Shown here: piece after piece, positions 1 through 64,000 of the stretch
Layout of the letters: every line of letters starts with the position of its first letter
Position numbering within the stretch: the first letter of the stretch is position 1
NCBI GenBank assembly: GCA_030649895.1
Contig: JAUSEX010000052.1
Span: 16,988 to 80,987 of the forward strand
Source of the DNA: Candidatus Omnitrophota bacterium
GTDB taxonomy: Bacteria; Omnitrophota; Gorgyraeia; Gorgyraeales; Gorgyraeaceae
Length of the DNA stretch: 64,000 nt
Direction: 5' to 3'
Program-made: the position numbers and the translations under genes
The notes under the pieces: model-generated
Seen by the model: only the letters and a program-made list of their open reading frames with translations
Databases searched by the model: none
What the model was told of the DNA's origin: nothing

Positions 1-344
1 AGAATCTTTTTGTGATACCTGTGCACCATATCAAGAACAATTTCGCTTCCCTTTATGTTAGTAACTAAAGATTCCAGCGGCTTCTTTACTACAAGATCCA
101 CTCCTACTGCCGCGGCTAAATGATATACCACATCGCATCTTTCAACTAATTTATCTACAAGCATTTCATTAAGTATAGTGCCTTCTATAAATTGGAATGA
201 CTTATTTCCGTCCAGATGGGCAATATTCTCAAATCTTCCCGTAGAAAGGTCATCCAATATAACTACTTCATTCCCGCCTGCTATCAATTCATCGCTTAAG
301 TGCGACCCTATAAATCCCGCTCCGCCTGTAATAAGAACTTTCAT
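1..344 (-). CDS. NAD-dependent epimerase/dehydratase (GalE/UDP-sugar epimerase-like), N-terminal part. The gene continues beyond the window start.
   Basis: Reverse-complement translation begins MKVLITGGAGFIGSHLSDELIAGGNEVVILDDLSTGRFENI, a Rossmann GxxGxxG motif typical of SDR-type sugar epimerases. The ATG is the complement of 342-344. Confidence 0.8.
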   Translation of the reverse strand, partial: MKVLITGGAGFIGSHLSDELIAGGNEVVILDDLSTGRFENIAHLDGNKSFQFIEGTILNEMLVDKLVERCDVVYHLAAAVGVDLVVKKPLESLVTNIKGSEIVLDMVHRYHKKI

Positions 345-358
345 TTTGTCTCCCTTAA

Positions 359-484
359 CTTCTCGACTTTGCTCTCTTGGCTTGCTCTCGTGACCGCTCG
401 AAGAATATTAGCAGGGGAACATGCGCTCCTTACAATAATGTTCGAGCGAACATCCTGACTATACATGTAAGCACAGTCGAGAAC
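359..484. repeat. Nested palindromic element, copy A (intergenic). Module order: CTTCTCGAC ... CGCTCGAAGAATATT ... GTTCGAGCG ... GTCGAGAAC.
   Basis: Outer inverted repeat TTCTCGAC/GTCGAGAA and inner inverted repeat CGCTCGAA/TTCGAGCG. The same four modules recur at 853-952, 1395-1503, 1804-1870, 2128-2187 and 18488-18557. Confidence 0.8.
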
Positions 485-486
485 TA

Positions 487-789
487 TTATTTAGTTAATT
501 CTAGCTTCCTGATTCTTGTTTCGTGATCATCTACTCTGTGGCTAGTGTCAAACAAAGCTGTCTTCATAGCGCTAAACTCTAAATCGATTCTGTCAAATCT
601 CAGATCAACTCTATCAAATCTCCTATCGTGTTCCTCCAGCTTTTTAACAATACTTCCATACTGCTCAGCCACTACCCTGATTTCTGAGCGTAGAGCTTCA
701 ACCATTACGCCTGTGTGCCTTTCTAAACGGCTTTCCAGGCGCCTTTCCAGTTCCGCAAAAGATCCGGTTAATTTCTTTTCCATGGCCAT
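487..789 (-). CDS. Hypothetical small coiled-coil protein (~100 aa).
   Basis: ORF MAMEKKLTGSFAELERRLESRLERHTG... with a GGAGG Shine-Dalgarno 8 nt upstream of the ATG at 787-789. Heptad-like charged repeats (RFDRVDLRFDRIDLEF). Confidence 0.5.
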   Translation of the reverse strand: MAMEKKLTGSFAELERRLESRLERHTGVMVEALRSEIRVVAEQYGSIVKKLEEHDRRFDRVDLRFDRIDLEFSAMKTALFDTSHRVDDHETRIRKLELTK

Positions 790-812
790 AATTAGCCTCC
801 TTTCTACTACAC

Positions 813-850
813 TAGACACATCTGGAGGCTATTTTCTTTCAAATATTTTT
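813..850 (-). promoter_or_regulatory. Conserved ~40-nt upstream motif, copy a (plus strand TAGACACATCTGGAGGCTATTTTCTTTCAAATATTTTT). It lies immediately upstream of the RBS of the 487-789 gene.
   Basis: The same motif (TAAGACACATCT-N8-TTTTCTTTCAAAnATTTT) recurs at 3183-3220, 7518-7557, 9753-9791, 11597-11637, 15709-15748 and 21708-21750, always upstream of minus-strand genes. Confidence 0.6.
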
Positions 851-852
851 AT

Positions 853-952
853 CTTCTCGACTGGGCTTGCGTGAATAGCTTGCTTTTTCCGCTCGAAGAA
901 TAATACTGTTCGAGCGGACATTGCGATCCAATCTGAAAGCCTAGTCGAGAAC
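853..952. repeat. Nested palindromic element, copy B (intergenic). It abuts the stop codon of the GT4 gene.
   Basis: CTTCTCGAC(853-861) ... CCGCTCGAAGAATAAT ... GTTCGAGCG(908-916) ... GTCGAGAAC(944-952). Same module order as copy A. Confidence 0.8.
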
Positions 953-2262
953 TATTTAGACAGGATAGTATTATACAACTTCTCAGTATCTTTTATCAAT
1001 CTTTCTTTTGAGAATCGGTTTTTCACGATATTCCTGCCATTTTCGCCAAATTGTCTTCTTTTTTCAGGTTCTCTTATTAAATCCATGAGTTTTCGACCAA
1101 ACTCTTCCACATCCTCTGACTCTACCAGATATCCACTCTTTCCATCCTGCACCATATCCACTACACCGCCTACTTTAGTAGCAACCACAGGCCTTGCGCC
1201 AGCCATAGCTTCAATAAGCGATACCGGCGTCCCCTCATTCAGTGATGTCAAAACCACTATGTCTAACCCCTCATAAATCGCCTTTAAGTCCTTCTCCCAT
1301 CCTCTAAACTCTACTATATCTTTTATGCCCAATTCCCCTGCATATTTTTCTAATTCTTCCCTTAATTCCCCATCGCCTATAATTATAAATTTAACTTCTC
1401 GACTCTGCGCACATGATATGCTTTCATGCCCGCTCGAAGAATATTTGCTACCAATATCGTTCGAGCGGACATGTTGTTTCAGATTGCAAGCACAGTCGAG
1501 AACCATCTTATGATTTTTTATGGGCACAAGCCTGCCAACTATGCCTATATTTACAATGTCAGCATTTTCCTTCGGCGCTAATTTAAATAACTCCTCTAAT
1601 TCAAATCCTAACTCTATCACAGAAATTTTATTCTCTGGCGCTATTCTATATTTTTCTACAAGTTCTTTTTTTAAATTTTCGCTTACTGTAATAATCTTAT
1701 CCGTAAACAGCGCCAGAAATCTCTCCACCCATATAAAAAATAACGTTTTAATTTTCCCGAAATATCCGCTAAACGCATGGCCATGAAATGTATGGACAAT
1801 AACAATACTGTTCGAGCGAGGCCGAATATCTTCTCGACAAGCTCGAAGAATATTCGGCCAAGTAGAGAACCTTATAACTTCACACAACACTCCCGCCATC
1901 CTACCCAACGCTCCAGCCTTCGCCGTATGTGTGTGAATAATATCCGGTTTTTCCTCGCGAATAATCTTATATATTTTACAAAATGCCGTCCAATCATCTT
2001 TCCATGACAATTCTCTGCCAAGTTCTTTTACAATAACCGGCTTAATGCCCTTCTCGGCCGCCAGGTAAATCATGTCGCCTTCGCTCTCAGCCACCTCGCC
2101 ACACACAAGCACAGTTTCATATTTTATCTTCTCGACTTCGCTCGAAGAATATTGTTCGAGCGAGGCCGAAGGCCGAATCGAGAACCCTTCTGTCAACAAT
2201 ACTGCATTCCTCGCCGGCCCGCCAATATTAAGTCTCGCAATAATCCTGACTATTTTAATCAT
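952..2262 (-). CDS. Glycosyltransferase family 4 (GT-B fold) carrying three in-frame insertions of the palindromic element.
   Basis: GT4 hallmarks are present (N-terminal MIKIVRIIARLNIGGPARN; C-terminal GLDIVVLTSLNEGTPVSLIEAMAGARPVVATKVGG EX7E-like region). Three segments encoded by the repeat copies (FSIRPSASLEQYSSSEVEKIKYETVLVCGEVAESEGD; LCEVIRFSTWPNILRACREDIRPRSNSIVIV; DCACNLKQHVRSNDIGSKYSSSGHESISCAQSREVKF) interrupt otherwise conserved GT4 sequence without breaking the frame. Confidence 0.8.
   Translation of the reverse strand: MIKIVRIIARLNIGGPARNAVLLTEGFSIRPSASLEQYSSSEVEKIKYETVLVCGEVAESEGDMIYLAAEKGIKPVIVKELGRELSWKDDWTAFCKIYKIIREEKPDIIHTHTAKAGALGRMAGVLCEVIRFSTWPNILRACREDIRPRSNSIVIVHTFHGHAFSGYFGKIKTLFFIWVERFLALFTDKIITVSENLKKELVEKYRIAPENKISVIELGFELEELFKLAPKENADIVNIGIVGRLVPIKNHKMVLDCACNLKQHVRSNDIGSKYSSSGHESISCAQSREVKFIIIGDGELREELEKYAGELGIKDIVEFRGWEKDLKAIYEGLDIVVLTSLNEGTPVSLIEAMAGARPVVATKVGGVVDMVQDGKSGYLVESEDVEEFGRKLMDLIREPEKRRQFGENGRNIVKNRFSKERLIKDTEKLYNTILSK
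1395..1503. repeat. Nested palindromic element, copy C, inside the GT4 coding sequence and in frame.
   Basis: CTTCTCGAC(1395-1403) ... CCCGCTCGAAGAATATT ... GTTCGAGCG(1459-1467) ... GTCGAGAAC(1495-1503). Confidence 0.8.
1804..1870. repeat. Nested palindromic element, copy D (permuted compact form), inside the GT4 coding sequence and in frame.
   Basis: GTTCGAGCG(1810-1818) aggccgaatat CTTCTCGAC(1830-1838) aa GCTCGAAGAATATTCGGCC(1841-1859) aa GTAGAGAAC. The stem ggccgaatat/atattcggcc is complementary. Confidence 0.75.
2128..2187. repeat. Nested palindromic element, copy E (60-bp compact form), inside the GT4 coding sequence and in frame.
   Basis: CTTCTCGAC ttc GCTCGAAGAATATT GTTCGAGCG aggccgaaggccgaa TCGAGAACC. 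It encodes KYSSSEVEK, the same peptide as the copy in asnB at 18488-18557. Confidence 0.8.
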
Positions 2263-2594
2263 CCGATTATCTTTCTTATATTCTCTTCTACTTTATTTAA
2301 GTCGACTTTCGAAATTTCTCCTATTTTCCTGAAAATCATATTTGACTTTATTGTTCTTATAATTCCAGTAACCAATGAAGGGTAGAGCAACCCTGCTTCT
2401 TTCCATTGAGAAATCTTTGTATCGCCTAAGAGTATCCTATCTACATTACTGGTAATAGCTAAGATAACCACTTCTTGCCTTTCTGTATGATATGCTTCAC
2501 TGCTTATAACCAATGCCGGCCTTTTCTTGAATCCTATCCCTTCAGAAAAACCAAAATTCACCAGCGCGATGTCCCCATGTTTACATTTTATCAT
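2259..2594 (-). CDS. mazF: Type II toxin, MazF/PemK family endoribonuclease.
   Basis: MIKCKHGDIALVNFGFSEGIGFKKRPALVISSEAYHTERQEVVILAITSNV is a canonical PemK/MazF pattern (GDI..V.F...G.E...RPALV.S......VV..ITS). The start overlaps the upstream antitoxin stop (ATGA-type coupling). Confidence 0.8.
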   Translation of the reverse strand: MIKCKHGDIALVNFGFSEGIGFKKRPALVISSEAYHTERQEVVILAITSNVDRILLGDTKISQWKEAGLLYPSLVTGIIRTIKSNMIFRKIGEISKVDLNKVEENIRKIIG

Positions 2595-2832
2595 ACTCAG
2601 CGTCCTTTTTGTTTTCCCACACACTATGCAATATAGGATCCTTATCCGGATATGCGCTTATATTGGATAATTCTTTTCTTTCAGTTTCTTCGTGCAGTTT
2701 TTTTTGCACACATTCTAATACATATTCTCTCATTGTTTTGCCATATAGCGCTGCATAAGCCTTGATTTGCCTATGTTCTTCTGGTAGCACATCAATACTC
2801 AATCTTTCTCTCCCTAAATTTTTCTTTGCCAT
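2581..2832 (-). CDS. Ribbon-helix-helix (CopG/Arc-like) antitoxin, cognate partner of the MazF toxin.
   Basis: MAKKNLGRERLSIDVLPEEHRQIKAYAALYGKTMREYVLECV (RHH beta-strand plus two helices). AGGAGG Shine-Dalgarno 7 nt upstream of the ATG. The 3' end overlaps the mazF start. Confidence 0.7.
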   Translation of the reverse strand: MAKKNLGRERLSIDVLPEEHRQIKAYAALYGKTMREYVLECVQKKLHEETERKELSNISAYPDKDPILHSVWENKKDAEYDKM

Positions 2833-2905
2833 ATAAAACACCTCCTACCAAAACTATACCACATTTACACAAATGTGTCAATACACATGTATATTATTAT
2901 GGGAA

Positions 2906-3160
2906 CTAGGCTTCTATAGCGCACCCAGATAAAGCAATGTGCATTTTTTGCACATTGCTTTTTTCTCCTAACTCTTTTGAGTTAAATATGTTACTAATAT
3001 GTCGCGTTATTACACTTCTATCTATTTGAAATAGTTTCGCTATTTTAGCTTGAGTAAGCCAAACCGTATCCTGCTCAAGCTTAATTTCTAATAAAACTTT
3101 ATTGTGCTTATCACTATAGATAACTATTTCTCCCTTAAAAAACTTATCTTGATCTACCAT
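2906..3160 (-). pseudogene. RhuM-family (Fic/DOC-associated virulence protein) N-terminal fragment, 84 aa, truncated.
   Basis: EIKLEQDTVWLTQAKIAKLFQIDRSVITRHISNIFNSKELGEKSNVQKMHIA matches the conserved N-terminus of RhuM proteins (TVWLTQ..MAELFQ....NISLHIKNIF..EL.E.SV.K). Full-length family members are about 330 aa. Confidence 0.55.
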
Positions 3161-3182
3161 ATTTGACTCCTCCTTTGTATAA

Positions 3183-3220
3183 TAGACACATCTGGAGGCT
3201 GTTTTCTTTCAAATATTTTC
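3183..3220 (-). promoter_or_regulatory. Conserved ~40-nt upstream motif, copy b, followed (minus strand) by TATTATAC, an AGGAGG RBS and the ATG of the RhuM fragment.
   Basis: Plus strand TAGACACATCTGGAGGCTGTTTTCTTTCAAATATTTTC. Confidence 0.6.
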
Positions 3221-3239
3221 ATGGCTTTATTATAACTAT

Positions 3240-4040
3240 TTATTTTCTTATTGTCCAGAAGTCTGCTGAAAGGGTTTCGAGGTATTCATACGGCATGATA
3301 AAGTAGCCATCTTTGCCCCATTTAGTTCCCCAGGAATTTCGCACAAGAAATCTCTTTTCTCGCTGGTCATATCCCACTGCCAGAACAGCGTGTCCGCCAA
3401 GGACTTTTTCCTTCTTCCTGGGCATATTAGCCACGCCTGTACGTGCCACTCTCTGCGACTGGAAACTCTCATAAACAGTAAAGCCAAATACAAATGGATA
3501 TCCTTCAGCAAGGCAGGTAAGCATTTCAGGCAGGCTATTTATGCGGTGATAAGATTCTATACAGCGTTTCTTTGCTTCAGCATAGCATTTTTTAGGAGGT
3601 TTTCTGGTAAATCTTTCTATTACATACGGCCACGTCTTTTCCCAGCACGCGCCTTGTTTTCTCAATGTCTTAATGCCGTCTCTTAAAGATGCTCCTGAGT
3701 CATAATCAACTGTATTTTCCAAAACTCTCTCATTATAATAAATAAAAAGCCTGCTTACATCCGTATATCCCAACAACCTTCCCGTTCGGCGATCGGGATT
3801 ATCTTTATCCCGATCGCCGAACGGGAAGGTTATGCCTTTTCTATCCAAATATTCCAAATTTCCAGCCAATGCATTCGCAGTGCAACTCCCAAGCGCCTCC
3901 TGATTTTCCACGATAGAACAAAATTCCCTCAAATCCACCTTTTTCGGCAATCTCACTACAGGCCTTATCGCCTTATATAAATAATCCCTCTGATCCGGCC
4001 TATCTGGCACCCAGCCATAACTTCTTTTCCCCTTAACCAT
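3240..4040 (-). CDS. Papain-like cysteine peptidase, C1 family.
   Basis: Catalytic Cys context QEALGSCTANALAGNLEY; His context GGHAVLAVGYD; Asn/Trp context NSWGTKWGKDGYF. The gene contains a perfect 18-bp-stem hairpin at 3781-3825 that encodes, in frame, PFGDRDKDNPDRRTG. Confidence 0.8.
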   Translation of the reverse strand: MVKGKRSYGWVPDRPDQRDYLYKAIRPVVRLPKKVDLREFCSIVENQEALGSCTANALAGNLEYLDRKGITFPFGDRDKDNPDRRTGRLLGYTDVSRLFIYYNERVLENTVDYDSGASLRDGIKTLRKQGACWEKTWPYVIERFTRKPPKKCYAEAKKRCIESYHRINSLPEMLTCLAEGYPFVFGFTVYESFQSQRVARTGVANMPRKKEKVLGGHAVLAVGYDQREKRFLVRNSWGTKWGKDGYFIMPYEYLETLSADFWTIRK

Positions 4041-4052
4041 CCCTCCCCTCCT

Positions 4053-4568
4053 CTAAACCTGGTCTACTGTGATTTTCTTAATGCCTAAAACATTGCAGAA
4101 ACGCATGACGGTATATAGCGTGACATTTTTCCTGCCTTCTTCTATCCTGGAAACATCCGGCTGTTTCATACCTATGCGATGCGCCAATTGCTTCTGGCTC
4201 AACCCTTTCCGAATCCTCGCTTCTTTAATAAGCGCCCCAAACTTCCGGAAAAAAACCGGCGTGGCGCTTGCAGGTTTTCTGCGGCCTCGTCCATTCACAT
4301 CTACAAGCTGTTCATAGATTGTTTCCCACCAATCCCTAAAATCTGATTGTCGCGCGCGTTTTATCCATTGAGCCCTGATCCTTGGCCATGCGTCTATAAA
4401 CGTATCCTTGGCAATCAAGGAAAATAGCTCCTTTGACTTATCACAGCGCGACAGAAAAATTACCATTTTAACCGGAAATTGCGGATGTTCTGGATTTTTA
4501 AGTATCTTGGCTGTTTCTTTCAGGGCATTTTCACTTATGTCCCAAAAATATTTTGAAATAATCATCAT
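4053..4568 (-). CDS. Hypothetical protein with a C-terminal XRE-family helix-turn-helix. Overlaps the upstream AbiEii-like gene by 4 nt.
   Basis: C-terminal LSQKQLAHRIGMKQPDVSRIEEGRKNVTLYTVMRFCNVLGI is a classic XRE HTH. The N-terminal ~100 aa are of unknown fold. Confidence 0.6.
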   Translation of the reverse strand: MMIISKYFWDISENALKETAKILKNPEHPQFPVKMVIFLSRCDKSKELFSLIAKDTFIDAWPRIRAQWIKRARQSDFRDWWETIYEQLVDVNGRGRRKPASATPVFFRKFGALIKEARIRKGLSQKQLAHRIGMKQPDVSRIEEGRKNVTLYTVMRFCNVLGIKKITVDQV

Positions 4569-5275
4569 CCTATTGCCTCCATGGCTAATTGCTTGACCTC
4601 GTTTTCCAGGTAAATAACCAATTCCTTAGCATTGAATTCAGTATCGTAAATATCCAGCTCCATTAGCGCAAGCTTGAGTTCCTGCCTGGAAAATGTTCGA
4701 TACCAGTGGACTATCCCCTTTTGGAACCGGGGCGAAAGGCTGCGCAGGAATATGTGCAATGGCTGTATTTTTTTTGAAAGTATGTACACGTCAAATACAT
4801 CTCGCGCCTCTTTGCGGCCTTCGCTGACTTGCCTGCCGACCTCATCTGTTATAACTTGAGTGCCGGAAATAGCGGCTATTTTATGCAGGTATAAATCCTC
4901 TGCACTATACACGCGGACACCGTCAATTTTCCGTATTGCCGGGTGAATGCATACAACATCTTCAACAAAATCAATCTTTAATGGCCTATCCGAACCCTTG
5001 ACCGATATAGTATAAAACCGAACGGCCGCCTTATTGCCGGAAACAAATTCTGATTCCAGATGAATTTTCTGATCCAGATGTTTTTCAAAGGCCTCTGTTA
5101 AGGCAGCTATTTCCGGAATAAGGTATTTCCTTGAAAAAAAATCCAGATCCGAGGAAAACCTATGATGCAGATAATACAATTCAAGAGCTGTGCCACCGGC
5201 AAGCGCAAAATCCCCTGTCTCACGCGAAAAGGCCTTCAGAACAAGTTTTTGCGCCTCTCTTAATTTTAAGTTCAT
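4565..5275 (-). CDS. Nucleotidyltransferase, AbiEii/AbiGii (DUF1814) toxin family, number 1. No upstream AbiEi partner.
   Basis: GDFALAGGTALELYYLHHRFSSDLDFF matches the AbiEii motif (GGTAL...Y...R.S.DLDF). Confidence 0.7.
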   Translation of the reverse strand: MNLKLREAQKLVLKAFSRETGDFALAGGTALELYYLHHRFSSDLDFFSRKYLIPEIAALTEAFEKHLDQKIHLESEFVSGNKAAVRFYTISVKGSDRPLKIDFVEDVVCIHPAIRKIDGVRVYSAEDLYLHKIAAISGTQVITDEVGRQVSEGRKEARDVFDVYILSKKIQPLHIFLRSLSPRFQKGIVHWYRTFSRQELKLALMELDIYDTEFNAKELVIYLENEVKQLAMEAIG

Positions 5276-5340
5276 ATAAATAACCTCTATGCTTATATAT
5301 AGATTATAATCTATCTCTATATAGAGTATAACCTATATTT

Positions 5341-5500
5341 TTATTTTGTCAATAGGCGCTAACGAAATATGCCTGCCCCGTACCCTTGTGGTACGGGGTC
5401 TATTGGGCATGCCTTAAAATCCCAACCGCATATCCAATATTTCTTAAAGGATTATCCGGACGCATGGAGGAGACTTTTTTTGACTGCTTTGGCTACGTTT
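5341..5500. repeat. Repeat and gene-remnant block. It contains a CAATAGGCGCT...GCCT/ATTG hairpin interrupted by a 23-bp mini-hairpin (5376-5398), plus a 3' remnant (last ~30 codons) of the winged-helix 'family A' gene (complement 5400-5490).
   Basis: Reverse-complement translation gives PKQSKKVSSMRPDNPLRNIGYAVGILRHAQ*, matching the C-termini of the genes at 7556-7987, 11687-12061 and 15722-16153. The flanking hairpin sequence recurs at 10748-10790 and 25990-26035. Confidence 0.6.
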
Positions 5501-5626
5501 ACCAGCCATATTCCCAATACGCGAGGGGTATATTGAGATATCCATGGCCTTCTACGCTATTGATACGGGCCTCAAAAGAGCCGCCATAGTTAAATTTTAC
5601 ATCTACCAGGCCATAACCTTTTAATT

Positions 5627-6544
5627 TTACCGATAAAGAATTTTTTCAAGCTTCTCAACCGCTGCCTTCCGGAGAAACGCGCTCATTTGATTTAAGTTAT
5701 ACAACTTCCACTGAACCGCCGGAAGCTTACTTGCGTCATCTAAACCTAAAAGCCCCCAATCAGGATTGCCTTGTTTAAATGATATAAGAAATTTTTTATC
5801 ATCGTTAGTGAGATTTTCAAGCACCGTCCGAAATAATTTCTCGCGGGTTTCTATTAAGTCACTCAATTGCACCGGAATAGTGGGCATTTTCTCAAATTGC
5901 GTTTTAAAGACTTCTGTTAAATCCTTCCTATTCGGCATTAAAAGCTCTGAAATAGGCCGATTGCCACATATTAAATATACCAAAAAAGATTTTTTCAATG
6001 TCTTGGTAATGCCTTCATTCGCAAACAAAACCATAACATCAAAAAAATCTCGGGGATGCTGACGATCTAATGCCGCACATAATTTCCCGGCATACAGTTC
6101 ATCAAAAGACACAACTGGAACTTTTACATATCCAAAAAAATTTTCAACAATACGAGATATCTGCATTTTCGTTGGCGAATACAGCAAGCCCCGCGATACG
6201 GGAGATGCTTCTATTTTAATACTCTCCGAATCATGCCAGACAACTAATTTAGCTATATTCTCGTCATTATTTTTTTGTGCGCTCACAGAAGAACCAACAA
6301 TCGAATGTTTTATTTGAGCTGCCATCGATTGAAAGGCTTGCGTTATCTCGAATAGAGAAACAACCCGTTCCTTGATCGGGGTATACACAAGATCAATATC
6401 AACCGATAATCGCGGCATGTCCCGCACAAAAAGATTGATGGCTGTCCCACCTTTAAGCGCGAAACAATCACAAGCCGCGACATGAGGCAATACTCGCACC
6501 AATAATTGCACCCGTTTAAAATACGGGTTTATTGTATCAAACAT
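5627..6544 (-). CDS. Nucleotidyltransferase, AbiEii toxin family (type IV TA), number 2.
   Basis: CFALKGGTAINLFVRDMPRLSVDIDLVY motif. The start overlaps the upstream AbiEi gene by 8 nt. Confidence 0.8.
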   Translation of the reverse strand: MFDTINPYFKRVQLLVRVLPHVAACDCFALKGGTAINLFVRDMPRLSVDIDLVYTPIKERVVSLFEITQAFQSMAAQIKHSIVGSSVSAQKNNDENIAKLVVWHDSESIKIEASPVSRGLLYSPTKMQISRIVENFFGYVKVPVVSFDELYAGKLCAALDRQHPRDFFDVMVLFANEGITKTLKKSFLVYLICGNRPISELLMPNRKDLTEVFKTQFEKMPTIPVQLSDLIETREKLFRTVLENLTNDDKKFLISFKQGNPDWGLLGLDDASKLPAVQWKLYNLNQMSAFLRKAAVEKLEKILYR

Positions 6545-7313
6545 TAAATTTTTCCGGCACTGTTATTAAATAGGTCTTATTTAATTTGCCTTTATTCACA
6601 ATAAGCCTTTTCCCATTACCTAAATTAACGGCATCCTTGTCTATTGTCTCCAGCCAGGGATGCTTATAGTATTCTGCCAAAAATAAAAACAATCTCTTGA
6701 CTGCGACATGCCTACAAGCGCGCAGTAATTCATTAACTACATTCGGACGTAATGTGGTTAACCCTTCCATAAGCTCTGCGGCAAAGGTAAATGAAAATTC
6801 ATCTTTAACAAATACCAACGCTTCCATTATTGCCATTTCAGGCGATGAAATCTTTAATGGCCAGTCCTTTATAGGACTTTTTATTTCCATAAATCCCACG
6901 TTTTTGGGCACGCCTCTAAATAACTGTTTATGCACAACTCGTAAAGATACATTAAGAGTGACATTCCTAACCCACGAAGGGATTTTTGACAATCCCACAA
7001 GATATATCTGATTTTCTCCCGCTAATCTTAAATAATGAGAAAACCCCTGTAAATTAAGCGCTGTTTCTCCGCTAACATGATAAGCTACCCCCTCTATGTG
7101 TTGCCACGAAGCAACCAAGCCCTGCCAACTCACTTCTGTTGTCGGCCTGCTATACGCTCCTTTACCTACAGATTTAAGCCATCCACCTTTAACATAATTA
7201 TGAGTACGCTGTCTGGAGTATCCTTTATCCTGTAGCCATTTGCTTGGAGCTATGGCACCTTCAGGTAAACATAGATATAATTGGTTTATTTTTTCGTTGT
7301 TTTGTATATTCAT
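6537..7313 (-). CDS. AbiEi-family antitoxin / transcriptional regulator, number 2.
   Basis: N-terminal winged helix ...KWLQDKGYSRQRTHNYVKGGWLKSVGKGAYS (AbiEi_4 pattern L...G.L....RG.Y). Paired immediately upstream of AbiEii. Leaderless-like TATACT 7 nt before the ATG. Confidence 0.75.
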   Translation of the reverse strand: MNIQNNEKINQLYLCLPEGAIAPSKWLQDKGYSRQRTHNYVKGGWLKSVGKGAYSRPTTEVSWQGLVASWQHIEGVAYHVSGETALNLQGFSHYLRLAGENQIYLVGLSKIPSWVRNVTLNVSLRVVHKQLFRGVPKNVGFMEIKSPIKDWPLKISSPEMAIMEALVFVKDEFSFTFAAELMEGLTTLRPNVVNELLRACRHVAVKRLFLFLAEYYKHPWLETIDKDAVNLGNGKRLIVNKGKLNKTYLITVPEKFNV

Positions 7314-7432
7314 ACTTTACAGTATATCATATTTCTAAACTAAAAACAAGCTTATGGTTTAAATTTTATTATTCTTGTATATTGTGGGTTTACTTTTTAA
7401 TATTATTCTAAACATCGTCTCTGTATCTGCCA

Positions 7433-7557
7433 TATCTGTAATATACATCTTACCATCCGTAGCCAGCATTTTTAAACCGTTACATTTTGTAACGGTTTCA
7501 CTACCCTTTCGCTACTATATAAGACACATCTCAAAGGTGTTTTCTTTCAAAAATTTT
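7433..7557. repeat. Composite repeat unit, copy 1: 25-bp perfect palindrome AAACCGTTACATTTTGTAACGGTTT (7474-7498) followed by the conserved 40-nt motif (7518-7557).
   Basis: Near-identical to the unit at 15623-15748. The palindrome also occurs at 11284-11308 with compensatory changes (GTGAC...GTCAC). Confidence 0.8.
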
Positions 7558-7987
7558 AAAATATTTCATTCCTTAAAATCCCGACTACATACCCCACATT
7601 CCTTAATGGATTATCAGTGCGCATTTTGGAGACTTTTTCAACGGCTTTGCGCACATCATTTTCATTGTATTCTTTCATAATCCTTATGAAATTCTCAACC
7701 ACTTTTGGGCTATAGCCTTTATCTATCATGAAGCTAAGCTCTCTGGCCTTCGCGACTTCGTCCTTTCCATAACGCGCCTCTAATCCAAGCCATTTTTTCT
7801 CCATATCTTTTTCTGAATAAAGTATACCCAGAAGATACTCGCTTGGCTCTCTATCCTCATAACCAGCGCCTTTAGCTACTCTGGCTCTTTTTATCTCCAG
7901 AACACCGTATTTTTCAAGCTCTCTCATGCTAGGGGAAATAGTAGTATGATCCACATGAAAATCCTGCGCCAGTAAATTAAGGCTCAC
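7556..7987 (-). CDS. 'Family A' winged-helix / DnaD-like domain protein, copy 1. GTG start; the N-terminus is fused to a remnant of the PLD gene's 5' region.
   Basis: MRELEKYGVLEIKRARVAKGAGYEDREPSEYLLG (wHTH-like) ... IRIMKEYNENDVRKAVEKVSKMRTDNPLRNVGYVVGILRNE (DnaD-domain-like C-terminus). The open frame extends upstream into 7988-8100 without an ATG. Confidence 0.6.
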   Translation of the reverse strand: MSLNLLAQDFHVDHTTISPSMRELEKYGVLEIKRARVAKGAGYEDREPSEYLLGILYSEKDMEKKWLGLEARYGKDEVAKARELSFMIDKGYSPKVVENFIRIMKEYNENDVRKAVEKVSKMRTDNPLRNVGYVVGILRNEIF

Positions 7988-8160
7988 AGACCACCACGGG
8001 CTATCTTTACTAAGAGATTCTTTATAGACATTGATAAAATACGCGAACTTAGCGCTTTGGCTTAGTTTCCTTGACCAGTCATATTCCCAGTAGGCAAAAT
8101 GGAAGGATAAAAAGAAATTTTAGTGAAGAGTGTTTTCAACCTATAAACATCCTATGCTTA
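7988..8160. repeat. Recombination scar. The 5' leader/signal-peptide region of the PLD gene (AATGGAAGGATAAAAAGAAATTTTAGTGAAGAG...) is fused directly to the family A gene. The PLD body has been deleted in this copy.
   Basis: Sequence 8095-8160 matches 12640-12700/12770-12830 and 16670-16740, which flank PLD genes at the other two module copies. Confidence 0.6.
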
Positions 8161-8163
8161 TGA

Positions 8164-8925
8164 TTATCCATTGCCTATTCTTTTCAAGAGCTCATCCGAG
8201 AATTTCTGGATTTCTTCTCTGGTTACCGGCTCACGATAATACAATTCATCCATCTCGTCCCGGAATCTCTCCTGAGATATACGTAAATTTTCGACTATGC
8301 TTTTTTTGTCTAAAGGCCTGAACATTTCTTTCTTTGCCAGCAATGCCAAAGCGTCATCTATATTCAATCCCAATTTTTTCTGTAATATAACCAAATCATA
8401 CGGATCCCTGGGCCTTGCCCTATCGTTAAGCGTGCGTATTTTCTCGGCAAAAATCTCGCTTGTGTCCATAACCGGACAGGAAAGCTTAACCCCGTAATAA
8501 TTCTTGTATTCCATTACTTTTGGCTCAAGCAATACTTTTTGATTAGTGTTTATATCTACCTCGATTGTATCCGGCTGGGCTAATACACCGCGGTATTGCA
8601 CGGAAAACGCTAACCCGAATTTTTTCTCTTCTATATCCTTTAATTTAAATATTTCAAAATCTGAAAATAGACTCTCCACGTCGGATAGCTTTAATTTAGT
8701 CTTCGAAGTAAAATCCAGGTCTTTCGAGAAACGAATCTGGTCCAAATAGCAGTGATAGATGGCTGTCCCGCCTTTAAAGACAAGCGCGTCTTTTAATTCA
8801 GAACCGTAAATAATACTTAAGATTACCGCTAAGAAATAATCCTTTTCAGCATCCTGCAAATTATATTTAAGGCCGCGTTTATTTAAGACCTCTAATCGCG
8901 CCCTATCCAACAAATCTATCTTCAT
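8164..8925 (-). CDS. Nucleotidyltransferase, AbiEii toxin family, number 3.
   Basis: DALVFKGGTAIYHCYLDQIRFSKDLDFTSK motif. Overlaps the upstream AbiEi gene. Confidence 0.8.
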   Translation of the reverse strand: MKIDLLDRARLEVLNKRGLKYNLQDAEKDYFLAVILSIIYGSELKDALVFKGGTAIYHCYLDQIRFSKDLDFTSKTKLKLSDVESLFSDFEIFKLKDIEEKKFGLAFSVQYRGVLAQPDTIEVDINTNQKVLLEPKVMEYKNYYGVKLSCPVMDTSEIFAEKIRTLNDRARPRDPYDLVILQKKLGLNIDDALALLAKKEMFRPLDKKSIVENLRISQERFRDEMDELYYREPVTREEIQKFSDELLKRIGNG

Positions 8926-9676
8926 AATATAACCGCCATTTCGCGTTAAATTTCTTTGAATTAGGCGTAAGTTTACTATAACCTTTGGCTCCTACGGTCT
9001 TGCGCAATTCTTCAGTATCTATTTTTAATATATCTAAAATAAATCCTAATTTTCGTCTGGCCGCCTCAGGAAATTTCCGGGCATAGGTAAACAGCCTCCT
9101 AAAATTTATTCTGTCTTTTGCTTTTTGCAGTTTCTCCAGCAGTAAATCTATGGAATAAGTGTCATTTTTAAAATAGAGATAATCTAGAATCACTTTTTCA
9201 AGCTCCGCGACTTTTACGTAGTAGCCTTCTATGTTTTCAGTCTTAAAGCCAAAATACAGCTTTTTGTTTATCTTCAGATACCGATAGGTGTTTTTTTGAA
9301 ACACGTACTTCTTGGACTTAAGATTGGTTACCGATGATACAGTACGCAACATCTGTTCGAAAAGGCCATAATGATTTAAAGCTGAATCCAGCGAAACATA
9401 AGAATCTTTATTAAAGGCATTCGCTATAATAACAGGCGAAATATTCACAAAGCCGCGCGAGGAGATATCTGAGATAAAATAAAGCCCTCTCCTCAAAGGA
9501 ATGAGCCAGCCGTTTTTTTTGAGCTCATAGACCCGCTTCTTGAGGACAAATTTCGAGTATTTCCTGCCTAATGCCTTATGGATATCGTTGGCAGTTACGA
9601 TCTTACCCGAAGCAACAATAATATCTTCTATATCCACAAGTCGTTTTTCCGTTAAAATAGTATTCTTTGAAACCAC
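8903..9676 (-). CDS. AbiEi-family antitoxin / regulator, number 3 (GTG start).
   Basis: VYELKKNGWLIPLRRGLYFISD is an AbiEi_4 winged-helix signature. AAGGGGG RBS. sigma70-like TTGACA(9730-9735)-N17-TTTAAT(9707-9712) upstream. Confidence 0.7.
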   Translation of the reverse strand: MVSKNTILTEKRLVDIEDIIVASGKIVTANDIHKALGRKYSKFVLKKRVYELKKNGWLIPLRRGLYFISDISSRGFVNISPVIIANAFNKDSYVSLDSALNHYGLFEQMLRTVSSVTNLKSKKYVFQKNTYRYLKINKKLYFGFKTENIEGYYVKVAELEKVILDYLYFKNDTYSIDLLLEKLQKAKDRINFRRLFTYARKFPEAARRKLGFILDILKIDTEELRKTVGAKGYSKLTPNSKKFNAKWRLYYEDRFVG

Positions 9677-9706
9677 TTATACACCCCCTTTACGTATCTA
9701 TCTAGA

Positions 9707-9791
9707 ATTAAACCATACAAATATACTTTTGTCAAGTAGCTTTCTTGCATATATAAGACACATCTCAAAGGTGTTTTCTTTCAAAAATTTT
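9707..9791 (-). promoter_or_regulatory. Promoter of AbiEi#3 (TTGACA-N17-TTTAAT), with the conserved 40-nt motif (9753-9791) just upstream of the -35 element.
   Basis: Minus strand: ...TTGAAAGAAAACACCTTTGAGATGTGTCTTATATATGCAAGAAAGCTACTTGACAAAAGTATATTTGTATGGTTTAATTC... Confidence 0.6.
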
Positions 9792-9866
9792 AGTTAAATA
9801 TAACTAATTTATGTAACACCTTTATTTGTAATTAATTGCAACTACTACTTAAAAGTCAATAAGCAG

Positions 9867-10703
9867 CTAATTCAAGAGTTTTTTGCTTTGAGTCTCCTTT
9901 AGATAATTTTCATGCGTTAATACTTTTTTACCGCTCTTTCTTTCCAATTCTTTTCTCGCATTGCCTGCGACAGCGCCGCCCTCTTGGGCCGCTTGCTTAT
10001 TCTCGATAAATCCCTGAGCATTTTTATTTATGGTGATTTCTTTAGTGGATGCCTCTCCAAGCATTGAGAAGATTAATTCCAAGTCATTCATATGATCCCG
10101 CAGATTTTGCCGCTTTAACCCTTTAAACTTTTTATACGCGGATGGAGTCAGGCCAAAAATTGCTTTTGATATCTCAGCGGTTAGGATTTCATATTCTTTG
10201 GGTTTCTTTACGTCTCTTTTTTGCCACTGATCAGTTAGCTCTTCACGTATAGCTATGCCGCGTATTCTCTTTTCTATCCAATCATCACTATAGCCTTTTG
10301 CCTTATATAGTGCCCGCGTTCTCTTTGTCGCCAATTCAGGGTCTTCGATTTCCTTAATCCGCTCATAGCCGACTCTTGCCAGCCACCTCTTAAATGGTTC
10401 AGCTTTAGGCGAAGGGACAGATTGAATAATACGGAATATACCTTCGGTGTTGGCGCAATCTGTTTCATACTTTTTACCATCCAATGCTTCCAATTTCAGT
10501 CCGTGACAAAATGTCACGACCTCGCATCCTTCCGCTGTCAATCTTTGTTTGAGCTTTCTCCAATATGAACCTGCATCTAAGCTCTCGGTAAGAACACCGC
10601 ATACATCCACAACCGAAAACCACCATTCATTCTTGTGAATGGTTTTCCTGATCTCTTTTTTCCGAAAAATAGCAATTTTAGTAACAGCTGTCTCTTTTGT
10701 CAT
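9867..10703 (-). CDS. DinD-like DNA-damage-inducible protein with an N-terminal Bro-N/KilA-N-like domain, copy 1.
   Basis: The N-terminus IAIFRKKEIRKTIHKNEWWFSVVDVCGVLT resembles Bro-N. The C-terminal half (LTDQWQKRDV...YKKFKGLKRQNLRDHMNDLELIFSMLGEASTKEITINKNAQGF...GGAVAGNARKELE) aligns with E. coli DinD (KGLKKNQKILDHMGSTELAANLFRATQTEE...GRKVRQTIQELGG). Confidence 0.7.
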   Translation of the reverse strand: MTKETAVTKIAIFRKKEIRKTIHKNEWWFSVVDVCGVLTESLDAGSYWRKLKQRLTAEGCEVVTFCHGLKLEALDGKKYETDCANTEGIFRIIQSVPSPKAEPFKRWLARVGYERIKEIEDPELATKRTRALYKAKGYSDDWIEKRIRGIAIREELTDQWQKRDVKKPKEYEILTAEISKAIFGLTPSAYKKFKGLKRQNLRDHMNDLELIFSMLGEASTKEITINKNAQGFIENKQAAQEGGAVAGNARKELERKSGKKVLTHENYLKETQSKKLLN

Positions 10704-10747
10704 TTATCCCTCCAGATTTTTAATTACTATATATAAATCTACCCACT

Positions 10748-10847
10748 TCTAACTTAAAAGTCAATAGGCGCTATCCGAATGTGCCTATTGGGCATGCCTT
10801 AAAATCCCCACTAAATATTCAATATTTCTTAACAAAAGTCTCGTTCA
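10748..10847. repeat. Hairpin repeat CAATAGGCgctatccgaatgtGCCTATTG plus a 3' remnant of a family A gene (...TTAAAATCCCCACTAAATAT...).
   Basis: Same element as 5350-5410 (there carrying the nested mini-hairpin) and 25990-26035. The downstream ~40 nt match the last codons of the family A genes. Confidence 0.55.
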
Positions 10848-11485
10848 TTATCTTAGTAGTTTTTTATCATGGGGTAGCTTTATATAACTGTCTTTAGTTA
10901 TAACCTTTTTGCCTGTCTTCGACTCAATTTCTTTTCTCGCTTTCCCCGCAACATGCCCGCCCTGTCGTGCCACCTTTCGATTTTCCCTGAACGTCTTTGG
11001 TTCTTTTGCATTTGAAATTTCAGCAGTGCTGGCCTCCGCAAGCATATTCAAAACAAGCTCCAAATTCGTCATGTTATCGCGCAAATTTTCCTTTTTAAGT
11101 TCTTTAAACTTTTTATATTGCTTGGTCGTTAGGCCTGCCCAGGCAAATGTAATTTCATCAGTCAAAATAGCAAAGTCACCGGCCTCTTTAACGCCGCGCT
11201 TCTGCCATTCATCAGTTAAAGCCTTACGAAGCTCAATGCTTTTTCTGTAACACGCATCTTGCCATCCGCAGCCAGCATTTTCAAACCGTGACATTTTGTC
11301 ACGGTTTCACTGCCTTCTTTTTTAAGGCGTTCTTTTAGCTTTCTCCAATACGCAAGAGGAGATACGCTATCAGTAAGCACTGATATTATATCCGCTACTA
11401 CAAAAAACCATTTTTCTGTCTTTTCGTCCCAACTACGCCTGATTTTCTTACCTTCGAATAGAGCTATCTGAGATTTTTTCTCCAT
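10848..11485 (-). pseudogene. DinD-like gene, copy 2. It is disrupted: split into two ORFs (11216-11485 N-terminal part, 10848-11294 C-terminal part) by a repeat insertion together with a ~70-aa deletion.
   Basis: N-part MEKKSQIALFEGKKIRRSWDEKTEKWFFVVADIISVLT...TKCHGLKMLAADGK and C-part ...LTDEWQKRGVKEAGDFAILTDEI...YKKFKELKKENLRDNMTNLELVLNMLAEAST both align with DinD copies 1 and 3. The segment between them (CANTEGIFRIIQS...IEKRIRG) is missing and replaced by the palindromic element at 11250-11320. Confidence 0.7.
11250..11320. repeat. Inserted copy of the 25-bp palindrome element (AAACCGTGACATTTTGTCACGGTTT at 11284-11308) with flanking CATCTTGCCATCCGCAGCCAGCATTTTC. It disrupts DinD copy 2.
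   Basis: Matches 7440-7500 and 15640-15700, except for two compensatory substitutions that keep the palindrome perfect. Confidence 0.75.
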
Positions 11486-11596
11486 TTATCCCTCCAAATT
11501 TTCATTACAAAGATTTCTATATTAAACACTTTTATTATACCACGCTTTTCAATTCTTCTCTAAGAAACTGCATCATGCGCCACCTCCTCTCTACCC

Positions 11597-11637
11597 TATA
11601 AGACACATCTGGAGGTAGTTTTCTTTCAACTATTTTT
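11597..11637 (-). promoter_or_regulatory. Conserved 40-nt motif, copy e, upstream of the DinD#2 start.
   Basis: TATAAGACACATCTGGAGGTAGTTTTCTTTCAACTATTTTT. Confidence 0.55.
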
Positions 11638-11686
11638 ACTTTTTTGATTTTTTGTGAAAAAGGCAGGTAAAACCAGATTACAAATA

Positions 11687-12061
11687 TTAATCCCTTGCTT
11701 CTTTCCTTAAAATCCCCACTAAATATCCGATATTCCTTAAAGGATTATCCGGACGCATGGAGGAGACTTTTTTGACTGCATTAGCTACATTTTTCTCACC
11801 ATACTCTCGTATAATCCTTATAAGGTTTTCTACTGCTTTGGGATTATAGCCCCTATCTATCATGAAGCTAAACTCTCTTGCCTTGGCCGCTAAGTCTTTT
11901 CCATAACGCTCTTCCATGCCGCGCCATTTTTCCTCCATGTCTTTTTCTGAATAAAGTATACCCAAAAGATACTCGCTTGGCTCTCTATTCTCATAATCAG
12001 CGCCTTTAGCTATCCTAGTTCTTTTTATCTCCAGGACGCCGTATTTCTCAAGCTCTCTCAT
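11687..12061 (-). CDS. 'Family A' winged-helix / DnaD-like domain protein, copy 2 (124 aa).
   Basis: MRELEKYGVLEIKRTRIAKGADYENREPSEYLL...NPLRNIGYLVGILRKEARD. Paralog of 7556-7987 and 15722-16153. Confidence 0.6.
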   Translation of the reverse strand: MRELEKYGVLEIKRTRIAKGADYENREPSEYLLGILYSEKDMEEKWRGMEERYGKDLAAKAREFSFMIDRGYNPKAVENLIRIIREYGEKNVANAVKKVSSMRPDNPLRNIGYLVGILRKEARD

Positions 12062-12252
12062 GCCAGGGGAATTAAAGCCAATGATTTATCCTTTAAGAAC
12101 CTGGCAGGGCATTTGATCATTACAATCTGCGCTTCATCTATAGATCTCTTATCCACAAAAGGCCGTAACTTAAGAATATTCTTTAATTTTTCCTTAGCAT
12201 ACTCTCTGGATATTATTAAATCCGCATTCTCGCTATTTAACCTGAATGCTGA

Positions 12253-12687
12253 CTATGACCAGTTAGAGCTTCCTGATATTACAATATTTTTATCAATGAC
12301 TATTAATTTATCATGAAGCCTTTTACCAGGCATAATAAATTTAACCGGCACGCCCTCTCTATAAAGCGCTAAAAAGGCAGAATCGTTCTTATCTTCATTA
12401 TAGGGTTTACTCCTATCTAAATAGACCTCTACTTTTACACCTCTAGTATGCGCGTTTACTATATCCTGAACCAGCTTATACGCTTCGCTTTCTGTCTTAT
12501 CCAACTCCATGGATATCTCATACATCGCTATATAAAGAGAGTCCTTTGATTTGGAAAGCGCTTCGTGGGCGGCCTGGAAATATTTATCATCGCTTATGTC
12601 TTTAATATCTACCTGAATCGCGAAACTTTTGATTGGAAATAATAAAAATGGAAGGATGAAAATGAAGCCCACCCAGGTTAAAGCCAT
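12253..12687 (-). pseudogene. Secreted PLD-superfamily (Nuc-like, HKD) nuclease, truncated by a nonsense codon immediately after the HKD motif.
   Basis: Signal peptide MALTWVGFIFILPFLLFPIKSFA|IQ; HKD motif HDKLIVIDKNIVISGSSNWS. The TAG directly after NWS corresponds to TAT (Tyr) in the paralog at 16150-16566, whose frame continues ...YSAFRLNSENADLII... for 60 more codons. Confidence 0.6.
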
Positions 12688-12824
12688 GGGTTCTTGTGGG
12701 CGGAATACTGAGCGGCCTGAACATATTCGCACCCTAAAGGGCGTGGTTTTAGGCCGCGAATGTAGAAATTTTAGGGAAGAGTATTTCAATCTATAAACAT
12801 CCTATCAGGCCTATCCGGCACCCC

Positions 12825-13985
12825 TTATAACACATTGCCTGCCCATAGTTCAGACAAAAAATCTCTCCAAGGTATAATCTGTATTTTACCGCTAACCCTT
12901 TTTTCCTTTTCATTACACACAAGCACAGCTTTTTTTGGAGAATATTCCTCAATAAATGCCTTCAATGATTTCAAATCCCTGCCATCAATCCTGCTCGAAC
13001 CTTTTACTTCTATAGCCACTTCTCCCTTTCCAAGCACAAAATCCACCTCCAGCCCTGATTTGGTCCTCCAAAAATTAATATCAAAATCCGACTCGCTGTA
13101 AGAACGGTAGGCGTTTATCTCCATAAGGATTAAATGTTCGAATGCCTTGCCAAACTCTTCTCCCTTAATATCCTCTAAATGCCGCTTAGTCAATATCCCG
13201 CTGACTCCGACATCGAACAAATAATATTTCGGAGCGCTTATAATAACATTACGGCTTTGCCTTCTTTTAAAAGGCTCCAGCCTTATCGCCAATAACGTAT
13301 CCACCAGTATCTGATAATACTCCCTTACGGTCTTCGCGTTTACCCCGCAGTCCCTGGCAATATTTGAATAATTCGTCAACTCTCCGTGCGAATATCCAAT
13401 AGCGTCAAAAAACCTGGAAAACGCCGGAATATTGCGGACGAGCCCTTCGTTGAAGACCTCTTCCTTTAAATAATCCTGAACATATGCTATTAAAGATTTT
13501 CTGTAATTTTTATCATCCAGATAATGCGAAGGCACCATTCCATGGTTTAATGCTCTCAAGAGGTCTACATTCTTAAGCTCAGCGCTTACGAACGGAAAAA
13601 GCTGGTAACGCCATGCCCTGCCCCCCAGTAAATTAGCATGGCCTCTCTTTAACTTCCTGGCGCTCGAACCGCATAATATAAAACTTAAGCCCTTATTTTC
13701 TATCAGCCAGTGAATCTCATCTAGGATTTGAGGAATTTTTTGAACCTCATCTAATATTATAGGCTTAGTTAGACTTTTTTCTTCTTTCGCGAGCAGTCTT
13801 TCGCGGAATAAGGAAGGATTTTTGGATAGCTCAAAAAATAGATCAGTCTTCAGAAAATCATAATATAGACTGTCAGGAAAATGCTCCTTGAGATAGCTGG
13901 TTTTTCCGGTCTTTCTGGGCCCCCATAAAAACGCGGATTGGCCTTTGGGCAGTTTTATTTTTAAAAGCCTTTTTATGTTTTCCAT
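12825..13985 (-). CDS. AAA+ ATPase (AAA_14-like) with a C-terminal DUF4143 / PD-(D/E)xK-like domain, copy 1.
   Basis: Walker A GPRKTGKTS; Walker B ILDEVQ; CGSSARKL; C-terminal ...EVDFVL...IEVK (D..E.K nuclease-like). Confidence 0.8.
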   Translation of the reverse strand: MENIKRLLKIKLPKGQSAFLWGPRKTGKTSYLKEHFPDSLYYDFLKTDLFFELSKNPSLFRERLLAKEEKSLTKPIILDEVQKIPQILDEIHWLIENKGLSFILCGSSARKLKRGHANLLGGRAWRYQLFPFVSAELKNVDLLRALNHGMVPSHYLDDKNYRKSLIAYVQDYLKEEVFNEGLVRNIPAFSRFFDAIGYSHGELTNYSNIARDCGVNAKTVREYYQILVDTLLAIRLEPFKRRQSRNVIISAPKYYLFDVGVSGILTKRHLEDIKGEEFGKAFEHLILMEINAYRSYSESDFDINFWRTKSGLEVDFVLGKGEVAIEVKGSSRIDGRDLKSLKAFIEEYSPKKAVLVCNEKEKRVSGKIQIIPWRDFLSELWAGNVL

Positions 13986-13996
13986 ATAGAACCTTA

Positions 13997-14050
13997 CTCC
14001 TAATTAGTTCGACTAGTTAGGAGTATATCACACAAACTATAAGCTGTCAA
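13997..14050 (-). promoter_or_regulatory. Promoter of AAA#1: TTGACA(14045-14050)-N17-TATACT(14022-14027), followed by an imperfect palindrome CTCCTAATTAGT-tcg-ACTAGTTAGGAG (13997-14023) that overlaps the RBS.
   Basis: Minus strand: cTTGACAgcttatagtttgtgtgaTATACTcctaactagtcgaactaattaggagtaaggttctatATG. Confidence 0.65.
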
Positions 14051-14082
14051 GCGCCTCCTGATTTTTCACATGATCAAAACTC

Positions 14083-15351
14083 TCATCCCAACAACCACTT
14101 ATAAATAGGCTTAACCATTATAACCTTCCCTTCTAACGCAATCTCTTCCTCGGTATCTTCAGTCAAAATAAGCGCAGTTTTCAACTTAAGTTCATCCATG
14201 GCTTTTATCAGCGCATTGAGCTCTCTCGATCTCGTTTTTTCGTTATCTAAATTATCCGCAACCTGAATAAGCAATAGATCATTTTTGCCAGACTTGACCA
14301 AGAAATCAACTTCCAGATTATTTGTGGTCTTATAATAATAAATCTCTTGGAACTTGCGCCTAAGCTCAAGGAATACCAAGTTTTCTAAAAACTTTCCCTT
14401 ATTCTTGGAAAATTGGAATGCGACCGCTTCTGCCAAACCATTGTCGATACAGTAAATCTTCTTAAAGGAGACAAACTGCTGTTTGAGAGAATAAGAAAAC
14501 CTGCTGATGAGGAATATCAAGTAGCTGTTTTCCAAGAAATCCGCGTAGCTCTTGATGGTATTCATGCTGCCTACTCCAAGAACTTTTTTCAGATTATTAT
14601 AAGAGAATGTCCCTCCGAGATTACTCAAAAGATACAGCCCAAGCTCCCTCAATGGTTTAACCTGCTTGATACCATATCTTGCCACGATGTCCCGGTAAAG
14701 AATGTCTTCATATACCCGCTTCAAAAGGGTTGTATCTTGATACTTCAAATACTCGGGCATGCCTCCATGCTTGAGATATTCAGCAAAATGCTTCTTGATA
14801 GCAGCTCTAACTGAGGTCAAAGACAGGCTGTCCTTGGATAACTGGAAACCCTTGAAAGAGAGAAATTCCATAAAAGAGAACGGGAACAATTCAATGTTAA
14901 CGTTTCTGCCTGTCAGTTTCGCGCCAAGCTCCTTGCTAAGCAATGAGGCATTCGAACCTGTGATAAAAAATTTGCATCCCTTACCTTGCATCCGACGCAC
15001 AAACACTTCCCATTGGGGAACGTTCTGAACCTCATCGAAAAAGAAAACCTTTTTATCTCCATACAACTCCAGAAACACCTCGTAAAGATGATTGAAATCC
15101 TCAACATTGAAGTCCACAAGGCGTTCATCTTCAAAATTAAGATAATAAACACCTTTCTTGTAAAGATTACTGATAATCTGATTGAGCAATGTAGACTTGC
15201 CAGAACGGCGCACTCCTGAAACAACTACCGCATGGGGTAAAGTTGCATGCCGTGAAGCAACACTCAATGCTGCCCTTGGAATACCAATATCTATATCCTG
15301 ACGATCTTTTTCTTGTTCAAGAACGATTTCTTTTAATAATGACTTATGCAT
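14083..15351 (-). CDS. AAA+ ATPase (AAA_14-like) with a C-terminal DUF4143 / PD-(D/E)xK-like domain, copy 2.
   Basis: Walker A GVRRSGKST; Walker B FFDEVQ; ITGSNASLL; C-terminal ...EVDFLV...IQV. Confidence 0.8.
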   Translation of the reverse strand: MHKSLLKEIVLEQEKDRQDIDIGIPRAALSVASRHATLPHAVVVSGVRRSGKSTLLNQIISNLYKKGVYYLNFEDERLVDFNVEDFNHLYEVFLELYGDKKVFFFDEVQNVPQWEVFVRRMQGKGCKFFITGSNASLLSKELGAKLTGRNVNIELFPFSFMEFLSFKGFQLSKDSLSLTSVRAAIKKHFAEYLKHGGMPEYLKYQDTTLLKRVYEDILYRDIVARYGIKQVKPLRELGLYLLSNLGGTFSYNNLKKVLGVGSMNTIKSYADFLENSYLIFLISRFSYSLKQQFVSFKKIYCIDNGLAEAVAFQFSKNKGKFLENLVFLELRRKFQEIYYYKTTNNLEVDFLVKSGKNDLLLIQVADNLDNEKTRSRELNALIKAMDELKLKTALILTEDTEEEIALEGKVIMVKPIYKWLLG

Positions 15352-15366
15352 CCTGTCTCCTTATGT

Positions 15367-15416
15367 TCTCACTGTTAATGAGAGTATATCATATATAGTT
15401 CTCATTGTCAATGAGA
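15367..15416 (-). promoter_or_regulatory. Promoter of AAA#2: TTGACA(15406-15411)-N17-TATACT(15383-15388), flanked by two 17-bp palindromic operators TCTCATTGTCAATGAGA (15400-15416, containing the -35) and TCTCACTGTTAATGAGA (15367-15383, at the transcription start).
   Basis: Minus strand: tctcaTTGACAatgagaactatatatgaTATACTctcattaacagtgagaacatAAGGAGAcaggATG. Confidence 0.7.
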
Positions 15417-15622
15417 ATAAGGATCTAAGTTCTTCAAAAATTCTGCAGCCTCTCTCATGAAATCCTCTATTAAGACCTACTGTATTGCTTTCAGCAATTC
15501 CAGATCGTTTAACATCCGATTCAGGCATCTGCACAGAAAGGGTGGTGGCAATTTGCCTCCACCCTTTAGCCAACTACGAATCCCTTTCTATATTATCACT
15601 CAATTCTCTATTAACAATAGCC

Positions 15623-15748
15623 ATATCTGTAATATGCATCTTGCCATCCGCAGCCAGCATTTTCAAACCGTTACATTTTGTAACGGTTTCACTACCCTCT
15701 CGCTACTATATAAGACACATCTCAAAGGTGTTTTCTTTCAAAAATTTT
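15623..15748. repeat. Composite repeat unit, copy 2: 25-bp palindrome (15665-15689) plus the conserved 40-nt motif (15709-15748).
   Basis: About 95% identical to 7433-7557. Confidence 0.8.
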
Positions 15749-16153
15749 AAAAATAAATAAACCGCGCAGGTGATTCATTAGTCTTTTGCTTCTTTCTTCA
15801 AAATCCCCACTAAATATCCGGATATTCCTTAAAGGATTATCCGGACGCATGGAGGAGACTTTTTCAACGGCTTTGCGCACGTCATTTTCATTGTATTCTT
15901 TCATAATCCTTATGAAATTCTCAACCACCTTTGGGCTATAGCCTTTGTCTATCATAAAGCTGAATTCCCGGGCTTTGGCTACCGTGTCCTTACCGTAAAG
16001 CTTTTCCATGCCAAGCCATTTTTTCTCCATATCTTTTTCTGAATAAAGTATACCCAGAAGATACTCGCTTGGCTCTCTATTCTCATGACCAACGCCTTTG
16101 GCTATCCTAGCTCTTTTTATCTCCAGGACGCCATATTTTTCAAGCTCTCTCAT
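15722..16153 (-). CDS. 'Family A' winged-helix / DnaD-like protein, copy 3. The C-terminus is altered by a +1 frameshift (extra G in ATCCGGATATT), so it reads through into the repeat unit.
   Basis: Identical to the other copies up to RPDNPLRNI, then diverges (RIFSGDFEERSKRL...) instead of GYLVGILRKE. The DNA still encodes the ancestral ending in the -1 frame. Confidence 0.55.
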   Translation of the reverse strand: MRELEKYGVLEIKRARIAKGVGHENREPSEYLLGILYSEKDMEKKWLGMEKLYGKDTVAKAREFSFMIDKGYSPKVVENFIRIMKEYNENDVRKAVEKVSSMRPDNPLRNIRIFSGDFEERSKRLMNHLRGLFIFKIFERKHL

Positions 16154-16566
16154 GCCAGGGAAATTGGAGCCAATGATTTATCCTTTAAGAACCTGGCAGG
16201 GCATTTTATCGTTACAATCTGCGCTTCATCTATAGATCTCTTATCCACAAAAGGCCTAAGCCTTAGGATATTCTTTAATTTTTCCTTGGCATACTCTCTG
16301 GATATTATTAAATCAGCATTCTCGCTATTTAACCTGAATGCTGAATATGACCAGTTAGAGCTTCCTGATATTACAATAAATTTAACCGGCACGCCCTCTC
16401 TATAAAGCGCTAAAAAAGCTGAATCGTTCTTATCTTCATTATAGGGTTTACTCCTATCCAAATAGACCTCTATATTTACGCCTCTAGTATGCGCATCTAT
16501 TATATCCTGAACCAGCTTATACGCTTCGCTTTCAGTTTTATCCAGCTCCATAGATATCTCATACAT
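16150..16566 (-). pseudogene. PLD/Nuc-like nuclease paralog lacking the ATG and signal-peptide start region and carrying a 48-nt in-frame deletion that removes the catalytic HKD His-Lys segment.
   Basis: ...VKFIVISGSSNWSYSAFRLNSENADLIISREYAKEKL... The segment MPGKRLHDKLIVIDKN present at 12290-12337 is absent; the deletion is flanked by an ACAATA direct repeat. The upstream frame has no ATG and hits TAG. Confidence 0.6.
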
Positions 16567-16723
16567 CGCTATATAAATAGAGTCCTTTGATTTGGAAAGC
16601 GCTTCGTGGGCGGCTTGGAAATATTTGTCATCGCTTATATCTTGGATATCTACTTGGACTGCGAAACTTTTGATTGGAAATAATAAAAATGGAAGGATAA
16701 AAAAAATTTTAGGGAAAAGTATT

Positions 16724-18667
16724 TCAATCTATAAATTCCCTATGCCAGAGTTCCAGAAATAGAAGGCTCCAAATTCTGGCACCGTTGTTGGCTTTGCAGG
16801 CCATATGATCATCCAGAAGTTTCTTTACGGTCTCTTTTTTAAAATAACTTCTCTTTATGGCTTTATCGCTCATGAGGATATCATGCGAATAACCTTTTAG
16901 TTCATTGCGGAACCAAGAGTCTAAAGGCACGCCAAAACCCATTTTGCTTCTGGAAAGTATTTCTTTGGGCAATGCCTTGGATAATGCTTTCTTTAATATA
17001 TATTTTAATTTTGTGCCTTTTATTTTCATGCTACTCGGCATGCTGGCGCAGAATTCCATCATTTTATGGTCTAGAAACGGCGAACGGCCTTCCAAGGAAT
17101 TGGCCATTGTAGCAATATCCATTTTTACAAGCAGATCATCCAATAGATTAGTTTTTATATCAGCGCACATTACCTTATCCACCACATCTTCAGAGCCGCA
17201 TTCATTAAACGCTTTATCTAAATAATTAAATGAATTCCTGCCGGATATTTCTTTATTAAATTCATCAGTAAACAGGTTATTCTTTTCGTGATCATTAAAT
17301 ATAGCCGTCCAATTATAATGTCTTTCCCTGTATGGTTTAGGCAATTCCACCAGAAATCTTCTAATCCTAGCTTTAGAATCCTTAACCCCGAGAGATTCAG
17401 GTATCTTCCCTGTAATCAATTTTATAATCTTTTCCTTAAATGGAGCTGGTATTTTATTGATTAATTCCGCGTATCTCGTGGCCATAAACCTCTCGTATCC
17501 TCCAAAACACTCATCTCCCCCATCTCCATTTAGAGCCACTGTGACTTCCTGTCTGGTCATTTTAGCTACATAATAACTCGGAAGCGCTGAAGAATCAGCG
17601 TATGGTTCATTGTAATGCCATACAAGTTTTGGCAAAAGATCTATAGCGTCTGGTTTAACAATATATTCATGATGTTCTGTTTTAAACCGTTCAGCGATAA
17701 TTTTAGCGTATTTTAATTCGCTATACTCTTTATTATCAAAACCTATGGAAAATGTTTTTACAGGCTTTGAACTTAGTTTACTCATCATATATACTACAGC
17801 ACTCGAATCTATACCCCCGCTTAAAAACGCTCCGAGCGGAACATCGCTTATAAGCCGTATCTTTGTGCACTCCTCCAGCATATCCATTGTCCTGTCGCAA
17901 TATTCTTTCTCGGATAATTTTAGTTTCTTAGAAAAATCAAGCTTCCAGTATTTTTCTAATCTTATATTGCCTTTTTCATAGATCATAAAATGAGCAGGCG
18001 GAAGTTTCATAATGCCTTTAAACATAGTTTCAGGCGTAGGCGTATATCCGTAACTTAGGTAATCTGTAATGGCAGGCCTGTTGACCTCTTTAGAAATATC
18101 GGGATCTTGAAGAATGGCCTTGATCTCAGAAGCAAAGGTCAATGTTTGGTTCTTATATGTATAATAAAGCGGCTTTTTACCTATCCTATCCCGCGCCATA
18201 AAAAGCCTTTCTTTTTTATTGTCCCATATAGCAAAAGCAAAAGGCCCTCTTAAATCCTTAAGGCACTCCACGCCTTTTTCTTCATACAGATGTAAAATTA
18301 CCTCTGTATCAGTATGCGACTTAAAAATATGGCCTTTTTTTACAAGCTCGTCTTTTAATTCTATAAAATTATAAATTTCACCGTTCAGAACTATCCAAAT
18401 AGACCCATCTTCGTTACTCATTGGCTGATGGCCTGCGGGCGATAAATCAATAATAGCGAGCCTCCTATGCCCCAAACCAACGTTAGCAATATTGTTCGAG
18501 CGAGGCAAAATATACTTCTCGACTTCGCTCGAAGAATATTTTGCCGAGTCGAGAACCTTTATCCCCTCATTATCCGGCCCTCTATGCGTAAGAACCCCGC
18601 ACATCTTTCTGATGAGCTCTTCCGTCACATTCCCATTCGCACTAATTTTCCCGCATATCCCGCACAT
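16724..18667 (-). CDS. asnB: Asparagine synthetase B-like glutamine amidotransferase, copy 1, carrying an in-frame palindromic-element insertion near the N-terminus.
   Basis: N-terminal MCGICG... (Cys2 Ntn-hydrolase nucleophile), LGHRRLAIIDL, and a synthetase domain SGGIDSS. An extra ~24-aa segment DSAKYSSSEVEKYILPRSNNIAN lies between HRGPDNEG and LGHRR relative to the paralog at 46419-48314, and is encoded by 18488-18557. Confidence 0.9.
   Translation of the reverse strand: MCGICGKISANGNVTEELIRKMCGVLTHRGPDNEGIKVLDSAKYSSSEVEKYILPRSNNIANVGLGHRRLAIIDLSPAGHQPMSNEDGSIWIVLNGEIYNFIELKDELVKKGHIFKSHTDTEVILHLYEEKGVECLKDLRGPFAFAIWDNKKERLFMARDRIGKKPLYYTYKNQTLTFASEIKAILQDPDISKEVNRPAITDYLSYGYTPTPETMFKGIMKLPPAHFMIYEKGNIRLEKYWKLDFSKKLKLSEKEYCDRTMDMLEECTKIRLISDVPLGAFLSGGIDSSAVVYMMSKLSSKPVKTFSIGFDNKEYSELKYAKIIAERFKTEHHEYIVKPDAIDLLPKLVWHYNEPYADSSALPSYYVAKMTRQEVTVALNGDGGDECFGGYERFMATRYAELINKIPAPFKEKIIKLITGKIPESLGVKDSKARIRRFLVELPKPYRERHYNWTAIFNDHEKNNLFTDEFNKEISGRNSFNYLDKAFNECGSEDVVDKVMCADIKTNLLDDLLVKMDIATMANSLEGRSPFLDHKMMEFCASMPSSMKIKGTKLKYILKKALSKALPKEILSRSKMGFGVPLDSWFRNELKGYSHDILMSDKAIKRSYFKKETVKKLLDDHMACKANNGARIWSLLFLELWHREFID
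18488..18557. repeat. Nested palindromic element, copy F (permuted compact form), in frame inside asnB.
   Basis: AATATT GTTCGAGCG(18494-18502) aggcaaaatat A CTTCTCGAC(18515-18523) ttc GCTCGAAGAATATTTTGCC gag TCGAGAACC. Confidence 0.8.
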
Positions 18668-18750
18668 ACTATAATTACTCCTTATTCCGCATAAACGTTT
18701 TTATGGAATTTTAATTGCCGTCGTAGAGATATAATATTTAATGTCGATCA

Positions 18751-19890
18751 TTAATGTTTACAAATATTCTCAAGGTCCGCTAGATTTATAAACTTAATTG
18801 TAAAATCACCATATCTATGACTATAGGAATGGCTCATATTATGAGACACTACATATACTTGCGCTTTATCATAATGCCTTAAAAACACTTTAGCATTTGC
18901 CGGATCAAAATCTTTATCCCGCCATTTACATTCTATCGCGATAAGAGGCTGTCCCTTTTTATTGATCACGAAATCTATCTCGTGCCCCTGCTTATCTCTC
19001 CAATAACCGATGTCTCTAGCTTGCCGATGGGCAAATATCTCATTTAAAACAAAATGCTCCCACAGATAACCCATGTCTTCATTTCTAAGTTCATGCCAGC
19101 CGCGGTAATAACAAACAAACCCTGTATCAAAGCCATAGACTTTCGGAGCGGATATAATCTCATTTTGCCTTTTGGAACTAAAAGGACGAATAACATGCGC
19201 AGTAAAAGTAGCTTCAAGCACTTTCAGATAATTGGAGATAGTAGTCCGACTAGCTTCACATGGCGATGCAAAGCTATTGGCCTCAAATATACCGCCGCTT
19301 TGAGCCATAATAAGCTCAAAGAACTTTTGAAACGAATATCTCCTTTCAAGCCTGAATAACTCCTGGATGTCTTTCGCCCAAAAGGTATCTATCCAATCTT
19401 GAAAATTCCGCTCCGGGTATCGAGCGGTCATAAAGAAAGGCGGTAATCCGCCATAGAGAAACCTGTGTTTCAAATCAGTATTACCAAAAGACTCCGCATC
19501 TAATAGCGTCATGGGGGTAAGCCACAACTCCCGCTTTCTGTCTGTCAATGTATCCTTAAATTTCGCCGAAGCGCTAAGAGTAGACGAGCCAGTAGCAATG
19601 ATTTGTATGTCAGGATAATGATCAGCGGCTATTTTCAGTATTTCCGATGGGTTTGATAACCTGTGAATTTCATCCAACGCAATCCTGCGCCCGCGTAAAT
19701 TTTCTAAAAATAACTCCGGATCTTCCATCGCGCGCCTTATCCGAGGAAGCTCACAGTCAAAATAATCAATACCATCAAAGCTTTTGCACAGAAATGTCTT
19801 ACCTGAGCGACTTACACCCGTCAGCCAGATGATAGACTTTTCTTTAAACAGCCTTTCTATAACATTTTTCCAAAATGGCCTATTTTTCAT
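18751..19890 (-). CDS. AAA+ ATPase (AAA_14-like) with a C-terminal DUF4143 / PD-(D/E)xK-like domain, copy 3.
   Basis: Walker A GVSRSGKTF; Walker B ALDEIH; ATGSSTLSA; C-terminal ...EIDFVI...IAIECK. Confidence 0.8.
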   Translation of the reverse strand: MKNRPFWKNVIERLFKEKSIIWLTGVSRSGKTFLCKSFDGIDYFDCELPRIRRAMEDPELFLENLRGRRIALDEIHRLSNPSEILKIAADHYPDIQIIATGSSTLSASAKFKDTLTDRKRELWLTPMTLLDAESFGNTDLKHRFLYGGLPPFFMTARYPERNFQDWIDTFWAKDIQELFRLERRYSFQKFFELIMAQSGGIFEANSFASPCEASRTTISNYLKVLEATFTAHVIRPFSSKRQNEIISAPKVYGFDTGFVCYYRGWHELRNEDMGYLWEHFVLNEIFAHRQARDIGYWRDKQGHEIDFVINKKGQPLIAIECKWRDKDFDPANAKVFLRHYDKAQVYVVSHNMSHSYSHRYGDFTIKFINLADLENICKH

Positions 19891-20078
19891 AATTAAAGCA
19901 TATCATAAAGTTTAACTATAAGCAATACTAAACTTCTATAGTTATGCCAATATTACTCAGCCTCCTATGCCCCAGGCCCATATCTCCTTTTACATACACT
20001 CCCTTTATTTACAACATTATATCAGTACTATTTTATATTCCTAGTATCTTTTTGAACTTAGAAGTTGCATTTCTTTCC

Positions 20079-20221
20079 GATAGTGTGTCCAGCTTAATTC
20101 GTGACGCAGCGCGTCACGATTCGAATACATCACATAGAAATGCCTTATATTTTAGAACCATAAGGCTCGTAACTTATTATAAGGTAAAATGTTACAGCTC
20201 AGTAAGACGTCCCCGATGCTA
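20079..20221. repeat. 143-bp repeat, copy 1 (orphan). It is a duplicated 5' region, N-terminal coding segment plus promoter-like leader, of the YhcG-like nuclease gene.
   Basis: About 93% identical to 25119-25261. Its reverse complement encodes MMYSNRDALRHELSWTHY..., the N-terminus of the gene at 24445-25173. Contains the imperfect palindrome TCGTGACGCagcGCGTCACGA. Confidence 0.75.
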
Positions 20222-20276
20222 TCTCTTAAAGGCTTCGTGGATGGTGGATTTATTTACAACTCAACATAAGATTGCG

Positions 20277-21608
20277 TTACAGATTCCCTGCTTCACGAAC
20301 CAATCTTTTCATCTGCTCTGCCATATACAACGGCAGCGTTAACACTTTATCATGCAAAGATAGCTTCTCCTGCGAAAAGCGCACACCAAACAATGATTTC
20401 TTTTCTTCAATAAACAGTTTTAGTGATTTAAGCGTGCCGGTTTTTCCTGCCTTGACCTCCACCGGCAATATCAGAGAATCTACCGCCACAACATAATCAA
20501 CTTCAGCTGAGCTGCTTTTTTTATCACGAGCCCAGAAAAATAAGCCGCACTTTAAATAACTGTCAAAATAGGCCCTCAGCTCCTGGCCAATGAGCTGTTC
20601 TGTTACAGCGCCAGCATTAATCAGAAAAAAATTATTCGTTAATGTAAGTTCGGCCTGCAGGCCGCAGGCATTCTGCATTAGGCCTACATCAAGGAAGTTT
20701 AATTTGAATTTCATTTCATTAGCTTGCGCTCCCAAAGGAAGCCCTGAAGCGGCAGTAGCGTATATGGGATAGACGATACCTGCTAATTTCAAAAGGTTAA
20801 GCGCCTGTTTGATATCCCTAGATTTACTATGAGGATCGACATTTGAATACTTGATACGATTACCAACAAGCCGCGGAGCTTCATCCAATACCTTTTGCAA
20901 ATATTTGAGTTCGGAAGATTTTGCGTATTTCCCAAAATCATTCCGATACGCTTGCAGCAAAGAATTTTGAATTCGCTGACAATTTAAAAAGTTTCTATTA
21001 TCAAGGTGCTCTTTAACCACAGCCGGCATCCCTCCCACAATAAGATATATCCGCAACAAATCCATCAGCTTCTGATGTACCGCATCATCAAATACGCTGT
21101 TCAATCGTATTTCCCGCAGATGATCCCGCAACAATTCATTCCCGGATGCCGTCAAAAACTCCCCAAAAGACAAAGGCTCAAGATATATAAACTGGATTCT
21201 CCCCACCGGCATTTTAAAATCTGAACTGTTAAGCGCGAATTCCATTAATGAACCTGCCCCAATAACGGCAAGCCGATCATACTTTTCCTTGAAATACCGC
21301 AAGGCCATTATCGCGTTAGGGCATTCTTGTATCTCATCAAGAAAGAGCAATGTTTTCTCTGCTTCTATGTTTTCGCCCATAAGAAGCTGCAACTTATTAA
21401 TAATCTCGATAGGATCAAGCGTAGTAAAACATTGTTTGAGTTCAGGCCTAAATTCAAAATTAACAATAACTATATTTTTAAATGCTCTTTTTCCAAACTC
21501 TTCCACAATGTAACTTTTACCTACTTGCCGCGCTCCTCGCAACAATAATGGCAGCCTGTCTTTGCATTCTTTCCAGTTAAATAAATCTCTTTCCAAGTCT
21601 CTTTTCAT
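20277..21608 (-). CDS. AAA+ ATPase (AAA_14-like) with a C-terminal DUF4143 / PD-(D/E)xK-like domain, copy 4.
   Basis: Walker A GARQVGKSY; Walker B FLDEIQ; IGAGSLMEF; C-terminal ...EVDYVV...VEVKAGK. Confidence 0.8.
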   Translation of the reverse strand: MKRDLERDLFNWKECKDRLPLLLRGARQVGKSYIVEEFGKRAFKNIVIVNFEFRPELKQCFTTLDPIEIINKLQLLMGENIEAEKTLLFLDEIQECPNAIMALRYFKEKYDRLAVIGAGSLMEFALNSSDFKMPVGRIQFIYLEPLSFGEFLTASGNELLRDHLREIRLNSVFDDAVHQKLMDLLRIYLIVGGMPAVVKEHLDNRNFLNCQRIQNSLLQAYRNDFGKYAKSSELKYLQKVLDEAPRLVGNRIKYSNVDPHSKSRDIKQALNLLKLAGIVYPIYATAASGLPLGAQANEMKFKLNFLDVGLMQNACGLQAELTLTNNFFLINAGAVTEQLIGQELRAYFDSYLKCGLFFWARDKKSSSAEVDYVVAVDSLILPVEVKAGKTGTLKSLKLFIEEKKSLFGVRFSQEKLSLHDKVLTLPLYMAEQMKRLVREAGNL

Positions 21609-21707
21609 GGCAAACTCTTTCTATGTATGGCTAATATACAAGCATATAGTATAACAATATTGGCTATAATACAAGGTATATTATGTGGAACCGATAGCTT
21701 CCTTTTA

Positions 21708-21750
21708 TATATAGACACATCTTAAGGGTGGTTTCTTTCAATTTTTTTTA
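21708..21750 (-). promoter_or_regulatory. Conserved 40-nt motif, copy g, about 100 nt upstream of AAA#4.
   Basis: TATATAGACACATCTTAAGGGTGGTTTCTTTCAATTTTTTTTA. Confidence 0.55.
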
Positions 21751-22794
21751 AGTCATTAAAAGCTTCGTGGAGCTGCTTACTCCATTAATTTGTTCTTCGA
21801 TAACCCGTAGCTTTTCTATGACGCGATCAAATGATGGCGGCTCTTCAAAAAACATTTGTTGCATCTGGCGGTAATCGTTTTTCAGTTGGCTCACTTGATT
21901 ATCACAAGGCACCAAATGCAAGGTACCCGGCTTTGCTTCATCGTAATGCGCCCAATTCGCTTTAAAAAATAGAGATTTATGATCAGACACATCTTTTAGT
22001 AACGAAATACTCTCTAGGGCTCTTTTATATATCGGCGAATCCGCCATCGCGTATATATCGTAATAATGACGCGACATTCGCAATGGCACATTCTTTTCAG
22101 ACGGATAATGATATATCATATGCAAAATAGTCGCTTTCTCCCAAAAAGTCCGTTCCGCGGCTAAAACCCGTACAGAAGCTCCTTCAATGACCTGTTCACC
22201 GGGAACGTTCGCGATGTATGGGAAAATTATTGCGGTTTCAACCGGCCAATGATCAGAGCGAGCGCCAAATTCAACTTTGACCGAAGACCTTAAGTAGCTT
22301 TCCGCATGACTCATCATCGCATGGGGAAAAGTAAATAGAACAGTTTGTCCGTCCGCATCTTCTGTATCCAATTCGATTTTCCATTCACCGCTATCGGAAA
22401 GAACCGTCGCGACCCCTCTCTTTAAATCAGGAAGAATCATTTCATCAATTTTTGTTTTACAAACTAATTGCAATTCTTTAAGCCTTTTCTGATTTTCCTT
22501 ATTGCTTTTTTCTTTATCCGGTTCGATAGCATGAGTCTTAGATAAAAAAGGCCTTTCTATTGAAATGTCAACGTCTTCCGAAAAACGTTTAATAACGTTA
22601 TAACATTTTGAGAGGGATGTCCCCCCTTTAAAGGTTACATGCGTGCCGATCTGGGGTAACGAAAAAAGGATTTTTAGTATCCAGCATACCCAAAAGTCCT
22701 TTTCAACCAGCTGCGGCATTATGTTCAAGTTAGCAGCGGCCACTTCAAAATACGCGCGTTTATCTTTATGCGTCAACAATACGAATTTATTCAT
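21748..22794 (-). CDS. Nucleotidyltransferase, AbiEii toxin family, number 4.
   Basis: HVTFKGGTSLSKCYNVIKRFSEDVDISIERPF motif. Confidence 0.8.
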   Translation of the reverse strand: MNKFVLLTHKDKRAYFEVAAANLNIMPQLVEKDFWVCWILKILFSLPQIGTHVTFKGGTSLSKCYNVIKRFSEDVDISIERPFLSKTHAIEPDKEKSNKENQKRLKELQLVCKTKIDEMILPDLKRGVATVLSDSGEWKIELDTEDADGQTVLFTFPHAMMSHAESYLRSSVKVEFGARSDHWPVETAIIFPYIANVPGEQVIEGASVRVLAAERTFWEKATILHMIYHYPSEKNVPLRMSRHYYDIYAMADSPIYKRALESISLLKDVSDHKSLFFKANWAHYDEAKPGTLHLVPCDNQVSQLKNDYRQMQQMFFEEPPSFDRVIEKLRVIEEQINGVSSSTKLLMT

Positions 22795-22801
22795 AGTCCT
22801 T

Positions 22802-23400
22802 TTATTCCTGCAGTTGTCTAAAGATTGATCCTATCCACGCGGGGGCATAGCGAAGATCGCGCATAAGCCGGCACTTGTCAATCCCGGTTAATCTCTTTTT
22901 GAGTATCCCTATTGTTTTATCATCTACGTGATCTTTTCCTAAATACCTCAAAGCCTGAATAACCAAACCACTAACATCCCCGGTAGCTGCCATATTCTTA
23001 GGTGTTGTTCTTTTTAAAACAATCCGTTGATTTTTTACCTGCACTGTTTTATTGCCGCCATCTGTCAGAAAAATAATTCTCGCCGGTACCTGATCGGTTA
23101 AGCCCAGGAGATTGGCGGCATATGCCCCCGAAGGTTGAATTTTCAAGCTATCCCTTCCTGCTAATGCTTGAGCGATGCGCTCATAATTCGCAGGTAACTC
23201 TCCCAACACAGGGTGTTTCTCCGGGTAATCATACAGGCCACGCGCGAGTCGGCGAATAGTTCCGGAATCTGCTAAACGCTCTAGGGTTTTAGCTACGGCC
23301 GTGCGGCTTCCAAGATCAAGAAAATGAGTCGTGGTGAATACCCAACCCCTCTTCATCCCATATATCCTGCTAACTACTTTACTATCAATGCTTTGTGTCA
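22802..23400 (-). CDS. AbiEi-family antitoxin / regulator, number 4. The start is assigned to the ATG at 23398-23400; the longer ORF reaching 23449 would translate the promoter palindrome itself.
   Basis: MTQSIDSKVVSRIYGMKRGWVFTTTHFL...GTIRRLARGLYDYP (AbiEi_4 signature). GGAGAGG RBS 9 nt upstream of the ATG at 23400. Confidence 0.7.
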
Positions 23401-23416
23401 TAATAATAACCTCTCC

Positions 23417-23457
23417 TATGTCGCAAAAAGTATATACTTTTTGCGACATATTGTCAA
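23417..23457 (-). promoter_or_regulatory. Promoter of AbiEi#4: TTGACA(23452-23457)-N17-TATACT(23429-23434). Spacer and -10 lie within a perfect 34-bp palindrome TATGTCGCAAAAAGTATATACTTTTTGCGACATA (23417-23450), a candidate autoregulatory operator.
   Basis: Minus strand: cTTGACAatatgtcgcaaaaagtaTATACTttttgcgacataGGAGAGGttattattATG. AbiEi antitoxins are known autorepressors that bind inverted repeats. Confidence 0.7.
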
Positions 23458-23486
23458 GATGTTTTTACGTAAATCCACCCTTAAAA

Positions 23487-23518
23487 GCAGTAGCCCAGGT
23501 TTAAACCTGGGCTACTGC
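23487..23518 (-). terminator. Rho-independent terminator hairpin immediately 3' of DinD#3 (GCAGTAGCCCAGG-tttaaa-CCTGGGCTACTGC followed by TTTTAAG on the minus strand).
   Basis: 13-bp perfect stem, 6-nt loop, U-tract. A variant with covarying stem is at 24410-24441. Confidence 0.65.
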
Positions 23519-24351
23519 TAATTCAAGAGTTTCTTGCTTTGAGCTTCTTTTAGATAATTTTCACGCGTTAATACTTTTTTACCACTCTTTCTTTCCAATT
23601 CTTTTCTCGCGTTGCCCGCGACAGCGCCGCCCTTTTGGGCTGCTTGCTTAGTCTCGATAAATCCCTGAGCATTTTTATTTATGGTGATTTCTTTAGTGGA
23701 TGCCTCTCCAAGCATTGAGAAGATCAGCTCCAAGTCATTCATATGATCCCGCAGATTTTGCCGCTTTAACCCTTTAAACTTTTTATACGCGGATGGGGTC
23801 AGGCCAAAAGTTGCTTTTGATATCTCAGCGGTGAGTATTTCGTATTCTTTGGGTTTCTTTACGTCTCTTTTTTGCCACTCGTCAGTTAGTTCTTCACGGA
23901 TAGCTATGCCGCGTAGTCTCTTTTCTATCCAGGCATCGCTATATCCTTTAGCCTTATATAAAGCTCTCGTTCTCTTTGTAGCTAGTTCAGGGTCTTCGAT
24001 TTCCTTAATCCGCTCATAGCCGATTCTTGCCAGCCACCTCTTAAATGGTTCAGCTTTAGGTGATGAGACTGACTGGATAATGCGAAAAATACCTTCTGTA
24101 TTTGCACAGTTCATCTTCTGTCTCCCACCTTCTGTGCGAATTTCAAGGGTATGTACAATTTGTACCCACCCTTTAGCCAACTCTGGATCCCTTTGTTTCA
24201 TTCTCTGGATATACTGCTTAGGATCACTGGAATCAATCAAAGCCGAGACAACGTCTTCAATAACAAACCACCACTCCTTCTTATGAATGGCTTTCCTGAT
24301 CTCTTTCTTCCGAAAAATAGCAATTTTAGTAACAACTGTCTCTTTTGTCAT
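23518..24351 (-). CDS. DinD-like / Bro-N domain protein, copy 3.
   Basis: About 85% identical to copy 1 over the N- and C-terminal parts, with a divergent middle segment (SSDPKQYIQRMKQRDPELAKGWVQIVHTLEIRTEGGRQKMN). Confidence 0.7.
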   Translation of the reverse strand: MTKETVVTKIAIFRKKEIRKAIHKKEWWFVIEDVVSALIDSSDPKQYIQRMKQRDPELAKGWVQIVHTLEIRTEGGRQKMNCANTEGIFRIIQSVSSPKAEPFKRWLARIGYERIKEIEDPELATKRTRALYKAKGYSDAWIEKRLRGIAIREELTDEWQKRDVKKPKEYEILTAEISKATFGLTPSAYKKFKGLKRQNLRDHMNDLELIFSMLGEASTKEITINKNAQGFIETKQAAQKGGAVAGNARKELERKSGKKVLTRENYLKEAQSKKLLN

Positions 24352-24409
24352 TTATCCCTCCAGATTTTTAATTACCATATATAAATCTACCCGCTTTTAA
24401 CTTATAAAA

Positions 24410-24441
24410 GCAGTAGGGTAGGTTTAAACCTGCCCTACTGC
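24410..24441 (-). terminator. Rho-independent terminator hairpin 3' of the YhcG-like gene (GCAGTAGGGTAGG-tttaaa-CCTGCCCTACTGC followed by TTTTATAAG on the minus strand).
   Basis: Same structure as 23487-23518, with compensatory CCC/GGG to GGT/GCC changes (one G·U wobble). Confidence 0.6.
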
Positions 24442-24444
24442 TAC

Positions 24445-25173
24445 TTAAAATTTATACCGTTGCATTTCTTTCCGAAGCTCCTCTGGGGTAGGAAGATACA
24501 GTTTGTACCGCGAGGCGAATATCTGCTTATTGCGCTCAGGCAATGTATATCGTACTACAGCGTCTTTTTTATCCTCGCATAATAAAAGCCCTACGGTAGG
24601 ATTATCATCATGGCGCCTCAATATCCGATCATAGTAATTAACGTACATCTGCATCTGCCCTATATCCTGATGAGTAATTTTTCCTATTTTTAAATCAATA
24701 AGAACGTAACACTTCAGAATCGCATTATAGAAAACCAGATCTATGTAAAAATGATCTCCCTCTAGCGTTATGCGGTTTTGGCGCGCGACAAACGTAAATC
24801 CTCTGCCAAGTTCCAGGAGAAATTGAGACAGATGGTCAATAAGCGCCTGCTCAAGTTTATTTTCATAAAGTTTAGCCTGAGGAGATAGTCCGGTAAATTC
24901 TAGCACATATGGATCCTTTATCATATCTTCATATGTCTGAACATCCTGGCCTTTGGCGGCAAGCCGTTTCACAGCTTTCTTATCTTTGCTTAACGCAAGT
25001 CTCTCGAACAACATGCTGCCTTTCTGGCGTTCAAGCTCGCGGGATGACCAATTATTCTTCGCGCATTCTACTTCATAAAATGAACGGGCTTCCGGATTTT
25101 CTACCCGTATTAATATCCTATAGTGCGTCCAGCTTAATTCGTGACGCAGCGCGTCACGATTCGAATACATCAC
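24445..25173 (-). CDS. PDDEXK-family nuclease, YhcG/DUF1016-like, N-terminally short relative to canonical family members.
   Basis: LSWTHYRILIRVENPEARSFYEVECAKNNWSSRELERQ matches the YhcG signature (LSWSHY..L....D...R.FY......W..REL.RQ). The C-terminal region GDHFYIDLVFYNAILKCYVLIDLKIGK is consistent with a PD-(D/E)xK core. The first ~18 codons lie inside repeat 25119-25261. Confidence 0.65.
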   Translation of the reverse strand: MMYSNRDALRHELSWTHYRILIRVENPEARSFYEVECAKNNWSSRELERQKGSMLFERLALSKDKKAVKRLAAKGQDVQTYEDMIKDPYVLEFTGLSPQAKLYENKLEQALIDHLSQFLLELGRGFTFVARQNRITLEGDHFYIDLVFYNAILKCYVLIDLKIGKITHQDIGQMQMYVNYYDRILRRHDDNPTVGLLLCEDKKDAVVRYTLPERNKQIFASRYKLYLPTPEELRKEMQRYKF

Positions 25174-25261
25174 ATAGAAATATCTTATATTTTGGAACCA
25201 TAAAGCTCGTAACTTATTATATGGTAAAATGTTACAGTGCAGTAAGACGTCCCCGATGCTA
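25119..25261. repeat. 143-bp repeat, copy 2, forming the 5' end and leader of the YhcG-like gene.
   Basis: Paralogous to 20079-20221. Minus strand contains TTACTG-N18-TATAAT, a promoter-like sequence, upstream of ATGATGTAT. Confidence 0.75.
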
Positions 25262-25280
25262 ATTGGCTGAAAAATTGCAG

Positions 25281-25682
25281 TTATTGCTTTTCTAAAGAGA
25301 ATTTCTTTTGCGGATAATTAACTGTAAGAACAAAATTACTTAAAAAACTTCTTACCCCTAATAGCGGGACATTAAGATTTGGCATGAAATCTATAAGGGT
25401 TTCTTTAATAGTAATATCGAATATCTCGATTCTAACTGTATGAGAATACGCTATAGTTTTCCCATTGCCAGTATTTATTTCCTTAGCTATACCTGCTTGG
25501 AGATTATGTCCTAATATTGCGGCATAAGATGCCGGTAAAGCGCATTCATCCGCTCCTGTGTCAATTAATCCTAATATTTTCATCTTCTTATTGGAATGCG
25601 GGTTAACTATAGTAATAGGCAGCCACGGTCTTGAAATATCTTCAGAGCTTAGCTTTATGAAAGGAATATTAGAAAATTCCAT
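25281..25682 (-). CDS. Retropepsin-like (clan AA) aspartic protease.
   Basis: ILGLIDTGADECALP (DTG active-site motif, single-lobe size of 133 aa). The start abuts the stop of the upstream small gene. Confidence 0.7.
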   Translation of the reverse strand: MEFSNIPFIKLSSEDISRPWLPITIVNPHSNKKMKILGLIDTGADECALPASYAAILGHNLQAGIAKEINTGNGKTIAYSHTVRIEIFDITIKETLIDFMPNLNVPLLGVRSFLSNFVLTVNYPQKKFSLEKQ

Positions 25683-25871
25683 TTAGTATATCTGAACCAT
25701 ATCTTTGGCAGGGATAAAAAATATCACAGGATTAGGGTACCCTTGCTTTACTGCTTTATCATATGCTTCCTTAGGATCCTTACCATCAGCAATAACAGTG
25801 CTATCGTCAAAATCCTTTACTACTACGTAACGACCATTATATTTATTTTCTTTTACAAGGACTTGTTCCAT
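25683..25871 (-). CDS. Small protein (62 aa), DUF5678-like, forming a two-gene unit with the retropepsin-like protease.
   Basis: MEQVLVKENKYNGRYVVVKDFDDSTVIADGKDPKEAYDKAVKQGYPNPVIFFIP resembles the pattern of small proteins (.G.WVA.....V.A.G....E....A...G...P.IF.VP) often encoded next to retropepsin-like proteases. The stop is directly adjacent to the protease ATG. Confidence 0.55.
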   Translation of the reverse strand: MEQVLVKENKYNGRYVVVKDFDDSTVIADGKDPKEAYDKAVKQGYPNPVIFFIPAKDMVQIY

Positions 25872-26059
25872 ACCACACCTCTCTTTTCCTGCAGTCTATT
25901 AGCAATAATGCTAACTATATCTCTTTTAAATTCAGGCAGTTACATAAATATTTCCAATTATCTCCATGTCTTAGGTAATTATACATCAGATCTCAAGTAA
26001 AGTCAATAGCGCTCTGTCAGAATGTGTCTATCAGGCATGTTGCTTCTTTCCTCTAATAC

Positions 26060-27190
26060 CTAATAACTCTTTTTTAAATCATTAAAAGCTTCCTGGATGG
26101 TGGATTCATTTACATTAAACCTCTTAGCTAAATCAGCCTTTGTTATAGAAGAAATATCCTCCCCTTTGCTTTTGAAGAGGGCCTCTATCATAAGAATAAA
26201 TTTCAGGCGCAAGGTTAAATCAGGTGATTGCCTATTCATAATAGAATCGGAGGATATAACAAAAGAATCACCCGGGATATCCGTAAGCTTTATGAAGACG
26301 TCTTTACCATGCAAAAAGTCTACGCTTATAAGATCATAACGATCCTGGAGCCTCTTCAGGCTTCTTATTACCTGTCTCCTTAAGGCGCTATAACTCAATG
26401 CGCTCGGCAGACCCAAACTCAACGCCATGTCTTCCATATTTATGAAAAACTCAACCTCGCCCGTTAATTGGCTATAACCTAAAATTAAGAGATACAGATT
26501 AAAGACGCGTTCATCCTGGCCTGTAACCATGCGGGAAAAGTATTTCTTATTTACCAGGAGCTCTTCAGGGATAGCTATTCCCTCAGGCAGGTTTTCCAAA
26601 TAATCAGGAATGCCGGATATTTCCGTATTTGACTTTACAAACTTCAACACATCTTCAAGACGACTGAGTTTTTCACCGGCATGGCGAGGCGAATCAATCA
26701 GGGTATTGGATTCGAAATTCCTCTTGAGAGCGGAATTAGACCAGTTTGTACTGCCTATTATCACATATCTACTATCAACTATTATGAGTTTATCATGAAG
26801 CTTACGGCTTGACGGTATAAGGTAAATATCACACCCTGAATCTTTCAGCTCCTTAAACACAGGGCTCCCAATAAAAGATCCTTCGGATTTATCAATGTCC
26901 CTAAAACGGGTATTAAGATACATCGTAACGCTGACTCCCCTTTTCCTGGCCTCCAACAAGTCCTTTAATAGTAGCATTACCGGACTTTTTTCTCCAAAAC
27001 CAGGACTAATACCATACATGGAAACAACTATCGATTCTTTCGCGTTATCCAAGAGATCTATAAGAACTTGTTCATATTTACGGTCTGACAGGTCAGTGAC
27101 TTTCTCTGAGGAGTCATTATCCGCAGGATACACGGAAAAAACATTCAAAAAAACTATAGCAAAAACTATAAAAATTATCGAAAGTCTGAT
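26060..27190 (-). CDS. PLD-superfamily (HKD) nuclease fused to a C-terminal tandem winged-helix / HTH DNA-binding region. The start codon is uncertain: TTG at 27148, or non-canonical further upstream giving a hydrophobic N-terminus.
   Basis: HKD motif KLHDKLIIVDSRYVIIGSTNWSNSALKRNFESNTLI. The C-terminus ...ITKADLAKRFNVNESTIQEAFNDL is an HTH. The frame is open from the TAG at 27204-27206, encoding GRINIRLSIIFIVFAIVFLNVFSVYPADND... (possible signal/TM peptide), but there is no ATG in that stretch. Confidence 0.65.
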   Translation of the reverse strand: MRLSIIFIVFAIVFLNVFSVYPADNDSSEKVTDLSDRKYEQVLIDLLDNAKESIVVSMYGISPGFGEKSPVMLLLKDLLEARKRGVSVTMYLNTRFRDIDKSEGSFIGSPVFKELKDSGCDIYLIPSSRKLHDKLIIVDSRYVIIGSTNWSNSALKRNFESNTLIDSPRHAGEKLSRLEDVLKFVKSNTEISGIPDYLENLPEGIAIPEELLVNKKYFSRMVTGQDERVFNLYLLILGYSQLTGEVEFFINMEDMALSLGLPSALSYSALRRQVIRSLKRLQDRYDLISVDFLHGKDVFIKLTDIPGDSFVISSDSIMNRQSPDLTLRLKFILMIEALFKSKGEDISSITKADLAKRFNVNESTIQEAFNDLKKSY

Positions 27191-27191
27191 A

Positions 27192-27359
27192 TTAATCCTC
27201 CCCTATCTCAATCTTTATGGTAGAAATCCCGCTCGCAGGAAATTTCTTCGTCACCTGATTATTCACAGTATACTCCCATGTATCATAATCAAATGAAACC
27301 TTATAACACCTTTCCACCTCGACATCATTAAACTTTACTATCCATCCGCCCTTTGACAT
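27192..27359 (-). CDS. Small ORF (55 aa) with a strong RBS, immediately upstream of the PLD-HTH gene with no intergenic gap.
   Basis: AAGGAGG 7 nt before the ATG (complement 27357-27359). MSKGGWIVKFNDVEVERCYKVSFDYDTWEYTVNNQVTKKFPASGISTIKIEIGED. The stop TAA (27192-27194) lies inside GGGGAGGATTAAT, the putative RBS/start region of the downstream gene. Confidence 0.5.
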   Translation of the reverse strand: MSKGGWIVKFNDVEVERCYKVSFDYDTWEYTVNNQVTKKFPASGISTIKIEIGED

Positions 27360-27423
27360 GAAAGGCCTCCTTTTTTACGCTATGCGATATGCTTGTGTAT
27401 GCGTCCCGCACATCCAGTACATA

Positions 27424-28392
27424 TTAATCTTTCCTTGTGGCAATCATAATAATATTCGGCGCGAAATAACCTATATTTCCAAATCTTAAAACTCTTTCAA
27501 CCTTTGAAATCCAATAAAATAAAACTCTCAAAATATAATTTTTCCAATCTAAGAACCACGGACTTGGATATACGTAATAATGGCCCACATATTTATGCCA
27601 TACTGGTATTTGAATAGGTTTTGCTATCATAGTCTTCATTACCTTAAACCCAGATTCTCTAAGCATGCTGGTCAACGTAGCTTGAGTAAAATGAGTAACA
27701 TGCTCATAAGAATCAAATATATCATAATTTTTTACTTTTCCTACTATCTTTGCCAGCCATAATTTAAGCATATTATATTTTCCATTTGGAACTTTTATAA
27801 ATAGAATACCATCTTTTTTAAGAACTTTCTTTATATCTTCCAGCATCTTTTTCGGATTCGGAATATGCTCAAACACGTCGGTCATAGTAACCACATCGAA
27901 ATATTCTTTCTCAAATCCCGCGTTGTCGAGGTATGCTGTTTTTATATTTAATCCAAAATATTTTCTTGCCATATCAGACAAAACAGGAGACGGTTCCACG
28001 CCAATTACATTCCATTTTCTGCCTCTAGTATGCCTCAAAAAAGAACCCATGTTTGTACCAATATCTAAAAAATTTCCAGCAGATTTCATCTTTTCTATCA
28101 TTTTTAAATCTTTTAAATAATTTGGATCTCTATGATGTCTTGCCGCGCCATTGAATATCAGTCTGGCCTCTTCAAAATATTTCTTTTCATCTCCCCAGTA
28201 ATTCTTTTCCGGCTCCTTTACCATAGGATTTATATAAATAAGCCTACAATTATTACATCTCACAATGCCAATAGAACCCCTTTCCTTGTAAATCTCTAAA
28301 TAATCGCTAGTATCGCATAAAGGGCAGTTTCTCTTTACGACTTCATCCTCATTGTAATGGGCTTTTTGAGTTCCGCCTCTTTCATAATCCAT
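27424..28392 (-). CDS. Class I SAM-dependent methyltransferase with an N-terminal zinc-ribbon.
   Basis: CPLCDTSDY...CNNCRLIY (C4 ribbon). FLDIGTNMGSF (motif I) ... DVVTMTDVFEHIPNP (Methyltransf_11-like). Confidence 0.8.
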   Translation of the reverse strand: MDYERGGTQKAHYNEDEVVKRNCPLCDTSDYLEIYKERGSIGIVRCNNCRLIYINPMVKEPEKNYWGDEKKYFEEARLIFNGAARHHRDPNYLKDLKMIEKMKSAGNFLDIGTNMGSFLRHTRGRKWNVIGVEPSPVLSDMARKYFGLNIKTAYLDNAGFEKEYFDVVTMTDVFEHIPNPKKMLEDIKKVLKKDGILFIKVPNGKYNMLKLWLAKIVGKVKNYDIFDSYEHVTHFTQATLTSMLRESGFKVMKTMIAKPIQIPVWHKYVGHYYVYPSPWFLDWKNYILRVLFYWISKVERVLRFGNIGYFAPNIIMIATRKD

Positions 28393-28395
28393 AAG

Positions 28396-29247
28396 TTACC
28401 TCTCAATATTTGAAAACAGCACTTCTTTTACAGGCGCAAACTTAAAATCTTCTAAAAGCTGTTTTAATTTCTTAAGATTATTATTTATCCCTACATATAT
28501 CCTGAATTTATTTATCGGATCTATCTTTATCTTAGGCTGATTTGTGTCAAATTCAGGAGGGTGCAAATATACCATCGCAGGATAGCCATCCTGATTCAGT
28601 TTGTTAATACACAAGCGAGTAAAGCTATATGGGTAAAGCCTGAAATATCCTCCGCCGGCTACCGGGATATTTATTTTCAGAAATTTATAAGTAGCTAATG
28701 GAAATTCTAAAAGCCTTTGGCCTTTTTCCTGGCGCAGGACATATGGAAATCTCGGGCTTCCTATCATTCCATATTTATCGTGCATTACAGGATATATCGA
28801 AGAATCATACATAATCCCGTTTCTCAATAAAACATCTATTACCCACTGGGAATCAGGTGTTATTGAAAAACAGGCAGCCCTGTGGCCTAATACAGATTGG
28901 CCAGTGATGTTCTTAAGCGTATTTATAGACTTCTTGAGCTCGGCTTCAAACTCATCCGGAGATTGTTGATAAGCGCGCATATGCGACCATCCATGCGTCG
29001 CTATCTCATGGCCCTTTTCCGCTATCCTCTTTACCATGTCAGGATGCCTTTGTGCAACCCATCCCAGGATAAAAAATGTAGCAAGAGTCTTTTTGGTTTC
29101 AAGAAGACTAAGTATGGGTTCTATATTCCTTTCAATCCTAGATTCGTACCCGTCCCATTCGGAACGTTTAACATACTTTTCCATATTGGTGTTATGAAAC
29201 CACTCCTCTACATCAAAACTTAGCGCATTTATAATTTTATTTTTCAT
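28396..29247 (-). CDS. Polysaccharide deacetylase family protein (CE4 with a DUF3473-type C-terminus).
   Basis: ALSFDVEEWFH ... GHEIATHGWSH are NodB-homology motifs. Confidence 0.75.
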   Translation of the reverse strand: MKNKIINALSFDVEEWFHNTNMEKYVKRSEWDGYESRIERNIEPILSLLETKKTLATFFILGWVAQRHPDMVKRIAEKGHEIATHGWSHMRAYQQSPDEFEAELKKSINTLKNITGQSVLGHRAACFSITPDSQWVIDVLLRNGIMYDSSIYPVMHDKYGMIGSPRFPYVLRQEKGQRLLEFPLATYKFLKINIPVAGGGYFRLYPYSFTRLCINKLNQDGYPAMVYLHPPEFDTNQPKIKIDPINKFRIYVGINNNLKKLKQLLEDFKFAPVKEVLFSNIER

Positions 29248-29253
29248 TTTAAT

Positions 29254-30354
29254 TTAAAAGGTATCCCAGTCGCCAAAGCTAAGAAACCAGTTTTTGCCAT
29301 TAAGAAATACCGTTTTATCAGCAACGTCCTGATTGGCCCTGCCGACTAAAATAAGTTTTCTGGGATTCAGTCTTTCAGGCGCCTTTACAAAACCTGTATT
29401 TTTTAATGAGCTATAATATTTATTATTTTTAAGGCATCCGGTAATGCACAAATCTACGCCATCTTTTTTGAAATTATCAATGGCCTTTGTAACTAGTGCT
29501 TCGATAATATTATCTTTTCCAGGTAATACAAAATAATCCATGATAATTCCTATTTTCAGAGAAAACACATCAGCTGTCCTTGTTACTATATAACCTGCCA
29601 ACTCTCCGTTCTTTAAAGCGCCAAAAACATGATATCTCTGATTCGGCCTTAACATAAACCTCCAGTTTAAAAACGCGCTATCCCTTGGTACCATTACCTT
29701 CGCCTGAGCCATAGCCTTTTTCCATAAAAAATCAAATTCCGGGCCAAAAGAATTCTTTGTTTCTATCTTTACGCTATTGGATTTTCTCTGCATACCAAAA
29801 TGGTAGAACCACATATAATACAAAGGACTTAAAATAAAATAAAACAACAATGCCAGCAAAGGATTTTTAACAATCTTTTTTATCGTATTTTTTATATTCA
29901 CTGGCCTTACTAACAAAGAAATTGTCGCAATAGACGAAAATCCCAATTTATTAATAAAACCTGGCCTGGATTTGTCATTAGGAAATGCGAAAGAAAATGT
30001 AATGCCCTGTTTTTTAAGTTCCTCTATAGAAACCCTGCCTAAGTTCTTAAATATGCCTCTATTTCTATAGTCAGCATGGGTTGTAAGGTGAAGCACAATG
30101 CCTGTCTTATAGATATTCTCGTTTACCTTAAGCCGCTCTAAAACATTTGGAAAATGCCCTATTACTTTTTCCTTATCTTCAGCTATAAAATTAACAGAAC
30201 CTCCTCCTGTATTATCGCGATATAACCAGTTCCAGAAATCCGAAGTATAGATATCTTGCGACGCTGTCCAGTAGCCGCTAAAACTCTCCTTCAAGAGCTG
30301 AAGTATCTTATCCCTGTCTTCTTCTATGCCGGCTTTCTTTATATCCCAGCCCAT
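29254..30354 (-). CDS. GNAT / FemAB-like acyltransferase.
   Basis: ...VIGHFPNVLERLKVNENIYKTGIVLHLTTHADYRNRGIFKNLG... is an acetyl-CoA-binding-like core. About 366 aa, typical of FemAB-related glycan-modifying acyltransferases. Confidence 0.5.
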   Translation of the reverse strand: MGWDIKKAGIEEDRDKILQLLKESFSGYWTASQDIYTSDFWNWLYRDNTGGGSVNFIAEDKEKVIGHFPNVLERLKVNENIYKTGIVLHLTTHADYRNRGIFKNLGRVSIEELKKQGITFSFAFPNDKSRPGFINKLGFSSIATISLLVRPVNIKNTIKKIVKNPLLALLFYFILSPLYYMWFYHFGMQRKSNSVKIETKNSFGPEFDFLWKKAMAQAKVMVPRDSAFLNWRFMLRPNQRYHVFGALKNGELAGYIVTRTADVFSLKIGIIMDYFVLPGKDNIIEALVTKAIDNFKKDGVDLCITGCLKNNKYYSSLKNTGFVKAPERLNPRKLILVGRANQDVADKTVFLNGKNWFLSFGDWDTF

Positions 30355-30549
30355 AACATCCTCTCTATGCTATAACCCAACTCCAATCCCTCGCCCCTTA
30401 TCTCTATATGCCTCATCATTATCCAGTCTCCCTTGTGCGTTAATGCGCCTCACATCTTGCGCATATCGAGCTTTCTCATCCATATTACCGTTCAAACTAA
30501 TCTTCCCCCAGATATGCCACACATCTCTAATCCTATAAAATATTATACT

Positions 30550-31323
30550 TTACCTGATTCCGTAATAAATTCTATACCAAATATATTCAAATAATGTAGG
30601 ATGACTCCATAATTTGGACAAGCCTTCAGGATATGGTTTAACATCGATCTGATTTTTTAATATATCATTTATTGCCTTTTTTAGTAACTCTATTCCCTCT
30701 GCCAGTTGAAGATATGGGTATGTGACAAAATTATCCTCATTAGAAAGAGAGATTGTTCCCTGTTCAAGTATATCGCCGGTATCAATGCCCGCATCGACAA
30801 AATGCACTGTAACCCCGCAATCTTTTTTATTACTTTCAATCAACGCCCAGTAAGCTCCATGCACGCCCCTGTACAAAGGAGTAATCCCGGCATGCAAATT
30901 GATAAACTTGGCAGGGATGCTTATCAATATCCTGTCCAAGATGATCCTGGTCCCGTTAATCACAACCACGGCAGGATTTATCTTTTGCAGGATAGCCTTT
31001 GTCTCATCAGAATTCGCGGACGCTACCCTGATTACCCTGGCGCTATCGATAGGAGAGTTTTCCATACCTGATTCCTGTTTCAATCGCATAATGCGTTTTC
31101 GTGAAACTAACCTGAGGTACGGAACCGCTATCAGCTGAAAAAGCGCCTGGCCGAATACCTTAAAGAAACCAATCTTTTTAATCCTATTTTTTAAAAATAA
31201 TACTTTTGATATGCGGCGCTCTATTATGACTTTTTCTATCTTAAAACTGCTTTTCAGGGCATTATAGATAATATTTGTGGATTCTCCGTCCCCTGCCAGT
31301 ATAACAACAGTTTTATCTTCCAT
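30550..31323 (-). CDS. Formyltransferase family protein (Fmt / ArnA N-terminal domain-like).
   Basis: FINLHAGITPLYRGVHGAYWALIE matches the formyl-transferase catalytic motif (H.S.LP.YRG). Confidence 0.7.
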   Translation of the reverse strand: MEDKTVVILAGDGESTNIIYNALKSSFKIEKVIIERRISKVLFLKNRIKKIGFFKVFGQALFQLIAVPYLRLVSRKRIMRLKQESGMENSPIDSARVIRVASANSDETKAILQKINPAVVVINGTRIILDRILISIPAKFINLHAGITPLYRGVHGAYWALIESNKKDCGVTVHFVDAGIDTGDILEQGTISLSNEDNFVTYPYLQLAEGIELLKKAINDILKNQIDVKPYPEGLSKLWSHPTLFEYIWYRIYYGIR

Positions 31324-32314
31324 GATTTATTTCCCTGATTACCTTATCCGAGAGCTCTCTCATATTAAGGCTCTCTATCCCATAAAGCTTTTTCATCTTC
31401 AGATAGTGGTCCAGTATCTTCTTCAGGAACATGATATTTTTATCCATATTGATTCCAAAATTATGAGGATGCCACCAGAGATGATAAACTTCCCCTCTTT
31501 TGGCCGCATGTGCAATGCCAGATAAGATGCGCTTTAAACGCAATGGTTCCAGTATTTTCAATGAATCGGAATAAGGCCGGAGAAACCTACTCGAGGGTAT
31601 ATTGCATGGAAATTCAGAAACGACCCTATCTACAGGATAACAATTATGCCCGGAGATGTTAATATAGGCATCCATCAACCTCAGCGCCTTTCTGAATAAC
31701 GGCTTATTTTCCTCGTTTTTTGCCTCATAAATCCAAAAGGCCTCATTGCCCCTGTAAGCCCTTATGCCCATCTCTCTGCATATCGATATATAATCCCTGT
31801 TAAACTGATTTCTAGGGAAAACCAGGCTCGTAATATTCAGGTTATATTTCTTCGCGGCCCTTACCGCGGCATCCAAATCATCCCTGAACGTATCGATATC
31901 CTGGCCTTTCTCCAAGCAATAATAATGCGAAAACGTATGACTCCCTATTTCCTGAGACGGGGCATGAGAAGCTATCATCTTTATCAAAGAAGGCGCGTAA
32001 TGAAACGGGTCTTCTTTTTCATCAGCGCCGATACTATCGATATGGCTGTAAGGAGAAAGTCCCGCGTTAAGATAACCCGGCTTCCGGCTTGGCAAACCCT
32101 TGATTAATTCATCGCGTGTCTCGAAAAATAAAAAACCTACAACCGCCCATGTCGCGTGAATGCCATATTCCTCAAATAATCTTAAAAGCGCGGGCACAAC
32201 AGAACGCACCCCTAAGATATTTTCTTTATAACTTCCCAGCGTCCTTTTATCGCGCACGCCCCAGTAAAGCTCAAAATCCAGGGAAACGACAAAAACACCT
32301 TTTTGTTTTATCAT
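31313..32314 (-). CDS. Polysaccharide deacetylase family protein (NodB / ArnD-like).
   Basis: VVSLDFELYWG ... GSHTFSHYY are NodB motifs. Confidence 0.7.
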   Translation of the reverse strand: MIKQKGVFVVSLDFELYWGVRDKRTLGSYKENILGVRSVVPALLRLFEEYGIHATWAVVGFLFFETRDELIKGLPSRKPGYLNAGLSPYSHIDSIGADEKEDPFHYAPSLIKMIASHAPSQEIGSHTFSHYYCLEKGQDIDTFRDDLDAAVRAAKKYNLNITSLVFPRNQFNRDYISICREMGIRAYRGNEAFWIYEAKNEENKPLFRKALRLMDAYINISGHNCYPVDRVVSEFPCNIPSSRFLRPYSDSLKILEPLRLKRILSGIAHAAKRGEVYHLWWHPHNFGINMDKNIMFLKKILDHYLKMKKLYGIESLNMRELSDKVIREINHGR

Positions 32315-32348
32315 ATATGATTTTGTTAGATTATGCTTTTGGGATTTA

Positions 32349-33044
32349 TTAAAAAAATTTGACCTTAAAAATAGCTATGAGCGCGGGAATAATATCCATG
32401 GCTTTTACCTTCTTCCCTTCCCTGGCGCTTCTGGCCTTATAGCATACAGGCACCTCTTTGATGCTAAACCTCTTCTTACACAGCTTGCTCACTACCTCAA
32501 AATCGAACGCTATTCCGGTGGATTCTATGTCTATTTTCCTGAAACTTGATGCCCTATACAGCCTGGTGCCTATAATATCCGTAAACCTTCTTCCATAAAA
32601 AAGATTTATTAAAAAAGTGGTGGCAAGCGTGCCCAGATAATAAGGCCTTTCTTTTACAAGCCTGCATACCGATATCAGATTTTTTTTAATACCATAAAGC
32701 CTTGAACCAAACACGGCATCCAGATTATCTTTTTCTGCCAAATTCAGCATCTCATGCACCGATCCTATATCATATTCAAGATCAGAATACTGCACATAGG
32801 CAAATTCCCCTTTAGCAAGCGATATGCCTGTCTTAACAGACCTGCCATATCCATAATTCTGCGGTTGAAACACAATCTTGATAGAATTGTCATTTAAAGC
32901 CTTTAGTATCTCCCTGCTGCCATCCGTAGAACAGTTATCAATAACAATTATCTCTTTTTCTATATTTAAATTCTTCGCCTCTTCTATAGCCTTCAGAATA
33001 GTGACTTTCTCATTAAAACAGGTAACAATAATAGTTAATTTCAT
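32349..33044 (-). CDS. Glycosyltransferase family 2 (polyprenyl-phosphate sugar transferase-like, DPM1/ArnC-type catalytic domain).
   Basis: LTIIVTCFNEKVTILKAIEEAK...IIVIDNCSTDGSREIL...DADLEYD-like (YSDLEYD). Confidence 0.8.
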   Translation of the reverse strand: MKLTIIVTCFNEKVTILKAIEEAKNLNIEKEIIVIDNCSTDGSREILKALNDNSIKIVFQPQNYGYGRSVKTGISLAKGEFAYVQYSDLEYDIGSVHEMLNLAEKDNLDAVFGSRLYGIKKNLISVCRLVKERPYYLGTLATTFLINLFYGRRFTDIIGTRLYRASSFRKIDIESTGIAFDFEVVSKLCKKRFSIKEVPVCYKARSAREGKKVKAMDIIPALIAIFKVKFF

Positions 33045-34354
33045 ATTTTATTTTTGAAAAAAGTATTAACAGTTTTTTCTATGTAATCTAACATTGGCTT
33101 CGTAAGTCCGGGATAAACCCCTATCCAGAAAAGATTGTTCATAACTAAATCTGTATTTTTTAAACCTCCGGATATCCTGTATTTTGCATTTTTATATGCC
33201 GGCTGTTTTGTTAAATTTCCGCCAAATAACATTCTTGTGGCAATCTTATTCTCTTCCAGATAATTTACAATATCCGCTCTATTAAACGGCGCTGTATTTT
33301 TTACAAGAACAGGGAATCCAAACCAGCTTGGCTCAGAATACTTCTCTGCCTTTGGAAGCATAAAATATTTCTCATATTTTTTAAAAACCGAATGAAGAAA
33401 TTTAAAGTTTTTCTTCCTCGCTTCAATAAACCCGGATAATTTTTCTAACTGAGCAACCCCTACAGCCGCCTGCATATCAGTGACTTTAAGATTATATCCT
33501 ATATGAGAATAGACGTATTTATGATCATAACCTAAAGGCAAATCTCCAAATTTCTGAGAAAATCTCTTTCCACAAGTATTATCTCTTCCCGTCTCGCAGT
33601 AGCATTCTCTTCCCCAGTCACGAAAAGATATTATTATCTTTCGCAGCAAAGGATCATTTGTTAAAACAGCTCCGCCCTCTCCCATAGTTATCATGTGAGG
33701 AGGATAAAAACTTGAAGTAGAGATATCTCCGAATGTTCCGGTATATTGTCCTTTATATTTCGAACCCAATGAATCGCAATTATCTTCTAACCACAGTAAA
33801 TTATATTTCTTAACGATCTTCCTTACACTATCTATGTCTACAGGATTCCCAAGCGTATGAGCTGTAAAAATTGCTTTTGTTTTTCTTGTAATGGCTTTTT
33901 CTATTTTCTCTGCCTGAATGTTATACGTTCCAAGCTCCACATCAATAAACACAGGCACAAGACTATTTTGCAATATAGGATTTAAAGTAGTAGGAAAACC
34001 ACAAGCAGTAGTAATAACTTCGTCTCCGGGCTTTAATTGTCTTTTTTTTAATAAAGGTGATGTCAAAGCCGTCACTGCCAGAAGATTTGCGGACGAACCT
34101 GAATTAGTAAGCAAGCAATGTTTTATTCCTAAAAACCCTGCCAAATTTCTTTCGAATTTCTCGGCATACTTTCCTGCTGTCAGCCAGAAATCAAGAGATG
34201 CGTCTATCAGATTTACGATTTCTTTTTCGTCATATACACGTCCAGCATAGCTAATCCTTGATTTGCCCGGTATAAACTTCTCATGTTTCTTTGATCTATA
34301 GAATCTTACAACTTTATTTAATATATCTTTTCTTATAAGTTTCTCTGTATTCAT
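33041..34354 (-). CDS. rfbH: CDP-6-deoxy-D-xylo-4-hexulose 3-dehydrase (E1, RfbH/DdhC-like, DegT family, PMP-dependent).
   Basis: LIDASLDFWLTAGKYAEKFERNLAGFLGIKHCLLTNSGSSANLLA ... FYPPHMITMGEGGA (His in place of the PLP-Lys, as in RfbH) ... DWGRECYCETGRDNTCGKRF (FeS Cys cluster) ... FWIGVYPGL. Confidence 0.85.
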   Translation of the reverse strand: MNTEKLIRKDILNKVVRFYRSKKHEKFIPGKSRISYAGRVYDEKEIVNLIDASLDFWLTAGKYAEKFERNLAGFLGIKHCLLTNSGSSANLLAVTALTSPLLKKRQLKPGDEVITTACGFPTTLNPILQNSLVPVFIDVELGTYNIQAEKIEKAITRKTKAIFTAHTLGNPVDIDSVRKIVKKYNLLWLEDNCDSLGSKYKGQYTGTFGDISTSSFYPPHMITMGEGGAVLTNDPLLRKIIISFRDWGRECYCETGRDNTCGKRFSQKFGDLPLGYDHKYVYSHIGYNLKVTDMQAAVGVAQLEKLSGFIEARKKNFKFLHSVFKKYEKYFMLPKAEKYSEPSWFGFPVLVKNTAPFNRADIVNYLEENKIATRMLFGGNLTKQPAYKNAKYRISGGLKNTDLVMNNLFWIGVYPGLTKPMLDYIEKTVNTFFKNKI

Positions 34355-36120
34355 TTTTTATCCTCTGGCAAGATGTCTATAAACATATTTGACTTAAGTT
34401 CTTCACGCGATAAATAAGGCTCCTGGTCTTCTACAGGCCTATTGACAGATAATTTAGGAACAACTTTCATATTTGAACTTATATTTATTTCTAAAAATCC
34501 TGAACGCTTATTATTAAAAAGCTTCTTAAGCGTTCCATCGATTTTATTTGCCTGATTAATTTTCCAAACAGGTATCCTGTAAGCGGAAACTACGCTCTGA
34601 AAATCAGGGCAGCTATACCCGAGAACAGTTGATTGAAACCTGGAATTAAAATATTGTTCCTGAAACTGTTTAACCATCCCGTAACAACGATTATTCAATA
34701 ATATTATTTTAACCGGCAGTTTATAGTGATAAATCGTCTGAAGCTCTTGTATATTCAACTGGAATCCGCCGTCTCCGCTTATGGCTATAATAACCTTGCC
34801 AGGGTTAGCAAAGGAAGCGCCTATTGCCATAGCTAAGCTGGACCCCATTGCGCCTGCGCCTCCCTGGGTAAGAAATCTCTGGGTTTTCTTTATCTCCAAT
34901 GTTTGAGCGGCCCACATCTGATTCTGGCCCACATCCACACAAACTACACTAGACTTCGGCAAAAATTCTGACAGCCTGCTCATAAAAAAATTAGGTTCTA
35001 TCTTGCTGCCAGAGGAGACACTGTACGAAGGATATTTCTTTTTATACCCTTTGACTAATTTTCTCCAGGACTCTATTTTATTTCTATCATAACCACTTAT
35101 TTTCTTATTTATTAAAGTTAAAAAATAATTTATATCGCAATTTATAGGAATATCTGCTTTTCTCTTATTGTTTAATTCATGTTCGTCTATATCTACATGA
35201 ATAATTTTCGCTCCTCTTGCAAAAGTTTCTGGTTTCGTCCCTGTCTGCCTGGTATCTAACCTTGTGCCTAAAGCCAGCACTAGATCAGCGTTCGCTACTG
35301 TCAGATTAGCGTAACGATTCCCATAAGTGCCTATCATGCCTAAAAACGCATCGCTATCATGCGTAAAGCCGTCAATGCCCATTAAAGAAGAAACAACAGG
35401 TATTTCTGTATGCTTTATAAATTTTAAAAGCTCGCTTTGCGCATTTGACAACCTGAGACCTCCACCTATAAGGACAACAGGCCTTGATGAAAATTTTATT
35501 GAATTAATAACCTTTTTGATTATATTGCTATCTGTTTTCTTGTATAATTCATCAAAAGTATCTGCGCGAAAAGACTTTAACGATTTTGGTTTTATCTCGG
35601 CTCGCTGTATGTTCATAGGCATATCTAGCAATACAGGGCCTGGCCTGCCGGATTTAGCAATATAAAATGCCTTTTCAAGATAATATCTGATTTTATCCGG
35701 TTCAGTAATAAGCACAGCGTACTTTGTAATCGGTTTTACCAAATTCACAATATCTGTTTCCTGAAATCCTACCTGTCTTACAGGTTTCTTAAATTTGAAT
35801 TCATAAGTATTGACTTGTCCCGTTATAAATACGCAGGGAATAGAATCAAAAAAACAACTGGCAATACCTGTTATCAAATTGGTAGCCCCTGGCCCGCTAG
35901 TTGCCATTGCCACGCCTATATTGCCGCCAGAGCGCGAATAACCTTCTGCGGCAAACGCAGCTGCCTGCTCATGATGCATAGATATGGCCTGAATATCTCT
36001 TCTTTTATACAAAGAATCCAAAAGATGCGTAATAGAGCCCCCGCAAACCTCAAAGACATGAGTTACGTCTTTTGAAACAAGAAAATTAATTACATAGTCT
36101 GATAATTTCATAGCCGTCAT
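34351..36120 (-). CDS. Thiamine pyrophosphate-dependent enzyme (acetolactate synthase large-subunit fold), candidate YerE-like branched-chain sugar synthase.
   Basis: N-terminal TPP-PYR domain ...HEQAAAFAAEGYSRSGGNIGVAMATSGPGATNLITGIA... and C-terminal TPP-binding domain GDGGFQLNIQEL... Located in an operon with the CDP-dideoxyhexose genes. Confidence 0.75.
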   Translation of the reverse strand: MTAMKLSDYVINFLVSKDVTHVFEVCGGSITHLLDSLYKRRDIQAISMHHEQAAAFAAEGYSRSGGNIGVAMATSGPGATNLITGIASCFFDSIPCVFITGQVNTYEFKFKKPVRQVGFQETDIVNLVKPITKYAVLITEPDKIRYYLEKAFYIAKSGRPGPVLLDMPMNIQRAEIKPKSLKSFRADTFDELYKKTDSNIIKKVINSIKFSSRPVVLIGGGLRLSNAQSELLKFIKHTEIPVVSSLMGIDGFTHDSDAFLGMIGTYGNRYANLTVANADLVLALGTRLDTRQTGTKPETFARGAKIIHVDIDEHELNNKRKADIPINCDINYFLTLINKKISGYDRNKIESWRKLVKGYKKKYPSYSVSSGSKIEPNFFMSRLSEFLPKSSVVCVDVGQNQMWAAQTLEIKKTQRFLTQGGAGAMGSSLAMAIGASFANPGKVIIAISGDGGFQLNIQELQTIYHYKLPVKIILLNNRCYGMVKQFQEQYFNSRFQSTVLGYSCPDFQSVVSAYRIPVWKINQANKIDGTLKKLFNNKRSGFLEINISSNMKVVPKLSVNRPVEDQEPYLSREELKSNMFIDILPEDKK

Positions 36121-37067
36121 TATTTATACAACGCAATATTTTTCTTAAACCAGTTAATATCTTTTTCCAGCCCCTGCCTTAAGCTATGTTTCGGCTCCCA
36201 GTTCAATAATCTCTTGGCCTTGGATATATCTGCCTGCCAGCATAATGGTTCTATCCTGGGATTATCTGTCTTTCCCCATTCCGGCTTAACCTTGCCGCCT
36301 GTCAATTTGATTGCAATATCTACAACATCTTTTACCGTATGCTGTTTCCCCGAGCCTATATTAAATACTTCGCCTTTAACCTTATTTTTATTATCAATAA
36401 CCTTTTCATAAGCGCTGGTAACATCTTCTATAAAAATAAAATCCCTGACAGAATCGGACGACGACAGTTTTGGATTTGTAAATTTTAAGCATGACAATAT
36501 CAAAAAGGAAACCAACCGGCTTTTCTCTTCATAATATCCATAAGGAGAAAATAGCCTGAGAGTTACCATGGGTATGTGTTCTTTTTTAGCAGCCGCATGG
36601 CAATAAGAAAAAGCAGCAGCTTTAGTAACCCCATATTCATTAACCGGCTCCAATACATCTGTCTCTTTCATCGGCTTTGACTTTATGCCATATTCTGAAG
36701 ATGAACCGGTATTTATAAACAATTCTAATCCTACGCCTTTCGAGGCATTAACTAGATTTACTGTCCCTGCAAAATTTGCCTCTGTTATTTTCAGCGCATC
36801 ATTTTGAAAAGAATAACCGCCATATACAGCAGTATGTATTACAATCTGCGGCTTAATTTTTTTTATTATCTTTTTTAATCTGGCTGAATCCTTTAGATCA
36901 GCCGAGTATTCAGAAACATCTTTTAATATATCCCGAATTCTCCATTTATTAGACCCTGCCCGCGTAAATATGGATATCCTGGAGCCTTTTTTTAAAAAAT
37001 GTCTTGTCAGATTCGCGCCTATAAAACCAGTCGCGCCTGTAATTAATATCTTTTTATTTTTTAACAT
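36120..37067 (-). CDS. NAD(P)-dependent sugar epimerase/reductase (SDR-extended; CDP-abequose/paratose synthase-like).
   Basis: KKILITGATGFIGANLTRHFLKKG ... YGVTKAAAFSYCH (YxxxK). Confidence 0.8.
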   Translation of the reverse strand: MLKNKKILITGATGFIGANLTRHFLKKGSRISIFTRAGSNKWRIRDILKDVSEYSADLKDSARLKKIIKKIKPQIVIHTAVYGGYSFQNDALKITEANFAGTVNLVNASKGVGLELFINTGSSSEYGIKSKPMKETDVLEPVNEYGVTKAAAFSYCHAAAKKEHIPMVTLRLFSPYGYYEEKSRLVSFLILSCLKFTNPKLSSSDSVRDFIFIEDVTSAYEKVIDNKNKVKGEVFNIGSGKQHTVKDVVDIAIKLTGGKVKPEWGKTDNPRIEPLCWQADISKAKRLLNWEPKHSLRQGLEKDINWFKKNIALYK

Positions 37068-38047
37068 CCTAATCTTTTACTGTACCAATCTATGGCTTTT
37101 TTTAAGCCTTCCTCCAGAGTATATCCTGGCGCCCATCCTAAAACTCTTCTGGCTTTAGCGGAACATAGATACTGATGTTTTATCTCATACCGTGCTTGAT
37201 TTAAAATCTTATAATCCGGCTTTCCGCCTATTAAATCATATATCTTTTTCACCATCTCAATTACCGTGATCGGGTTTTCATCGCTAAAATTAAACGCTTC
37301 GCCGCATAGTTTTAACTTCTTCATTTTTTCAGCCAGCGTTATATAGCCATTGACAATATCTTCCACATATACATAATCTCTGGTAAATTTTCCATCGCTT
37401 CTTATAATAAACTGTTTATCGCTAAGAGCACAGCGCATAGCGTCAGGGATAAGTCTTGAAAAATTAGTATCTCCCGGGCCAAAGATATTGCCGCAGCGCG
37501 TTACGCATACAGGAACCTTGTAAGTATTCCAGTAAGTATAACATATAAGATCCGCGCAGCTTTTAGAAACATCATAAGGATGATTGCCTTTTAAAGACGC
37601 GTCTTCTTTATAAGGTAGAACTTTATGACTGCCATACGCTTTATCGCTGGATGCCGCTACTATCGCTTCTATAAATTTTTTATCTCTTGAAGCTTCTAAT
37701 ATATTCCAAGTACCTTCTATATTAGACTTAAATGTTATGACAGGTTTTTTATTTGCCTCGCCTACTATCGCCTCAGCAGCTAAGTGAAAAATAACCTGAG
37801 GCTTATATTTATCAATGAGACTTTTTACCAAGCCAAGGTTAGATATATCGCCTTTTACGCATACTATCCGACTCCTCAATCCAGTTAATAAAGAATCCGG
37901 TCTATTTTTTACCTTATCTATGCCAATAATATCCGCGCCGCAATCCAATAAGGTTTTTGTAAGATTAGAGCCCAGAAAACCTTCGAAACCTGTAACAAGA
38001 ACTTTTTTATTTTTCCAATATTTATTCGTCATTTCCAGACCTTCCAT
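37061..38047 (-). CDS. rfbG: CDP-glucose 4,6-dehydratase-like (RfbG).
   Basis: YWKNKKVLVTGFEGFLGSNLTKTLLDCGADIIGI ... YDVSKSCADLI (YxxxK). Confidence 0.75.
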   Translation of the reverse strand: MEGLEMTNKYWKNKKVLVTGFEGFLGSNLTKTLLDCGADIIGIDKVKNRPDSLLTGLRSRIVCVKGDISNLGLVKSLIDKYKPQVIFHLAAEAIVGEANKKPVITFKSNIEGTWNILEASRDKKFIEAIVAASSDKAYGSHKVLPYKEDASLKGNHPYDVSKSCADLICYTYWNTYKVPVCVTRCGNIFGPGDTNFSRLIPDAMRCALSDKQFIIRSDGKFTRDYVYVEDIVNGYITLAEKMKKLKLCGEAFNFSDENPITVIEMVKKIYDLIGGKPDYKILNQARYEIKHQYLCSAKARRVLGWAPGYTLEEGLKKAIDWYSKRLGC

Positions 38048-38823
38048 ATAGCTTTATCACTATCCCACATATGATTTAATATCCCATATTCCCTGGGGGT
38101 ATCCAAGCATTGCCAGAAACCGTTATGCTCATACACGCCAAGCTGTTTATCCTTGACCATCTTAGGCAATACTTCGGTTTCTAATATAAGATCACCGCCC
38201 GGCTTGAAATATTTCTCGATTACACCCTTGTCAAAAAGCATAAATCCGCCATTTATCAGCCCCATTCCCACGTTAGGCTTTTCACTAAATTCCGTAACTA
38301 TATTACCTGATATTTCCATTTCGCCAAATCTACCAGACGGATGAACTCCGGATACTGTCCCTAAAACCTCCGCATCCTTATGTTTTTTTATCAAAGCTTT
38401 TATATCTATATCCGCTACGCCGTCTCCATAGGTAACACTGAACATGTCGCAGTCTTCAAGGTATTTTCTTGCGTTCCATATCCTTGCGCCTGTATAAGCG
38501 TTTTCGCCTGTCTCAACAAGTGTAATATTCCAATCTGATTCGTCATGCATATCATGATACTTTACAGAAGCCGGATCATCCAGTTTTATAGTTATATTCG
38601 AAACCTTGGCTTTATAGTTCAGAAAAAATTCTTTTATGACCCACCCTTTATACCCCAGACATAATACAAAGTCTTTTATGCCATAATGCGCATAAATTTT
38701 CATAATATGCCATACAACAGGCATATTGCCTATGGTCAGCATGGGTTTTGGCAGTACCTCAGAAACATCCCGTATCCTGGTACCTTGTCCGCCGCACAGT
38801 ATAAGCGCTTTTATTTTTGACAT
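38029..38823 (-). CDS. rfbF: Glucose-1-phosphate cytidylyltransferase (RfbF).
   Basis: MSKIKALILCGGQGTRIRDVSEVLPKPMLTIGNMPVVWHIMKIYAHYGIKDFVLCLGYKGWVIKEFF is a near-canonical RfbF N-terminus. Confidence 0.85.
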   Translation of the reverse strand: MSKIKALILCGGQGTRIRDVSEVLPKPMLTIGNMPVVWHIMKIYAHYGIKDFVLCLGYKGWVIKEFFLNYKAKVSNITIKLDDPASVKYHDMHDESDWNITLVETGENAYTGARIWNARKYLEDCDMFSVTYGDGVADIDIKALIKKHKDAEVLGTVSGVHPSGRFGEMEISGNIVTEFSEKPNVGMGLINGGFMLFDKGVIEKYFKPGGDLILETEVLPKMVKDKQLGVYEHNGFWQCLDTPREYGILNHMWDSDKAIWKVWK

Positions 38824-40145
38824 TTTATCATTCCTTTCATCTTTTCTTCTACCGCCACAATCATAGGCGCTGATAATATTATATAGTAGGGTATGAGCGG
38901 AACGCCATACCGCCCATAACCATATATAAGGCTATATATCAGATTAGTATAGCATATTAATAAAAATAAAAAAATCCATTTCCTCCACATATCTTTCTTG
39001 ATTAACATCCCGCATATAGAGAGTAAAATCAATATATACGCCAAAGACCTGAAAACACCCCTTATCAGGGAAAGCAGGGAGTTGCCATAAGAAAGATTGG
39101 TTATCTTGTCTATAAGATACCTCTGGTCTATCAATATCGACAGGTAGGTAAACTGCGTCATCTTCAGCAGATCAAGAAACGAGACAGCTATGAATTTGAC
39201 GGGCCTTTTCATTATTTTAGATATCATGATATTTTTTATTTCTTCCGGGCTATATCCTTTGCCCTCCAGTTCCGGCAATATCTTTTCTCTGGCAATATCG
39301 TCTTCTTTATGCAAAAAATCCCTCGGGTTATCAACTATATCAGGGAATACCCGCTTTCCCAGATTTTCGGACATAATAAAAACCAGGTTCTGTTTAAAAT
39401 CATTAAAACCATAATCGAGCTTCTGGACCTTGACGCATAAAGGTGTTTCGCTGCCTCCTCTTAACGAAAAACTCCCGCATTTTAAATAATTCCTGGCCAT
39501 CCACGGTATTGTTAAAATCACAAAAGCCATGGTCATAACAGCTATTTTTATAATAAAACCTGCGCGGAATCCTGATTTAAATCTTAAAAATATAAGCCAT
39601 AAAATCAAAATAAAGATGAATGGCAGCATCACTGCCTTACAAAGCGCTGTTATGCCTAACATGCCTCCTGCCAGAAGATAATAAGCTGTCCTATTTGTAA
39701 AATAAATCTTAATACAGCTAAACACTAATACGGAAAGCAGGAACGTAAACAGCGTTTCTGACAATATATAAGCCGGGTAATTGGCGAGCGTGGGGAATAA
39801 AGCCGTTATAGCCATGGAATACACGGCTATCTTTTCACAAAAAATAAGCCTGGCTGTTTTATATACAAAAATAGCGGTTAATAAGAATAATATTATCTGG
39901 GCAAGCTGGACAAAAAAATAGTCGTGATCGAATAACAAGTATATAAGCGCTAAAAAAGCCGGATACGCGGGCTCCCTTCCCATCGCTGGCACGCGGCTAT
40001 CATCCACATATCCATGGCCTTTCGCGAGATTAAAACCTATTGAATCATATCCATAAGAATCAGGCTGCATCGGCTCCCTGGTTAATAATAATAACGCGAA
40101 GCTGAAAACAAAAGACACGCCTAAAATATAAAGAAATTTTTTCAT
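38811..40145 (-). CDS. Integral-membrane glycosyltransferase, GT39/GT83 (ArnT / PMT-like).
   Basis: More than 10 predicted TM segments. N-terminal loop ...DSIGFNLAKGHGYV...REPAYPAFLALIYLLF is typical of ArnT/PMT-family lipid-linked sugar transferases. Confidence 0.6.
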   Translation of the reverse strand: MKKFLYILGVSFVFSFALLLLTREPMQPDSYGYDSIGFNLAKGHGYVDDSRVPAMGREPAYPAFLALIYLLFDHDYFFVQLAQIILFLLTAIFVYKTARLIFCEKIAVYSMAITALFPTLANYPAYILSETLFTFLLSVLVFSCIKIYFTNRTAYYLLAGGMLGITALCKAVMLPFIFILILWLIFLRFKSGFRAGFIIKIAVMTMAFVILTIPWMARNYLKCGSFSLRGGSETPLCVKVQKLDYGFNDFKQNLVFIMSENLGKRVFPDIVDNPRDFLHKEDDIAREKILPELEGKGYSPEEIKNIMISKIMKRPVKFIAVSFLDLLKMTQFTYLSILIDQRYLIDKITNLSYGNSLLSLIRGVFRSLAYILILLSICGMLIKKDMWRKWIFLFLLICYTNLIYSLIYGYGRYGVPLIPYYIILSAPMIVAVEEKMKGMIKCQK

Positions 40146-40167
40146 ATGCGCCTCTTATCAGAACCAG

Positions 40168-41301
40168 TCAATTCAAGGCCTTGTTGTATATCCCTTCCAG
40201 CCGGTTTATATAAAATCCTGGCGTAAAAATTTCCTTGACCTTTACCTCGGCATACGCGGCTTTTGCGGATTTTGCTTTGTTCTCTATTTTATTTATAATC
40301 GCGCCTGCCAGGGCGTAGGCATTATTGGGTTTTACAAGAGTTATGCCGTCCAATTCTTCCGCTATCTCATTTATGCCGCCTACCTCGCTTGCTACGCAAG
40401 GCACCCTCAAAGACGCAGCTTCTAATAACGCTATGCCAAGGCCTTCGCTCAGCGAAGGCATCACAAACAGGTCCAGCGCGCTCAGGAATCCCAATATGCC
40501 TAAGCGCCTCCCGAGAAAAATAACATTTTTTTCGATTGATAGCATCCTTGATTTTTCTGTCAGGCGCCTGTATAGATACCCGTCTCCGACAATAAATAGC
40601 ATCGCGCTCTTACATTCCGCAAGGACTATTTTAAAAGCATCCAGCAGAATATCATGGCCTTTTTCCTTCCTGAGGGTGCCTACAGCTCCTACTACAAAAA
40701 CATCTTCCCTTGCGCCCAGTCTTCTCCTCTCATCCTCCCTGACAGGTTTTGATTTCATTAAATCCAAATCCACGCAATTATAAAGCACCTCTATCTTATC
40801 GCTACTAAGGGCTTCCTGAGCCATTAAAAAATCCTTGACGCTTTTTGATGGAACGATGATCTTATATGTAAAACCGGATAATATCCTGTCGATCAATATG
40901 TGATACCACCTCTTCCACGCGTACATACCATGCTCTTCTATTATAACCGGCGTACTGACCAGCATACCTACTATGCGGGCATGAAAATTCGCGTTAAACA
41001 GCGCGCTCTGGATCAAATCCGGCTTTATCTTCCTGACCAGCTTGTATAATTTGTAAGTGGCCGCCAAGTTATAAAATTTGTCATTAATATTCAGGCAGAT
41101 GACATTCCCGCCATTTTTTATTACTTCTTCTCCGATAATCCCTATTCTATTTATGCAGCAATATGTTATACGGTATTTCTCCTTATTTATATATTTTTGT
41201 ATGCAAAGCTTGAGCTGTTCAGCCCCGCCCATTTCTAAATCCTGCATAATAAATAATATATTCTTTCTAGAATCTGTCATTGCCTGCATAGCCTTATGCA
41301 T
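40168..41301 (-). CDS. Glycosyltransferase family 4.
   Basis: ...FVMPSLSEGLGIALLEAASLRVPCVASEVGG... (EX7E motif region). Confidence 0.85.
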   Translation of the reverse strand: MHKAMQAMTDSRKNILFIMQDLEMGGAEQLKLCIQKYINKEKYRITYCCINRIGIIGEEVIKNGGNVICLNINDKFYNLAATYKLYKLVRKIKPDLIQSALFNANFHARIVGMLVSTPVIIEEHGMYAWKRWYHILIDRILSGFTYKIIVPSKSVKDFLMAQEALSSDKIEVLYNCVDLDLMKSKPVREDERRRLGAREDVFVVGAVGTLRKEKGHDILLDAFKIVLAECKSAMLFIVGDGYLYRRLTEKSRMLSIEKNVIFLGRRLGILGFLSALDLFVMPSLSEGLGIALLEAASLRVPCVASEVGGINEIAEELDGITLVKPNNAYALAGAIINKIENKAKSAKAAYAEVKVKEIFTPGFYINRLEGIYNKALN

Positions 41302-42202
41302 ATAGGCCTCTTATATGAGAAAGCTTGCAGAATGTCACGCCGATCTCACGGCAATATCCTATTATGGATTCAAGATCGCCAATAAGCCTGTTGCAATCTT
41401 CCTGATTTCTGGAATAGGGACTCGCTCCTGGATAAAACTCCATACTGTGGAACATCATGTTCAGTACAATAACGTCAGATGAAGAATACTTACTGATAAA
41501 TTTATGGACAAGCCTTTTCATATCATGCGGACTATTAAAAGACGGCCTGAGCCAGACAGGCCTGTTGAAAAATTTGTATACGCTATTCAGAAAAATTATC
41601 GAAACCGGTACCTCCAGTAAAATCTTATCCCCGCTTTTATTCTTTATAAAATACGGCTGGTCAGAGAATTTTGTAAAATTCGGGCCTCCTATATTACGCC
41701 AGGAAACGCCAGGCGTAACGCTTGTATCCACTAGATATCCCAGGGACGCGAGAGACGACGCGGTATTATCGCCAAACCCGAATTTACCGCCCCTGTAAAC
41801 CTTGGAGCTACAGCCTATCTTTTCCTCAAACAATCTTGTAAGATTAGACAGCTTTTCCTTTTCTACGCTGATATCCAGATTATTGGAAAATTCCGTGGAA
41901 TATGTCCCGGCGTATTTTAAATATTTCTTTTCAGGCCCTATGTATTCCGGATGCAGATGAGTCCCTAATTCGCTCTCATCACGGATAGGTTTCAGGATCC
42001 TTACTGATTCATCATCTTCGAGAACTTCGGTTGTCAGAAGATATGTCCCGATGGCTCCGTATTTTTTAAATACAGGCTGTAATACATTTGGGATACTTTC
42101 GGTTACGGATTTAAAAGCCAGAGGAGATGACTTTGTCCAATCAGTAGAGTGGTCGGCTTCTGTATCTATAGTAATCACTAAATATACGGCTGGTTTGTTC
42201 AT
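41294..42202 (-). CDS. Hypothetical protein, possibly carbohydrate deacetylase-like.
   Basis: ORF of 302 aa in operon context. VITIDTEADHS...ELGTHLHPEY are weak NodB-like features. Confidence 0.4.
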   Translation of the reverse strand: MNKPAVYLVITIDTEADHSTDWTKSSPLAFKSVTESIPNVLQPVFKKYGAIGTYLLTTEVLEDDESVRILKPIRDESELGTHLHPEYIGPEKKYLKYAGTYSTEFSNNLDISVEKEKLSNLTRLFEEKIGCSSKVYRGGKFGFGDNTASSLASLGYLVDTSVTPGVSWRNIGGPNFTKFSDQPYFIKNKSGDKILLEVPVSIIFLNSVYKFFNRPVWLRPSFNSPHDMKRLVHKFISKYSSSDVIVLNMMFHSMEFYPGASPYSRNQEDCNRLIGDLESIIGYCREIGVTFCKLSHIRGLYA

Positions 42203-43101
42203 TTTTTCAGTATAGCGCAGTAATTATACCCTAAATACTTTATAAACCGCTTGTCGCCTAAAAATCTGGCAAGAGGTTCAAATATTTTTGAAATAACAAC
42301 TGTTAGCTTCAAAGACACGGTAAGTAATAGCGGATACGGCGCGAATACGGTAGTAAAAGACCGCTGAATAATAAAACCGGCATTTTGAAATTCCCTATTC
42401 CACCTGCATGGCGTATGGCTTATCATTTCTATAAAAGAATTCCTGTAAGCCCCATGAGGCCCGGGAAACGGGAAATACTTATAATTCTCTTTCAATTTGG
42501 AAAAACTCTGGACAGTTATTTTGCCGACATCATGACAAGCGTTGTTTCGTCTGAATATCCTCTCTTTTACCAGTCCAAAAAATTTCACGGCGAAATAAAG
42601 ATAAAATTGAAAGAACGCGTAAATGCGCTCCATAAAATTAGGGACCACCAATATGACCATGCCCTCCTTTTTGACAACCCTCTTCAGCTCGCTTAACGCC
42701 TGGGCCTTACTCTTAAGATAATGCATGACATATGAAGAAAAGATTATATCAAACGTTTCATTCTTAAACGGCAGGCACTCTATCGAACATGCGGAAATAG
42801 AGATATTAGCCGCGCTCATTTTTGAAACAAGCCTCCTGGCGCTGTCAAGGCCTACGGTATGTGTTTTAGCGTCTTTCGAATACAAATCCGAGGCCACGAC
42901 CCTTTTTGAGATATTGGATATCAAGTAAGATGCGAATCCATTGCCGCAGCCTATATCCAAAACCACGCCCGGTTCATTCAGCCCGGCGTATCTTAAAAGA
43001 TTTCCTACCTCAAGGCCTCTCATAAGATAATAACCGTTCCATGGCTGCTCTCCGGCCGCGGCCTTAATACTTTTACCTACGATTGAATTTATATCAAGCA
43101 T
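42199..43101 (-). CDS. Class I SAM-dependent methyltransferase.
   Basis: VLDIGCGNGFASYLIS (motif I) ... FDIIFSSYVMHYL. Confidence 0.75.
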   Translation of the reverse strand: MLDINSIVGKSIKAAAGEQPWNGYYLMRGLEVGNLLRYAGLNEPGVVLDIGCGNGFASYLISNISKRVVASDLYSKDAKTHTVGLDSARRLVSKMSAANISISACSIECLPFKNETFDIIFSSYVMHYLKSKAQALSELKRVVKKEGMVILVVPNFMERIYAFFQFYLYFAVKFFGLVKERIFRRNNACHDVGKITVQSFSKLKENYKYFPFPGPHGAYRNSFIEMISHTPCRWNREFQNAGFIIQRSFTTVFAPYPLLLTVSLKLTVVISKIFEPLARFLGDKRFIKYLGYNYCAILKK

Positions 43102-43112
43102 GCTTTAAATAC

Positions 43113-44585
43113 CTATTTAATTTTGCAATCCGGGTTATAATACCTGTTAAATCTAAGCAGAATAAATATCTCAAACGGGAAGGCAAAAAATCTATTTTTA
43201 AGCCTGAATTTTGCCAAATTATAAAAAAACTTTTTTCCAAAAGTCCGCAATAATGACGTGCTTTTTGAATGAGTCAGAAGCTTCCCGTATTTATCTATCC
43301 TGTAAAAAAGCTCGCTCGTGTTCTTATCCGCCCACGGCAGCCAGGTAATCGGAATAGACCTTCCAAACGCGTCATAGATCTCATAATCCTCTGTCTTTTG
43401 AGGCAGTTTAAATCCCTCTTTTATGGCAAGCTTATAACCGTCTGTGCCGGGAAAAGGCAGAAATGTCTGATGCGTTACAACTATATCCGGTATTATTCTT
43501 GCCAGTTCTAAGCCAAGATTTATAGTGTCCTTTATCTCCGCAAGTGTTTCCGTAGGATAGCCTAATATAAAAGAACTACCTACCGCTATATTTCTATATT
43601 TTGAAAGAATCTTGAACTTTTCCAATATCATTTTTTTATTTGTATTTTTATTCATAAGAGAAAGTACTCTGTCATTGCCGGATTCCACGCCCGCATAGAC
43701 CTTCCTAACGCCTAACTCATTTATTTTTTTCATGGAATCTTCTGTAATCTCGTCTACTCTGAGTTGAAATTCCGCGCAAGTAATGCCTATTTCTTTTAAC
43801 CTGGAGAGTATTTCAAATGACCTGTTTCTATCTACAAAAAAATGATCGTCTGTAAACGCTATAGCTTCTATGCGGCACGTTTCCTTAATTCGCTGTATAT
43901 CGGAAATAACCCTTTTTATGGAATGCGCCCGCCATCTTCTCTTATTAAAAACTTTATTATAGCAAAAAGAACAATCATGAGGGCATCCTCTTGATGTTAT
44001 GTATATAAAACCTTTTGTGTTTCTGCCAGGAAACTCAATCAAACATTTTTGCATATCCACAAGCGACCAGTCTACCCGAATCTCATCCAGATCTTTAATA
44101 AAATCACGTTCTTTATTGAATATGAGCTTCCCGTCTTTTTTATATCCTATGCCATCTATGAGCTCAAGGGGCTTACCCTGCGATAAGGCATCAGCGAGTT
44201 CCAGCGCAGTTTTCTCACCCTCACCTATGGCTATAATGTCTACATAACTCTCTCTCAGAGTTCCTTCCTGTATAAGCGATGGGTGACATCCACCCCAGAT
44301 TATTAACATTCCCTCATTTAACTCTTTAATCTTCCTTGATAAAATCGCTGAAAATTTTGTCTGCGGCCCTGTCAAAACCGAGAATCCTATAAAAAGATAA
44401 TCCTCCTTCAATATCTCTTTTGCTTTTTCGTCCGCGAATGACCTGTCTTCGAATAACTTCGATGAAATTATCTCTAATTTCACGTCATAACCGTTGTCTT
44501 TTAAATAAGAGCCTATGTAAAGCAGGCCAAGAGGATTATAGACAGATTCATTTTCAATTTTTAATAGAAGTATTTTCTTTTTCAT
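43113..44585 (-). CDS. B12-binding radical SAM protein (class B radical SAM, methyltransferase-like).
   Basis: N-terminal cobalamin-binding-like domain. SRGCPHDCSFCYN is the CxxxCxxC radical SAM cluster motif. Confidence 0.8.
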   Translation of the reverse strand: MKKKILLLKIENESVYNPLGLLYIGSYLKDNGYDVKLEIISSKLFEDRSFADEKAKEILKEDYLFIGFSVLTGPQTKFSAILSRKIKELNEGMLIIWGGCHPSLIQEGTLRESYVDIIAIGEGEKTALELADALSQGKPLELIDGIGYKKDGKLIFNKERDFIKDLDEIRVDWSLVDMQKCLIEFPGRNTKGFIYITSRGCPHDCSFCYNKVFNKRRWRAHSIKRVISDIQRIKETCRIEAIAFTDDHFFVDRNRSFEILSRLKEIGITCAEFQLRVDEITEDSMKKINELGVRKVYAGVESGNDRVLSLMNKNTNKKMILEKFKILSKYRNIAVGSSFILGYPTETLAEIKDTINLGLELARIIPDIVVTHQTFLPFPGTDGYKLAIKEGFKLPQKTEDYEIYDAFGRSIPITWLPWADKNTSELFYRIDKYGKLLTHSKSTSLLRTFGKKFFYNLAKFRLKNRFFAFPFEIFILLRFNRYYNPDCKIK

Positions 44586-46426
44586 ATATACCCCTTAAAC
44601 CAATAATACGCTATGCCGAGATATTCATGGGTAATAGCTTTTATCTGTTCCATCCTTGCCCCTTCTTTATTGTCATAAAACTGGCTATATTCAACAGGCG
44701 TATAAATAACATCCAAACCTCTGTCCCATTTATTAAACACCAAAGCTGCGCGGCGCATGTTATATGGCGAAGAAACCAGCAATACGGAACGCCAGTTATT
44801 CCTGTCCAATATTTCCTTTGAAAATATTACGTTCTCGTAAGCGCTGTTTGCCTTTTGTTCCAAAATAATATTCCTTTCCGGGATGCCCATGGAAACCGCG
44901 AAAAGTTTCATATTTTCAGCGTCATTATAGTTATAGATATACCCGGACGAGAATATTATCTTATCCGCATATCCTCCTTTGTACAGCTTGACGGCATACC
45001 TTGCCCTCTCGATAGTACTCTTGCCCGGGCTGCCTGTCTCGCCTACGCCTCCGCCAAAAACCAGGATAGCATCCGCTTTTCTTGGGGCATCGGCTATCCT
45101 CAGGGGATCAGCCAAGAACCATAAAAGAGGGGTTTTAAACAACACTACATAAATAAGGAAGCATACCGCTACAGCGCAAAACAGTTTTCTCCTGGCGATT
45201 CTATAGAAATTCACGAGGTTTTCCTTCCACATCGCTTCCGCATCTATTCTTTTTCTTTTAATTTCACGCTCGATTAAGTCACTCATTTTCTCAATGCGTT
45301 TTTCCCAGTTATTTTGCCTGGCTATATCAATCCTTTTATTCTTCAGCACAGGCTCTTCTTCTCTTAGGGCCTTGTCAACGCATGATATGAATTCCTTCTC
45401 ATCCCCGGCTGTATAAATAGCGCCTTTGTTTTCGGCACAAAATAGCCGGATTTCCGGCAAATCCGTTGAAATGACAGGCTTGCCCATCGCAAGATACTCG
45501 TTTAATTTTGTAGGGTAGACATTTATCGTATAATCATTGATAAGGTACGGGATAATACACGCGTCAAAATATTTTATAAAAAGAGGCACCTCTTCATGTT
45601 TCTTCTTGCCTAAAAAATAAACATTCTTAAGGCCTAATATCAAAGATATATCTGTCTGCACTGGCCCTATAAAAACAAAAGAATAATCCGAATAGATATT
45701 CGCTGTTTTCTTTATCAAGGGCAGATCGATACACTTGTGCACCCCTCCCACATACCCTATTACAGGGTGTTTAATATTTTTTAACTCTTCCGGCATAGTA
45801 GTATTTTTATCCCTCAGCCCTTCGAACTTTTTGAAATTCACGGCGAACGGAAAATTATACACCTGTTTATTGTACCTGGCGCTATGATTGTATAACTCTT
45901 TCGAGGTTACAAAGACCATGTCCGCTTTTTTTAATAATTTCTCTTCTGATTTCCTTATATTCCTTGCCGATGAGGAAGTAGCCGCGAAGTTATCAATGCA
46001 ATAATAGACCATGATCTTTTTGAGTAAATTATCCGTTATATCCAGACTTAAAGGCGTCGGCAAAAATGTCCATACAACAGGGTCCACAAAATCCATTACC
46101 TTCATCCATTTATCTAAAACAGATGATATCAAAAAATAGTTTACCCATCTCGCGATACGGGAATAAGGAAAAGGCAGTACTATGGGAGAGAATATATAAA
46201 GGTTTTCGGCTTCTTTTCTTATCCCTTTGACTCCCCTGATCCAGTTCCTGATCCTGCTCTTGATGCGCGAGATGTCTCTCATGCCCGGAGCCCTGACTCC
46301 TGTATTCTCTATAAAAAGCACCCTGTTGCCGTTTTCTGCCAAAACGCTCATTATCTCCTGATGGCCCTGCCATATAAAGTCCCAATCGATGCTGGATATG
46401 CAGATTATATTTTCGCCTTTAAGCAT
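44582..46426 (-). CDS. Fusion protein: GT-B glycosyltransferase domain plus a C-terminal DUF218 (YdcF/ElyC/SanA-like) domain, with a TM segment between them.
   Basis: GT4-like C-terminal segment ...IIPYLINDYTINVYPTKLNEYLAMGKPVISTDL. TM LFCAVAVCFLIYVVLF. DUF218 ADAILVFGGGVGETGSPGKSTIERARYAVKLYKGGYADKIIFSSG...LLVSSPYNMRRA. Confidence 0.7.
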   Translation of the reverse strand: MLKGENIICISSIDWDFIWQGHQEIMSVLAENGNRVLFIENTGVRAPGMRDISRIKSRIRNWIRGVKGIRKEAENLYIFSPIVLPFPYSRIARWVNYFLISSVLDKWMKVMDFVDPVVWTFLPTPLSLDITDNLLKKIMVYYCIDNFAATSSSARNIRKSEEKLLKKADMVFVTSKELYNHSARYNKQVYNFPFAVNFKKFEGLRDKNTTMPEELKNIKHPVIGYVGGVHKCIDLPLIKKTANIYSDYSFVFIGPVQTDISLILGLKNVYFLGKKKHEEVPLFIKYFDACIIPYLINDYTINVYPTKLNEYLAMGKPVISTDLPEIRLFCAENKGAIYTAGDEKEFISCVDKALREEEPVLKNKRIDIARQNNWEKRIEKMSDLIEREIKRKRIDAEAMWKENLVNFYRIARRKLFCAVAVCFLIYVVLFKTPLLWFLADPLRIADAPRKADAILVFGGGVGETGSPGKSTIERARYAVKLYKGGYADKIIFSSGYIYNYNDAENMKLFAVSMGIPERNIILEQKANSAYENVIFSKEILDRNNWRSVLLVSSPYNMRRAALVFNKWDRGLDVIYTPVEYSQFYDNKEGARMEQIKAITHEYLGIAYYWFKGYI

Positions 46427-48314
46427 CTATAAATCTCCTATGCCATAATTCCAGCATTAACAATCCCCACAAATGCTGTCCGTAGTTTTCTTTACCTTCC
46501 ATATGAAGATGTGCGATTCTATTTAATTTATCCGGATTAAAATACCCGCGATCAAACGCCCTGTCGGATAAAATAATATCGACAAGATAATCCTTGAGGC
46601 AGCCCCTGAACCACTCATCTACTGGCACAGCAAAACCTTTTTTCGGCCTTTTCAATATCCTGTCAGACACTAAGCCGTTTAGCGACTTCTTAAATATATA
46701 TTTCAAAGAATTATTGCGAACCTTAAATTTTGACGCAAGCGAGGCTGAAAACTCTACAAGACGGTGATCCAGCAGCGGAGACCGTGTTTCCAGCGAATTA
46801 GCCATGCTAGCTATATCCATCTTCACCACCAAATCATTTTGCAAGCCGAACATGGTATCTACATATAGCGCCGCATCTATAGCGTCTAATCCCTCTGCCT
46901 TTAAAAATAAATCTTTCAATAAAATATTGGAATCAAAGTCGTTGGTTTTATTATTAAAATCCTTAGTATATATTTCCCGTTTAAAATCCTCTGAAAAAAA
47001 ACCGATCCAGCGCATATAGCGGCAGGGCCTGTCAAGCTTTGCCGCATCTAAAAAACGGCGTATGTTACAAGTAGAATTTGGACCGGAAGGTTTATCCGGA
47101 AAAATATTCACCAACATTCTCATTGGGGACCTATTTATAAAATTAGCTAGGGGCATAAAATTTTCAGCCAGATAGTTTGCCCAATATCTTCTGTAGCCTC
47201 CAAAAACCTCATCGCCGCCATCTCCATTTAATGCCACCTTAACACTCTGGCCGGCTAACTTACATATATAATAAGTAGGCAAAGCTGAAGAATCGCCAAA
47301 TGGTTCGCCATAATGCTCAACCAATTTAGGCAAAACCTCGATATCATTTGCCTCTACGTAATCCTGAGTGTGGTTAGTAGCAAAATCACGGGCCGTTAAA
47401 CCCGCATACGGCAACTCATTAAATTCATCTTCTTTAAATCCGGCGGAAAACGTCCTGACGCCTTTTCCTTTTAATCGGCTCGCGAACGCTGTTACGCAGG
47501 CCGAATCAATGCCTCCGCTTAAAAGAACGCCTAAAGGGACATCGCTAGTCAGCCTTATTTTTACAGCATCTTCCAAAAGCGCGTTTAACTGCGTGACAGC
47601 TTCATCTTCGGTTATCTTAATCTTTTTAAAAAAATCCGGCTCCCAGTATTTTTTTAACTCCAGTTTTCCGTTTTGACAGACAATTATCGAAGCAGGCGGA
47701 AGCTTTTTTATATTACGAAAAGCTGTCAATGGAGCCGGTATACATAAATAAGTAAGATAATGATGCAGCGCCTGGAAATCTATATCTCTATTAATATCAG
47801 GATGCTTAAGCAATGCCTTGAATTCTGAGGCAAATACTATCTTATTATTTGCCCAGGAATATAACAGGGGCTTCTTCCCTATCCTGTCACGGCCTAAGAT
47901 TAATTTCTGCCTATTTTCATCCCATATGGCAAAGGCAAACATCCCCCAAAGATCTCTAATCGCATCCTCGCCTTTATCTTCGTAAAGATGTAATACAACC
48001 TCAACGTCGGTATACGATTTAAACCTATGGCCTTTTTTTTCTAATGCTGCCCGCAACGCCTGAAAATTATAAATTTCGCCACTCAGCGTAATCCAGATCT
48101 TCCCATCTTCATTGCTCATAGGCTGGTGTCCGGCTTCTGATAAATCAATAATACTCAATCTACGATGCCCTAGCCCAGCCTTGACCTTTGACCCTGATAG
48201 ATATATTCCTTCGTTATCAGGGCCGCGGTGAGACATAGTATCGCACATTGCCTTAAGCTGCAATTTTTTGACTTCGTTTCCTGAAAAATCTACAATACCT
48301 GCTATTCCACACAT
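46419..48314 (-). CDS. asnB: Asparagine synthetase B-like glutamine amidotransferase, copy 2 (no repeat insertion).
   Basis: MCGIAGIVDF...RGPDNEGIYLSGSKVKAGLGHRRLSIIDL ... SGGIDSA. Confidence 0.9.
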   Translation of the reverse strand: MCGIAGIVDFSGNEVKKLQLKAMCDTMSHRGPDNEGIYLSGSKVKAGLGHRRLSIIDLSEAGHQPMSNEDGKIWITLSGEIYNFQALRAALEKKGHRFKSYTDVEVVLHLYEDKGEDAIRDLWGMFAFAIWDENRQKLILGRDRIGKKPLLYSWANNKIVFASEFKALLKHPDINRDIDFQALHHYLTYLCIPAPLTAFRNIKKLPPASIIVCQNGKLELKKYWEPDFFKKIKITEDEAVTQLNALLEDAVKIRLTSDVPLGVLLSGGIDSACVTAFASRLKGKGVRTFSAGFKEDEFNELPYAGLTARDFATNHTQDYVEANDIEVLPKLVEHYGEPFGDSSALPTYYICKLAGQSVKVALNGDGGDEVFGGYRRYWANYLAENFMPLANFINRSPMRMLVNIFPDKPSGPNSTCNIRRFLDAAKLDRPCRYMRWIGFFSEDFKREIYTKDFNNKTNDFDSNILLKDLFLKAEGLDAIDAALYVDTMFGLQNDLVVKMDIASMANSLETRSPLLDHRLVEFSASLASKFKVRNNSLKYIFKKSLNGLVSDRILKRPKKGFAVPVDEWFRGCLKDYLVDIILSDRAFDRGYFNPDKLNRIAHLHMEGKENYGQHLWGLLMLELWHRRFIDA

Positions 48315-48320
48315 AATAGT

Positions 48321-49298
48321 TTATCCTAAGATAGCTTTGCCCCTAGCCACAATTGCCGGCGAAGTTGTTATTATATCCGATAAACCAGCCTCCGTCAACC
48401 AACCCCTTATTTGCCATGGGCTATACTCATAAAGATATTTTGGAGAAAGCAGGTCAAATGTATCCAAAATACTCCACTCCAGAAGCTGACTTTCGATTAA
48501 AGGCAGTTTGCCCTTATAGTCGCACACAGGAATAACCCACCCTTTTAAAGAACGGCCTATTACCGGAACCCTAACTAAAGGCAAAACTTTTGGCACAACG
48601 CTCTCTATAATATTTAATAACCTTTCTTTTCGCATTCGCGTAGTAAAAATTCTGGCAATACTCGTAGCCTTTGGTAAAAATGGAAAACGCGACTTAGGCG
48701 ACATCCAGATAGCTATGGCCCCTTTGTCGCGCAAAAGCTGCGCAATGCGTAAAAAAGCAGCCTTAGGATCAGGCGTATGGTGCAACACACCTATGCTATA
48801 AATCAGATCGAAACTTTTAAGCGGTAAAGGCAGGTTGTATATATCCGCCTGTATCAAATGAACATTTGGAAACTTGCGCAAATTCACCATAGCGGCATCA
48901 ACAGAAAAACTTAAATCAATACCTATTACCTGATCAGCAGTTTTAGAAGCTGCCTCTAAAAACCGGCCCATACCGCAACCCGCTTCTAAAACAAATTTGC
49001 CCTTTAACTGCTCCGGCCCAAAACCAGTTACTTCTCTGAATCTAACTTGCGAAATCTCTGTCCGATTAAAAGAATCCAGCTGCGTCTTATTAAATCGATT
49101 CCATTCAAAGCTAAAATTTTCTACATAGCCGTCATTGGCTACAAAACGCGGGATACCATTGGTAACAGGATATTCCCTGCCGCAACCACAAACCAATTTC
49201 GCATATTCAATTTCGCCATTTATATATTCTGCATTATAAAGCTTTAATTTCGCTTTGCAGGATGGACAAATTAACAGCTCACTTAAAAAATCTTTCAT
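48321..49298 (-). CDS. Class I SAM-dependent methyltransferase with an N-terminal Trm112-like zinc ribbon.
   Basis: LICPSCKAKLKL...CGCGREYPVTNGIPRF. VLEAGCGMGRF (motif I). Confidence 0.75.
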   Translation of the reverse strand: MKDFLSELLICPSCKAKLKLYNAEYINGEIEYAKLVCGCGREYPVTNGIPRFVANDGYVENFSFEWNRFNKTQLDSFNRTEISQVRFREVTGFGPEQLKGKFVLEAGCGMGRFLEAASKTADQVIGIDLSFSVDAAMVNLRKFPNVHLIQADIYNLPLPLKSFDLIYSIGVLHHTPDPKAAFLRIAQLLRDKGAIAIWMSPKSRFPFLPKATSIARIFTTRMRKERLLNIIESVVPKVLPLVRVPVIGRSLKGWVIPVCDYKGKLPLIESQLLEWSILDTFDLLSPKYLYEYSPWQIRGWLTEAGLSDIITTSPAIVARGKAILG

Positions 49299-49301
49299 AT
49301 C

Positions 49302-50501
49302 TTATAGCCTTTTTTTAACTGGTAAGAGCTCTTCGTAAGCATCTAGATATCTCCTAGATAACTTCTCCAAGGAAAATTTATCGCTTATTTCAGCGCTTGC
49401 CCTGATTCCGATTTGCCTGCAATAAGCATCTTGTTTAAGAAGCCGGGTTAGTTTATCAGTAAGGGCTTTGGCATTGCCTGACTCAAAAAGAAGCCCGTTT
49501 TCTCCATCATTAATAAGATAATCAGTCACGCCTTTTAGGTACGCAGCTATACAAGCCAAACCGCAAGACATGGCCTCAAGCAGCGCATTAGGCAGGCCCT
49601 CCCTGCGTGAAGGCAAAACAAATATATCTGCCGCCTGATAACATTTCTCAATATCTAAAATTTTCTCAATAAATTTAACCGATTCTTTATTTTCTAAACC
49701 GGATGATCGGAATTTCATACCTTTTACTAAATTTTCTGAGATTTCATAATAACCGGTAGATGTTGCGCCGACAAACAGCAGTTGTGTTTTTTCCCTTATC
49801 TCGGGATCCATGTCTAACCAACTATTTAACAATAAATCAGGCGCTTTATCATAGGAAAAAAATCCTACAAAAAGAATTAACTTTGTATCCGATTTTAACC
49901 CTAACTCTTTTCGAAGCTCTATCTTTCTGGCATTATCGTTTAAAGGATAAAAACGTCTTGTATTTACACCGTTTGGAATAAAATATAGCCTTTTATGCCG
50001 CAGGCAAGAGCCCAGAAATCTATCTGTTAACCCAGGACTAACACTGACAAAACCATCAGCGCGGGAAAAGAAAAATAATTTAATCTTGCCCCACCGCTGC
50101 ATACTAATAGCCAAAGGATCATCGCATCCGACAGATGTTAATTTCTGAAGGATTCTCTTGCGGAATAATTTTGCCAGCAATATAATCGGTATGTTCTTTT
50201 GCGTAAAACCATTCAATTGAATTATATCAATCCGTGACTGAATTTTTAAAAAATCTAATAACAAATTAAAAAACGCGCGAAATTTAGAAATAAAACTTCT
50301 CGGATCAAGATATATCCGGAAAACCTCTATGCCGTCTATGCGCCCCCTGCGCAAAGATTTTCTAATAGCGGAAGTGGTAATAACGTAAGGGCGTATATTT
50401 TCTCTCAATGCTTCAATTAAGGTTTTACACTGAAGCCCGCCACCGCTGACTTCCGGGAAAAAGGCTCCAGTTACCATACAAACACCTGGATTTTTTTTCA
50501 T
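49302..50501 (-). CDS. Glycosyltransferase family 4.
   Basis: ...ADIFVLPSRREGLPNALLEAMSCGLACIAAYLKGVTDYL... Confidence 0.85.
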   Translation of the reverse strand: MKKNPGVCMVTGAFFPEVSGGGLQCKTLIEALRENIRPYVITTSAIRKSLRRGRIDGIEVFRIYLDPRSFISKFRAFFNLLLDFLKIQSRIDIIQLNGFTQKNIPIILLAKLFRKRILQKLTSVGCDDPLAISMQRWGKIKLFFFSRADGFVSVSPGLTDRFLGSCLRHKRLYFIPNGVNTRRFYPLNDNARKIELRKELGLKSDTKLILFVGFFSYDKAPDLLLNSWLDMDPEIREKTQLLFVGATSTGYYEISENLVKGMKFRSSGLENKESVKFIEKILDIEKCYQAADIFVLPSRREGLPNALLEAMSCGLACIAAYLKGVTDYLINDGENGLLFESGNAKALTDKLTRLLKQDAYCRQIGIRASAEISDKFSLEKLSRRYLDAYEELLPVKKRL

Positions 50502-50504
50502 AAA

Positions 50505-51632
50505 TCAAACACTTGTAAATTTACGCTTAAGGCGCCCTAAAAATGCGACCTTGGCTAATTTTTGGCGCTGTTGCCTGTAAAGACGCCGTAGCTGCGAAGA
50601 TGCTGATTTTTTAAAAAACAATATTGTATGCAAATTTATTACTTTGTCTGCCCAGGAAAATTTATAACTTTCAGCTCCCAGCAATAGATCAAATTCATCA
50701 ATGCCGCGCCCATACGAATTCTTAATCAAATTTACCAAAAGAAGCTTACCGGGTGAAAACGCGCTTAATGCAGGATTGAAAGCCGGCGCATAATAATAGT
50801 AACGGTTGTCGTAAGTAAAGCCAAGATGCATGGCTGCAATTTTCTGGCCAACCTTTAAACATGAAAGCTCTATCCTGCCTGAGCCAGACAAATCTTTAGC
50901 AAGAGCAACATATCTTGCCTTTGCGTTATCCTCATTAAATTGGCTCTTAAACCCTTTTTCTATTGATCTATGCTGATGAAATTCAAAAAATTTAGGAATA
51001 GCTGACTTAATTTGATCATAACTGACAAGGGTTTCTAGCGACACCTTTCCAAAATTTCTGAGTCTCTTCTCTTGCCATCTTAAATTGTTTTTTAGTTTTT
51101 TACTCAATTTTTTTTGAAAATATTCTTCCCATGTTGAATATTGCTTAAGATCCAAAATAACTGAGACGCCCCGCTTTTCTTTGACGTTTATCCATTGATA
51201 ACCCTGGCAATTAAACCACTGCATGTGATTTGGAGAATTTTCAGGGATATTGATAAATTCCGCCCAATCCCATGTGTGCGAATACCTGTTGATTTCATCA
51301 AAAATCATGGTAAAGCATTCATCTGCCTTCTTTACAATCAAAAAATCCATATAATCGGAAACACCGGTTGCTATAAACTGCAATTTTCTATTCTTTGTAA
51401 AATTACCAAACCTGCTATTTTTAATCATTATAGGAGCTGCGGCAATCAATTTTCCGCTGTCCCTAATTAATATTACAAATAACTTATGGCCCTGACCGAA
51501 ATATTCCCACCAGGTTGCAAGCCATTCAAAAGTCAAATAAAATGTATTAAAAGAACTTTCTTCCAGGGCTTCGTTCCATTCTTTCTTTAAGGCTTTAAAT
51601 TTTTCAAAATTATCAACTATTTTAACTTCCAT
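50505..51632 (-). CDS. GNAT / FemAB-like (BioF2-like) acyltransferase.
   Basis: 375 aa with an Acetyltransf_6-like C-terminal half (...IAAMHLGFTYDNRYYYYAPAFNP...GKLLLVNLIKNSYGRGIDEFDLLLG). Confidence 0.5.
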   Translation of the reverse strand: MEVKIVDNFEKFKALKKEWNEALEESSFNTFYLTFEWLATWWEYFGQGHKLFVILIRDSGKLIAAAPIMIKNSRFGNFTKNRKLQFIATGVSDYMDFLIVKKADECFTMIFDEINRYSHTWDWAEFINIPENSPNHMQWFNCQGYQWINVKEKRGVSVILDLKQYSTWEEYFQKKLSKKLKNNLRWQEKRLRNFGKVSLETLVSYDQIKSAIPKFFEFHQHRSIEKGFKSQFNEDNAKARYVALAKDLSGSGRIELSCLKVGQKIAAMHLGFTYDNRYYYYAPAFNPALSAFSPGKLLLVNLIKNSYGRGIDEFDLLLGAESYKFSWADKVINLHTILFFKKSASSQLRRLYRQQRQKLAKVAFLGRLKRKFTSV

Positions 51633-52662
51633 AATTACTCCAAAGCGGAATAGTCACAATTTGTCCGTAGAATTCCGGATATCCTTTAAGGCATGCCGGC
51701 AAAACCGGCCATGGATAGCATTCGATCCTGTTTAGCAACATGCGCCTGCAAAAACCATCAGGATCAGCTGTCCTGACAGGAAAGACATATGGGACTATGC
51801 CCTCAGTTAGCTTTGTAAAAACAGGCTCTCCTTCAGGCAAATGTTTAAGCCAGTAGTTAAAACCATTTCTGCGCCTTGCGGCTACATTTTGAATCTTAAC
51901 ACGCCTCATTAATAGCTTAGTCAACCCCGACTGCTTCACAAGATACTCTTTAATACTATACTCTTCTTTGCTATTTTCTTTTGCAGGTATAAAACGCTTT
52001 ATTCCAAAAAGCCTCTTTAAGGCATTGCGCAGATCAATCCCTGTAAAAAACGCAAGATACTGATTTACCTGCCTTAAAGAATAAAGAAAATCGCATGATT
52101 TACTAAGATTTAAATCAGTATTATCAAGGTTTAATTTATCATTATTTATTACCAATGCAGCGCCGTTAGGAGTGCCCAGCATCTTACGCATGCTAAAAAT
52201 AGAAATATCCCCGGATGTCCCGAGAGGCTGATTGCCATCCGAGCTTAAGAAACCATGCGCATTGTCTTCTATAAAAAATAAATTATGTTTCTGACATATC
52301 TTCTTTATTTCTTCGCTGCAAGTCGAAAACCCGAAATAATTAACCGCCAAGACAGCCCTGGTATTCTTATCTATTCCAGCCTCGATTTGCTCTAAACGAG
52401 GATTAAGCTGCGTATCGACTTGGAAATATTTTATTTCAATGTCAAGATGATTAAACGGCGCTAAAACAACATTACAAATATAAGACGGCAAAAGGACATT
52501 TTCGCCTTTTTTAATATTTAAAACTTTCAAAGCCTGCAGTAATGCCGTTCTTCCATATGCAAAAAATAAAGTTTTTTCTTTAGCAAAAGGACAGGACATA
52601 CTATTGGCCGCTAAAGAAAAATCTTTAACATTTAAAATAGGTTCCCAATTAATTAATCGCAT
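51622..52662 (-). CDS. DegT/DnrJ/EryC1/StrS-family PLP-dependent aminotransferase (divergent).
   Basis: FFIEDNAHGF ... ISIFSMRKMLGTPNG (PLP-Lys context). Confidence 0.65.
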   Translation of the reverse strand: MRLINWEPILNVKDFSLAANSMSCPFAKEKTLFFAYGRTALLQALKVLNIKKGENVLLPSYICNVVLAPFNHLDIEIKYFQVDTQLNPRLEQIEAGIDKNTRAVLAVNYFGFSTCSEEIKKICQKHNLFFIEDNAHGFLSSDGNQPLGTSGDISIFSMRKMLGTPNGAALVINNDKLNLDNTDLNLSKSCDFLYSLRQVNQYLAFFTGIDLRNALKRLFGIKRFIPAKENSKEEYSIKEYLVKQSGLTKLLMRRVKIQNVAARRRNGFNYWLKHLPEGEPVFTKLTEGIVPYVFPVRTADPDGFCRRMLLNRIECYPWPVLPACLKGYPEFYGQIVTIPLWSNYGS

Positions 52663-53587
52663 TTGAAGTTAAAGCCGCTAATTTTGTTTTAAAACGACTC
52701 CCTGTAATCACCTTTGTTTTAAAGGTATTAAAATTATCCCTGCCGGAAATAGTTATGCGTCCAATCTGCATAGGATTTTTGCCTTTAAGCGACGACTCCC
52801 ATACAGCTGTAAAGGCAACTTTAAATCCTAATTCCTTTAATATCTGTTCGTGAATTTTATTAAAATTATCGCGCCTGCCATAAGGGTACGCAAATACCTT
52901 CGGCGCAATTCCAAGTTTATCCTCAATAATCGTCTTAGATAAAGCAATTTCATTACGTGCCTCCTCAGGATCCATGTTCGCCAAATTAACATGATTATGC
53001 GTATGGGCGCCAAAGGTAATACCGTCTTCTGACATCTTTTTAATTTCTTGCCAATCCAGAATTGAACGCCCGCCTTCATTTGTATTCACCTTAAGGCCGC
53101 TGCGCAACGCATCTAAAGCTAAACTTAATTCCGGCAAAGTAAGTCCCTCCAGGATAGATGCCAATCTTTGGAATGCCTGGACTTGATTTTTTAGATTGAC
53201 TGCCTGTCCGTTGAATTTAAAATTTTCAAGTTTGGTTTCCGAAAGATATCGGTACAATTCTTCCCACCAAAATGCCTTATCTTTTCCTATAAAAGCAGTT
53301 GACAGAAAAACCGTTGCGCTGATATGGTATTTTTTTAGAACCGGGAAAACTATATCATAAAAACTTGCCATTCCATCGTCAAATGTCAAAAGGATACATC
53401 GAGACTTAAAAGACTGCCTGTTTTCAACGTGGATTAAAAACTCATCGAGTGAAATAACCTTAAATCTTTCTGTTAGATATTTTATTTGCCGTTCGAAATC
53501 ATCGGCGGAAATAACTTTCTCGAATCGTCCGCTAACCAAAGACGCCGCCTCAACCCTGTGATACATCAAGACTTTACAGTTATACAT
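52649..53587 (-). CDS. Polysaccharide deacetylase family protein.
   Basis: ILLTFDDGMASFYD ... GAHTHNHVNL are NodB motifs. Confidence 0.8.
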   Translation of the reverse strand: MYNCKVLMYHRVEAASLVSGRFEKVISADDFERQIKYLTERFKVISLDEFLIHVENRQSFKSRCILLTFDDGMASFYDIVFPVLKKYHISATVFLSTAFIGKDKAFWWEELYRYLSETKLENFKFNGQAVNLKNQVQAFQRLASILEGLTLPELSLALDALRSGLKVNTNEGGRSILDWQEIKKMSEDGITFGAHTHNHVNLANMDPEEARNEIALSKTIIEDKLGIAPKVFAYPYGRRDNFNKIHEQILKELGFKVAFTAVWESSLKGKNPMQIGRITISGRDNFNTFKTKVITGSRFKTKLAALTSNAIN

Positions 53588-53591
53588 TTCA

Positions 53592-54395
53592 TCAAAGTAT
53601 ATTTTTAAATAAAAGCTTTGCCATGTTAATATAAATTTTTACTAACCGAATAATAATCTGTAAAAAATCAAAAAAACTCTTTTTTCTATATTCTTTGAAA
53701 TTCTGCTTTACTACCCTGATTTCGCTGTTTCGCTGATTCCAGATATCCGAACTTATATTCTTGGAATGCAATGTATACTCACCCAGCATTTCATTAAGAA
53801 AATAAAAATTATATTTCTGTGAAAGCCTAAGCCAAAGATCATAATCTTCTACCGCAAAAAAATCCCTGCGTTCATTAAATAAACCCACGTCAAACAAGGC
53901 GTTGCGCTTGACCACTGTTGCCGAAGGCGACAGGCAATTACCTTTATACAATAATCTTCTGAACATTTCAGAAGTATACGGGCCATAAGATGAATATCCC
54001 TTATCTCCTGACTTATCCCTTATTAATTCATTATGACATACTAAACAGACTTCAGGATGCTGCTCAAATATTTCATAACATTTTTTTAATTTTTCAGGGT
54101 ACCATATATCATCACCATCCAAAAAAGCAACATATCTTCCTTTAGAATATTTTATCCCATTATTCCTGGCAATCGCTGGCAACCCGCTATTATCCTGGAA
54201 ATAGTATCTAAGCCTTGAGTCTTTGAAGCTTTCCACAACTCGCTTTGTGCCATCAGTAGAGCCATCATCTATGACAATTACTTCATAATCTCCAAAATTC
54301 TGGCATAGCGCAGATTCAAGCGATGACTTAAACAGCTCGCCATTATTATATGTCGGCATAATTACAGAAAAAGTTGGGCTTCTATCGACTGCCAT
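53592..54395 (-). CDS. Glycosyltransferase family 2.
   Basis: FSVIMPTYNNGELFKSSLESALCQNFGDYEVIVIDDGSTDGT ... LDGDD. Confidence 0.9.
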   Translation of the reverse strand: MAVDRSPTFSVIMPTYNNGELFKSSLESALCQNFGDYEVIVIDDGSTDGTKRVVESFKDSRLRYYFQDNSGLPAIARNNGIKYSKGRYVAFLDGDDIWYPEKLKKCYEIFEQHPEVCLVCHNELIRDKSGDKGYSSYGPYTSEMFRRLLYKGNCLSPSATVVKRNALFDVGLFNERRDFFAVEDYDLWLRLSQKYNFYFLNEMLGEYTLHSKNISSDIWNQRNSEIRVVKQNFKEYRKKSFFDFLQIIIRLVKIYINMAKLLFKNIL

Positions 54396-54409
54396 TTAAG
54401 ATATAAATT

Positions 54410-55303
54410 CTACTCTTTTTTAGAATGCGAAAAATCATTATAAACCATGCCCAGTAAGTTGAGTATCCCTTGCCCAAGATCAAAATAAGAACCGCTGACA
54501 ATTTTCCTTGCGATTTTATGTTTAAATGTATAAGGTGTGATCTCGTAATGCTCTTCAAGTCGGGATGCGACATACTCTATATCTATCTTATTACTCATCA
54601 TCTCCCTAATCATTACCAGCAGGTCTTTTATCTTAATTGGCTGATTTCCAGATATAACAACGTAGTCGTTATTATATTGTTCGTCCAACACCTCTACGCT
54701 TATCCTGGCTGCATCGTGCACATGTATATATTCCCGGATTTCCTCCCCATCACCCTTCCTGGTAATCTTATTATCTCTTACTGCCTGTTTTAATATACTG
54801 AATATCCAGTTCCTGTCGTCCGACCTTGGGCCGTATAGCGACCCATAACGCATAATAGTAAAATTTACTCCATAGGCCTTTTGATAATCTTCTATGATTA
54901 ATTCAGAGGCCTGCTTACAGGTGCGGTAGAAAGAACCGGATTTGCTATATACATATATAGACGAGGCAAATAGAAAACGTTTCACGCCGTTTTTCCGACA
55001 GGCGTCAACTATTATAGAATTTCCCAGTATATTCTGTCTAATCGTCTCTATGGGATTAACCTTTGCCTCGTCAATATCTGATATGCCGGCAAAGTTATAA
55101 ACGGCATCAGCGCCTTCTACAACAGCTCCGACTCCTCGAGGATCTAAAATATTCCCTAGCACCATTTCCTGCGACTTCTGTAGGTACGGAGACGGATTTA
55201 AATCATATATAGTAACCTTATATCCTTTTTTAGTAAGCTCGTCGGAAACATGACTACCCAAAAAACCTGAACCACCAAAAACTATAACTTTCATCTTAAT
55301 CAC
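54410..55303 (-). CDS. NAD-dependent epimerase/dehydratase.
   Basis: MKVIVFGGSGFLGSHVSDELTKKGYKVTIYD ... YRTCKQASE (YxxxK). Confidence 0.85.
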   Translation of the reverse strand: MIKMKVIVFGGSGFLGSHVSDELTKKGYKVTIYDLNPSPYLQKSQEMVLGNILDPRGVGAVVEGADAVYNFAGISDIDEAKVNPIETIRQNILGNSIIVDACRKNGVKRFLFASSIYVYSKSGSFYRTCKQASELIIEDYQKAYGVNFTIMRYGSLYGPRSDDRNWIFSILKQAVRDNKITRKGDGEEIREYIHVHDAARISVEVLDEQYNNDYVVISGNQPIKIKDLLVMIREMMSNKIDIEYVASRLEEHYEITPYTFKHKIARKIVSGSYFDLGQGILNLLGMVYNDFSHSKKE

Positions 55304-55959
55304 CTCCTATGTTTTTTGTCTGACTCTATCTCTTGCAGAATATCATGAAGAGAAGTTAAATCCTTTATTATCCAAGGACGATTCTCTAATCTTGAATTTA
55401 AATTTGCCCTCCGTTCAATAAAAACTATACCTGCCTTTTTTGCAGCAATTCGGTCACTCTGCGCATCTCCTATATAAACAACCTCTTCTTTTGCAAAATT
55501 ATAATTTTTTATTATACTAATAACAATATCTACTTTTCCTTTGGGGCTGCCTTGCATCTCTTTAAAGTAACCTTGCAGTCCTTTTTCATTAATAATCTTG
55601 CACAGTTCTTCTTCTGGCGTACCTGAAGCAATGAAAAATTGATATCTGTTTTTATAAACATCCAGAAATTCCCTTGTTCCAGCTACAAAATGGGCATCAA
55701 CAACCTTTTGGAATACAATTTGGGAAAAATGCTTCCCTAATTCTACCTCTGCATCTTTTGAAAGATCTGTTTGCAGAATATGTTCATAGATATGCCTGAA
55801 TTTAATATAACGCGAAATGCCTGCATTTATTAGATGATAATTAATAATTTCTTTGGCCTTTTCTGGATAATCAGAAAAAAGTTCTCTAAAGGCCCCCGTC
55901 TTAATATCAGCTGATTCAATAATTACACCGTCAAAATCAAAAATAATTGCCTTAATCAA
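55300..55959 (-). CDS. HAD-family hydrolase (phosphatase).
   Basis: MIKAIIFDFDGVIIES (DxD motif I) ... IGDAQSDRIAAKKAG (motif IV). Confidence 0.85.
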   Translation of the reverse strand: MIKAIIFDFDGVIIESADIKTGAFRELFSDYPEKAKEIINYHLINAGISRYIKFRHIYEHILQTDLSKDAEVELGKHFSQIVFQKVVDAHFVAGTREFLDVYKNRYQFFIASGTPEEELCKIINEKGLQGYFKEMQGSPKGKVDIVISIIKNYNFAKEEVVYIGDAQSDRIAAKKAGIVFIERRANLNSRLENRPWIIKDLTSLHDILQEIESDKKHRR

Positions 55960-56888
55960 CGCAATACTCCAAATCCTTTCAAAAGATTACTTACTGCTTC
56001 GGTCTCCATCTCGATCCTTGTTTCTTTGGCATAGGAGCCTACATGAGGGGTAAGGATAATATTATCCAAAGCCCTTAACGGCCCTTCATAAGGCTCGTGT
56101 TCAAATACATCTAGCGCAGCTCCTGAAATATGGCCATTCTTAAGGGCATTATAAAGCGCCTGCTCGTCAACCATGCCTCCTCTTGAAAGATTGATAATCA
56201 AGATTCCTTTTTTCATCAATTCTATCTCTGCGTTTCCTATAATGCACTTGCAATTTTTCGAAAGAGACAGGTGTAAGGTAACAATATCAGCCCATTTAAG
56301 AATTTCTTCGAATGTTTTATGGGCACAAGTAAACGAGCAATCTTTCGGCTCTATATCGCAATAAGAAAGCTCTGCGCCGAAAGCAGAAAGCAGCTCGCAA
56401 ACCTTCTGCCCTACAGAACCGAATCCTATTATCCCAACTTTTTTCCCGTAAAGCAAAGCCCCCATCTTTTTTTCCCACTTTCCTTCCCGAACAAGGCGAT
56501 CCATCTGCGTAATTTTTCTAAGTAAATTTAACAGAACGCCTACTGTCAATTCCGCAACAGCCCTTGACGGGATACCCCTGGTATTGTAGACCTTGATTCC
56601 TTTCTTATCTGCGCTTTCCAAATCTATATTGTCTGTGCCGGAACCGCAACGAGAAATCACTCTTAACTTAGGCAAATGCAAGAGCACGTCATTAGTAAAG
56701 GGTTCTGTGCCCGCCACAATGCCTATGGCATTCTTACCCAATTCAATTACTTCTCCAGCATTTAACTTTCTCCCGTATGGATTTAATTTATAACTCAATC
56801 CCTTCTTTTCCATACAATCAAGCGGCGTTCTATCAAATTCCGCAAAAGTGGTTGTGCTGATCAAGACCTCTTTAATATCGCTTTCCAT
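55956..56888 (-). CDS. D-isomer-specific 2-hydroxyacid dehydrogenase (phosphoglycerate dehydrogenase-like).
   Basis: GKKVGIIGFGSVGQKV (NAD-binding) ... catalytic His context ILTPHVGS. Confidence 0.85.
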   Translation of the reverse strand: MESDIKEVLISTTTFAEFDRTPLDCMEKKGLSYKLNPYGRKLNAGEVIELGKNAIGIVAGTEPFTNDVLLHLPKLRVISRCGSGTDNIDLESADKKGIKVYNTRGIPSRAVAELTVGVLLNLLRKITQMDRLVREGKWEKKMGALLYGKKVGIIGFGSVGQKVCELLSAFGAELSYCDIEPKDCSFTCAHKTFEEILKWADIVTLHLSLSKNCKCIIGNAEIELMKKGILIINLSRGGMVDEQALYNALKNGHISGAALDVFEHEPYEGPLRALDNIILTPHVGSYAKETRIEMETEAVSNLLKGFGVLR

Positions 56889-56891
56889 CTT

Positions 56892-58550
56892 TTATCCGCC
56901 TTTCAATAAAAATTTCTTCATCATATCCAAAACCCTCTGATGCGCCTTCCCATCCAATTTATAGAAAGTGGCTTCTATTAAATCCGGCCATTTTTCTTTA
57001 AACCTCCTGAATGCCTCTGGGTGATAAAAAATCATATCTATCGCAGAGTTTAATTCATCGGCATTATAAACTACAGGTCCTGCTTCGATTTCAAAAAATG
57101 TGCTCATGTTAACCGCAACTCCAGTATCAATGCAAATAGACGGGCAGTTCAATGCGATCGCCTCGTCTGCAGTCGTAGAATATGAAGTTACTAGAACATC
57201 CGAACTCAAGATTAACTGGTGGACATCGCCGTTCACAATGCTATAATTCTGAAAACCATATTCAAGAAGTATCGGCTCCAGGGGGCAATTAGAATGGGCC
57301 TTAAAAATAAAAAAGCTGTCGTTTCTGGCTTTAGCCGCCGCAGAAACTATCCTGACTATTTCTATGGTATCTTCTTCTGAATAAGTCGTGGCGACAAGTA
57401 TAATTTTTTTATCCAAAGGGAGTTTTAACTTTATTTCTTCCTTCTTTGCCACGGACAAACTATCAAAGCGCGGGGAACCTGTCAAAAAACACCTCTCTTC
57501 GGGATAGCCGCTTTTAACCAGCAAATCCCTCCCCATCCTTCCCTGGAATACAAAATAATCTGGTATTGGCATGCTGTTTATATAATCATCGCCCTGAAGC
57601 AGTTCTGCCGGATGATAAATATACCAAAGCTTCATAGGAGTAACATTGGCATGCTGATAAGCAATGCTTTTAGCCATGGGATTTCCCCTTTTTAGGCCAT
57701 AATAAATAGCTCGGGACGCAGGATACATCTCCAGAAAAGTTACAATGGCTTTAATTTCATATCTCTTAGCTAATCTTTCAATTGCTTTTGAAAGCAGGAT
57801 ACATTCGCTTATACCAGGCCCTATAAAAGACTGCCTTAACTCGCGCCTAAACAAACCAAATACATTCGTATCTTCAAAACTAAAGCTTTCTTTAAATCCG
57901 CGCCTCGCCTCTATAAAAATATATCTTAAAACATGCCTTATATCAAAAGCCCCAAGGATGTCCTTTATGGTCAAATATCTTTCATAGAAAATAATCCTTT
58001 TATCTTTGAGCTTTCCAATCTCTTTTATCAACTGATAGGCAGAGTTACAATAAAAAGAAATATATTTTGTCTTAAACCCCAACTGGTTTTCTATCTTTTC
58101 GGGTAAGTCCAGATAGTATCTATCGCACAAACGGCCATCTTTATATTTAAGCGTATTGGAATATATGGAAACGAACAATACATATTCATTCCACTGCTTA
58201 TCGGCATCCTCTCTCCTGATAAACAGCCTAAAAACCAGCATTTTCAAAAATATAGATGCCAAAAACCTCACCTTTAATAAAAAGTAATATAAAACATACC
58301 CTTTATAAGAACCATCGCCTGTCCTTGCTGTTATTCCTGCTTTCGAACAATACAGATTTTTAAAAACATCGCTGCTCTCAGAATCCTTTTTCTGCATCTC
58401 GCTTAACCACCAATAAGAAAGGTCATTGTTCAAAACAAACAATTCCCTGAAATTTCTGCCGTTGTATTTAAATCTACCTGACCAGTCAGATATAAAATTT
58501 ATGTATCTTTCCCTGGTTTTTAAAATTATTCCTCTGTCGCGCATTAACAC
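56892..58550 (-). CDS. Putative GT-B-fold polymer-forming transferase (TagF/CDP-glycerol glycerophosphotransferase-like or capsule-synthesis-like).
   Basis: 552 aa. C-terminal ...ILVATTYSEEDTIEIVRIVSAAAKARNDSFFIFKAHSNCPL...VLVTSYSTTADEAIALNCPSICIDTG resembles the TagF/KpsS-type GT-B C-terminal domain. The match is weak. Confidence 0.4.
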   Translation of the reverse strand: MLMRDRGIILKTRERYINFISDWSGRFKYNGRNFRELFVLNNDLSYWWLSEMQKKDSESSDVFKNLYCSKAGITARTGDGSYKGYVLYYFLLKVRFLASIFLKMLVFRLFIRREDADKQWNEYVLFVSIYSNTLKYKDGRLCDRYYLDLPEKIENQLGFKTKYISFYCNSAYQLIKEIGKLKDKRIIFYERYLTIKDILGAFDIRHVLRYIFIEARRGFKESFSFEDTNVFGLFRRELRQSFIGPGISECILLSKAIERLAKRYEIKAIVTFLEMYPASRAIYYGLKRGNPMAKSIAYQHANVTPMKLWYIYHPAELLQGDDYINSMPIPDYFVFQGRMGRDLLVKSGYPEERCFLTGSPRFDSLSVAKKEEIKLKLPLDKKIILVATTYSEEDTIEIVRIVSAAAKARNDSFFIFKAHSNCPLEPILLEYGFQNYSIVNGDVHQLILSSDVLVTSYSTTADEAIALNCPSICIDTGVAVNMSTFFEIEAGPVVYNADELNSAIDMIFYHPEAFRRFKEKWPDLIEATFYKLDGKAHQRVLDMMKKFLLKGG

Positions 58551-58556
58551 ACCTAG

Positions 58557-59408
58557 CTAGGTTTTCCCCTTCAATAACCCCTTCCAATCCATATATCTAG
58601 ACGACCAACGGTTATTCCTTTTAAGGATAAAACCATAAAAACCTTCATAGTCAAATCTCTTCCAGATAGGTTTTGTTATTCTAAAAAAACTTCTTTTCGG
58701 ATATTGCAGATAAATCTTTTCTTCCACAATACTCCATCCGCTATGTTTCAGAATCAGTCTCCAATCCTCCGGGCTGAATTCAAAGATATGCGTATTTTCA
58801 GCGCATACATCTTCCTGGCGGTCTTCTCTAATATGATGCAAGCCAACGCGGCTGGTTTTTAGATATGGGACAGTAACTATTAAATATTCCGCGCCTGTTT
58901 TCAATGACAGCTGATACAGAAAGCTGCAGGGGTCCATTAAATGCTCGAGTGTTTCAAAGCACATGATTATATCAGCCTTTACGCTATACTCATCCAGATC
59001 CTCTATCCTCGCATTAATAGCATCCAGCCCTTTTGCCTTTATCCTTTCGACTGCTTTTGCGTCCAGATTAACACTAAGACATTTTATATCCTTATTCTGC
59101 GCGTTAAGCCCGATAATATACTGCAGATGCGTCCCGCTGGAATCGCCTAAATCAACAATGGTGCAGGCCTGAAATTTTTCTACAATCCTGTTGAAAAGCG
59201 CTATTTGAAACGCGTGCATATTCCGAACCTTGGCCCGCATATATGCGCTATTAAGTTTAAATGTTGAATACTGGCCGCTTATATCAGGCACAACATCCTC
59301 AAGCCTGACCACTAGTTTATCTAAGCCCTGTTCCCTAGCAGCCTTTTTGAGTGAATTCACTAATATAAAAAAGAAAAACTTTCTAAAATAAGCCTTGATC
59401 CGTTTCAT
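58557..59408 (-). CDS. Class I SAM-dependent methyltransferase (putative).
   Basis: TIVDLGDSSGTHLQYI (motif I-like) ... DIIMCFETLEHL. Confidence 0.6.
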   Translation of the reverse strand: MKRIKAYFRKFFFFILVNSLKKAAREQGLDKLVVRLEDVVPDISGQYSTFKLNSAYMRAKVRNMHAFQIALFNRIVEKFQACTIVDLGDSSGTHLQYIIGLNAQNKDIKCLSVNLDAKAVERIKAKGLDAINARIEDLDEYSVKADIIMCFETLEHLMDPCSFLYQLSLKTGAEYLIVTVPYLKTSRVGLHHIREDRQEDVCAENTHIFEFSPEDWRLILKHSGWSIVEEKIYLQYPKRSFFRITKPIWKRFDYEGFYGFILKRNNRWSSRYMDWKGLLKGKT

Positions 59409-60145
59409 TCTCCACCTGAAATTGTTATTATTTCATTTGTTATGAAATTATTCTTGTCTCCACCCAAATGATAGGCCATGTCAGCTATATCTTCAGGCAC
59501 ACCCATCTTTTTTAAAGGTATCATTGCAATGCGTTTTTTCATATCTTTTGGAAATTTTTTATGAAAACTGGTTTTGATTACGCCCGGCCTAATCGTATTA
59601 ACCAGTATATTGTATCTAGCACCTTCTCTGGCAAGATTCTTTGTTAAACCCTCAAGCGCAAGTTTAGAGCTCGCATAATGCATAGAATTGCATGAGCCGC
59701 CATACTTGGCAGAGATAGAGCTTATGCTGACAATCCTTCCAAAGTATTTTTCTTTCATGCGGTCAAATATATTTATAGCTATTAACATGGGGGCAAATAC
59801 ATTTACCATAAACGTATTCTCAATATCAGAGATTGTCAATTTACTAAAATGCCTGCTCGCTGTATAGGTTCCGGCGTTATTGACAAGAGTATCTATATCA
59901 ATTTTCTTAATCCTTTCTATAAAATTCATTAACTGAGCTCTCGATAAAAAATCTGCCTTGAGCAGATGACAGCTGATATTATATTTTTTCAGCGCTTGCT
60001 TTAACCGATTGGCTTTTTCTTCCGAAGAAAAATAATGGCATACTATATCCCATCCCTCTCTTGCGAATCGCAACGCTATCTCCCTGCCTATATCGCTTGT
60101 TGCTCCTGTTATTAAAACAGTTCTGTACGAATGTCTTCTGCTCAT
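59405..60145 (-). CDS. SDR-family oxidoreductase.
   Basis: TVLITGATSDIGREIALRFAREGWDIV ... NNAG ... YASSKLALEG (YxxxK). Confidence 0.9.
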   Translation of the reverse strand: MSRRHSYRTVLITGATSDIGREIALRFAREGWDIVCHYFSSEEKANRLKQALKKYNISCHLLKADFLSRAQLMNFIERIKKIDIDTLVNNAGTYTASRHFSKLTISDIENTFMVNVFAPMLIAINIFDRMKEKYFGRIVSISSISAKYGGSCNSMHYASSKLALEGLTKNLAREGARYNILVNTIRPGVIKTSFHKKFPKDMKKRIAMIPLKKMGVPEDIADMAYHLGGDKNNFITNEIITISGGE

Positions 60146-60157
60146 TATATTGCTCCT

Positions 60158-60898
60158 TTATTTTTTTTCAACAGCACCTTGTTCTCTTATCCAATATTCA
60201 ACCTGGCCAATCTGCCATTTAAAATCCACATCCAAACCTCCCCATTGTTTGAGCGGATATATCCTGCGGCCCATCCATCTCTGAGGCAGCAGTCCTTCTT
60301 TTATATTTTCCAAGCATTTGGGGCGAACTACGGAAACTCCCATATCTGCAAACCAAACATCTCCCTGGGAATCCCTGTCGCAATTTAATCTTTTCAGATC
60401 CCCAAATATCTCAAATGGAATAAAAGGCTCCAAAAGTCCATCCTTGTTAATTCTTCTCGCCCGTAATGGACTCCACATATTGTATCCTGATACGCTAACC
60501 GCAGAATCATAATCAGGATTCTCCCTTAATATCTTTATGCCTGCTGAAATTGTTTGCGATGTAATTGTAGCTGCATTACACATAAGTAAAATAACCAGCT
60601 CTATCTCCTGTTTTTTAACTCTATTTTTTATATAATTATACACATAGATATAAACATCCTCTCCGAGAGCTTCGTCAGTGCGTAACTCAGGTGGCCGCTG
60701 GATGACCTCTATGTTGTTTTCTTTTGCAATCCTCATAAGCTCTTCGTCATCCGTAGAAATATACCTCCTATCAATCTCAGGGCAATTATTAGCTGCTTTC
60801 ATTGGATAATAAGCAAGCGGCTTGCCTAATATCTTATAGATATTCTTCCCTGGAAATCCTTTACTCTCTTTTCTGCCAATTAATATAGCGATAATCAT
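60158..60898 (-). CDS. Acylneuraminate (CMP-nonulosonic acid / CMP-sugar) cytidylyltransferase family.
   Basis: MIIAILIGRKESKGFPGKNIYKILGKPLAYYPM is the CTP_transf_3 N-terminal signature. Confidence 0.75.
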   Translation of the reverse strand: MIIAILIGRKESKGFPGKNIYKILGKPLAYYPMKAANNCPEIDRRYISTDDEELMRIAKENNIEVIQRPPELRTDEALGEDVYIYVYNYIKNRVKKQEIELVILLMCNAATITSQTISAGIKILRENPDYDSAVSVSGYNMWSPLRARRINKDGLLEPFIPFEIFGDLKRLNCDRDSQGDVWFADMGVSVVRPKCLENIKEGLLPQRWMGRRIYPLKQWGGLDVDFKWQIGQVEYWIREQGAVEKK

Positions 60899-61896
60899 GT
60901 TTTTCTTTCCCTTCCCATCAGTTTAAGTATCTCGCTATCCCTGAGATAACAGCCGTCACACGCAAGCACATCATCTGCTCTGCCATCTCTATGGGAATTT
61001 CTTATCTCACTCAATTTTTTTGAACGCCATGCTTTTTTAATAGAACCCTTCATAACATTCCCAAGCATAAGCAATCCATCATCATCATGATTGCAGGGTA
61101 ATATTGTCCCATCCCACCAAACAGCCATTCGCTGCCATATCTGTGAACATGCCCATGGATACCTGACTCCCATCTTTTTATCTTTCATATCCTTATAATC
61201 AAGAAAACCCACTTCATCAGCGCGCTTTGACCAGAATTTCTTGTAGCTATCAAAGGACGCTTCTATGTCTGGAAGCATTACAGTCTGGACTCTTATCTTT
61301 GGATGCTTCACACCATACCTCCTCTTCAATGTCTGCATATTCTCAATATTTGACACCACCTTCTCAAACCCTGAACCGACTCTATATCTCTCATAAATTT
61401 CCTTTGTATGCCCTTCAAAGGAAATTGAAATCCTATCAAGCCCTGTATCAATCAGTTTTTTGGAAATCTCCTCGCTAAGAAGGGCTGCATTGGTATTGAA
61501 ATAGACATCTATAAGCCCCTTTTTTTTAGCATATTCCACAAATCTATGTATCTCGGGATGTAAAAGAGGTTCCCCTCTTAAGCTAAATTTTACCCCGTAC
61601 AAATTATTATCTGCGCCTTCATCAATTATCTTTTTTGCAGTATCTAACTGCATAAATCCCTTTTTTATCTGCGACCCTCTGAATGTAGTAGCGCAAAAAG
61701 AACAGCTTAAATTACAAACGCTGGTTGTCTCAATATCTATGAACAAAGGGAAATCTCCCGTGCAGAACTTTTCAGGCCATTCTTTCCATTTTTCCCTGTA
61801 TTCACTAAACAATACATTATTGCTGCTCAACAGATCTTTTCCGGAAATGCGATGGTAGTTTGAATTAGAATTTACTATTATTTTCTTCATCATCAA
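60895..61896 (-). CDS. Radical SAM protein with a C-terminal SPASM-like Cys-rich domain.
   Basis: ETTSVCNLSCSFCAT (CxxxCxxC). C-terminal ...PCNHDDDG...ACDGCYL (auxiliary-cluster cysteines). Confidence 0.8.
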   Translation of the reverse strand: MMMKKIIVNSNSNYHRISGKDLLSSNNVLFSEYREKWKEWPEKFCTGDFPLFIDIETTSVCNLSCSFCATTFRGSQIKKGFMQLDTAKKIIDEGADNNLYGVKFSLRGEPLLHPEIHRFVEYAKKKGLIDVYFNTNAALLSEEISKKLIDTGLDRISISFEGHTKEIYERYRVGSGFEKVVSNIENMQTLKRRYGVKHPKIRVQTVMLPDIEASFDSYKKFWSKRADEVGFLDYKDMKDKKMGVRYPWACSQIWQRMAVWWDGTILPCNHDDDGLLMLGNVMKGSIKKAWRSKKLSEIRNSHRDGRADDVLACDGCYLRDSEILKLMGRERKT

Positions 61897-61977
61897 AAAC
61901 CTTCTATCGTTTAACAGCTATAAAATTTGGCTTCTTATTTAACTGAATCATTCTGCTTTACCTGGTTTCCCATATCT

Positions 61978-63513
61978 TTATCTCTTCAACAGGCCTAAAA
62001 TATTTGTTACCTGTTTTCTTTCCAAGCCGCAAATGTTAGGATATATATATATAATAAACGCAACTGTCAATATATAGAATGTCAAGCAAAATGGTACGTA
62101 AAATAATGGATTAAAAGGGATATTCAAGATATTCGAAAGAATACCAGCCCCATTTTTGATTGCAAAAGATGCTGTCAACAAAAGGCCTATGCTTGCAAAC
62201 TGGTATAGAAAATTAAATTTCCATTTCCATACCTTGCATATAAAATAACCATATATATTAACACCTATGATTTGAAAAATTACCATTTTCAAGGCCAGGC
62301 CTATTGAACCTGACGATAAACCAGGTATTGCTGAAGAGCGGGGCGCCAGAACAAAATAACTTACAAATATACTGACCATCATCAAGATAATCCCAATCCT
62401 GGAATAAAGCTTATTTTGCGCCGTAGCCAGAAGATAGGATACATTAATCTGGCCTAATGACTGATGTATGGGGTATAAAAACATTATTGCCAGACAAAAC
62501 CATCCTGCCACATATTCTCCCCCAAGTAAAAGAACTAATATTTCCCTGCTAAAAGGGATTAAGAAACAAGCCCCCGCTGCGCCAACAAAACATAATCCCC
62601 GTGATATCTTCGAGTATAAATAATAAAGGCGCTCTTTATTCCCTAATTCATTTGCCTCTGCTACCTCTTTCCAGAATACCTTTAATATGGACGTAGTGCC
62701 GATTAAACAAATAGCGCTGAAGCGTAAACCGATCGAAAAATAACCCTGCTGAACTGCTCCTCCAAATTTCTGTAAAAACCAAACATCTGCAAATGAATAT
62801 AAAAAACTAACAACGCCATACATCACGAGAGGAGCGCAGTAAATTTTGAATTCATTAATGGCCTCTGTTAAATTAATGCTCTCCTCTGTCATCAAGTTAT
62901 CTCTCAACCTTCTCGATAACATAAAAGATGACAAAAGATAGGTAAAAATAATTATTATAAACAGATTAGGAATAGTAAGGCGATGCAAAAAAGCCATAGT
63001 AATAACTATACATAAATATAAAACCGCTATAACTATCTGATGGATTTGAACAATTACAGTGTGGCGAATAGATTCTCCCGCATGTACAACCGTCTCCCAC
63101 AGTTTATTCATACTAAAACTTGCCGCAAAAGCTAAGGCAATCATGTTTTTTGAATGGCCTAACCAGACATTATTCCGCCATGTATCCGGAAAGATAAAGA
63201 TAATAAGCGTCATAGCTATTATAAATTCTATCCCTATCCATAAAAGATAATAAAAATAAAACTTTAAACCGCGTCTTCTTTGTGAAAGGAACGTATAAAA
63301 TGCCTCAGACATCCCCATATCAAGAAGAGTTATGATAGAGGCAAAACTGCCTAAAAGAAAACTATAATTTCCATACTCCTTGACTCCCAGTGTCCTAGCT
63401 ATAATAACCCCTGCAATAAATCCCAATCCTATCTTTACAATATTTGCAAACAAGGTGGTAAAAAACCGGATCTTAGTACCTTGATTGTTAACAAATAATT
63501 TTAGATTAATCAT
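61978..63513 (-). CDS. Wzx-like oligosaccharide flippase (MOP/PST superfamily polysaccharide biosynthesis protein).
   Basis: 511 aa with about 12-14 hydrophobic helices. The N-terminal region (...LGVKEYGNYSFLLGSFASIITLLDMGMSEAFYTFLSQ) is typical of the Polysacc_synt family. Confidence 0.7.
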   Translation of the reverse strand: MINLKLFVNNQGTKIRFFTTLFANIVKIGLGFIAGVIIARTLGVKEYGNYSFLLGSFASIITLLDMGMSEAFYTFLSQRRRGLKFYFYYLLWIGIEFIIAMTLIIFIFPDTWRNNVWLGHSKNMIALAFAASFSMNKLWETVVHAGESIRHTVIVQIHQIVIAVLYLCIVITMAFLHRLTIPNLFIIIIFTYLLSSFMLSRRLRDNLMTEESINLTEAINEFKIYCAPLVMYGVVSFLYSFADVWFLQKFGGAVQQGYFSIGLRFSAICLIGTTSILKVFWKEVAEANELGNKERLYYLYSKISRGLCFVGAAGACFLIPFSREILVLLLGGEYVAGWFCLAIMFLYPIHQSLGQINVSYLLATAQNKLYSRIGIILMMVSIFVSYFVLAPRSSAIPGLSSGSIGLALKMVIFQIIGVNIYGYFICKVWKWKFNFLYQFASIGLLLTASFAIKNGAGILSNILNIPFNPLFYVPFCLTFYILTVAFIIYIYPNICGLERKQVTNILGLLKR

Positions 63514-63544
63514 TTCACCACCAAAACAAAAATTACCTAAACAC

Positions 63545-64000
63545 TTATTTTTCTAGATACGGTTCTATGTGTTCTCCAAAAAACTTGATCATGGAACGCA
63601 AACGAATAGTCATTCTTCTTTTTTGCATCTTGGTATTATCCAGATATTTATTAATTGGATTTGAATCTCTGATTATATGGACAAATTCATCAATGCTGTC
63701 TAATTTTATCTTTCTGTCCAATTTTAAAAACTTAAGCCCTTTATAAAAATGCGGCAAAACCATCCCTGCCATAAATCCATAAGTTTCTCTTTTTAATATC
63801 TCTATTGGAGAAAGATAAGCAAGATTTGGTTCAATAGGATACAATAGCCTCAAAAACCTATAGAAATTAGCAGGAGTTAATGTGGTCGCGGGATAGCCAT
63901 GCGTCGTATCAAAATCTCTTAATTTCTTATCCATTATCCTTGCGTATAAACGTCTCTGGATACTGTGAAACCCTTTAAGTGTGTATGGTGTCTCCAGCAT
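63545..64000 (-). CDS. Hypothetical protein, C-terminal part. The gene continues beyond the window end.
   Basis: Open frame on the minus strand to the window edge. Basic aromatic-rich sequence of unknown family. Confidence 0.4.
   Translation of the reverse strand: MLETPYTLKGFHSIQRRLYARIMDKKLRDFDTTHGYPATTLTPANFYRFLRLLYPIEPNLAYLSPIEILKRETYGFMAGMVLPHFYKGLKFLKLDRKIKLDSIDEFVHIIRDSNPINKYLDNTKMQKRRMTIRLRSMIKFFGEHIEPYLEK

Follow-up and report, generated by a model that had tools for sequence, protein, structure and literature searches.

Comparison with about 190 homologues from many phyla indicates that a short inverted repeat, present three times in a 64,000-nucleotide stretch of Candidatus Omnitrophota DNA (the whole of which is called the window here), is codons ~61-69 (ETVTKC[H/N]GL) of a Bro-N/DinD-like gene, the PADLOC candidate PDC-S13. 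The same comparison indicates that the base pairing of the repeat, and not the sequence of its arms, is conserved, both in these homologues and in the RhuM family, and two widespread families of defence-island genes appear to be under selection for base pairing within their coding sequence. The constraint seems to fall on the nucleic acid and to shape the protein, rather than to arise from protein-level selection, because synonymous sites are frozen only at the repeat and the residues encoded by the arms co-vary as reverse-complement codons. The repeat is probably a stem-loop built into the coding sequence of Bro-N/DinD-like genes, kept by selection and acting in cis, most likely in the mRNA.

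Inverted repeat of the window and the genes that carry it

A pattern search of the window located the sequence AAACCGTTACATTTTGTAACGGTTT at positions 7474-7498 and 15665-15689 and a single occurrence of AAACCGTGACATTTTGTCACGGTTT at 11283-11307, with no further copies of the 25-mer elsewhere in the window; the chance expectation for these sequences is none (0 in 100 shuffles). An earlier note on this DNA had described a 25-nt perfect palindrome in three copies, the first and third of them identical. The three copies and the identity of two of them were found again; the middle copy, which had been placed at 11284-11308, was one base off, and the element is not a perfect palindrome but an inverted repeat with 11-bp arms around an asymmetric 3-nt centre (TTT on the plus strand, AAA on the gene strand). 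The two substitutions that had been said to restore the dyad symmetry are real: AAACCGTTACATTTTGTAACGGTTT and AAACCGTGACATTTTGTCACGGTTT differ by T>G in the left arm and A>C in the right arm, the 11-bp arms stay perfectly complementary, and this double change between copies is a true compensatory pair. On the gene strand, which is the minus strand for all copies, copy 1 (7474..7498) is the Asn variant of cassette type g, AAACCGTTACA-aaa-TGTAACGGTTT, copy 3 (15665..15689) has the same sequence, and copy 2 (11283..11307) is the type-g His variant, AAACCGTGACA-aaa-TGTCACGGTTT, corresponding to codons ETVTKCHGL of a pseudogene. The predicted RNA fold has an energy of -13.1 kcal/mol (z -4.0) for copy 1 and -17.4 kcal/mol (z -5.4) for copy 2. 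The window also holds homologous hairpins with different sequence, at 10497-10523, 24145-24173 and 15537-15567, and a probably homologous one at 2931-2961, and the predicted folding of the hairpins ranges from -11 to -21 kcal/mol (z -2.1 to -5.8).

The genes around the repeats are all on the minus strand, and on this strand the repeat together with its "40-nt flank" reads ..EGSETVTKC[H/N]GLKMLAADGKM... The conserved 40-nt motif, which had been proposed to form a composite unit with the palindrome, consists of the adjoining codons (KMLAADGKM..) and is present in all three copies. With the use of tblastn, all three copies were aligned to residues ~58-98 of an intact 278-aa Bro-N/DinD-like gene of cassette type a, located at 9867..10703 on the minus strand. 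The product of this gene, which has a 100% identical counterpart among the proteins of a Candidatus Omnitrophota MAG, matches the Pfam Bro-N HMM (PF02498) over residues 17-109 with 48.3 bits against a gathering cut-off of 25.6, and the PDC-S13 model with E 1.9e-121 (residues 8-274 aligned to positions 5-273 of the 286 in the profile). Its own hairpin (10497..10523, minus strand; GAGGT CGTGACA-ttt-TGTCACG GACTG, with a 7-bp core at 10502-10518) is formed by the homologous codons EVVTFCHGL, and this region is a 65% copy in the repeat family D3. A third Bro-N/DinD-like paralog of 277 aa, belonging to cassette type d, was recognized at 23521..24351 (minus strand); its hairpin, AAGGGTGGGTACA-aat-TGTACATACCCTT (KGWVQIVHTL), lies at 24145..24173 on the minus strand. 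The neighbourhood of these genes is a defence island with AbiEi/AbiEii pairs, PLD/DrmC-like genes and AAA_14-DUF4143 ATPases (PDC-S01), and a module of ~4.1 kb is present three times in the island.

The three copies of the 25-nt repeat are parts of one pseudogene and of two short relics of the type-g variant. Copy 2 lies within DinD#2 (10848..11485, minus strand), a type-g Bro-N/DinD-like gene, and reads there ..EGSETVTKCHGLKMLAADGKM.. on the minus strand as native coding sequence. DinD#2 lacks ~196 nt as a result of an internal deletion, is out of frame and is otherwise collinear with its full-length relatives; the deletion junction, near 11242, is 41 nt 3' of the repeat. The claim that the palindrome disrupts or splits DinD#2 has to be abandoned, as there is no inserted DNA at the repeat and the lesion is a separate deletion; the estimated loss of about 70 codons was roughly right (about 65). 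If the A5 run at the junction served for a programmed -1 frameshift, the frame would be restored, yet ~65 codons of the conserved domain would still be missing, and for this reason DinD#2 is best treated as a pseudogene. Copy 1 is situated inside relic A (7383..7508, minus strand; ..KGSETVTKCNGLKMLATDGKMYITDMADTETMFRII..; tblastn 57% identity, E 3e-8), the 5' end of which is fused to the intergenic repeat D4, and copy 3 inside relic D (15619..15699, minus strand; ..EGSETVTKCNGLKMLAADGKMHITDMA..). These two relics, at 7.4 and 15.6 kb, are 96% identical over 133 nt, and both lack a start codon and are fused to D4, which is specific to the window and has seven or more copies there. Beside relic D there is a second relic, with a type-c hairpin (15537..15567, minus strand; AAAGGGTGGaGGCA-aat-TGCCaCCACCCTTT, encoding LAKGWRQIATTL; 13/14 pairs), which is 95% identical to the hairpin region of locus L004 and has a predicted fold of -20.7 kcal/mol. 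Gene relics as a general feature were also sought, and none was found within +/-3 kb of 80 genome loci; the minus-strand "relics" in L074 and L078 were merely an antisense reading of the palindrome.

Base pairing at a fixed codon in Bro-N/DinD-like and RhuM genes

Homologues of the Bro-N/DinD-like gene were retrieved without reference to the hairpin codons, in three samples amounting to ~190 sequences: 80 genome loci of relatives, 80 type-g metagenome loci selected by the peptide patterns KMxA[APS]DGKM and AYWRKLK[EQ], both outside the hairpin codons, and 29 viral-contig loci with 38-65% identity. The counts given below refer to sequences; they do not count evolutionary events that are independent of one another. 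A profile search with E<=1e-30 found 1,483 clusters at 50% identity, which makes the family a large one, and its members share a layout in which a hypervariable cassette (residues ~40-82), occurring as seven or more discrete types, is placed between highly conserved flanks. In 160 loci, which cover every cassette type and include the 80 type-g loci, the distance from the centre of the repeat to the IIQSIPS codons on its 3' side is 80-82 nt. Of 28 viral-contig relatives, 27 also have the repeat at this codon, with arms that are different again; so does a relative with only 33% identity, and no case of loss of the repeat was found among the ~190 Bro-N/DinD-like and 80 RhuM genes (~270). Among cultured-phage records there were only 3 matches, which added one more hairpin. 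Complete type-g genes in 77 metagenome loci encode mostly about 263-314 aa, and the impression that relatives of the type-g N-terminus are all short proteins turned out to be a ranking artefact, the shorter ORFs mostly running off contigs. No conserved partner gene was found among 262 neighbours, which fall into 206 clusters; type I/III R-M genes, Cas3/Cas5d, HEPN-NTase and HNH are among them. In a gut Bacteroides, the gene is flanked by cas3 and cas5.

The arms and the amino acids that they encode differ completely among 10 or more variants, with examples such as CGTGACA / TGTCACG, (TTC)AGTTGTCGACA / TGTCGACAACT(GAA), ..TCTACA / TGTAGA.., AAAGGGTGGGGGCA / TGCCaCCCCCCTTT, TGTCCGA-aaaaa-TCGGACA, GGGGTACA / TGTACCCC, AGTTGACTACA / TGTAGTCAACT, CAACTGTCCGAT / ATCGGACAGTTG and TCATACCCTGACA / TGTCAGAGTATGA. 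The length of the arms ranges from 7 to 14 bp and that of the whole element from 17 to 31 nt. Paralogs within one genome carry different arms, both in the window and in the pairs L017/L061 and L026/L029. The apex is more uniform, reading CA-WWW-TG in most variants, and its central three bases are 95% A+T versus 50% in the arms. Types c and d have their reading frame offset from the repeat by 1 nt and still retain the apex CA-AAT-TG. In the AlphaFold model, the hairpin codons correspond to a loop of low confidence (pLDDT < 50 at residues 62-64) that joins helix 44-57 to strand 66-72. Codons ~61-69 are thus predicted to form a poorly ordered loop leading from the helix to the wing strands of the N-terminal DNA-binding domain, and this loop presumably tolerates the residues that are dictated to it.

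Codons on opposite arms are reverse complements, and the encoded residues co-vary accordingly. The pair Val GTG/His CAC was counted 99 times and Val GTT/Asn AAC, the variant pair of the window, 11 times, with 0 discordant cases; similarly, xAA/TTx was found 88 times and xAG/CTx 22 times, again with 0 discordant cases. Ser is paired with Arg as TCG/CGA in 12 cases and as TCT/AGA in 5, and the step from one to the other leaves both residues as they are. Further compensated changes lead from Leu TTG/Gln CAA to CTG/CAG and from Thr ACC/Gly GGT to Ser AGC/Ala GCT or to Ala GCG/Arg CGT, and one-sided intermediates are present among the homologues. Even the outer 2-bp helix, located past two mismatches, co-varies (GAG..CTG / GAA..TTG), and stable internal mismatches persist across the whole of types a, c and d.

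A statistical analysis of the pairing was also made, with a gap-free alignment of 114 distinct segments of 37 nt centred on the repeat. Standard pairs occupy 86.5% of cells compared with 66.7 +/- 0.8% when the 3' letters were shuffled (0/500), and controls with slid partners gave 26-44%. Eleven of the 12 pairs change on both sides, with 305 doubly changed cells versus 89 in the shuffled sets (0/500) and a covariation score of 0.561 versus 0.209. Synonymous diversity was expressed as observed over expected from family codon usage in two independent sets, of 82 and 64 sequences. The medians over the whole gene are 0.90 and 0.88, respectively, and both sets have a lone sharp trough, of 0.35 and 0.18, exactly at the hairpin codons. 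When the same proteins were recoded synonymously, 5.3/10 pairs were formed compared with 8.8 observed (median p 0.004). It must be considered here that the third, synonymous position in one arm always pairs with the first or second codon position in the other. The suggestion that preservation of the dyad symmetry through mutations points to selection on structure thus extends from the window to ~190 homologues and to a second gene family.

This second family came to light when other perfect hairpins in the window were listed. The hairpin at 2931..2961 (minus strand; AAAGCAATGTGCA-aaaaa-TGCACATTGCTTT, with 13-bp perfect arms; EKSNVQKMHIAL) belongs to an 84-aa ORF at 2906..3160 (minus strand), a truncated RhuM-family N-terminus with 51% identity over 72 aa to L209 (E 8e-23); the arms are the same in L209, and the RhuM homology of the ORF stops at the 3' base of the hairpin. 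In L129, where a full-length RhuM gene adjoins a Bro-N gene, the RhuM codons SVVKEYLTT form a perfect hairpin of 11 bp. The patterns QFRIWAT and ELL[DE]RIRD, which are far from the hairpin site, were used to collect 80 RhuM loci, and all of these have a hairpin 45.5 nt 5' of the YNLD codons (37-64 nt in insertion variants), with differing arms. The RhuM hairpin is 93.7% paired versus 76% in shuffled sets (0/500), 11/12 pairs changed on both sides versus 4.4 in shuffles, and the synonymous trough is at ~0.1 versus a median of 0.77. The N-domains of the RhuM and Bro-N/DinD-like proteins are collinear over 89 columns in an hhalign alignment, which is weak (E 0.0017, probability 16%), and in this same weak alignment the hairpin centres of the two families differ by 3 codons in their position relative to the DGK motif that both share. 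Common descent of the RhuM and Bro-N/DinD-like hairpins seems likely from these comparisons.

Putative cis-acting hairpin and the alternatives to it

It is proposed that purifying selection keeps the pairing, that a single strand would fold into a hairpin with a conserved A/T-rich apex, and that this hairpin would act in cis on the expression of its own gene. The likeliest form of such action would be a site in mRNA, either for post-transcriptional control, affecting stability or translation, or for the binding of a protein, and the product under control would be a stand-alone defence protein that may be harmful; action in DNA, as a hairpin or cruciform, would be less likely. The transcript is favoured because the sense strand folds better than the antisense strand (79 vs 22 distinct sequences) and because the long-lived mismatches are G.T (G.U in sense RNA) rather than A.C (about 7 vs 5 classes), although both observations give only a weak lean toward the sense strand. 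Direct action on initiation is not possible, because the hairpin is ~190 nt from the start codon. The 3-nt apex is small for an RNA loop. As a more specific mechanism, and a long shot, the Bro-N (and RhuM) N-domain might use its hypervariable wing/helix cassette to bind the stem-loop of its own transcript or gene as the cognate ligand. If this were true, the specificity of the protein and its target would be the same DNA and would always be inherited together, the cassette types would be orthogonal specificities that let several paralogs share one genome, and the mRNA hairpin could keep the defence protein inactive, in an antitoxin-like manner, until infection collapses host transcription.

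Alternatively, the repeat might function at the DNA level, either by extruding as a hairpin or cruciform or by binding a dimeric protein as a palindromic duplex. In the second case, the most economical binder would be the gene's own DdrC-like product, with the repeat serving as an intragenic autoregulatory roadblock or a type-specific self-marking site. We consider a DNA-level element unlikely, even though several observations speak for it and folding of the DNA into a hairpin or cruciform is a serious rival to the transcript. The Bro-N domain is a DNA-binding fold, and the protein model matches full-length Deinococcus DdrC, a dimeric binder of DNA breaks (probability 1.00, E 3e-6). DdrC (PDB 7qvb, 7udi, 8u0g) is the closest solved fold of the encoded protein, not of the hairpin; the two are predicted to share the full-length fold, with an N-terminal winged-helix-like domain and a C-terminal helical bundle, whereas identity is only 12-14% and TM 0.3-0.49. 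The centre of the repeat, 95% A+T against 50% in the arms, resembles that of palindromes that are readily extruded or bent by a protein, the discrete arm types coincide with the variable, probably DNA-contacting cassette, and paralogs of the same genome differ in their arms. In addition, the end points of rearrangements in the window are close to hairpins, which would be expected if a DNA hairpin forms in vivo. However, the changes TCG/CGA to TCT/AGA and GAG/CTG to GAA/TTG restore pairing, not the recognition of a half-site, and leave the protein unchanged. The arm length also ranges from 7 to 14 bp, and there is no second arm copy within -450..+800 nt in 129 loci, so a promoter operator is not indicated. 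Moreover, the binding of DdrC is described as lesion-specific rather than sequence-specific. Binding by a dimeric protein, which the earlier note had also put forward, is for the same reasons less well in accord with the data than base pairing: the arms are not a fixed half-site, and the compensated changes can be doubly synonymous.

It is quite improbable, in our estimation, that the repeat is a functionless palindrome that perpetuates itself. Here, intrastrand template switching (quasi-palindrome correction) would revert an arm mismatch or copy it into the other arm during replication; acting together with protein-level selection on the partner position, it would both freeze the synonymous sites and give apparent compensation. 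Since third positions pair with first or second positions, conversion together with selection on the protein could indeed produce the synonymous trough, and the relic at 15537-15567 is more perfect (13/14 pairs) than functional type-c genes (12/14). Protein-compatible coding palindromes are documented in the mitochondria of Nematomorpha, where they are up to 284 bp long, numerous and lineage-specific (PMC6649704). They are similar to the repeat described here in that an inverted repeat overlaps coding sequence and protein function has to be reconciled with stringent secondary structure (PMC6649704), and they differ from it in that the Bro-N/DinD-like element is a single hairpin of 17-31 nt at one fixed codon position, conserved across phyla. 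Against the absence of function stands the complete retention of the repeat, with 0 losses among ~190 Bro-N/DinD-like and 0 among 80 RhuM genes, in genes whose other synonymous sites are nearly saturated. If the drive to perfect the arms were strong, it should also have erased the internal mismatches that are stable across types a, c and d. The outer 2-bp helix past two mismatches still co-varies, and the apex sequence is kept independently of the reading frame. Arms of 7 bp are, furthermore, weak substrates for template switching.

A recombination site, used either as the crossover for half-exchange of cassettes or as an attachment site of the island, is very improbable. The repeat does lie midway in a hypervariable cassette bounded by conserved flanks, and relics and truncations cluster near it in the window. 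Distance matrices, however, show that 8-codon windows to the left and right of the repeat correlate at 0.83-0.87, and that the correlation is lost only at the two borders of the cassette (codons ~30-44 and ~83-105). Between loci, homology stops where the genes end and not at the repeat, no recombinase is conserved nearby, and a 3-nt spacer is too short for the core of a tyrosine recombinase. Hardly credible at all is a mobile, operator-like palindrome that spread with its 40-nt flank to three sites and split DinD#2, an idea that goes back to the earlier note. In its favour are three near-identical copies within 8 kb, one in a broken gene and two in intergenic DNA. The copies, however, are all the same codons of one gene family or its relics, and each codon has its homologue in the corresponding stretch of intact genes from about 190 genomes. 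The "flank" is adjoining coding sequence, both intergenic copies are fragments of genes and can still be translated into sequence of the family, the lesion of DinD#2 is the deletion 41 nt away from a repeat free of inserted DNA, and the window has no other copies.

Other classes of elements were also considered and rejected. A Rho-independent terminator was not supported, since the tails TTTGAAAATG or TTTCACTACC contain no T tract and no terminator-like site was called at any copy. An operator for a dimeric regulator was set aside on the complete difference of arms between variants, together with the lack of extra arm copies from -450 to +800 nt in the 129 loci, and a REP or MITE-like mobile palindrome on the restriction of all copies to codons of the same gene family or relics, with DinD#2 deleted and not inserted into. 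The integron attC site is expected to be an imperfect palindrome of 57-141 nt with R''/L''-L'/R' boxes and extrahelical bases, at the 3' ends of cassettes; an element of 17-31 nt with short perfect arms at a fixed codon inside an ORF does not match it. The 3' flank YTGAAAWT, considered as a CRISPR repeat handle, consists of conserved Leu-Lys codons and is absent in types c and d. Searches against Rfam gave no match at gathering score in the window; the region 7200-11800 had none even at E<=1, and the hairpins of 7 loci were likewise without a match.

Related elements and significance of the hairpin

The proposed cis-acting hairpin can be compared with several known systems. The cre/oriI element of picornaviruses is a hairpin in the coding region of an RNA virus genome, which templates the uridylylation of VPg. 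It shares with the Bro-N/DinD-like hairpin a short stem-loop inside an ORF, a compensated stem, a conserved apex and suppression of synonymous changes only at the element; in contrast, the hairpin described here is found in cellular and prophage DNA genes of bacteria, and its arms also dictate amino acids. The fbi/tac pairings of hok/sok and the leader hairpin of lactococcal abiD1 are mRNA folds that restrain toxic or abortive-infection genes. By analogy, a base-paired and partly coding mRNA element that restrains a harmful stand-alone product would correspond to the mechanism favoured here; unlike these elements, which involve the RBS or the mRNA ends, the Bro-N/DinD-like hairpin is ~190 nt inside the ORF, and the likeness is a functional conjecture. 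There are also DNA sites inside the gene of the protein that uses them, namely parS within spo0J/parB and the origin hairpin of the pT181 family within repC. They resemble the present case as a palindrome or hairpin inside the gene of a DNA-binding protein, with type-specific arms also in the pT181 family, and they differ in their replication or partition context, which is not found here, as well as in the compensated synonymous changes, which are easier to reconcile with pairing than with recognition of half-sites.

The hairpin, its extent across phyla, its occurrence in RhuM genes and its dictation of amino acids appear to be undescribed. The searchable literature gave nothing relevant on Bro-N with a palindrome, DinD with Bro-N, or RhuM with a hairpin, and no paper mentioning PDC-S13, which is a candidate system only, was found in the literature search. 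Palindromic repeats of defence islands can be relics of Bro-N/DinD-like and RhuM genes, which is worth considering in annotation. The case is also an unusually clean bacterial example of what appears to be nucleic-acid structure overriding protein sequence. Among the uncharacterised passengers of defence operons, such as those for restriction-modification and CRISPR, Bro-N/DinD-like (PDC-S13) and RhuM genes are some of the most common, and the stem-loop at a fixed codon would be the first conserved regulatory or mechanistic handle on these genes.

Rearrangement end points beside the intragenic hairpins

Four end points of rearrangements (one at about 11242, the others at 2931, 7508 and 15567) each lie near a hairpin. 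The deletion in DinD#2, the disrupted Bro-N/DinD-like gene, is located 41 nt 3' of its hairpin, the end point of a RhuM relic coincides with the base of its hairpin, and relics A and D, both remnants of Bro-N/DinD-like genes, start 15-20 nt 5' of a hairpin. One of the mechanisms by which such an arrangement may arise is instability associated with palindromes. The proximity may instead reflect ascertainment bias, since the best-conserved DNA is the hairpin itself. A second relic, of hairpin type c, is found at 15537-15567 beside the hairpin of relic D and scarcely exceeds its palindrome in length; it retains 13 of 14 pairs, compared with 12 of 14 in functional type-c genes. At the DinD#2 junction there is an A5 run (11238-11246, ACAGAAAAAGC), where a -1 shift would reunite both open reading frames, and DinD#2 is treated here as a pseudogene.

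The RhuM relic (2906-3160, minus strand) is the truncated N-terminus of a gene of this second defence-island family and contains a hairpin with perfect 13-bp arms at 2931-2961. Its match to full-length RhuM ends no more than about 3 nt from the 3' base of the hairpin. It was this hairpin that led to the finding that a covarying intragenic hairpin is general in RhuM genes.

Repeats and modules of the island

An intergenic repeat, D4, was found in at least seven copies in the window (796-851, 3178-3219, 7516-7564, 9750-9801, 11597-11636, 15707-15749 and 21698-21741; gene-strand reading TAAAATTTTTGAAAGAAAACACCTTTGAGATGTGTCTTATATA), all in a single orientation and directly past the stop codons of minus-strand genes. 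It was not found in the other approximately 270 fetched loci. Conceivably it serves as a terminator/promoter specific to this genome, or else it is a REP-like element. A module of about 4.1 kb is present in three copies (7595-7894, 11729-12028 and 15821-16120, and 12334-12633/16375-16674) with 79-92% identity. It combines a PLD/DrmC-like gene, which the copies carry in split or truncated form, with a protein of 124-143 aa that weakly matches a GntR-like wHTH; D4 and then a Bro-N gene or relic follow. The defence island looks heavily rearranged. A near-identical 61-nt pair (20080-20140 and 25120-25180), with 5 kb between its members, carries the hairpin TCGTGACGC-agc-GCGTCACGA in each.

Directly 3' of the third Bro-N/DinD paralog's stop codon, two further palindromes were observed (23417-23450, TATGTCGCAAAAAGT-atat-ACTTTTTGCGACATA; 23486-23519, AGCAGTAGCCCAGGT-ttaa-ACCTGGGCTACTGCT), each of them perfect, with arms of 15 bp and a loop of 4 nt.

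Relatives and predicted fold

In human gut metagenome loci on Bacteroidales-like contigs (L147-L159), the type-g Bro-N/DinD-like gene is flanked by cas3 and cas5d within a type I-C-like operon, and in other loci a tRNA gene is directly upstream of the gene (L084, 2670-2742; L046, 2755-2841). Among the relatives of the type-g N-terminus in databases, many are ORFs of 77-141 aa (P0121-P0240), some on long contigs, with unrelated tails starting 12-35 codons past the hairpin, after DGKMRxTD, VADTE or RLIQS. Truncated type-g genes seem common among metagenomes, and some of these forms may stem from breaks in assembly at the conserved flank.

The AlphaFold model of the intact protein encoded at 9867-10703 (m225c44f15364) matches full-length Deinococcus DdrC (8u0g, 7qvb and 7udi; probability 1.00, E 3e-6 to 8e-4). 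Because of this match, the model suggests that the Bro-N/DinD-like protein would be dimeric and bind DNA or DNA lesions.

What the first reader, a model, noticed from the sequence alone, without database searches (positions are those of the whole stretch)
7556..16566. Two-gene module (secreted PLD/Nuc-like nuclease followed by a winged-helix/DnaD-like protein) present three times, each copy inactivated differently
At 12 kb, the PLD gene has an intact signal peptide and HKD motif but a TAT-to-TAG nonsense codon right after GSSNWS. At 16 kb, the PLD gene lacks its start region and has a clean 48-nt deletion, flanked by an ACAATA direct repeat, that removes the catalytic His-Lys; it retains the full C-terminus, and the downstream family A gene has a +1 frameshift. 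At 8 kb, the PLD body is deleted entirely, leaving its 5' leader fused to the family A gene, which then uses a GTG start. In addition, the 12-kb copy alone carries a 105-nt GC-rich segment (12688-12790) that supplies the ATG. This is a clear snapshot of paralogue decay and gene conversion, and suggests the nuclease is costly to keep active.
Basis: seen in the sequence. Interest (0 to 1): 0.55.

Follow-up and report, generated by a model that had tools for sequence, protein, structure and literature searches.

The report
Decayed copies of one secreted nuclease gene
The supposed nuclease-plus-partner gene pair, seen three times, is really at least six broken copies of one gene for a secreted DNA-cutting, DNA-binding protein: ordinary gene decay in an uncultured groundwater-type bacterium, though the intact protein family has not been studied.

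Summary
The repeats are real, but the "two-gene module" is a single gene. Intact relatives encode one secreted protein of about 480 aa. These include P0007 (482 aa), the orthologue on L008, and 121 full-length cluster representatives. The protein has a signal peptide, a Nuc-type PLD nuclease domain, two winged helices and a DnaD-like helical tail.

The window holds at least six decayed copies on the minus strand, at about 5.4, 8, 10.8, 12, 16 and 27 kb. Most are followed by a Bro-N gene, itself decayed after four of the six.

- **Shared lesion:** the 12-kb and 16-kb copies carry the same 418-nt out-of-frame deletion. It removes winged helix 1 and half of winged helix 2, and this creates the apparent gene pair.
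- **8-kb copy:** an 833-nt deletion inside the same gene.
- **12-kb copy only:** TAT>TAG, and a 102-nt in-frame insertion of a dispersed hairpin repeat.
- **16-kb copy only:** a 51-nt (not 48-nt) deletion of the HKD motif between 9-nt direct repeats, plus a -1 and a +1 frameshift.

The copies are recombinant mosaics. Nothing supports a toxin/immunity pairing or a costly nuclease, because the catalytic motif is intact in all 121 full-length relatives. This is pseudogene decay in a toxin-antitoxin-rich and defence-rich island of a Candidatus Omnitrophota metagenome-assembled genome (MAG).

The parts
12076..12801 (-). 12-kb copy, 5' part: leader, probable native TTG start (12787-12789), signal-peptide codons and the PLD domain. 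Corresponds to residues 9-216 of the intact protein.
   Evidence: tblastn of P0007; PLDc_2 E=2e-23; alignment to intact L004, L001 and L008.
12658..12763 (-). Net 102-nt in-frame insertion of a two-hairpin repeat inside the signal-peptide codons. It supplies the ATG at 12685-12687.
   Evidence: Absent from the 8-kb and 16-kb copies and from L001, L004 and L008. An 81-nt version sits at the same site in L003/L021. Related copies occur in at least 6 other flanking contexts. Fold z = -2.8.
12253..12255 (-). TAG nonsense codon in place of the conserved Tyr after GSSNWS (12-kb copy).
   Evidence: Y157>*.
12053..12087 (-). Scar of the 418-nt out-of-frame deletion in the 12-kb copy (junction between 12072 and 12071). 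It removes winged helix 1 and half of winged helix 2.
   Evidence: Same alignment columns gapped as in the 16-kb copy; 418 nt are present there in both L004 and L008.
11687..12061 (-). 12-kb copy, 3' part ('family A', 124-aa ORF). Corresponds to residues 360-482 of the intact protein and starts at an internal Met in the recognition helix of winged helix 2.
16162..16727 (-). 16-kb copy, 5' part. TTG at 16725-16727. A T8 run at 16699-16706 gives a -1 frameshift. The 51-nt in-frame deletion of HxK...D has its junction in AAATTTATT at 16375-16383.
16145..16179 (-). Scar of the same 418-nt deletion in the 16-kb copy (junction between 16164 and 16163).
15722..16153 (-). 16-kb copy, 3' part, with an extra C at about 15820-15821 (+1 frameshift) that replaces the conserved GYxVGIL tail.
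7556..8139 (-). 8-kb copy. Leader with TTG (8137-8139) and one extra A. An 833-nt deletion (junction between 8096 and 8095) runs from the signal-peptide codons to the start of winged helix 2. The frame is open for residues 299-480, and the first usable start is GTG at 7987.
   Evidence: AlphaFold2 model of this frame has pLDDT 95.8.
5400..5627 (-). Remnant: residues about 266-311 joined to about 450-482 of the same gene. It begins immediately after the stop of the AbiEii gene.
10785..10817 (-). Remnant of only the last ~10 codons (...YLVGILRHAQ*), lying between two Bro-N genes.
   Evidence: Repeat family D6. A similar tail remnant (residues 448-480 of P0007) follows Bro-N in L001.
25952..27184 (-). 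Divergent paralogue (33% identity). ORF 26060-27148 has an intact HDK motif, winged helix 1 and part of winged helix 2. A stop at 26060-26062 falls inside winged helix 2, and the remainder is decayed with several stops. No ATG or GTG precedes the signal-peptide-like segment, and the only TTG (the ORF start at 27146-27148) lies inside it.
   Evidence: About 93% nt-identical syntenic copy in L028 is truncated at almost the same codon.
21735..21766 (-). Scrap of the paralogue ('EAFNDLKK' codons) fused to the intergenic D4 motif. The same junction occurs in L028.
10848..11485 (-). Bro-N gene following the 12-kb copy, split by an internal deletion. Residues 1-83 and 147-274 are 94% identical to the intact L001 gene.
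7401..7511 (-). Bro-N fragment (from about codon 56) following the 8-kb copy.
15619..15702 (-). Bro-N fragment following the 16-kb copy. With the D4 motif it is 96% identical to the 8-kb locus (repeat family D5).

Best explanation
All three loci, and at least three further remnants in the window, are pseudogene copies of one ancestral gene of about 1.45 kb. That gene encodes a single exported protein. It has a Sec-type signal peptide, one Nuc/NucT-type PLD (HKD) nuclease domain, two tandem winged-helix domains, and a C-terminal helical domain ending in a DnaD-like DNPxRxxxYxxGIL motif.

In the intact protein (inferred), two chains pair through their PLD domains to form one active site, as in Nuc and NucT. 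The winged-helix and DnaD-like half holds the enzyme on DNA. The protein would act outside the cytoplasm on periplasmic or extracellular DNA.

In this genome the gene, usually with a Bro-N gene downstream, has multiplied along an accessory island. The island is rich in AbiE toxin-antitoxin pairs and AAA_14-DUF4143 ATPases. The copies have since decayed through illegitimate and repeat-mediated deletions, +/-1 frameshifts, one nonsense mutation and one insertion of a small hairpin repeat.

A 418-nt frameshifting deletion shared by the 12-kb and 16-kb copies cuts the ORF in two. This produced the illusion of a nuclease gene followed by a small winged-helix gene. The copies have exchanged segments by homologous recombination.

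Shown: gene structure, lesions, mosaicism, domain folds. Inferred: export, dimerisation, DNA substrate, order of events.
For: One ORF in intact relatives:
- P0007 (482 aa, 96% identical to the query over the C-terminal 280 aa), P0008 and P0010 (sequences).
- L004 carries the uninterrupted gene.
- L008, from a related Omnitrophota MAG, has an uninterrupted copy 85-97% identical to the 12-kb copy over most of the gene (71% in one 60-column window). It lies behind the same ATPase gene (96% aa identity).
- An exhaustive search gives 174 cluster representatives at E<1e-30. Of the representatives retrieved, 121 of 147 are 440-540 aa. All 121 have the HKD motif, and 111 of 121 have an N-terminal hydrophobic segment.

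Domains:
- PLDc_2 E=2e-23.
- Profile against PDB: Nuc 1BYR 8.7e-21, Zucchini, NucT.
- AlphaFold2 model pLDDT 90.3, and Foldseek 1BYR TM 0.84.
- H, K, D, G, S, N and E of the motif are invariant in 48 sequences.
- The model of the window's own 8-kb frame has pLDDT 95.8, with winged-helix topology plus a five-helix bundle. The best structural matches are RepA_N initiator winged helices 5KBJ and 4PQL.

Lesions.
Extra remnants.
Mosaicism.

The divergence between copies mostly arose under purifying selection (dN/dS 0.1-0.2). Few changes are lineage-specific. Inactivation is therefore recent relative to the divergence of the copies.

Relatives from other samples show the same kind of decay:
- L001: frameshift plus a tail remnant.
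- L003: truncation.
- L016: leader, hairpin repeat and tail only.
- L029: in-frame stop.

Against: - The 12-kb and 16-kb copies share the 418-nt deletion, yet their PLD parts differ by dS 0.25 with dN/dS 0.12. Taken at face value, the split form was under selection for some time. I attribute this to recombination with intact alleles, because only 13 of the 35 differences are private. That is an inference.
- All five larger fragments still have ORFs and are annotated as ordinary CDS in GenBank. Expression cannot be excluded.
- Export rests on sequence pattern only, and no signal-peptide predictor was available.
- DnaD membership is below curated thresholds.
- The source is a MAG. Single-base lesions and the mosaic 16-kb copy could be consensus or assembly artefacts.
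- Only 64 kb of the genome was visible, so an intact copy elsewhere is possible.
Confidence: 0.8

Rival explanations
1. The split form is a real, derived two-gene arrangement. After the 418-nt deletion, a stand-alone secreted PLD nuclease (about 209 aa) and a small DnaD-like protein (124 aa) were both kept for some time. Each copy was then inactivated more recently. This is, without the toxin/immunity idea.
For: - The same deletion is present in two copies whose PLD parts differ at 7% of sites with dN/dS 0.12.
- The stop of the PLD frame overlaps the ATG of the next ORF (GCATGA), which looks like translational coupling.
- Both 3' ORFs have an ATG.
Against: - The 124-aa product starts in the middle of the recognition helix of winged helix 2. 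It lacks helices 1, 2 and half of helix 3, so the domain cannot fold as in the intact protein.
- The ATG is a conserved internal Met of the intact protein.
- Each truncated product is a singleton 90% cluster among 15 billion proteins.
- Shorter database proteins that looked stand-alone turned out to be cut by a contig end (L030) or by an in-frame stop in a single ORF (L029).
- Most differences between the 12-kb and 16-kb copies are shared with intact alleles, which indicates recombination rather than long independent history.
Confidence: 0.1
2. Toxin/immunity-like pair. 'Family A' would be a separate protein that neutralises the PLD nuclease, and the copies decay because the nuclease is harmful.
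For: - The neighbourhood is rich in toxin-antitoxin systems (AbiEi/AbiEii pairs).
- The overlapping stop and start are as.
Against: - In 121 full-length relatives the two parts are one polypeptide.
- No conserved partner gene is found next to distant members.
- The nuclease carries an export signal, so a cytoplasmic antidote is not expected.
- The catalytic motif is universally kept.
Confidence: 0.03
3. Artefact. The nonsense codon, the +/-1 frameshifts and the mosaic copy come from sequencing or consensus errors, or from chimeric assembly of near-identical repeats in a metagenome bin.
For: - The source is a MAG.
- Two frameshifts lie in or next to homopolymers (T8; ATATCCGG).
- The copies share 60-nt blocks of 95-100% identity where an assembler could switch paths.
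Against: - The 418-, 833- and 51-nt deletions and the 102-nt insertion are not of a kind produced by base-calling errors. The two large deletions have no long repeats at their junctions that could collapse in assembly.
- Every copy carries several independent lesions.
- Contigs from other samples and assemblers show analogous decay: L001 and L002 carry an identical frameshift in two samples, and L003, L016 and L028 are also decayed.
Confidence: 0.07
4. The truncated copies are silent donor cassettes, analogous to pilS or vls. They would be kept because they diversify an expressed copy of the secreted protein by gene conversion.
For: - Mosaic alleles occur in the window and between samples. L001 and L004 are 98-100% identical across the 3' half but only 72-92% identical in the 5' half.
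- In the C-terminal region, variable blocks are flanked by conserved blocks.
- All copies have the same orientation.
Against: - No intact expressed copy is seen in the window or among the NCBI proteins of this contig.
- The remnants cover different, haphazard parts of the gene and carry frameshifts and stops.
- The neighbouring Bro-N genes decay in the same way.
- Distant family members are single-copy in unrelated contexts that look chromosomal rather than mobile.
Confidence: 0.04

Closest known systems
Nuc of plasmid pKM101 (PDB 1BYR) and NucT of Helicobacter pylori (PDB 6EHI): single-HKD PLD-family endonucleases
   Same: - One HxK(x)4D(x)6GSxN motif per chain.
- Same fold: Foldseek TM 0.84 to 1BYR, and profile E 8.7e-21.
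- An N-terminal export signal. NucT has a 23-residue signal peptide, is periplasmic and membrane-associated, and works as a dimer with the active site at the interface (PMC5714352).
   Different: - Nuc and NucT are about 155-180 aa and have no further domains.
- The intact family here adds about 280 residues: two winged helices and a DnaD-like helical domain.
- NCBIfam NucT models score 51 bits against cut-offs of at least 211, so this is not a NucT equivalog.
- The window copies are all broken.
BfiI-type enzymes: a PLD nuclease domain fused to a DNA-binding domain (from my own knowledge, not tested here)
   Same: The design principle: a metal-independent PLD nuclease that dimerises to form one active site, tethered to separate DNA-binding domains.
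   Different: - BfiI is cytoplasmic, has a B3-like DNA-binding domain and belongs to a restriction-modification system.
- This family has an export signal, winged-helix/DnaD-like domains and no conserved methyltransferase neighbour.
DnaD / DnaB_2 (PF07261, TIGR01446) and RepA_N plasmid initiators (PDB 5KBJ, 4PQL)
   Same: - A winged helix followed by a helical domain that ends in a ...NP.R...Y..GIL(..W) motif.
- Weak hits to phrog_186 'DnaD-like helicase loader' (5e-5), DnaD_dom and DnaB_2.
- The best structural matches of the window's own 8-kb frame are RepA_N winged helices.
   Different: - All sequence scores are below curated cut-offs (18 bits against 22-25).
- Foldseek E is only about 9e-3, with TM 0.4-0.5.
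- Those proteins are cytoplasmic replication factors, whereas this one carries an export signal and a nuclease.
Rickettsia palindromic elements and other intragenic miniature repeats (for the 102-nt insert)
   Same: - A short, hairpin-forming, dispersed repeat inserted in frame in a coding region and translated as extra residues.
- Such in-frame insertions are described for RPEs (PMC10969869).
- Here the lengths are 102 nt and 81 nt, both multiples of three, at the same site in two relatives. Copies occur in at least 6 other flanking contexts.
   Different: - No sequence relation to RPEs.
- Shorter (75-106 nt).
- No terminal inverted repeats or target duplication could be defined.
- Only two intragenic cases were seen, both in this gene.
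DISARM DrmC and other defence-island PLD nucleases
   Same: - Weak PLD-domain similarity (PADLOC DrmC 6e-12; NCBIfam DrmC 34 bits).
- Located in an island with AbiE pairs and the PADLOC candidates PDC-S01 and PDC-S13.
   Different: - Far below the DrmC cut-off of 133 bits.
- No DrmA, DrmB or methyltransferase partners.
- An export signal is present.
- Distant members sit in unrelated contexts that look chromosomal rather than mobile.

Membership tests
PLD superfamily, Nuc-type nuclease (Pfam PLDc_2) | Score above the Pfam gathering threshold. | tested here: met
   Reconstructed 12-kb copy: 83 bits against 27. P0007: 76 bits. 27-kb paralogue: 73 bits.
PLD superfamily, Nuc-type nuclease (Pfam PLDc_2) | Complete HxK(x)4D(x)6GSxN catalytic motif in an uninterrupted ORF. 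| tested here: not met
   - In the window, the 12-kb copy has the motif but stops one codon after NWS.
- The 16-kb copy lacks H, K and D (51-nt deletion).
- The 8-kb copy lacks the domain altogether.
- The 27-kb paralogue has the motif, but no ATG or GTG precedes its signal-peptide-like segment (the only TTG lies inside it) and it is truncated downstream.
- The motif is met in all 121 full-length relatives.
PLD superfamily, Nuc-type nuclease (Pfam PLDc_2) | Nuc fold. | tested here: met
   Tested on the intact relative. AlphaFold2 pLDDT 90.3. Foldseek 1BYR E 1.4e-9, TM (target) 0.84, rmsd 2.2.
PLD superfamily, Nuc-type nuclease (Pfam PLDc_2) | Homodimer forming one active site; nuclease activity. 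| not testable with these tools
   Inferred from Nuc and NucT (PMC5714352). Relatives with two PLD domains in one chain (P0037, P0045, P0051, P0129) fit the need for two HKD motifs.
NucT equivalog (NCBIfam NF010490-93) | Score above the curated cut-off. | tested here: not met
   51 bits against 211 for the best model.
DnaD / DnaB_2 domain (PF07261, TIGR01446) | Score above the curated cut-off. | tested here: not met
   Best scores are 18.5 bits against 22 (DnaB_2) and 18.1 against 24.95 (DnaD_dom), in one or two relatives only. None for the window ORFs.
DnaD / RepA_N-type winged helix | Structural match of the winged helix. | tested here: inconclusive
   The model of window frame 7559-8065 has pLDDT 95.8. 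Top Foldseek hits are RepA_N 5KBJ and 4PQL, with E about 9e-3 and TM 0.40/0.52 over 98 columns, among many generic winged-helix regulators.
Sec-exported protein | N-terminal signal peptide: basic n-region, hydrophobic core, small residues at -3 and -1. | tested here: inconclusive
   The pattern is visible in P0010 (MKKFILALLLILVLPFTSFA|FQAD) and in 111 of 121 relatives by a crude hydrophobic-segment test. No dedicated predictor was available. In the window, only the 12-kb copy keeps such a segment in frame.
Two-gene toxin-antitoxin or toxin-immunity module | Two separate genes in intact representatives. | tested here: not met
   The architecture is a single ORF in intact relatives. No conserved neighbour gene.
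Intragenic miniature repeat (RPE-like / MITE-like), for the 102-nt insert | Dispersed copies in unrelated contexts. | tested here: met
   Nine of 14 metagenome matches carry the two-hairpin element, in at least 6 different flanks. The other 5 are bare 18-mer matches. No second copy in the window.
Intragenic miniature repeat (RPE-like / MITE-like), for the 102-nt insert | Terminal inverted repeats and target-site duplication. | tested here: inconclusive
   None recognisable in the window copy. Some copies (L015, L019, L027) are flanked by CAAGCAAAAAATG / CATTTTTTGCTTG.
Integron attC site, considered for the D4 intergenic motif | R''(RYYYAAC) ... R'(GTTRRRY) imperfect palindrome at cassette ends. 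| tested here: not met
   No GTTRRRY or RYYYAAC in or next to the 7 copies (read). No integrase seen in the window.

The most novel reading that the evidence does not exclude
The island between about 0.8 and 27 kb is an array of exchangeable gene modules joined at a conserved intergenic motif (D4: TTGAAAGAAA-N9-AGATGTGTCT). The motif has 7 exact copies, all in one orientation, and each sits right after a stop codon. The nuclease-gene remnants would be scars of module turnover at that motif. This would be a cassette-type recombination system unlike integrons.

Points in its favour:
- Three independent truncations of the gene (8-kb copy, 16-kb copy, and the L028 paralogue) end exactly at D4.
- Synteny between the window and L028 breaks at D4.

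A related unexcluded reading is that the remnants feed gene conversion of an expressed copy elsewhere.
Probability: 0.06. Interest if true: 0.7.

Novelty: new variant of a known kind. Interest (0 to 1): 0.35.

Why it matters
For this genome, the result corrects the annotation. Six GenBank CDS (MDO8603506, -10, -11, -14, -15 and -24) are fragments of one gene type, not independent proteins. It also removes a tempting but wrong toxin/immunity story.

More broadly, it points to an uncharacterised and fairly widespread protein family. There are 174 clusters at 50% identity with E<1e-30. The members that could be traced to a source organism are mostly Candidatus Omnitrophota. In this family a Nuc-type nuclease with an export signal is permanently fused to replication-protein-like DNA-binding domains, which is an unexpected combination outside the cytoplasm.

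If the protein is exported, it would be a DNA-tethered nuclease acting on periplasmic or extracellular DNA. That bears on DNA scavenging, on barriers to DNA uptake, and possibly on the host-dependent lifestyle proposed for this phylum (that proposal is from my own knowledge).

The locus also gives a clear example of deletion-biased decay and recombination among paralogues. It includes an in-frame hairpin-repeat insertion outside Rickettsia.

Tried and rejected
- **Toxin/immunity pair.** Rejected because intact relatives are single ORFs.
- **Natural stand-alone 'family A' proteins.** The candidates P0085 and P0150 were checked. One is cut by a contig end and the other follows an in-frame stop within one ORF.
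- **Conserved gene neighbourhood of distant members.** None found in seven loci. The Bro-N association holds only among close relatives.
- **Defence-system membership.** Only weak PLD-domain hits to DrmC.
- **DnaD membership.** Below thresholds. The profile against PDB gave no DnaD hit.
- **Rfam.** No family in the window at gathering level, and nothing meaningful on the insert. No tRNA or tmRNA.
- **Integron attC reading of the D4 motif.** The consensus is absent.
- **D4 as an SD-sequestering hairpin.** A hairpin forms in 4 of 7 tested copies, but folding energies are not significant.
- **D4 as a promoter companion.** The consensus scan showed no excess of promoter-like sites.
- **D4 in viral contigs.** No match.
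- **Covariance model of the hairpin repeat.** Not built, because hairpin 1 could not be aligned consistently.
- **The search for related loci with the 48-sequence alignment.** Failed for lack of a conserved stretch. A 7-sequence alignment worked.
- **dN/dS as a test of current function.** Confounded by recombination.
- **The source genome.** It is not among the loci returned from the species-representative genome scan, so the rest of the genome could not be searched for an intact copy.

Full report
**What is in the sequence.** The region lies in a Candidatus Omnitrophota MAG. The truncated products are GenBank proteins MDO8603506-24 on a 164-kb contig. All genes are on the minus strand.

Three loci are clearly related at DNA level, at 7.4-8.2, 11.5-12.85 and 15.6-16.8 kb. 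The C-terminal 300 nt are 79-80% identical between them. The PLD parts of the 12-kb and 16-kb loci are 92-93% identical.

- TAG directly after GSSNWS in the 12-kb copy (12253-12255).
- Loss of the His-Lys segment in the 16-kb copy.
- A +1 C near the 3' end of the 16-kb copy.
- The 5' leader joined to the C-terminal frame in the 8-kb copy, with GTG at 7987 as the first usable start.
- An extra, GC-richer segment only in the 12-kb copy, which supplies an ATG.

**The unit is one gene, not two.** Searching with the repaired PLD part found metagenome proteins in which the sequence ...IKCPARFLKDKSL continues in frame into a winged-helix-like region (P0001, P0002, P0005). Searching with that continuation found full-length proteins:
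- P0007, 482 aa, 96% identical to the query.
- P0008, 411 aa, cut by a contig end.
- P0010, 484 aa, 29% identical, with the same architecture.

L004 carries the uninterrupted 1449-nt gene. An exhaustive HMMER search with P0007 gave 174 representatives of 50%-identity clusters at E<1e-30. Of the 147 retrieved, 121 are 440-540 aa and align end to end. All 121 have HxK(x)4D...G[ST]xN, and 111 have an N-terminal hydrophobic segment. Those that could be traced are mostly Omnitrophota, annotated 'hypothetical' or, wrongly, 'cardiolipin synthase'.

**Architecture of the intact protein.**
- Residues about 12-35 look like a Sec signal peptide. Examples are MKKFILALLLILVLPFTSFA|FQAD in P0010, and probably MKYSSLKFLFILPFLLFPIKSFA|VQVD from a TTG start with a GGAGAGGA Shine-Dalgarno-like (ribosome-binding) sequence 10 nt upstream in L001.
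- The PLD domain matches Nuc of pKM101. Profile against PDB gives 8.7e-21. The AlphaFold2 model has pLDDT 90.3 and pTM 0.79. Foldseek to 1BYR gives TM 0.84. NucT and Zucchini follow.
- The catalytic H, K, D, G, S, N and E are invariant in 48 diverse members.
- Two tandem winged helices follow, each opening with an '(I)P..F/YW...LS..AK..YL' segment.
- The protein ends in a five-helix domain with the motif DNPxRxxxYxxGIL.
- A model of the window's own 8-kb reading frame (7559-8065) has pLDDT 95.8. Its best structural matches are the winged helices of RepA_N plasmid initiators (5KBJ, 4PQL), at a weak E of about 9e-3.
- Hits to DnaD_dom, DnaB_2, HTH_36 and phrog_186 are all below curated thresholds.

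'DnaD-like' is therefore a fair description of what the region resembles, not an established membership. A minority of relatives carry two PLD domains in one chain. This fits the rule that two HKD motifs make one active site.

**Lesions, measured against intact L004 and L008.**

12-kb copy:
- A net 102-nt in-frame insertion in the signal-peptide codons (about 12658-12763).
- TAT>TAG.
- A 418-nt deletion (junction 12072/12071).
- The downstream Bro-N gene has lost residues 84-146.

16-kb copy:
- T8 in place of TTTCTTTTT (16699-16706), a -1 shift just after the TTG start.
- A 51-nt in-frame deletion, not 48 nt. It removes MPGKRLHDKLIVIDKxI and lies between two copies of AAATTTATT that are intact in L001. 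This is the signature of slippage or repeat-mediated deletion.
- The same 418-nt deletion (junction 16164/16163).
- An extra C at about 15820.
- The downstream Bro-N gene is reduced to a fragment.

8-kb copy:
- One extra A in the leader.
- An 833-nt deletion from the signal-peptide codons to the start of winged helix 2 (junction 8096/8095).
- The 3' end is replaced at the D4 motif.
- Only a Bro-N fragment remains downstream.

The 418-nt deletion is out of frame. It runs from just after ...KSLA(P) to the middle of the recognition helix of winged helix 2. The PLD frame then hits TGA, and the conserved internal Met (GMRELEKY) becomes the first ATG of a new ORF. That is the whole origin of the apparent gene pair. 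Judged against the model, the 124-aa product lacks helices 1, 2 and half of helix 3 of its winged helix.

**More copies.** tblastn with P0007 against the whole window, the repeat families and direct reading show:
- A remnant at 5400-5627, with residues about 266-311 joined to about 450-482.
- A remnant of only the last ~10 codons at 10785-10817, between two Bro-N genes.
- A divergent paralogue at 25952-27184 (33% identity). It has an intact HDK motif, but no ATG or GTG before its signal-like segment, a stop inside winged helix 2, and a decayed tail.
- A scrap of that paralogue at 21735-21766.

Read along the minus strand, the order recurs: nuclease gene, Bro-N, AbiEi, AbiEii. AAA_14-DUF4143 ATPases are interspersed. 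All of this lies downstream of a long polysaccharide-biosynthesis cluster. PADLOC lists the Bro-N gene as candidate PDC-S13 and the ATPases as PDC-S01.

**Recombination and timing.** Sliding-window identities show three things:
- The 12-kb copy is closest to L008, at 85-97% over most of the gene. L008 is uninterrupted over its visible length and follows the same ATPase gene (96% aa identity), so it is the intact orthologue.
- The 16-kb copy is 12-kb-like through the PLD part and the first half of the C-terminal region. It is then 8-kb-like (88-100% identical) through the second half, D4 and the Bro-N fragment.
- L001 and L004, from different samples, are 98-100% identical over the 3' half but 72-92% identical in the 5' half.

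Pairwise dN/dS between copies is 0.1-0.2, so most divergence arose while the genes were under selection. Changes private to a single window copy are few: 9 and 4 in about 530 nt of the PLD part.

The 12-kb and 16-kb copies share the deletion but only one derived substitution. Of their 35 PLD differences, 22 are states also found in intact alleles. A simple tree cannot explain this. Exchange among copies and alleles can. I therefore read the shared deletion as spread by duplication or conversion, with later recombination.

The alternative cannot be excluded, and I give it about 10%. In that reading, the split form was functional for a while.

**Relatives decay too.**
- L001 and L002, from two samples, carry a 1-nt deletion in an A-run that splits the ORF. 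L001 also has a tail remnant after Bro-N.
- L003 has a copy truncated after HDKLIVI, next to the paralogue.
- L016 retains only the leader, the hairpin repeat and the tail.
- L028, syntenic with the 27-kb region, has the paralogue cut at nearly the same codon but joined to D4.
- L029, a distant member, has an in-frame stop between the PLD part and winged helix 1.

This argues against a pure assembly artefact in the window. It also shows that loss of this gene is recurrent in the lineage.

**The insert.** The 12-kb insert folds into two GC-rich hairpins (z = -2.8). L003/L021 has an 81-nt version at the same site. Its first stem has a different sequence but still pairs: GCGGCC/GGCCGC against GCCCGCC/GGCGGGC.

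An 18-mer from the conserved linker found 14 metagenome contigs. Nine carry the element, with the form ACATTCGC, hairpin 1, CTCAGTATTCCG, CCCAC...GTGGG, CTCCATTTT. These lie in at least six different flanking contexts. The other five are bare 18-mer matches of the kind expected by chance.

It is thus a dispersed miniature repeat. Both intragenic copies have lengths that are multiples of three, as described for Rickettsia palindromic elements (PMC10969869). Rfam has nothing like it.

**How it most likely works.**

For the intact protein (inferred): it is exported through Sec and forms a dimer through the PLD domain. The dimer builds one phosphohistidine-type active site, as in Nuc and NucT (PMC5714352). 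The two winged helices and the DnaD-like domain bind DNA. The result would be a DNA-tethered nuclease acting in the periplasm or outside the cell. Possible roles are scavenging, limiting incoming DNA, or attacking other cells' DNA. Distant members are single genes in unrelated contexts that look chromosomal rather than mobile, with no conserved partner.

For the window (shown): none of the six copies can make that protein.

Why the gene multiplied and then decayed here is not established. The simplest reading is neutral loss of redundant copies in a recombination-prone accessory island. There is no evidence that the nuclease is harmful.

**Verdict.** The phenomenon is ordinary. The by-products are of moderate interest: an unstudied exported nuclease-DnaD-like fusion family, an in-frame hairpin repeat, and a conserved intergenic motif at module borders.

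Noticed in passing
window 814-842, 3184-3212, 7522-7550, 9756-9784, 11601-11629, 15713-15741, 21713-21741 (all minus strand); also L016 and L028: A conserved intergenic motif (D4), TTGAAAGAAA-N9-AGATGTGTCT. It has 7 exact matches against 0.01 expected, all within the first 22 kb. Each lies just after a stop codon and ahead of a different gene. In three copies (814, 3184, 11601) it forms a CCUCC...GGAGG hairpin over the next gene's Shine-Dalgarno sequence. The 8-kb and 16-kb nuclease copies and the L028 paralogue are truncated exactly at it. It is not attC-like, is not in Rfam or IMG/VR, and its folding energies are not significant.
   Followed up: partly
window 12658-12763; L014, L015, L016, L019, L021, L024-L027: A dispersed two-hairpin miniature repeat (75-106 nt) with a conserved linker CTCAGTATTCCGCCCAC and a covarying first stem. 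It is present in several groundwater-type metagenome contigs in different contexts. Longer nested variants occur in L014 and L016, and some copies are flanked by CAAGCAAAAAATG / CATTTTTTGCTTG.
   Followed up: partly
window about 5375-5399: A 25-nt GC-rich hairpin (CCCCGTACCACAAGGGTACGGGG) sits right after the stop of the 5.4-kb remnant. It is absent from the otherwise similar 3' flank in L001 and L004. It may be another small inserted palindrome, or a terminator.
   Followed up: no
window 21735-21766 compared with L028 3200-3260: The last codons of the AbiEii gene (21748-22794) overlap a scrap of the nuclease paralogue ('EAFNDLKK') fused to D4. This is the same junction that ends the paralogue in L028. 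Relative to L028, the window therefore carries about 4.3 kb between two copies of that segment: the decayed tail, a retropepsin-like gene, YhcG, Bro-N and AbiEi/AbiEii.
   Followed up: partly
L001 and L004 (metagenome contigs from different samples): The two alleles are 98-100% identical over the last ~830 nt of the nuclease gene and, where both contigs extend, 100% in the start of the Bro-N gene. They are only 72-92% identical in the PLD half. This is a sharp recombination breakpoint inside the gene.
   Followed up: partly
P0037, P0045, P0051, P0129 (relatives, 637-680 aa): Family variants with two PLD domains in one chain ahead of the same winged-helix/DnaD-like region. They are presumably a fused pseudo-dimer.
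   Followed up: no
L029 1-1143: In a distant family member, one in-frame stop codon separates the PLD part from the winged-helix part. The gene caller therefore reports a 269-aa 'stand-alone' C-terminal protein, P0085.
   Followed up: yes
window 9867-10703, 23518-24351, 12825-13985, 14083-15351, 18751-19890, 20277-21608: The Bro-N genes match PADLOC candidate PDC-S13 (E 1.9e-121 for 9867-10703). Two AAA_14-DUF4143 ATPases that were tested match candidate PDC-S01, and the window holds four such ATPases. With three AbiEi/AbiEii pairs plus a fourth AbiEii-like gene without an AbiEi partner, the first 27 kb look like a defence/toxin-antitoxin island set beside a polysaccharide-biosynthesis cluster.
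   Followed up: partly
window 3050-3160 (minus strand, downstream of the D4 motif at 3184-3212): An 84-aa ORF whose N-terminus looks like a truncated RhuM-type protein (MVDQDKFFKGEIVIYSD...VWLTQAKIAKLF). The RhuM resemblance is from my own knowledge and was not tested. It may be another decayed accessory gene.
   Followed up: no
whole window: Almost every ORF of 150 aa or more (54 of 55) is on the minus strand. GC skew is negative in every 1-kb bin. No tRNA, tmRNA or Rfam family was found in 64 kb.
   Followed up: no

Follow-up and report, generated by a model that had tools for sequence, protein, structure and literature searches.

Two adjacent AAA_14-DUF4143 genes of an Omnitrophota bacterium are probably independent, self-regulated single-gene cassettes

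The window analysed here, a 64,000-nucleotide stretch of a Candidatus Omnitrophota bacterium contig, carries within 9 kb four genes of a single AAA+ ATPase family, all on the minus strand. AAA#1 (12825-13985, 386 aa) and AAA#2 (14083-15351, 422 aa) have the reading frames that the initial annotation gave them, and the second pair that it had reported, AAA#3 (18751-19890, 379 aa) and AAA#4 (20277-21608, 443 aa), is indeed present at 18751-21608. The surroundings are a toxin-antitoxin and defence island, rich in AbiE and MazF genes, which lies inside a polysaccharide gene cluster. As anticipated, Pfam profile searches found both AAA_14 (PF13173) and DUF4143 (PF13635) in all four proteins, with scores far over the gathering cut-offs (64.9-126.7 bits against 27 for AAA_14, and 86-122 bits against 28.1 for DUF4143); for AAA#2 the Pfam E-values are 7e-37 and 1.5e-27. 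The expected Walker A (GxxxxGK[ST]) and Walker B (DE) motifs are there and are invariant in the family alignment (G46, G51, K52, D106 and E107 in 98/98 sequences). The proteins are diverged, with pairwise identities of 17-27%, and AAA#1 and AAA#2 share 22.5% (BLASTP) to 25.7% (global alignment) of their residues, somewhat less than the 25-30% estimated at first.

The PADLOC models of PDC-S01, a single-gene system corresponding to COG1373, match all four proteins over their full length, with E-values from 2e-47 to 1.3e-146 (2.5e-116 for AAA#2). The four fall in different sub-models, among them PDLC04787 as the best for AAA#2, PDLC04790 and PDLC04789 for AAA#1 and PDLC04788 for AAA#4. The proposal that these genes are defence candidates is thus borne out, since they belong to a catalogued phage-defence candidate; their description as uncharacterised holds as to function, but not as to novelty (PMC12988326; PMC3424549). 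Earlier work describes PDC-S01 as the fusion of an ATPase with a PD-(D/E)xK domain and ranks it among the commonest candidate defences (PMC12988326), and DUF4143 is counted among the PD-(D/E)XK families (PMC3424549). PDC-S01 is reported as the fourth commonest "defence" item across prokaryotes and has been counted in tens of thousands of genomes. The PADLOC PDCs are candidates drawn from genes embedded in known defence systems, and were untested as described (bioRxiv 10.1101/2024.01.29.577857). One PDC-S01 representative has since been assayed in E. coli B against T4, T5 and T7, and was outside the four protective candidates (bioRxiv 10.1101/2024.09.26.614923).

The AlphaFold2 model of AAA#2 (pLDDT 93.8) predicts a protein of three modules: an AAA+ module of Orc1/Cdc6 or STAND type, a winged helix, and a C-terminal PD-(D/E)xK domain. 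In Foldseek searches with the whole chain, the best PDB match was DNA-bound Orc1/Cdc6, followed by STAND NTPases, DnaA and RFC, and the top matches include 2qby_A, 2v1u_A, Sr35, Avs5 and Avs4. Whole-chain TM scores against the Orc1/Cdc6 and STAND structures are low (0.25-0.42) because the orientation of the domains differs; the alignment with Orc1/Cdc6 extends over its full length (372 columns for a chain of 366 residues). The winged helix-turn-helix (14446-14670, minus strand, residues about 228-302) was assigned on its secondary-structure pattern in the predicted model, with helices at 231-243, 251-258 and 263-275 and strands at 279-284 and 297-301. Its recognition helix begins GSMNTIKSY, and we infer that this module is the operator-binding element of the protein.

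The C-terminal domain of AAA#2 (14086-14418, minus strand), modelled by itself with a pLDDT of 91.4, has the topology αβββαβ (in domain numbering, helices 7-22 and 60-77, and strands 25-30, 36-43, 47-53 and 81-86). McrC is its closest structural match (E = 7.5e-5, TM 0.62-0.67), with DdmD, BamHI, NucS, Card1, Kpn2I and TnsA among the others, so that the architecture first suggested, an ATPase joined to a restriction-endonuclease-like domain, is supported by the predicted PD-(D/E)xK fold. The motif EVDF…(I/L)xVK, which both proteins of the pair had been said to carry, is present in AAA#1 (IEVK) but not in AAA#2, where it reads EVDF…IQVA. The putative site of AAA#2 consists of E323, E347-x-D349 and Q363-V-A365, has no lysine, and retains only one of the three canonical catalytic residues. 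Among the four proteins, the ExK element is retained only by AAA#1, with a canonical E…EVDF…IEVK site whose E and D are invariant in 20/20 close relatives, by AAA#3 (EIDF…IECK) and by AAA#4 (EVDY…VEVK); these three have the full D…(D/E)-x-K signature with its helix Glu, whereas AAA#2 does not. This deviation is not peculiar to the copy in the window. Among 138 representatives of the AAA#2 subfamily, E323 is found in all, D349 in 137 and Q363 in 131, and position 365 is C, T, S or A in 134, lysine being absent from the common residues. Judged from these alignments, the whole subfamily retains a Lys-less E…ExD…QxΦ site; it has kept the PD-(D/E)xK fold, and its catalysis is uncertain.

Both genes of the first pair have the near-consensus sigma-70 promoter that had been ascribed to them, exactly TTGACA-17 nt-TATACT with an extended -10 TG in each case. 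The window holds three exact copies of TTGACA-N17-TATACT, and five with at most one mismatch where 0.31 are expected. The third exact copy stands in front of the AbiEi gene of the island, where it is overlapped by a perfect 34-nt palindrome. The AAA#2 promoter (15383-15411, minus strand) has its -35 hexamer at 15411-15406 and the sequence TGaTATACT with the -10 element at 15388-15383, and is retained in relatives from unrelated contexts. Two 17-bp palindromes had been placed over its -35 element and its transcription start (all starts given here are predicted). Their positions hold: O1, TCTCATTGACAATGAGA (15400-15416), encloses the -35 hexamer, and O2, TCTCATTAACAGTGAGA (15367-15383), 33 nt from O1, takes the final base of the -10 element as its first and extends over the predicted start. 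O1 is a perfect 8+1+8 palindrome, but the arms of O2 match at only six of eight positions. No further copy of the O1/O2 motif occurs in the window (0.15 expected).

These sites are found well beyond this genome. At least one CATT-N3-AATG site lies upstream of the gene in 41 of 44 AAA#2 relatives, against 6.8% of control windows, and at least two in 30 of the 44, against 0.24%. The twin sites accompany AAA#2 relatives from Omnitrophota to Bacteroidales and DPANN archaea, and hold down to about 39-45% protein identity, across domains. Their spacing is fixed at 33 nt in bacterial promoters of sigma-70 type, whereas DPANN archaea and two Bacteroidales loci have 23 nt. The promoter around them changes, from -35/-10 elements to an archaeal TATA box or a Bacteroidetes TAnnTTTG box, and the outer bases of the arms vary symmetrically (TCTC/GAGA, GTTC/GAAC, TGCT/AGCA, TTGT/ACAA). 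The sole element common to all these loci is the AAA#2-type gene itself. Moreover, the first residues of the recognition helix differ in lineages whose operators have changed in core or arms, a covariation seen in a handful of lineages with one exception (locus L065). Inverted repeats are also enriched upstream of family genes in general, since 38% have arms with at least 10 matches against 11% of other intergenic upstream regions (p = 1.5e-14, for samples that are not phylogenetically independent). The idea that the repeats are operator-like elements is supported by their conservation upstream of relatives of both AAA#2 and AAA#1.

The AAA#1 promoter (14022-14050, minus strand) has TTGACA at 14050-14045 and TGaTATACT with the -10 element at 14027-14022; across 64 aligned relatives, TTGAC and TATA(C/T)T are conserved and the spacer is variable. 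It is followed by the inverted repeat CTCCTAACTAGT-cga-ACTAATTAGGAG (13997-14023), which reaches from the -10 element as far as the Shine-Dalgarno GGAG. Its arms (14023-14012 and 14008-13997) match at 11 of 12 positions and cover the GGAG, in agreement with the repeat first described over the ribosome-binding site. The 12-mer arm by itself is no rarer in the window than expected by chance, and we regard the repeat as significant because it is conserved. Indeed, 82% of its cells are paired in the 64 relatives, whereas sliding the partner leaves 31-51%, and position 5 shows compensatory variants (T:A, G:C and A:T). Changes on both sides exceed those in shuffles modestly (33 cells against 21.9). 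This repeat is a candidate operator, or a candidate block on the translation of read-through transcripts.

The two remaining genes differ again in their upstream regions. In front of AAA#3, the -10 element TATGCT (19902-19897) is only 6 nt from the ATG, which suggests a leaderless mRNA, and repeated heptamers occupy 19943-19906; this region is conserved beside the orthologue at locus L009. Upstream of AAA#4 (21628-21675, minus strand), the direct repeats CTTGTATTATAGCCA (21675-21661) and CTTGTATATTAGCCA (21642-21628) lie 33 nt apart and flank a TATACT -10 element (21653-21648). In the window sequence, their geometry is that of O1 and O2.

Do AAA#2 and AAA#1, and likewise AAA#4 and AAA#3, form cooperating two-component modules, for instance a hetero-oligomeric ATPase-nuclease repressed by an AbiEi or XRE neighbour? 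Two tandem pairs inside 9 kb, the recurrence of two- to three-gene family arrays at other loci (L009, L107, L108, L019, L025 and L047), and the degenerate motif of AAA#2 beside the canonical one of AAA#1, as would suit an active/inactive heteromer, speak for it. However, the neighbourhoods make such a conserved unit highly improbable. In our locus sets, which were gathered by pattern-seeded scans and cluster phylogenetically, the gene is mostly solo: among 54 genome loci of AAA#2 relatives, a second family gene is directly adjacent on the same strand in about three and within a flank of roughly 6 kb in about a dozen, and among 80 metagenome loci of AAA#1 relatives, 69 are solo and 11 have a second family gene (directly adjacent in five), which in no case is an AAA#2 orthologue. 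Most relatives of either protein at 70-96% identity are solitary, and their neighbourhoods are unrelated; AAA#2 relatives at 80-91% identity stand alone in four unrelated contexts, AAA#1 copies that are 95-96% identical (L069 and L070) have no AAA#2 upstream, and at L009 the AAA#1 orthologue comes after members of other subfamilies. Over the 54 and 80 loci and nine further contexts, no pair of AAA#2 and AAA#1 orthologues was found outside the source organism, and the sole other locus with both (L001) is identical in sequence to the window. No neighbour, such as a toxin-antitoxin partner, is conserved on either side of the gene in its relatives. For AAA#2, similarity between loci begins a few bases upstream of O1; for AAA#1 it begins at the -35 element, and in both it extends no further than the stop codon. 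Each gene has its own promoter and distinct operators. Repression by AbiEi, the XRE protein or "family A", as had been envisaged, is also unlikely, since the operators accompany the gene even in genomes and domains that lack these neighbours. From these comparisons, AAA#1 and AAA#2 are probably two independent, self-contained family members rather than a functional pair.

Another explanation is that the inverted repeats act as RNA, the AAA#1 hairpin hiding the Shine-Dalgarno sequence in read-through transcripts and so insulating the gene, while only transcripts from its own promoter, devoid of the left arm, would be translated. Tn10/IS10 is insulated from external transcription by such a mechanism. 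Folded as RNA, the full AAA#1 repeat reaches -14.1 kcal/mol (z = -3.1) with the GGAG paired, against -3.8 kcal/mol (z = 0.1) for the transcript from the predicted start; no terminator was found between AAA#2 and AAA#1; and G·T combinations, which are compatible with G·U pairs, are common in the 64 relatives, so that the conserved pairing also fits an RNA hairpin. Yet the central four pairs are often unpaired (in 24-32 of the 64), and many relatives have a third half-site copy in the untranscribed spacer, which fits protein half-sites better. This explanation fails for AAA#2: the -35 element that O1 occupies is not transcribed, and O2 forms only a weak hairpin (-5.6 kcal/mol, z = -0.85) that leaves the ribosome-binding site free. 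As a general account we consider it unlikely, but the two roles are not mutually exclusive. The genes could also have no defence role at all, and encode selfish or housekeeping DNA-transaction factors, such as Orc/Cdc6-like ATPases that bind DNA site-specifically, with the palindromes as their working target; mobility and self-limitation would then account for their persistence. The resemblance to Orc1/Cdc6 on origin DNA would fit this, as would the sharp cassette boundaries, the presence across phyla of 75-90% identical relatives inserted between housekeeping genes (pgk-tpi, uvrB), the lack of reported protection by the representative assayed in E. coli B, and the absence of close relatives from IMG/VR in a pattern-seeded scan. 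Nevertheless, sites that coincide exactly with the -35 element and the transcription start, and that keep helical phasing, have the geometry of repression, unlike that of an origin; four copies are gathered in 9 kb of an AbiE/MazF-rich island, the family is listed by PADLOC, and no terminal repeats or recombinase were found with the cassette. We judge a role wholly outside defence distinctly improbable.

The reading that we favour, and hold with reasonable confidence, is that 12825-15416 comprises two independent, self-regulated, single-gene AAA_14-DUF4143 cassettes. Each would consist of a strong sigma-70 promoter, repeated or palindromic sites specific to its subfamily over that promoter, and one gene. 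A dimer or oligomer of the AAA protein would bind its own twin operators through the winged helix; this autoregulation is suggested by the comparative evidence, because the twin palindromes travel with the gene while promoter type and arms change. For AAA#2, expression would be kept low by occupancy of O1, over the -35 element, and of O2, over the transcription start, which are separated by three helical turns. Judging from the fold, a trigger together with ATP binding or hydrolysis would then alter the oligomeric state, and in AAA#1, AAA#3 and AAA#4, whose E…D…ExK motifs are intact, the C-terminal domain would cut nucleic acid. The strictly conserved Lys-less site of the AAA#2 subfamily may cut by a variant mechanism, or may make the domain a binder or sensor only. 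With a different operator sequence for each paralogue, several copies could coexist free of regulatory cross-talk. For the cassettes, a role against phages or mobile elements is plausible.

In architecture the four proteins are alike to PDC-S01/COG1373, whose single-gene units are abundant in Bacteria and Archaea; no description of conserved twin operators or of the Lys-less subfamily site was found in the literature searched on this family. Like McrBC, they combine an AAA+ motor with a PD-(D/E)xK nuclease, McrC chains being the best matches of the C-terminal domain of AAA#2. However, McrBC is made of two proteins, the GTPase McrB and McrC, instead of one polypeptide; the AAA+ module here is nearer to the Orc1/Cdc6 and STAND types than to McrB, a winged helix takes the place of the modified-base reader, and no sequence-level homology to McrBC was found. 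The order of AAA+ core, helical lid and winged helix is that of Orc1/Cdc6 and of the STAND proteins (Avs, NLR-like). The winged helix of Orc1/Cdc6 binds specific DNA repeats beside its own gene, but those belong to a replication origin whereas the sites here are on a promoter. Unlike STAND proteins, AAA#2 has a 110-aa nuclease-fold C-terminus and no sensor repeat array; its nSTAND Pfam matches are weak and sub-threshold, and the structural likeness is confined to the NTPase-lid-winged-helix part. A strong promoter overlapped by inverted repeats is also seen in autoregulated toxin-antitoxin and AbiE systems, where AbiEi binds those in its own promoter, but here there is no separate antitoxin or regulator gene, and the predicted DNA-binding domain is inside the effector protein.

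What is new here, from comparison of sequences, is the extent of the homology, which runs from the -35 palindrome to the stop codon, and the CATT-N3-AATG twins that move with the gene. For PDC-S01/COG1373, the notion of a paired module is removed. The defined 17-bp candidate operators and the predicted recognition helix supply handles on the family, and the canonical site of AAA#1 and the Lys-less site of AAA#2 a natural contrast. If autoregulation is true, heterologous tests of PDC-S01 must allow for it, and the twins would be an example of a cis-regulatory site kept across the bacterial-archaeal promoter divide. More tentatively, and with slightly less than an even chance in our estimation, PDC-S01 proteins in general could be sequence-specific DNA-binding AAA+ switches that repress their own promoters by way of twin operators, with operator and winged-helix specificities co-diversifying into private circuits. 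In a bolder extension, the same DNA recognition may serve the effector in telling self from foreign DNA, and the Lys-less AAA#2 clade may then be a non-cleaving regulator or sensor derivative. If true, such switches would account for operators that outlast a move between Bacteria and Archaea with the core promoter remade around them, and the private circuits for the accumulation of many diverged copies next to one another.

The four minus-strand genes AAA#1 (12825-13985, 386 aa), AAA#2 (14083-15351, 422 aa), AAA#3 (18751-19890, 379 aa) and AAA#4 (20277-21608, 443 aa) all exceed the gathering scores of Pfam AAA_14 and DUF4143 by a wide margin, and each matches the PADLOC models of the phage defence candidate family PDC-S01 (COG1373) over its full length, the best sub-model differing from protein to protein. 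They are ordinary members of an abundant, catalogued candidate family, for which about 40,000 loci have been reported. Their pairwise identity is only 17-27% (22.5% by BLASTP and 25.7% by global alignment for AAA#1 and AAA#2), and they are therefore not recent duplicates. An NCBIfam search gave no meaningful match, and a PDB sequence search with AAA#2 gave none. The PDCs are 145 untested candidates obtained through 'guilt by embedding' (bioRxiv 10.1101/2024.01.29.577857); PDC-S01 has been described as a fusion of an ATPase and a PD-(D/E)xK domain and is reported to rank fourth in frequency among prokaryotic defence items (PMC12988326), and DUF4143/COG1373 had been listed as a PD-(D/E)XK family in 2012 (PMC3424549). 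In an assay in E. coli B, protection against T4, T5 or T7 came from four candidates, and the one PDC-S01 representative included was not one of them (bioRxiv 10.1101/2024.09.26.614923). A pattern-seeded scan of IMG/VR returned no close AAA#2 relatives and thus gave no evidence for a phage-borne AAA#2. Defence is a candidate function of the AAA_14-DUF4143 cassettes, in which our confidence is low to moderate.

Ahead of AAA#2 the minus strand reads tctcaTTGACAatgaga-…-TATACTctcattaacagtgaga-…-AAGGAG-ATG, and ahead of AAA#1 it reads TTGACA-17-TATACTCCTAACTAGTcgaACTAATTAGGAG-…-ATG. The exact TTGACA-N17-TATACT promoter is found three times in the 64 kb, each time ahead of an island gene, and five times when up to one mismatch is allowed, against 0.31 expected; a generic promoter scan was uninformative in bulk (45 found, 40 expected), the three 11-of-12 matches alone being distinct. 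The motif of the two candidate palindromic operators of AAA#2, O1 (15400-15416) and O2 (15367-15383), occurs nowhere else in the window, where 0.15 occurrences would be expected. The positions and sequences that the initial annotation gave for this promoter and its palindromes were thus correct. Neither Rfam, at gathering thresholds, nor a tRNA scan matched anything in the window, so that no known RNA element or tRNA integration site lies behind the repeats.

Are these operators conserved among the relatives of AAA#2? Strict calling of 7-N3-7 palindromes missed many diverged operators, and we instead counted the core motif CATT-N3-AATG, with at most one mismatch, in the 120 nt upstream of 44 non-redundant AAA#2 loci (35-93% protein identity) and in 3358 control windows from the same loci. 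At least one site was present in 41 of the 44 relatives (6.8% of the control windows), and at least two were present in 30 of them (0.24% of the control windows). At sigma-70-type promoters the two operators are spaced by 33 nt, O1 lying on the -35 element and O2 at -10/+1. In DPANN archaea the spacing is 23 nt and both sites precede a TTTATAAAT-type TATA box, and in Bacteroidales loci they stand ahead of a TAnnTTTG box, with a spacing of 23 nt in two loci and of about 32 nt in another. The relatives have the ATT-N3-AAT core in common, and the outer arms vary symmetrically in both half-sites and in both operators (TCTCATT…AATGAGA, TTTCATT…AATGAAA, GTTCATT…AATGAAC, TGCTATT…AATAGCA, TTGTATT…AATACAA). 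The N3 of the bacterial O1 is GAC, which yields the TTGACA hexamer, a constraint from which the archaeal operators are free.

The gene itself is the only component common to all these loci, which makes the winged helix of the encoded protein the simplest binder. The start of its recognition helix (helix positions at about residues 263-270 of AAA#2), GS-x-N-T-[IV]-K-S-Y, becomes N(T/S)(A/V)I(S/A)F in the archaeal group, and two Bacteroidales loci with the operator core TATT instead of CATT have lost the Asn. One locus, L065, is an exception to this correspondence, and the alignments are only suggestive of a joint change of helix and operator. We propose that the winged helix binds the twin operators at the protein's own promoter, and sites embedded in this way would be predicted to impose negative autoregulation, a reading that we hold with moderate confidence. 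An origin-like function, prompted by the structural match to Orc1/Cdc6 described below, was rejected as the main reading, the sites coinciding with the -35 element and the transcription start. In the searchable literature, the coverage of which is incomplete, we found neither a functional study of DUF4143, COG1373 or PDC-S01 nor a report of conserved, co-varying promoter operators for PDC-S01.

The AlphaFold2 model of AAA#2 (98-sequence alignment, pLDDT 93.8) predicts an AAA+ core with its helical lid, followed by a winged helix at about residues 228-302 and, at the C-terminus, an αβββαβ domain. By Foldseek, the whole chain is nearest to Orc1/Cdc6-DNA complexes, followed by STAND NTPases, DnaA and clamp loaders. 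The C-terminal domain, modelled separately (pLDDT 91.4), best matches McrC (E = 7.5e-5, TM 0.62-0.67) and then DdmD, BamHI, NucS, Card1 and TnsA, which bears out the restriction-endonuclease-like fold suggested at the outset; our confidence in this predicted fold is high. The active site attributed to both proteins of the AAA#2-AAA#1 pair fared less well. The canonical helix-E…D…ExK arrangement is kept in AAA#1, AAA#3 and AAA#4, but AAA#2 reads EVDF…IQVA and lacks the (I/L)xVK motif ascribed to it. We surveyed this site in 138 subfamily representatives (36-54% identity) and 20 close relatives. Among the 138, E323 is kept in all, E347 in 132, D349 in 137 and Q363 in 131, and the Lys position is C, T, S or A in 134; R376 and E377 are likewise almost invariant in AAA#2 relatives. 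On these alignments the subfamily site is a conserved alternative to the canonical one rather than the product of random decay, cleavage by it being putative.

The other three genes carry repeats of their own. In 64 aligned regions upstream of AAA#1 relatives, TTGAC, TATA(C/T)T and the block CTCC-N4-TAGT-N3-ACTA-N4-GGAG are kept, the promoter spacer being variable and containing, in many of them, a third half-site. In this inverted repeat 82% of the cells are paired, a figure that falls to 31-51% on sliding the partner; one position shows T:A, G:C and A:T variants, and the central four pairs are weak. Folded as RNA, the whole AAA#1 repeat would mask the Shine-Dalgarno sequence (-14.1 kcal/mol, z = -3.1). 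The predicted start site lies downstream of its left arm, so that this hairpin is predicted from read-through transcripts only, and the element may serve as an operator, as insulation from external transcription, or in both ways. The AAA#4 promoter contains two 15-nt direct repeats (CTTGTATWWTAGCCA; 21628-21675), exactly 33 nt apart and flanking a TATACT -10 element, a geometry identical to that of O1 and O2, though direct instead of palindromic. Ahead of AAA#3 (19891-19943) only 6 nt separate the -10 element TGaTATGCT (19905-19897) from the ATG at 19890, as would fit a leaderless mRNA. This promoter is covered by the interleaved inverted heptamers AACTATA/TATAGTT and AAGTTTA/TAAACTT; the same arrangement is repeated beside the AAA#3 orthologue of L009, an island on a related metagenomic contig. 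Further subfamily members in the retrieved loci are likewise preceded by palindromes or direct repeats of their own. When inverted repeats were counted with a minimum arm of 10 matches, they were present in 38% of the regions upstream of family genes and in 11% of other intergenic upstream regions (p = 1.5e-14, on samples that are not independent).

The initial annotation saw AAA#2/AAA#1 and AAA#4/AAA#3 as tandem pairs forming one module, an idea that the relatives do not support. More than 100 cluster representatives were found for AAA#2 (80-96% identity), and likewise for AAA#1 (74-97%), under source names that include Omnitrophota, Bacteroidota, Wallbacteria, Actinomycetota, Armatimonadota and Auribacterota, binning errors being possible for short contigs; the best relatives come from Omnitrophota MAGs. 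On long contigs they are solo in unrelated settings (glycan clusters, truB-ribF, before pgk-tpi-secG, uvrB, toxin-antitoxin genes). Among 54 AAA#2 loci of the genome scan, a second family gene lies within about 6 kb in about a dozen and is directly adjacent, on the same strand, in about 3; for AAA#1, 11 of 80 metagenomic loci have one, directly adjacent in 5. Nowhere in either set is it an orthologue of the window partner. Two loci (L069 and L070) hold AAA#1 copies at 95-96% identity with different upstream DNA and no AAA#2, and in L009 an AAA#1 relative (89% identical) comes after the AAA#3 orthologue and one gene from a different subfamily. Between loci, the similar DNA of the AAA#2 cassettes begins a few bases before O1 and that of the AAA#1 cassettes at the -35 element; both stretches end with the stop codon, between unrelated flanks. 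We are highly confident that the AAA#1 and AAA#2 cassettes are independent, and the recurring arrays look like an accumulation of such cassettes in islands and not like a conserved pair. An integron or IS identity of the cassette was rejected, as no terminal repeats or recombinase were found. A 42-nt perfect palindrome (AATTCTGGGGACATGTACATTTTGTACGTGTCCCCAGAATTA) that looks like a REP- or attC-like element was seen in one genome only, an Omnitrophota MAG (L007/L020), where direct copies of it stand on either side of an AAA#2-like cassette (about 5800-5990 and 7290-7370).

The genes lie in an island of toxin-antitoxin and abortive-infection genes (about 2-25 kb). It contains five AbiEii genes, the majority with an AbiEi- or HTH-type neighbour, and in addition a MazF-like gene, Bro-N genes, PLD-like fragments and an asparagine synthase gene. 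The density of AbiE-type modules is unusual (2259-9676 and 21748-23449). A papain-like peptidase C1 gene is also present (3240-4040); at another locus, L002, such a gene directly follows an AAA#2 relative. The glycosyltransferase gene flanking the island (952-2262) suggests a setting within a polysaccharide biosynthesis cluster, and the flat base composition gives no compositional sign of recent foreign origin. A segmental duplication (11595-12805 and 15707-16743, 80-92% identity) lies on either side of the AAA#2-AAA#1 block, which would accordingly seem to have been inserted, or shuffled, through recombination between repeats. The duplicated segment contains a PLD-like gene or fragment, a gene of unknown family (124/143 aa) and remnants of Bro-N, and the copy at 12766-12805 includes a remnant of the asparagine synthase gene 3' end (compare 16703-16743). 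Two Bro-N genes are intact (9867-10703 and 23518-24351; their ends are about 95% identical); a frameshift-split copy (10848-11485) and a short remnant directly upstream of the AAA#2 promoter (15420-15700) are also found. An intergenic element of about 54 nt, TTGAAAGAAA-short hairpin-GTGTCTTATATA in minus-strand reading, stands between island cassettes in four copies (9750-9803, 11595-11648, 15707-15760, 21707-21760) and recurs in L009 (upstream of 1783 and at about 5800-5840); its role may be that of a shared promoter or of a hotspot for recombination. The full-length Bro-N gene at 23518-24351 has on each side a copy of a 45-nt element with a 34-nt palindrome (AGCAGTAGCCCAGGTTTAAACCTGGGCTACTGCT; 23482-23526 and 24405-24449), which could be a terminator or a cassette boundary. 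The exact TTGACA-N17-TATACT promoter of an AbiEi-like (DUF6088) gene (23457-23429) overlaps with a perfect 34-nt palindrome, TATGTCGCAAAAAGTAT/ATACTTTTTGCGACATA (23417-23450), which is probably the operator of AbiEi autoregulation; the position of promoter and palindrome implies that the true start is an internal ATG (MTQS…) and not 23449.

In conclusion, the conserved and co-varying promoter operators are the most useful outcome of this study, as they make direct experiments on the PDC-S01 family possible.
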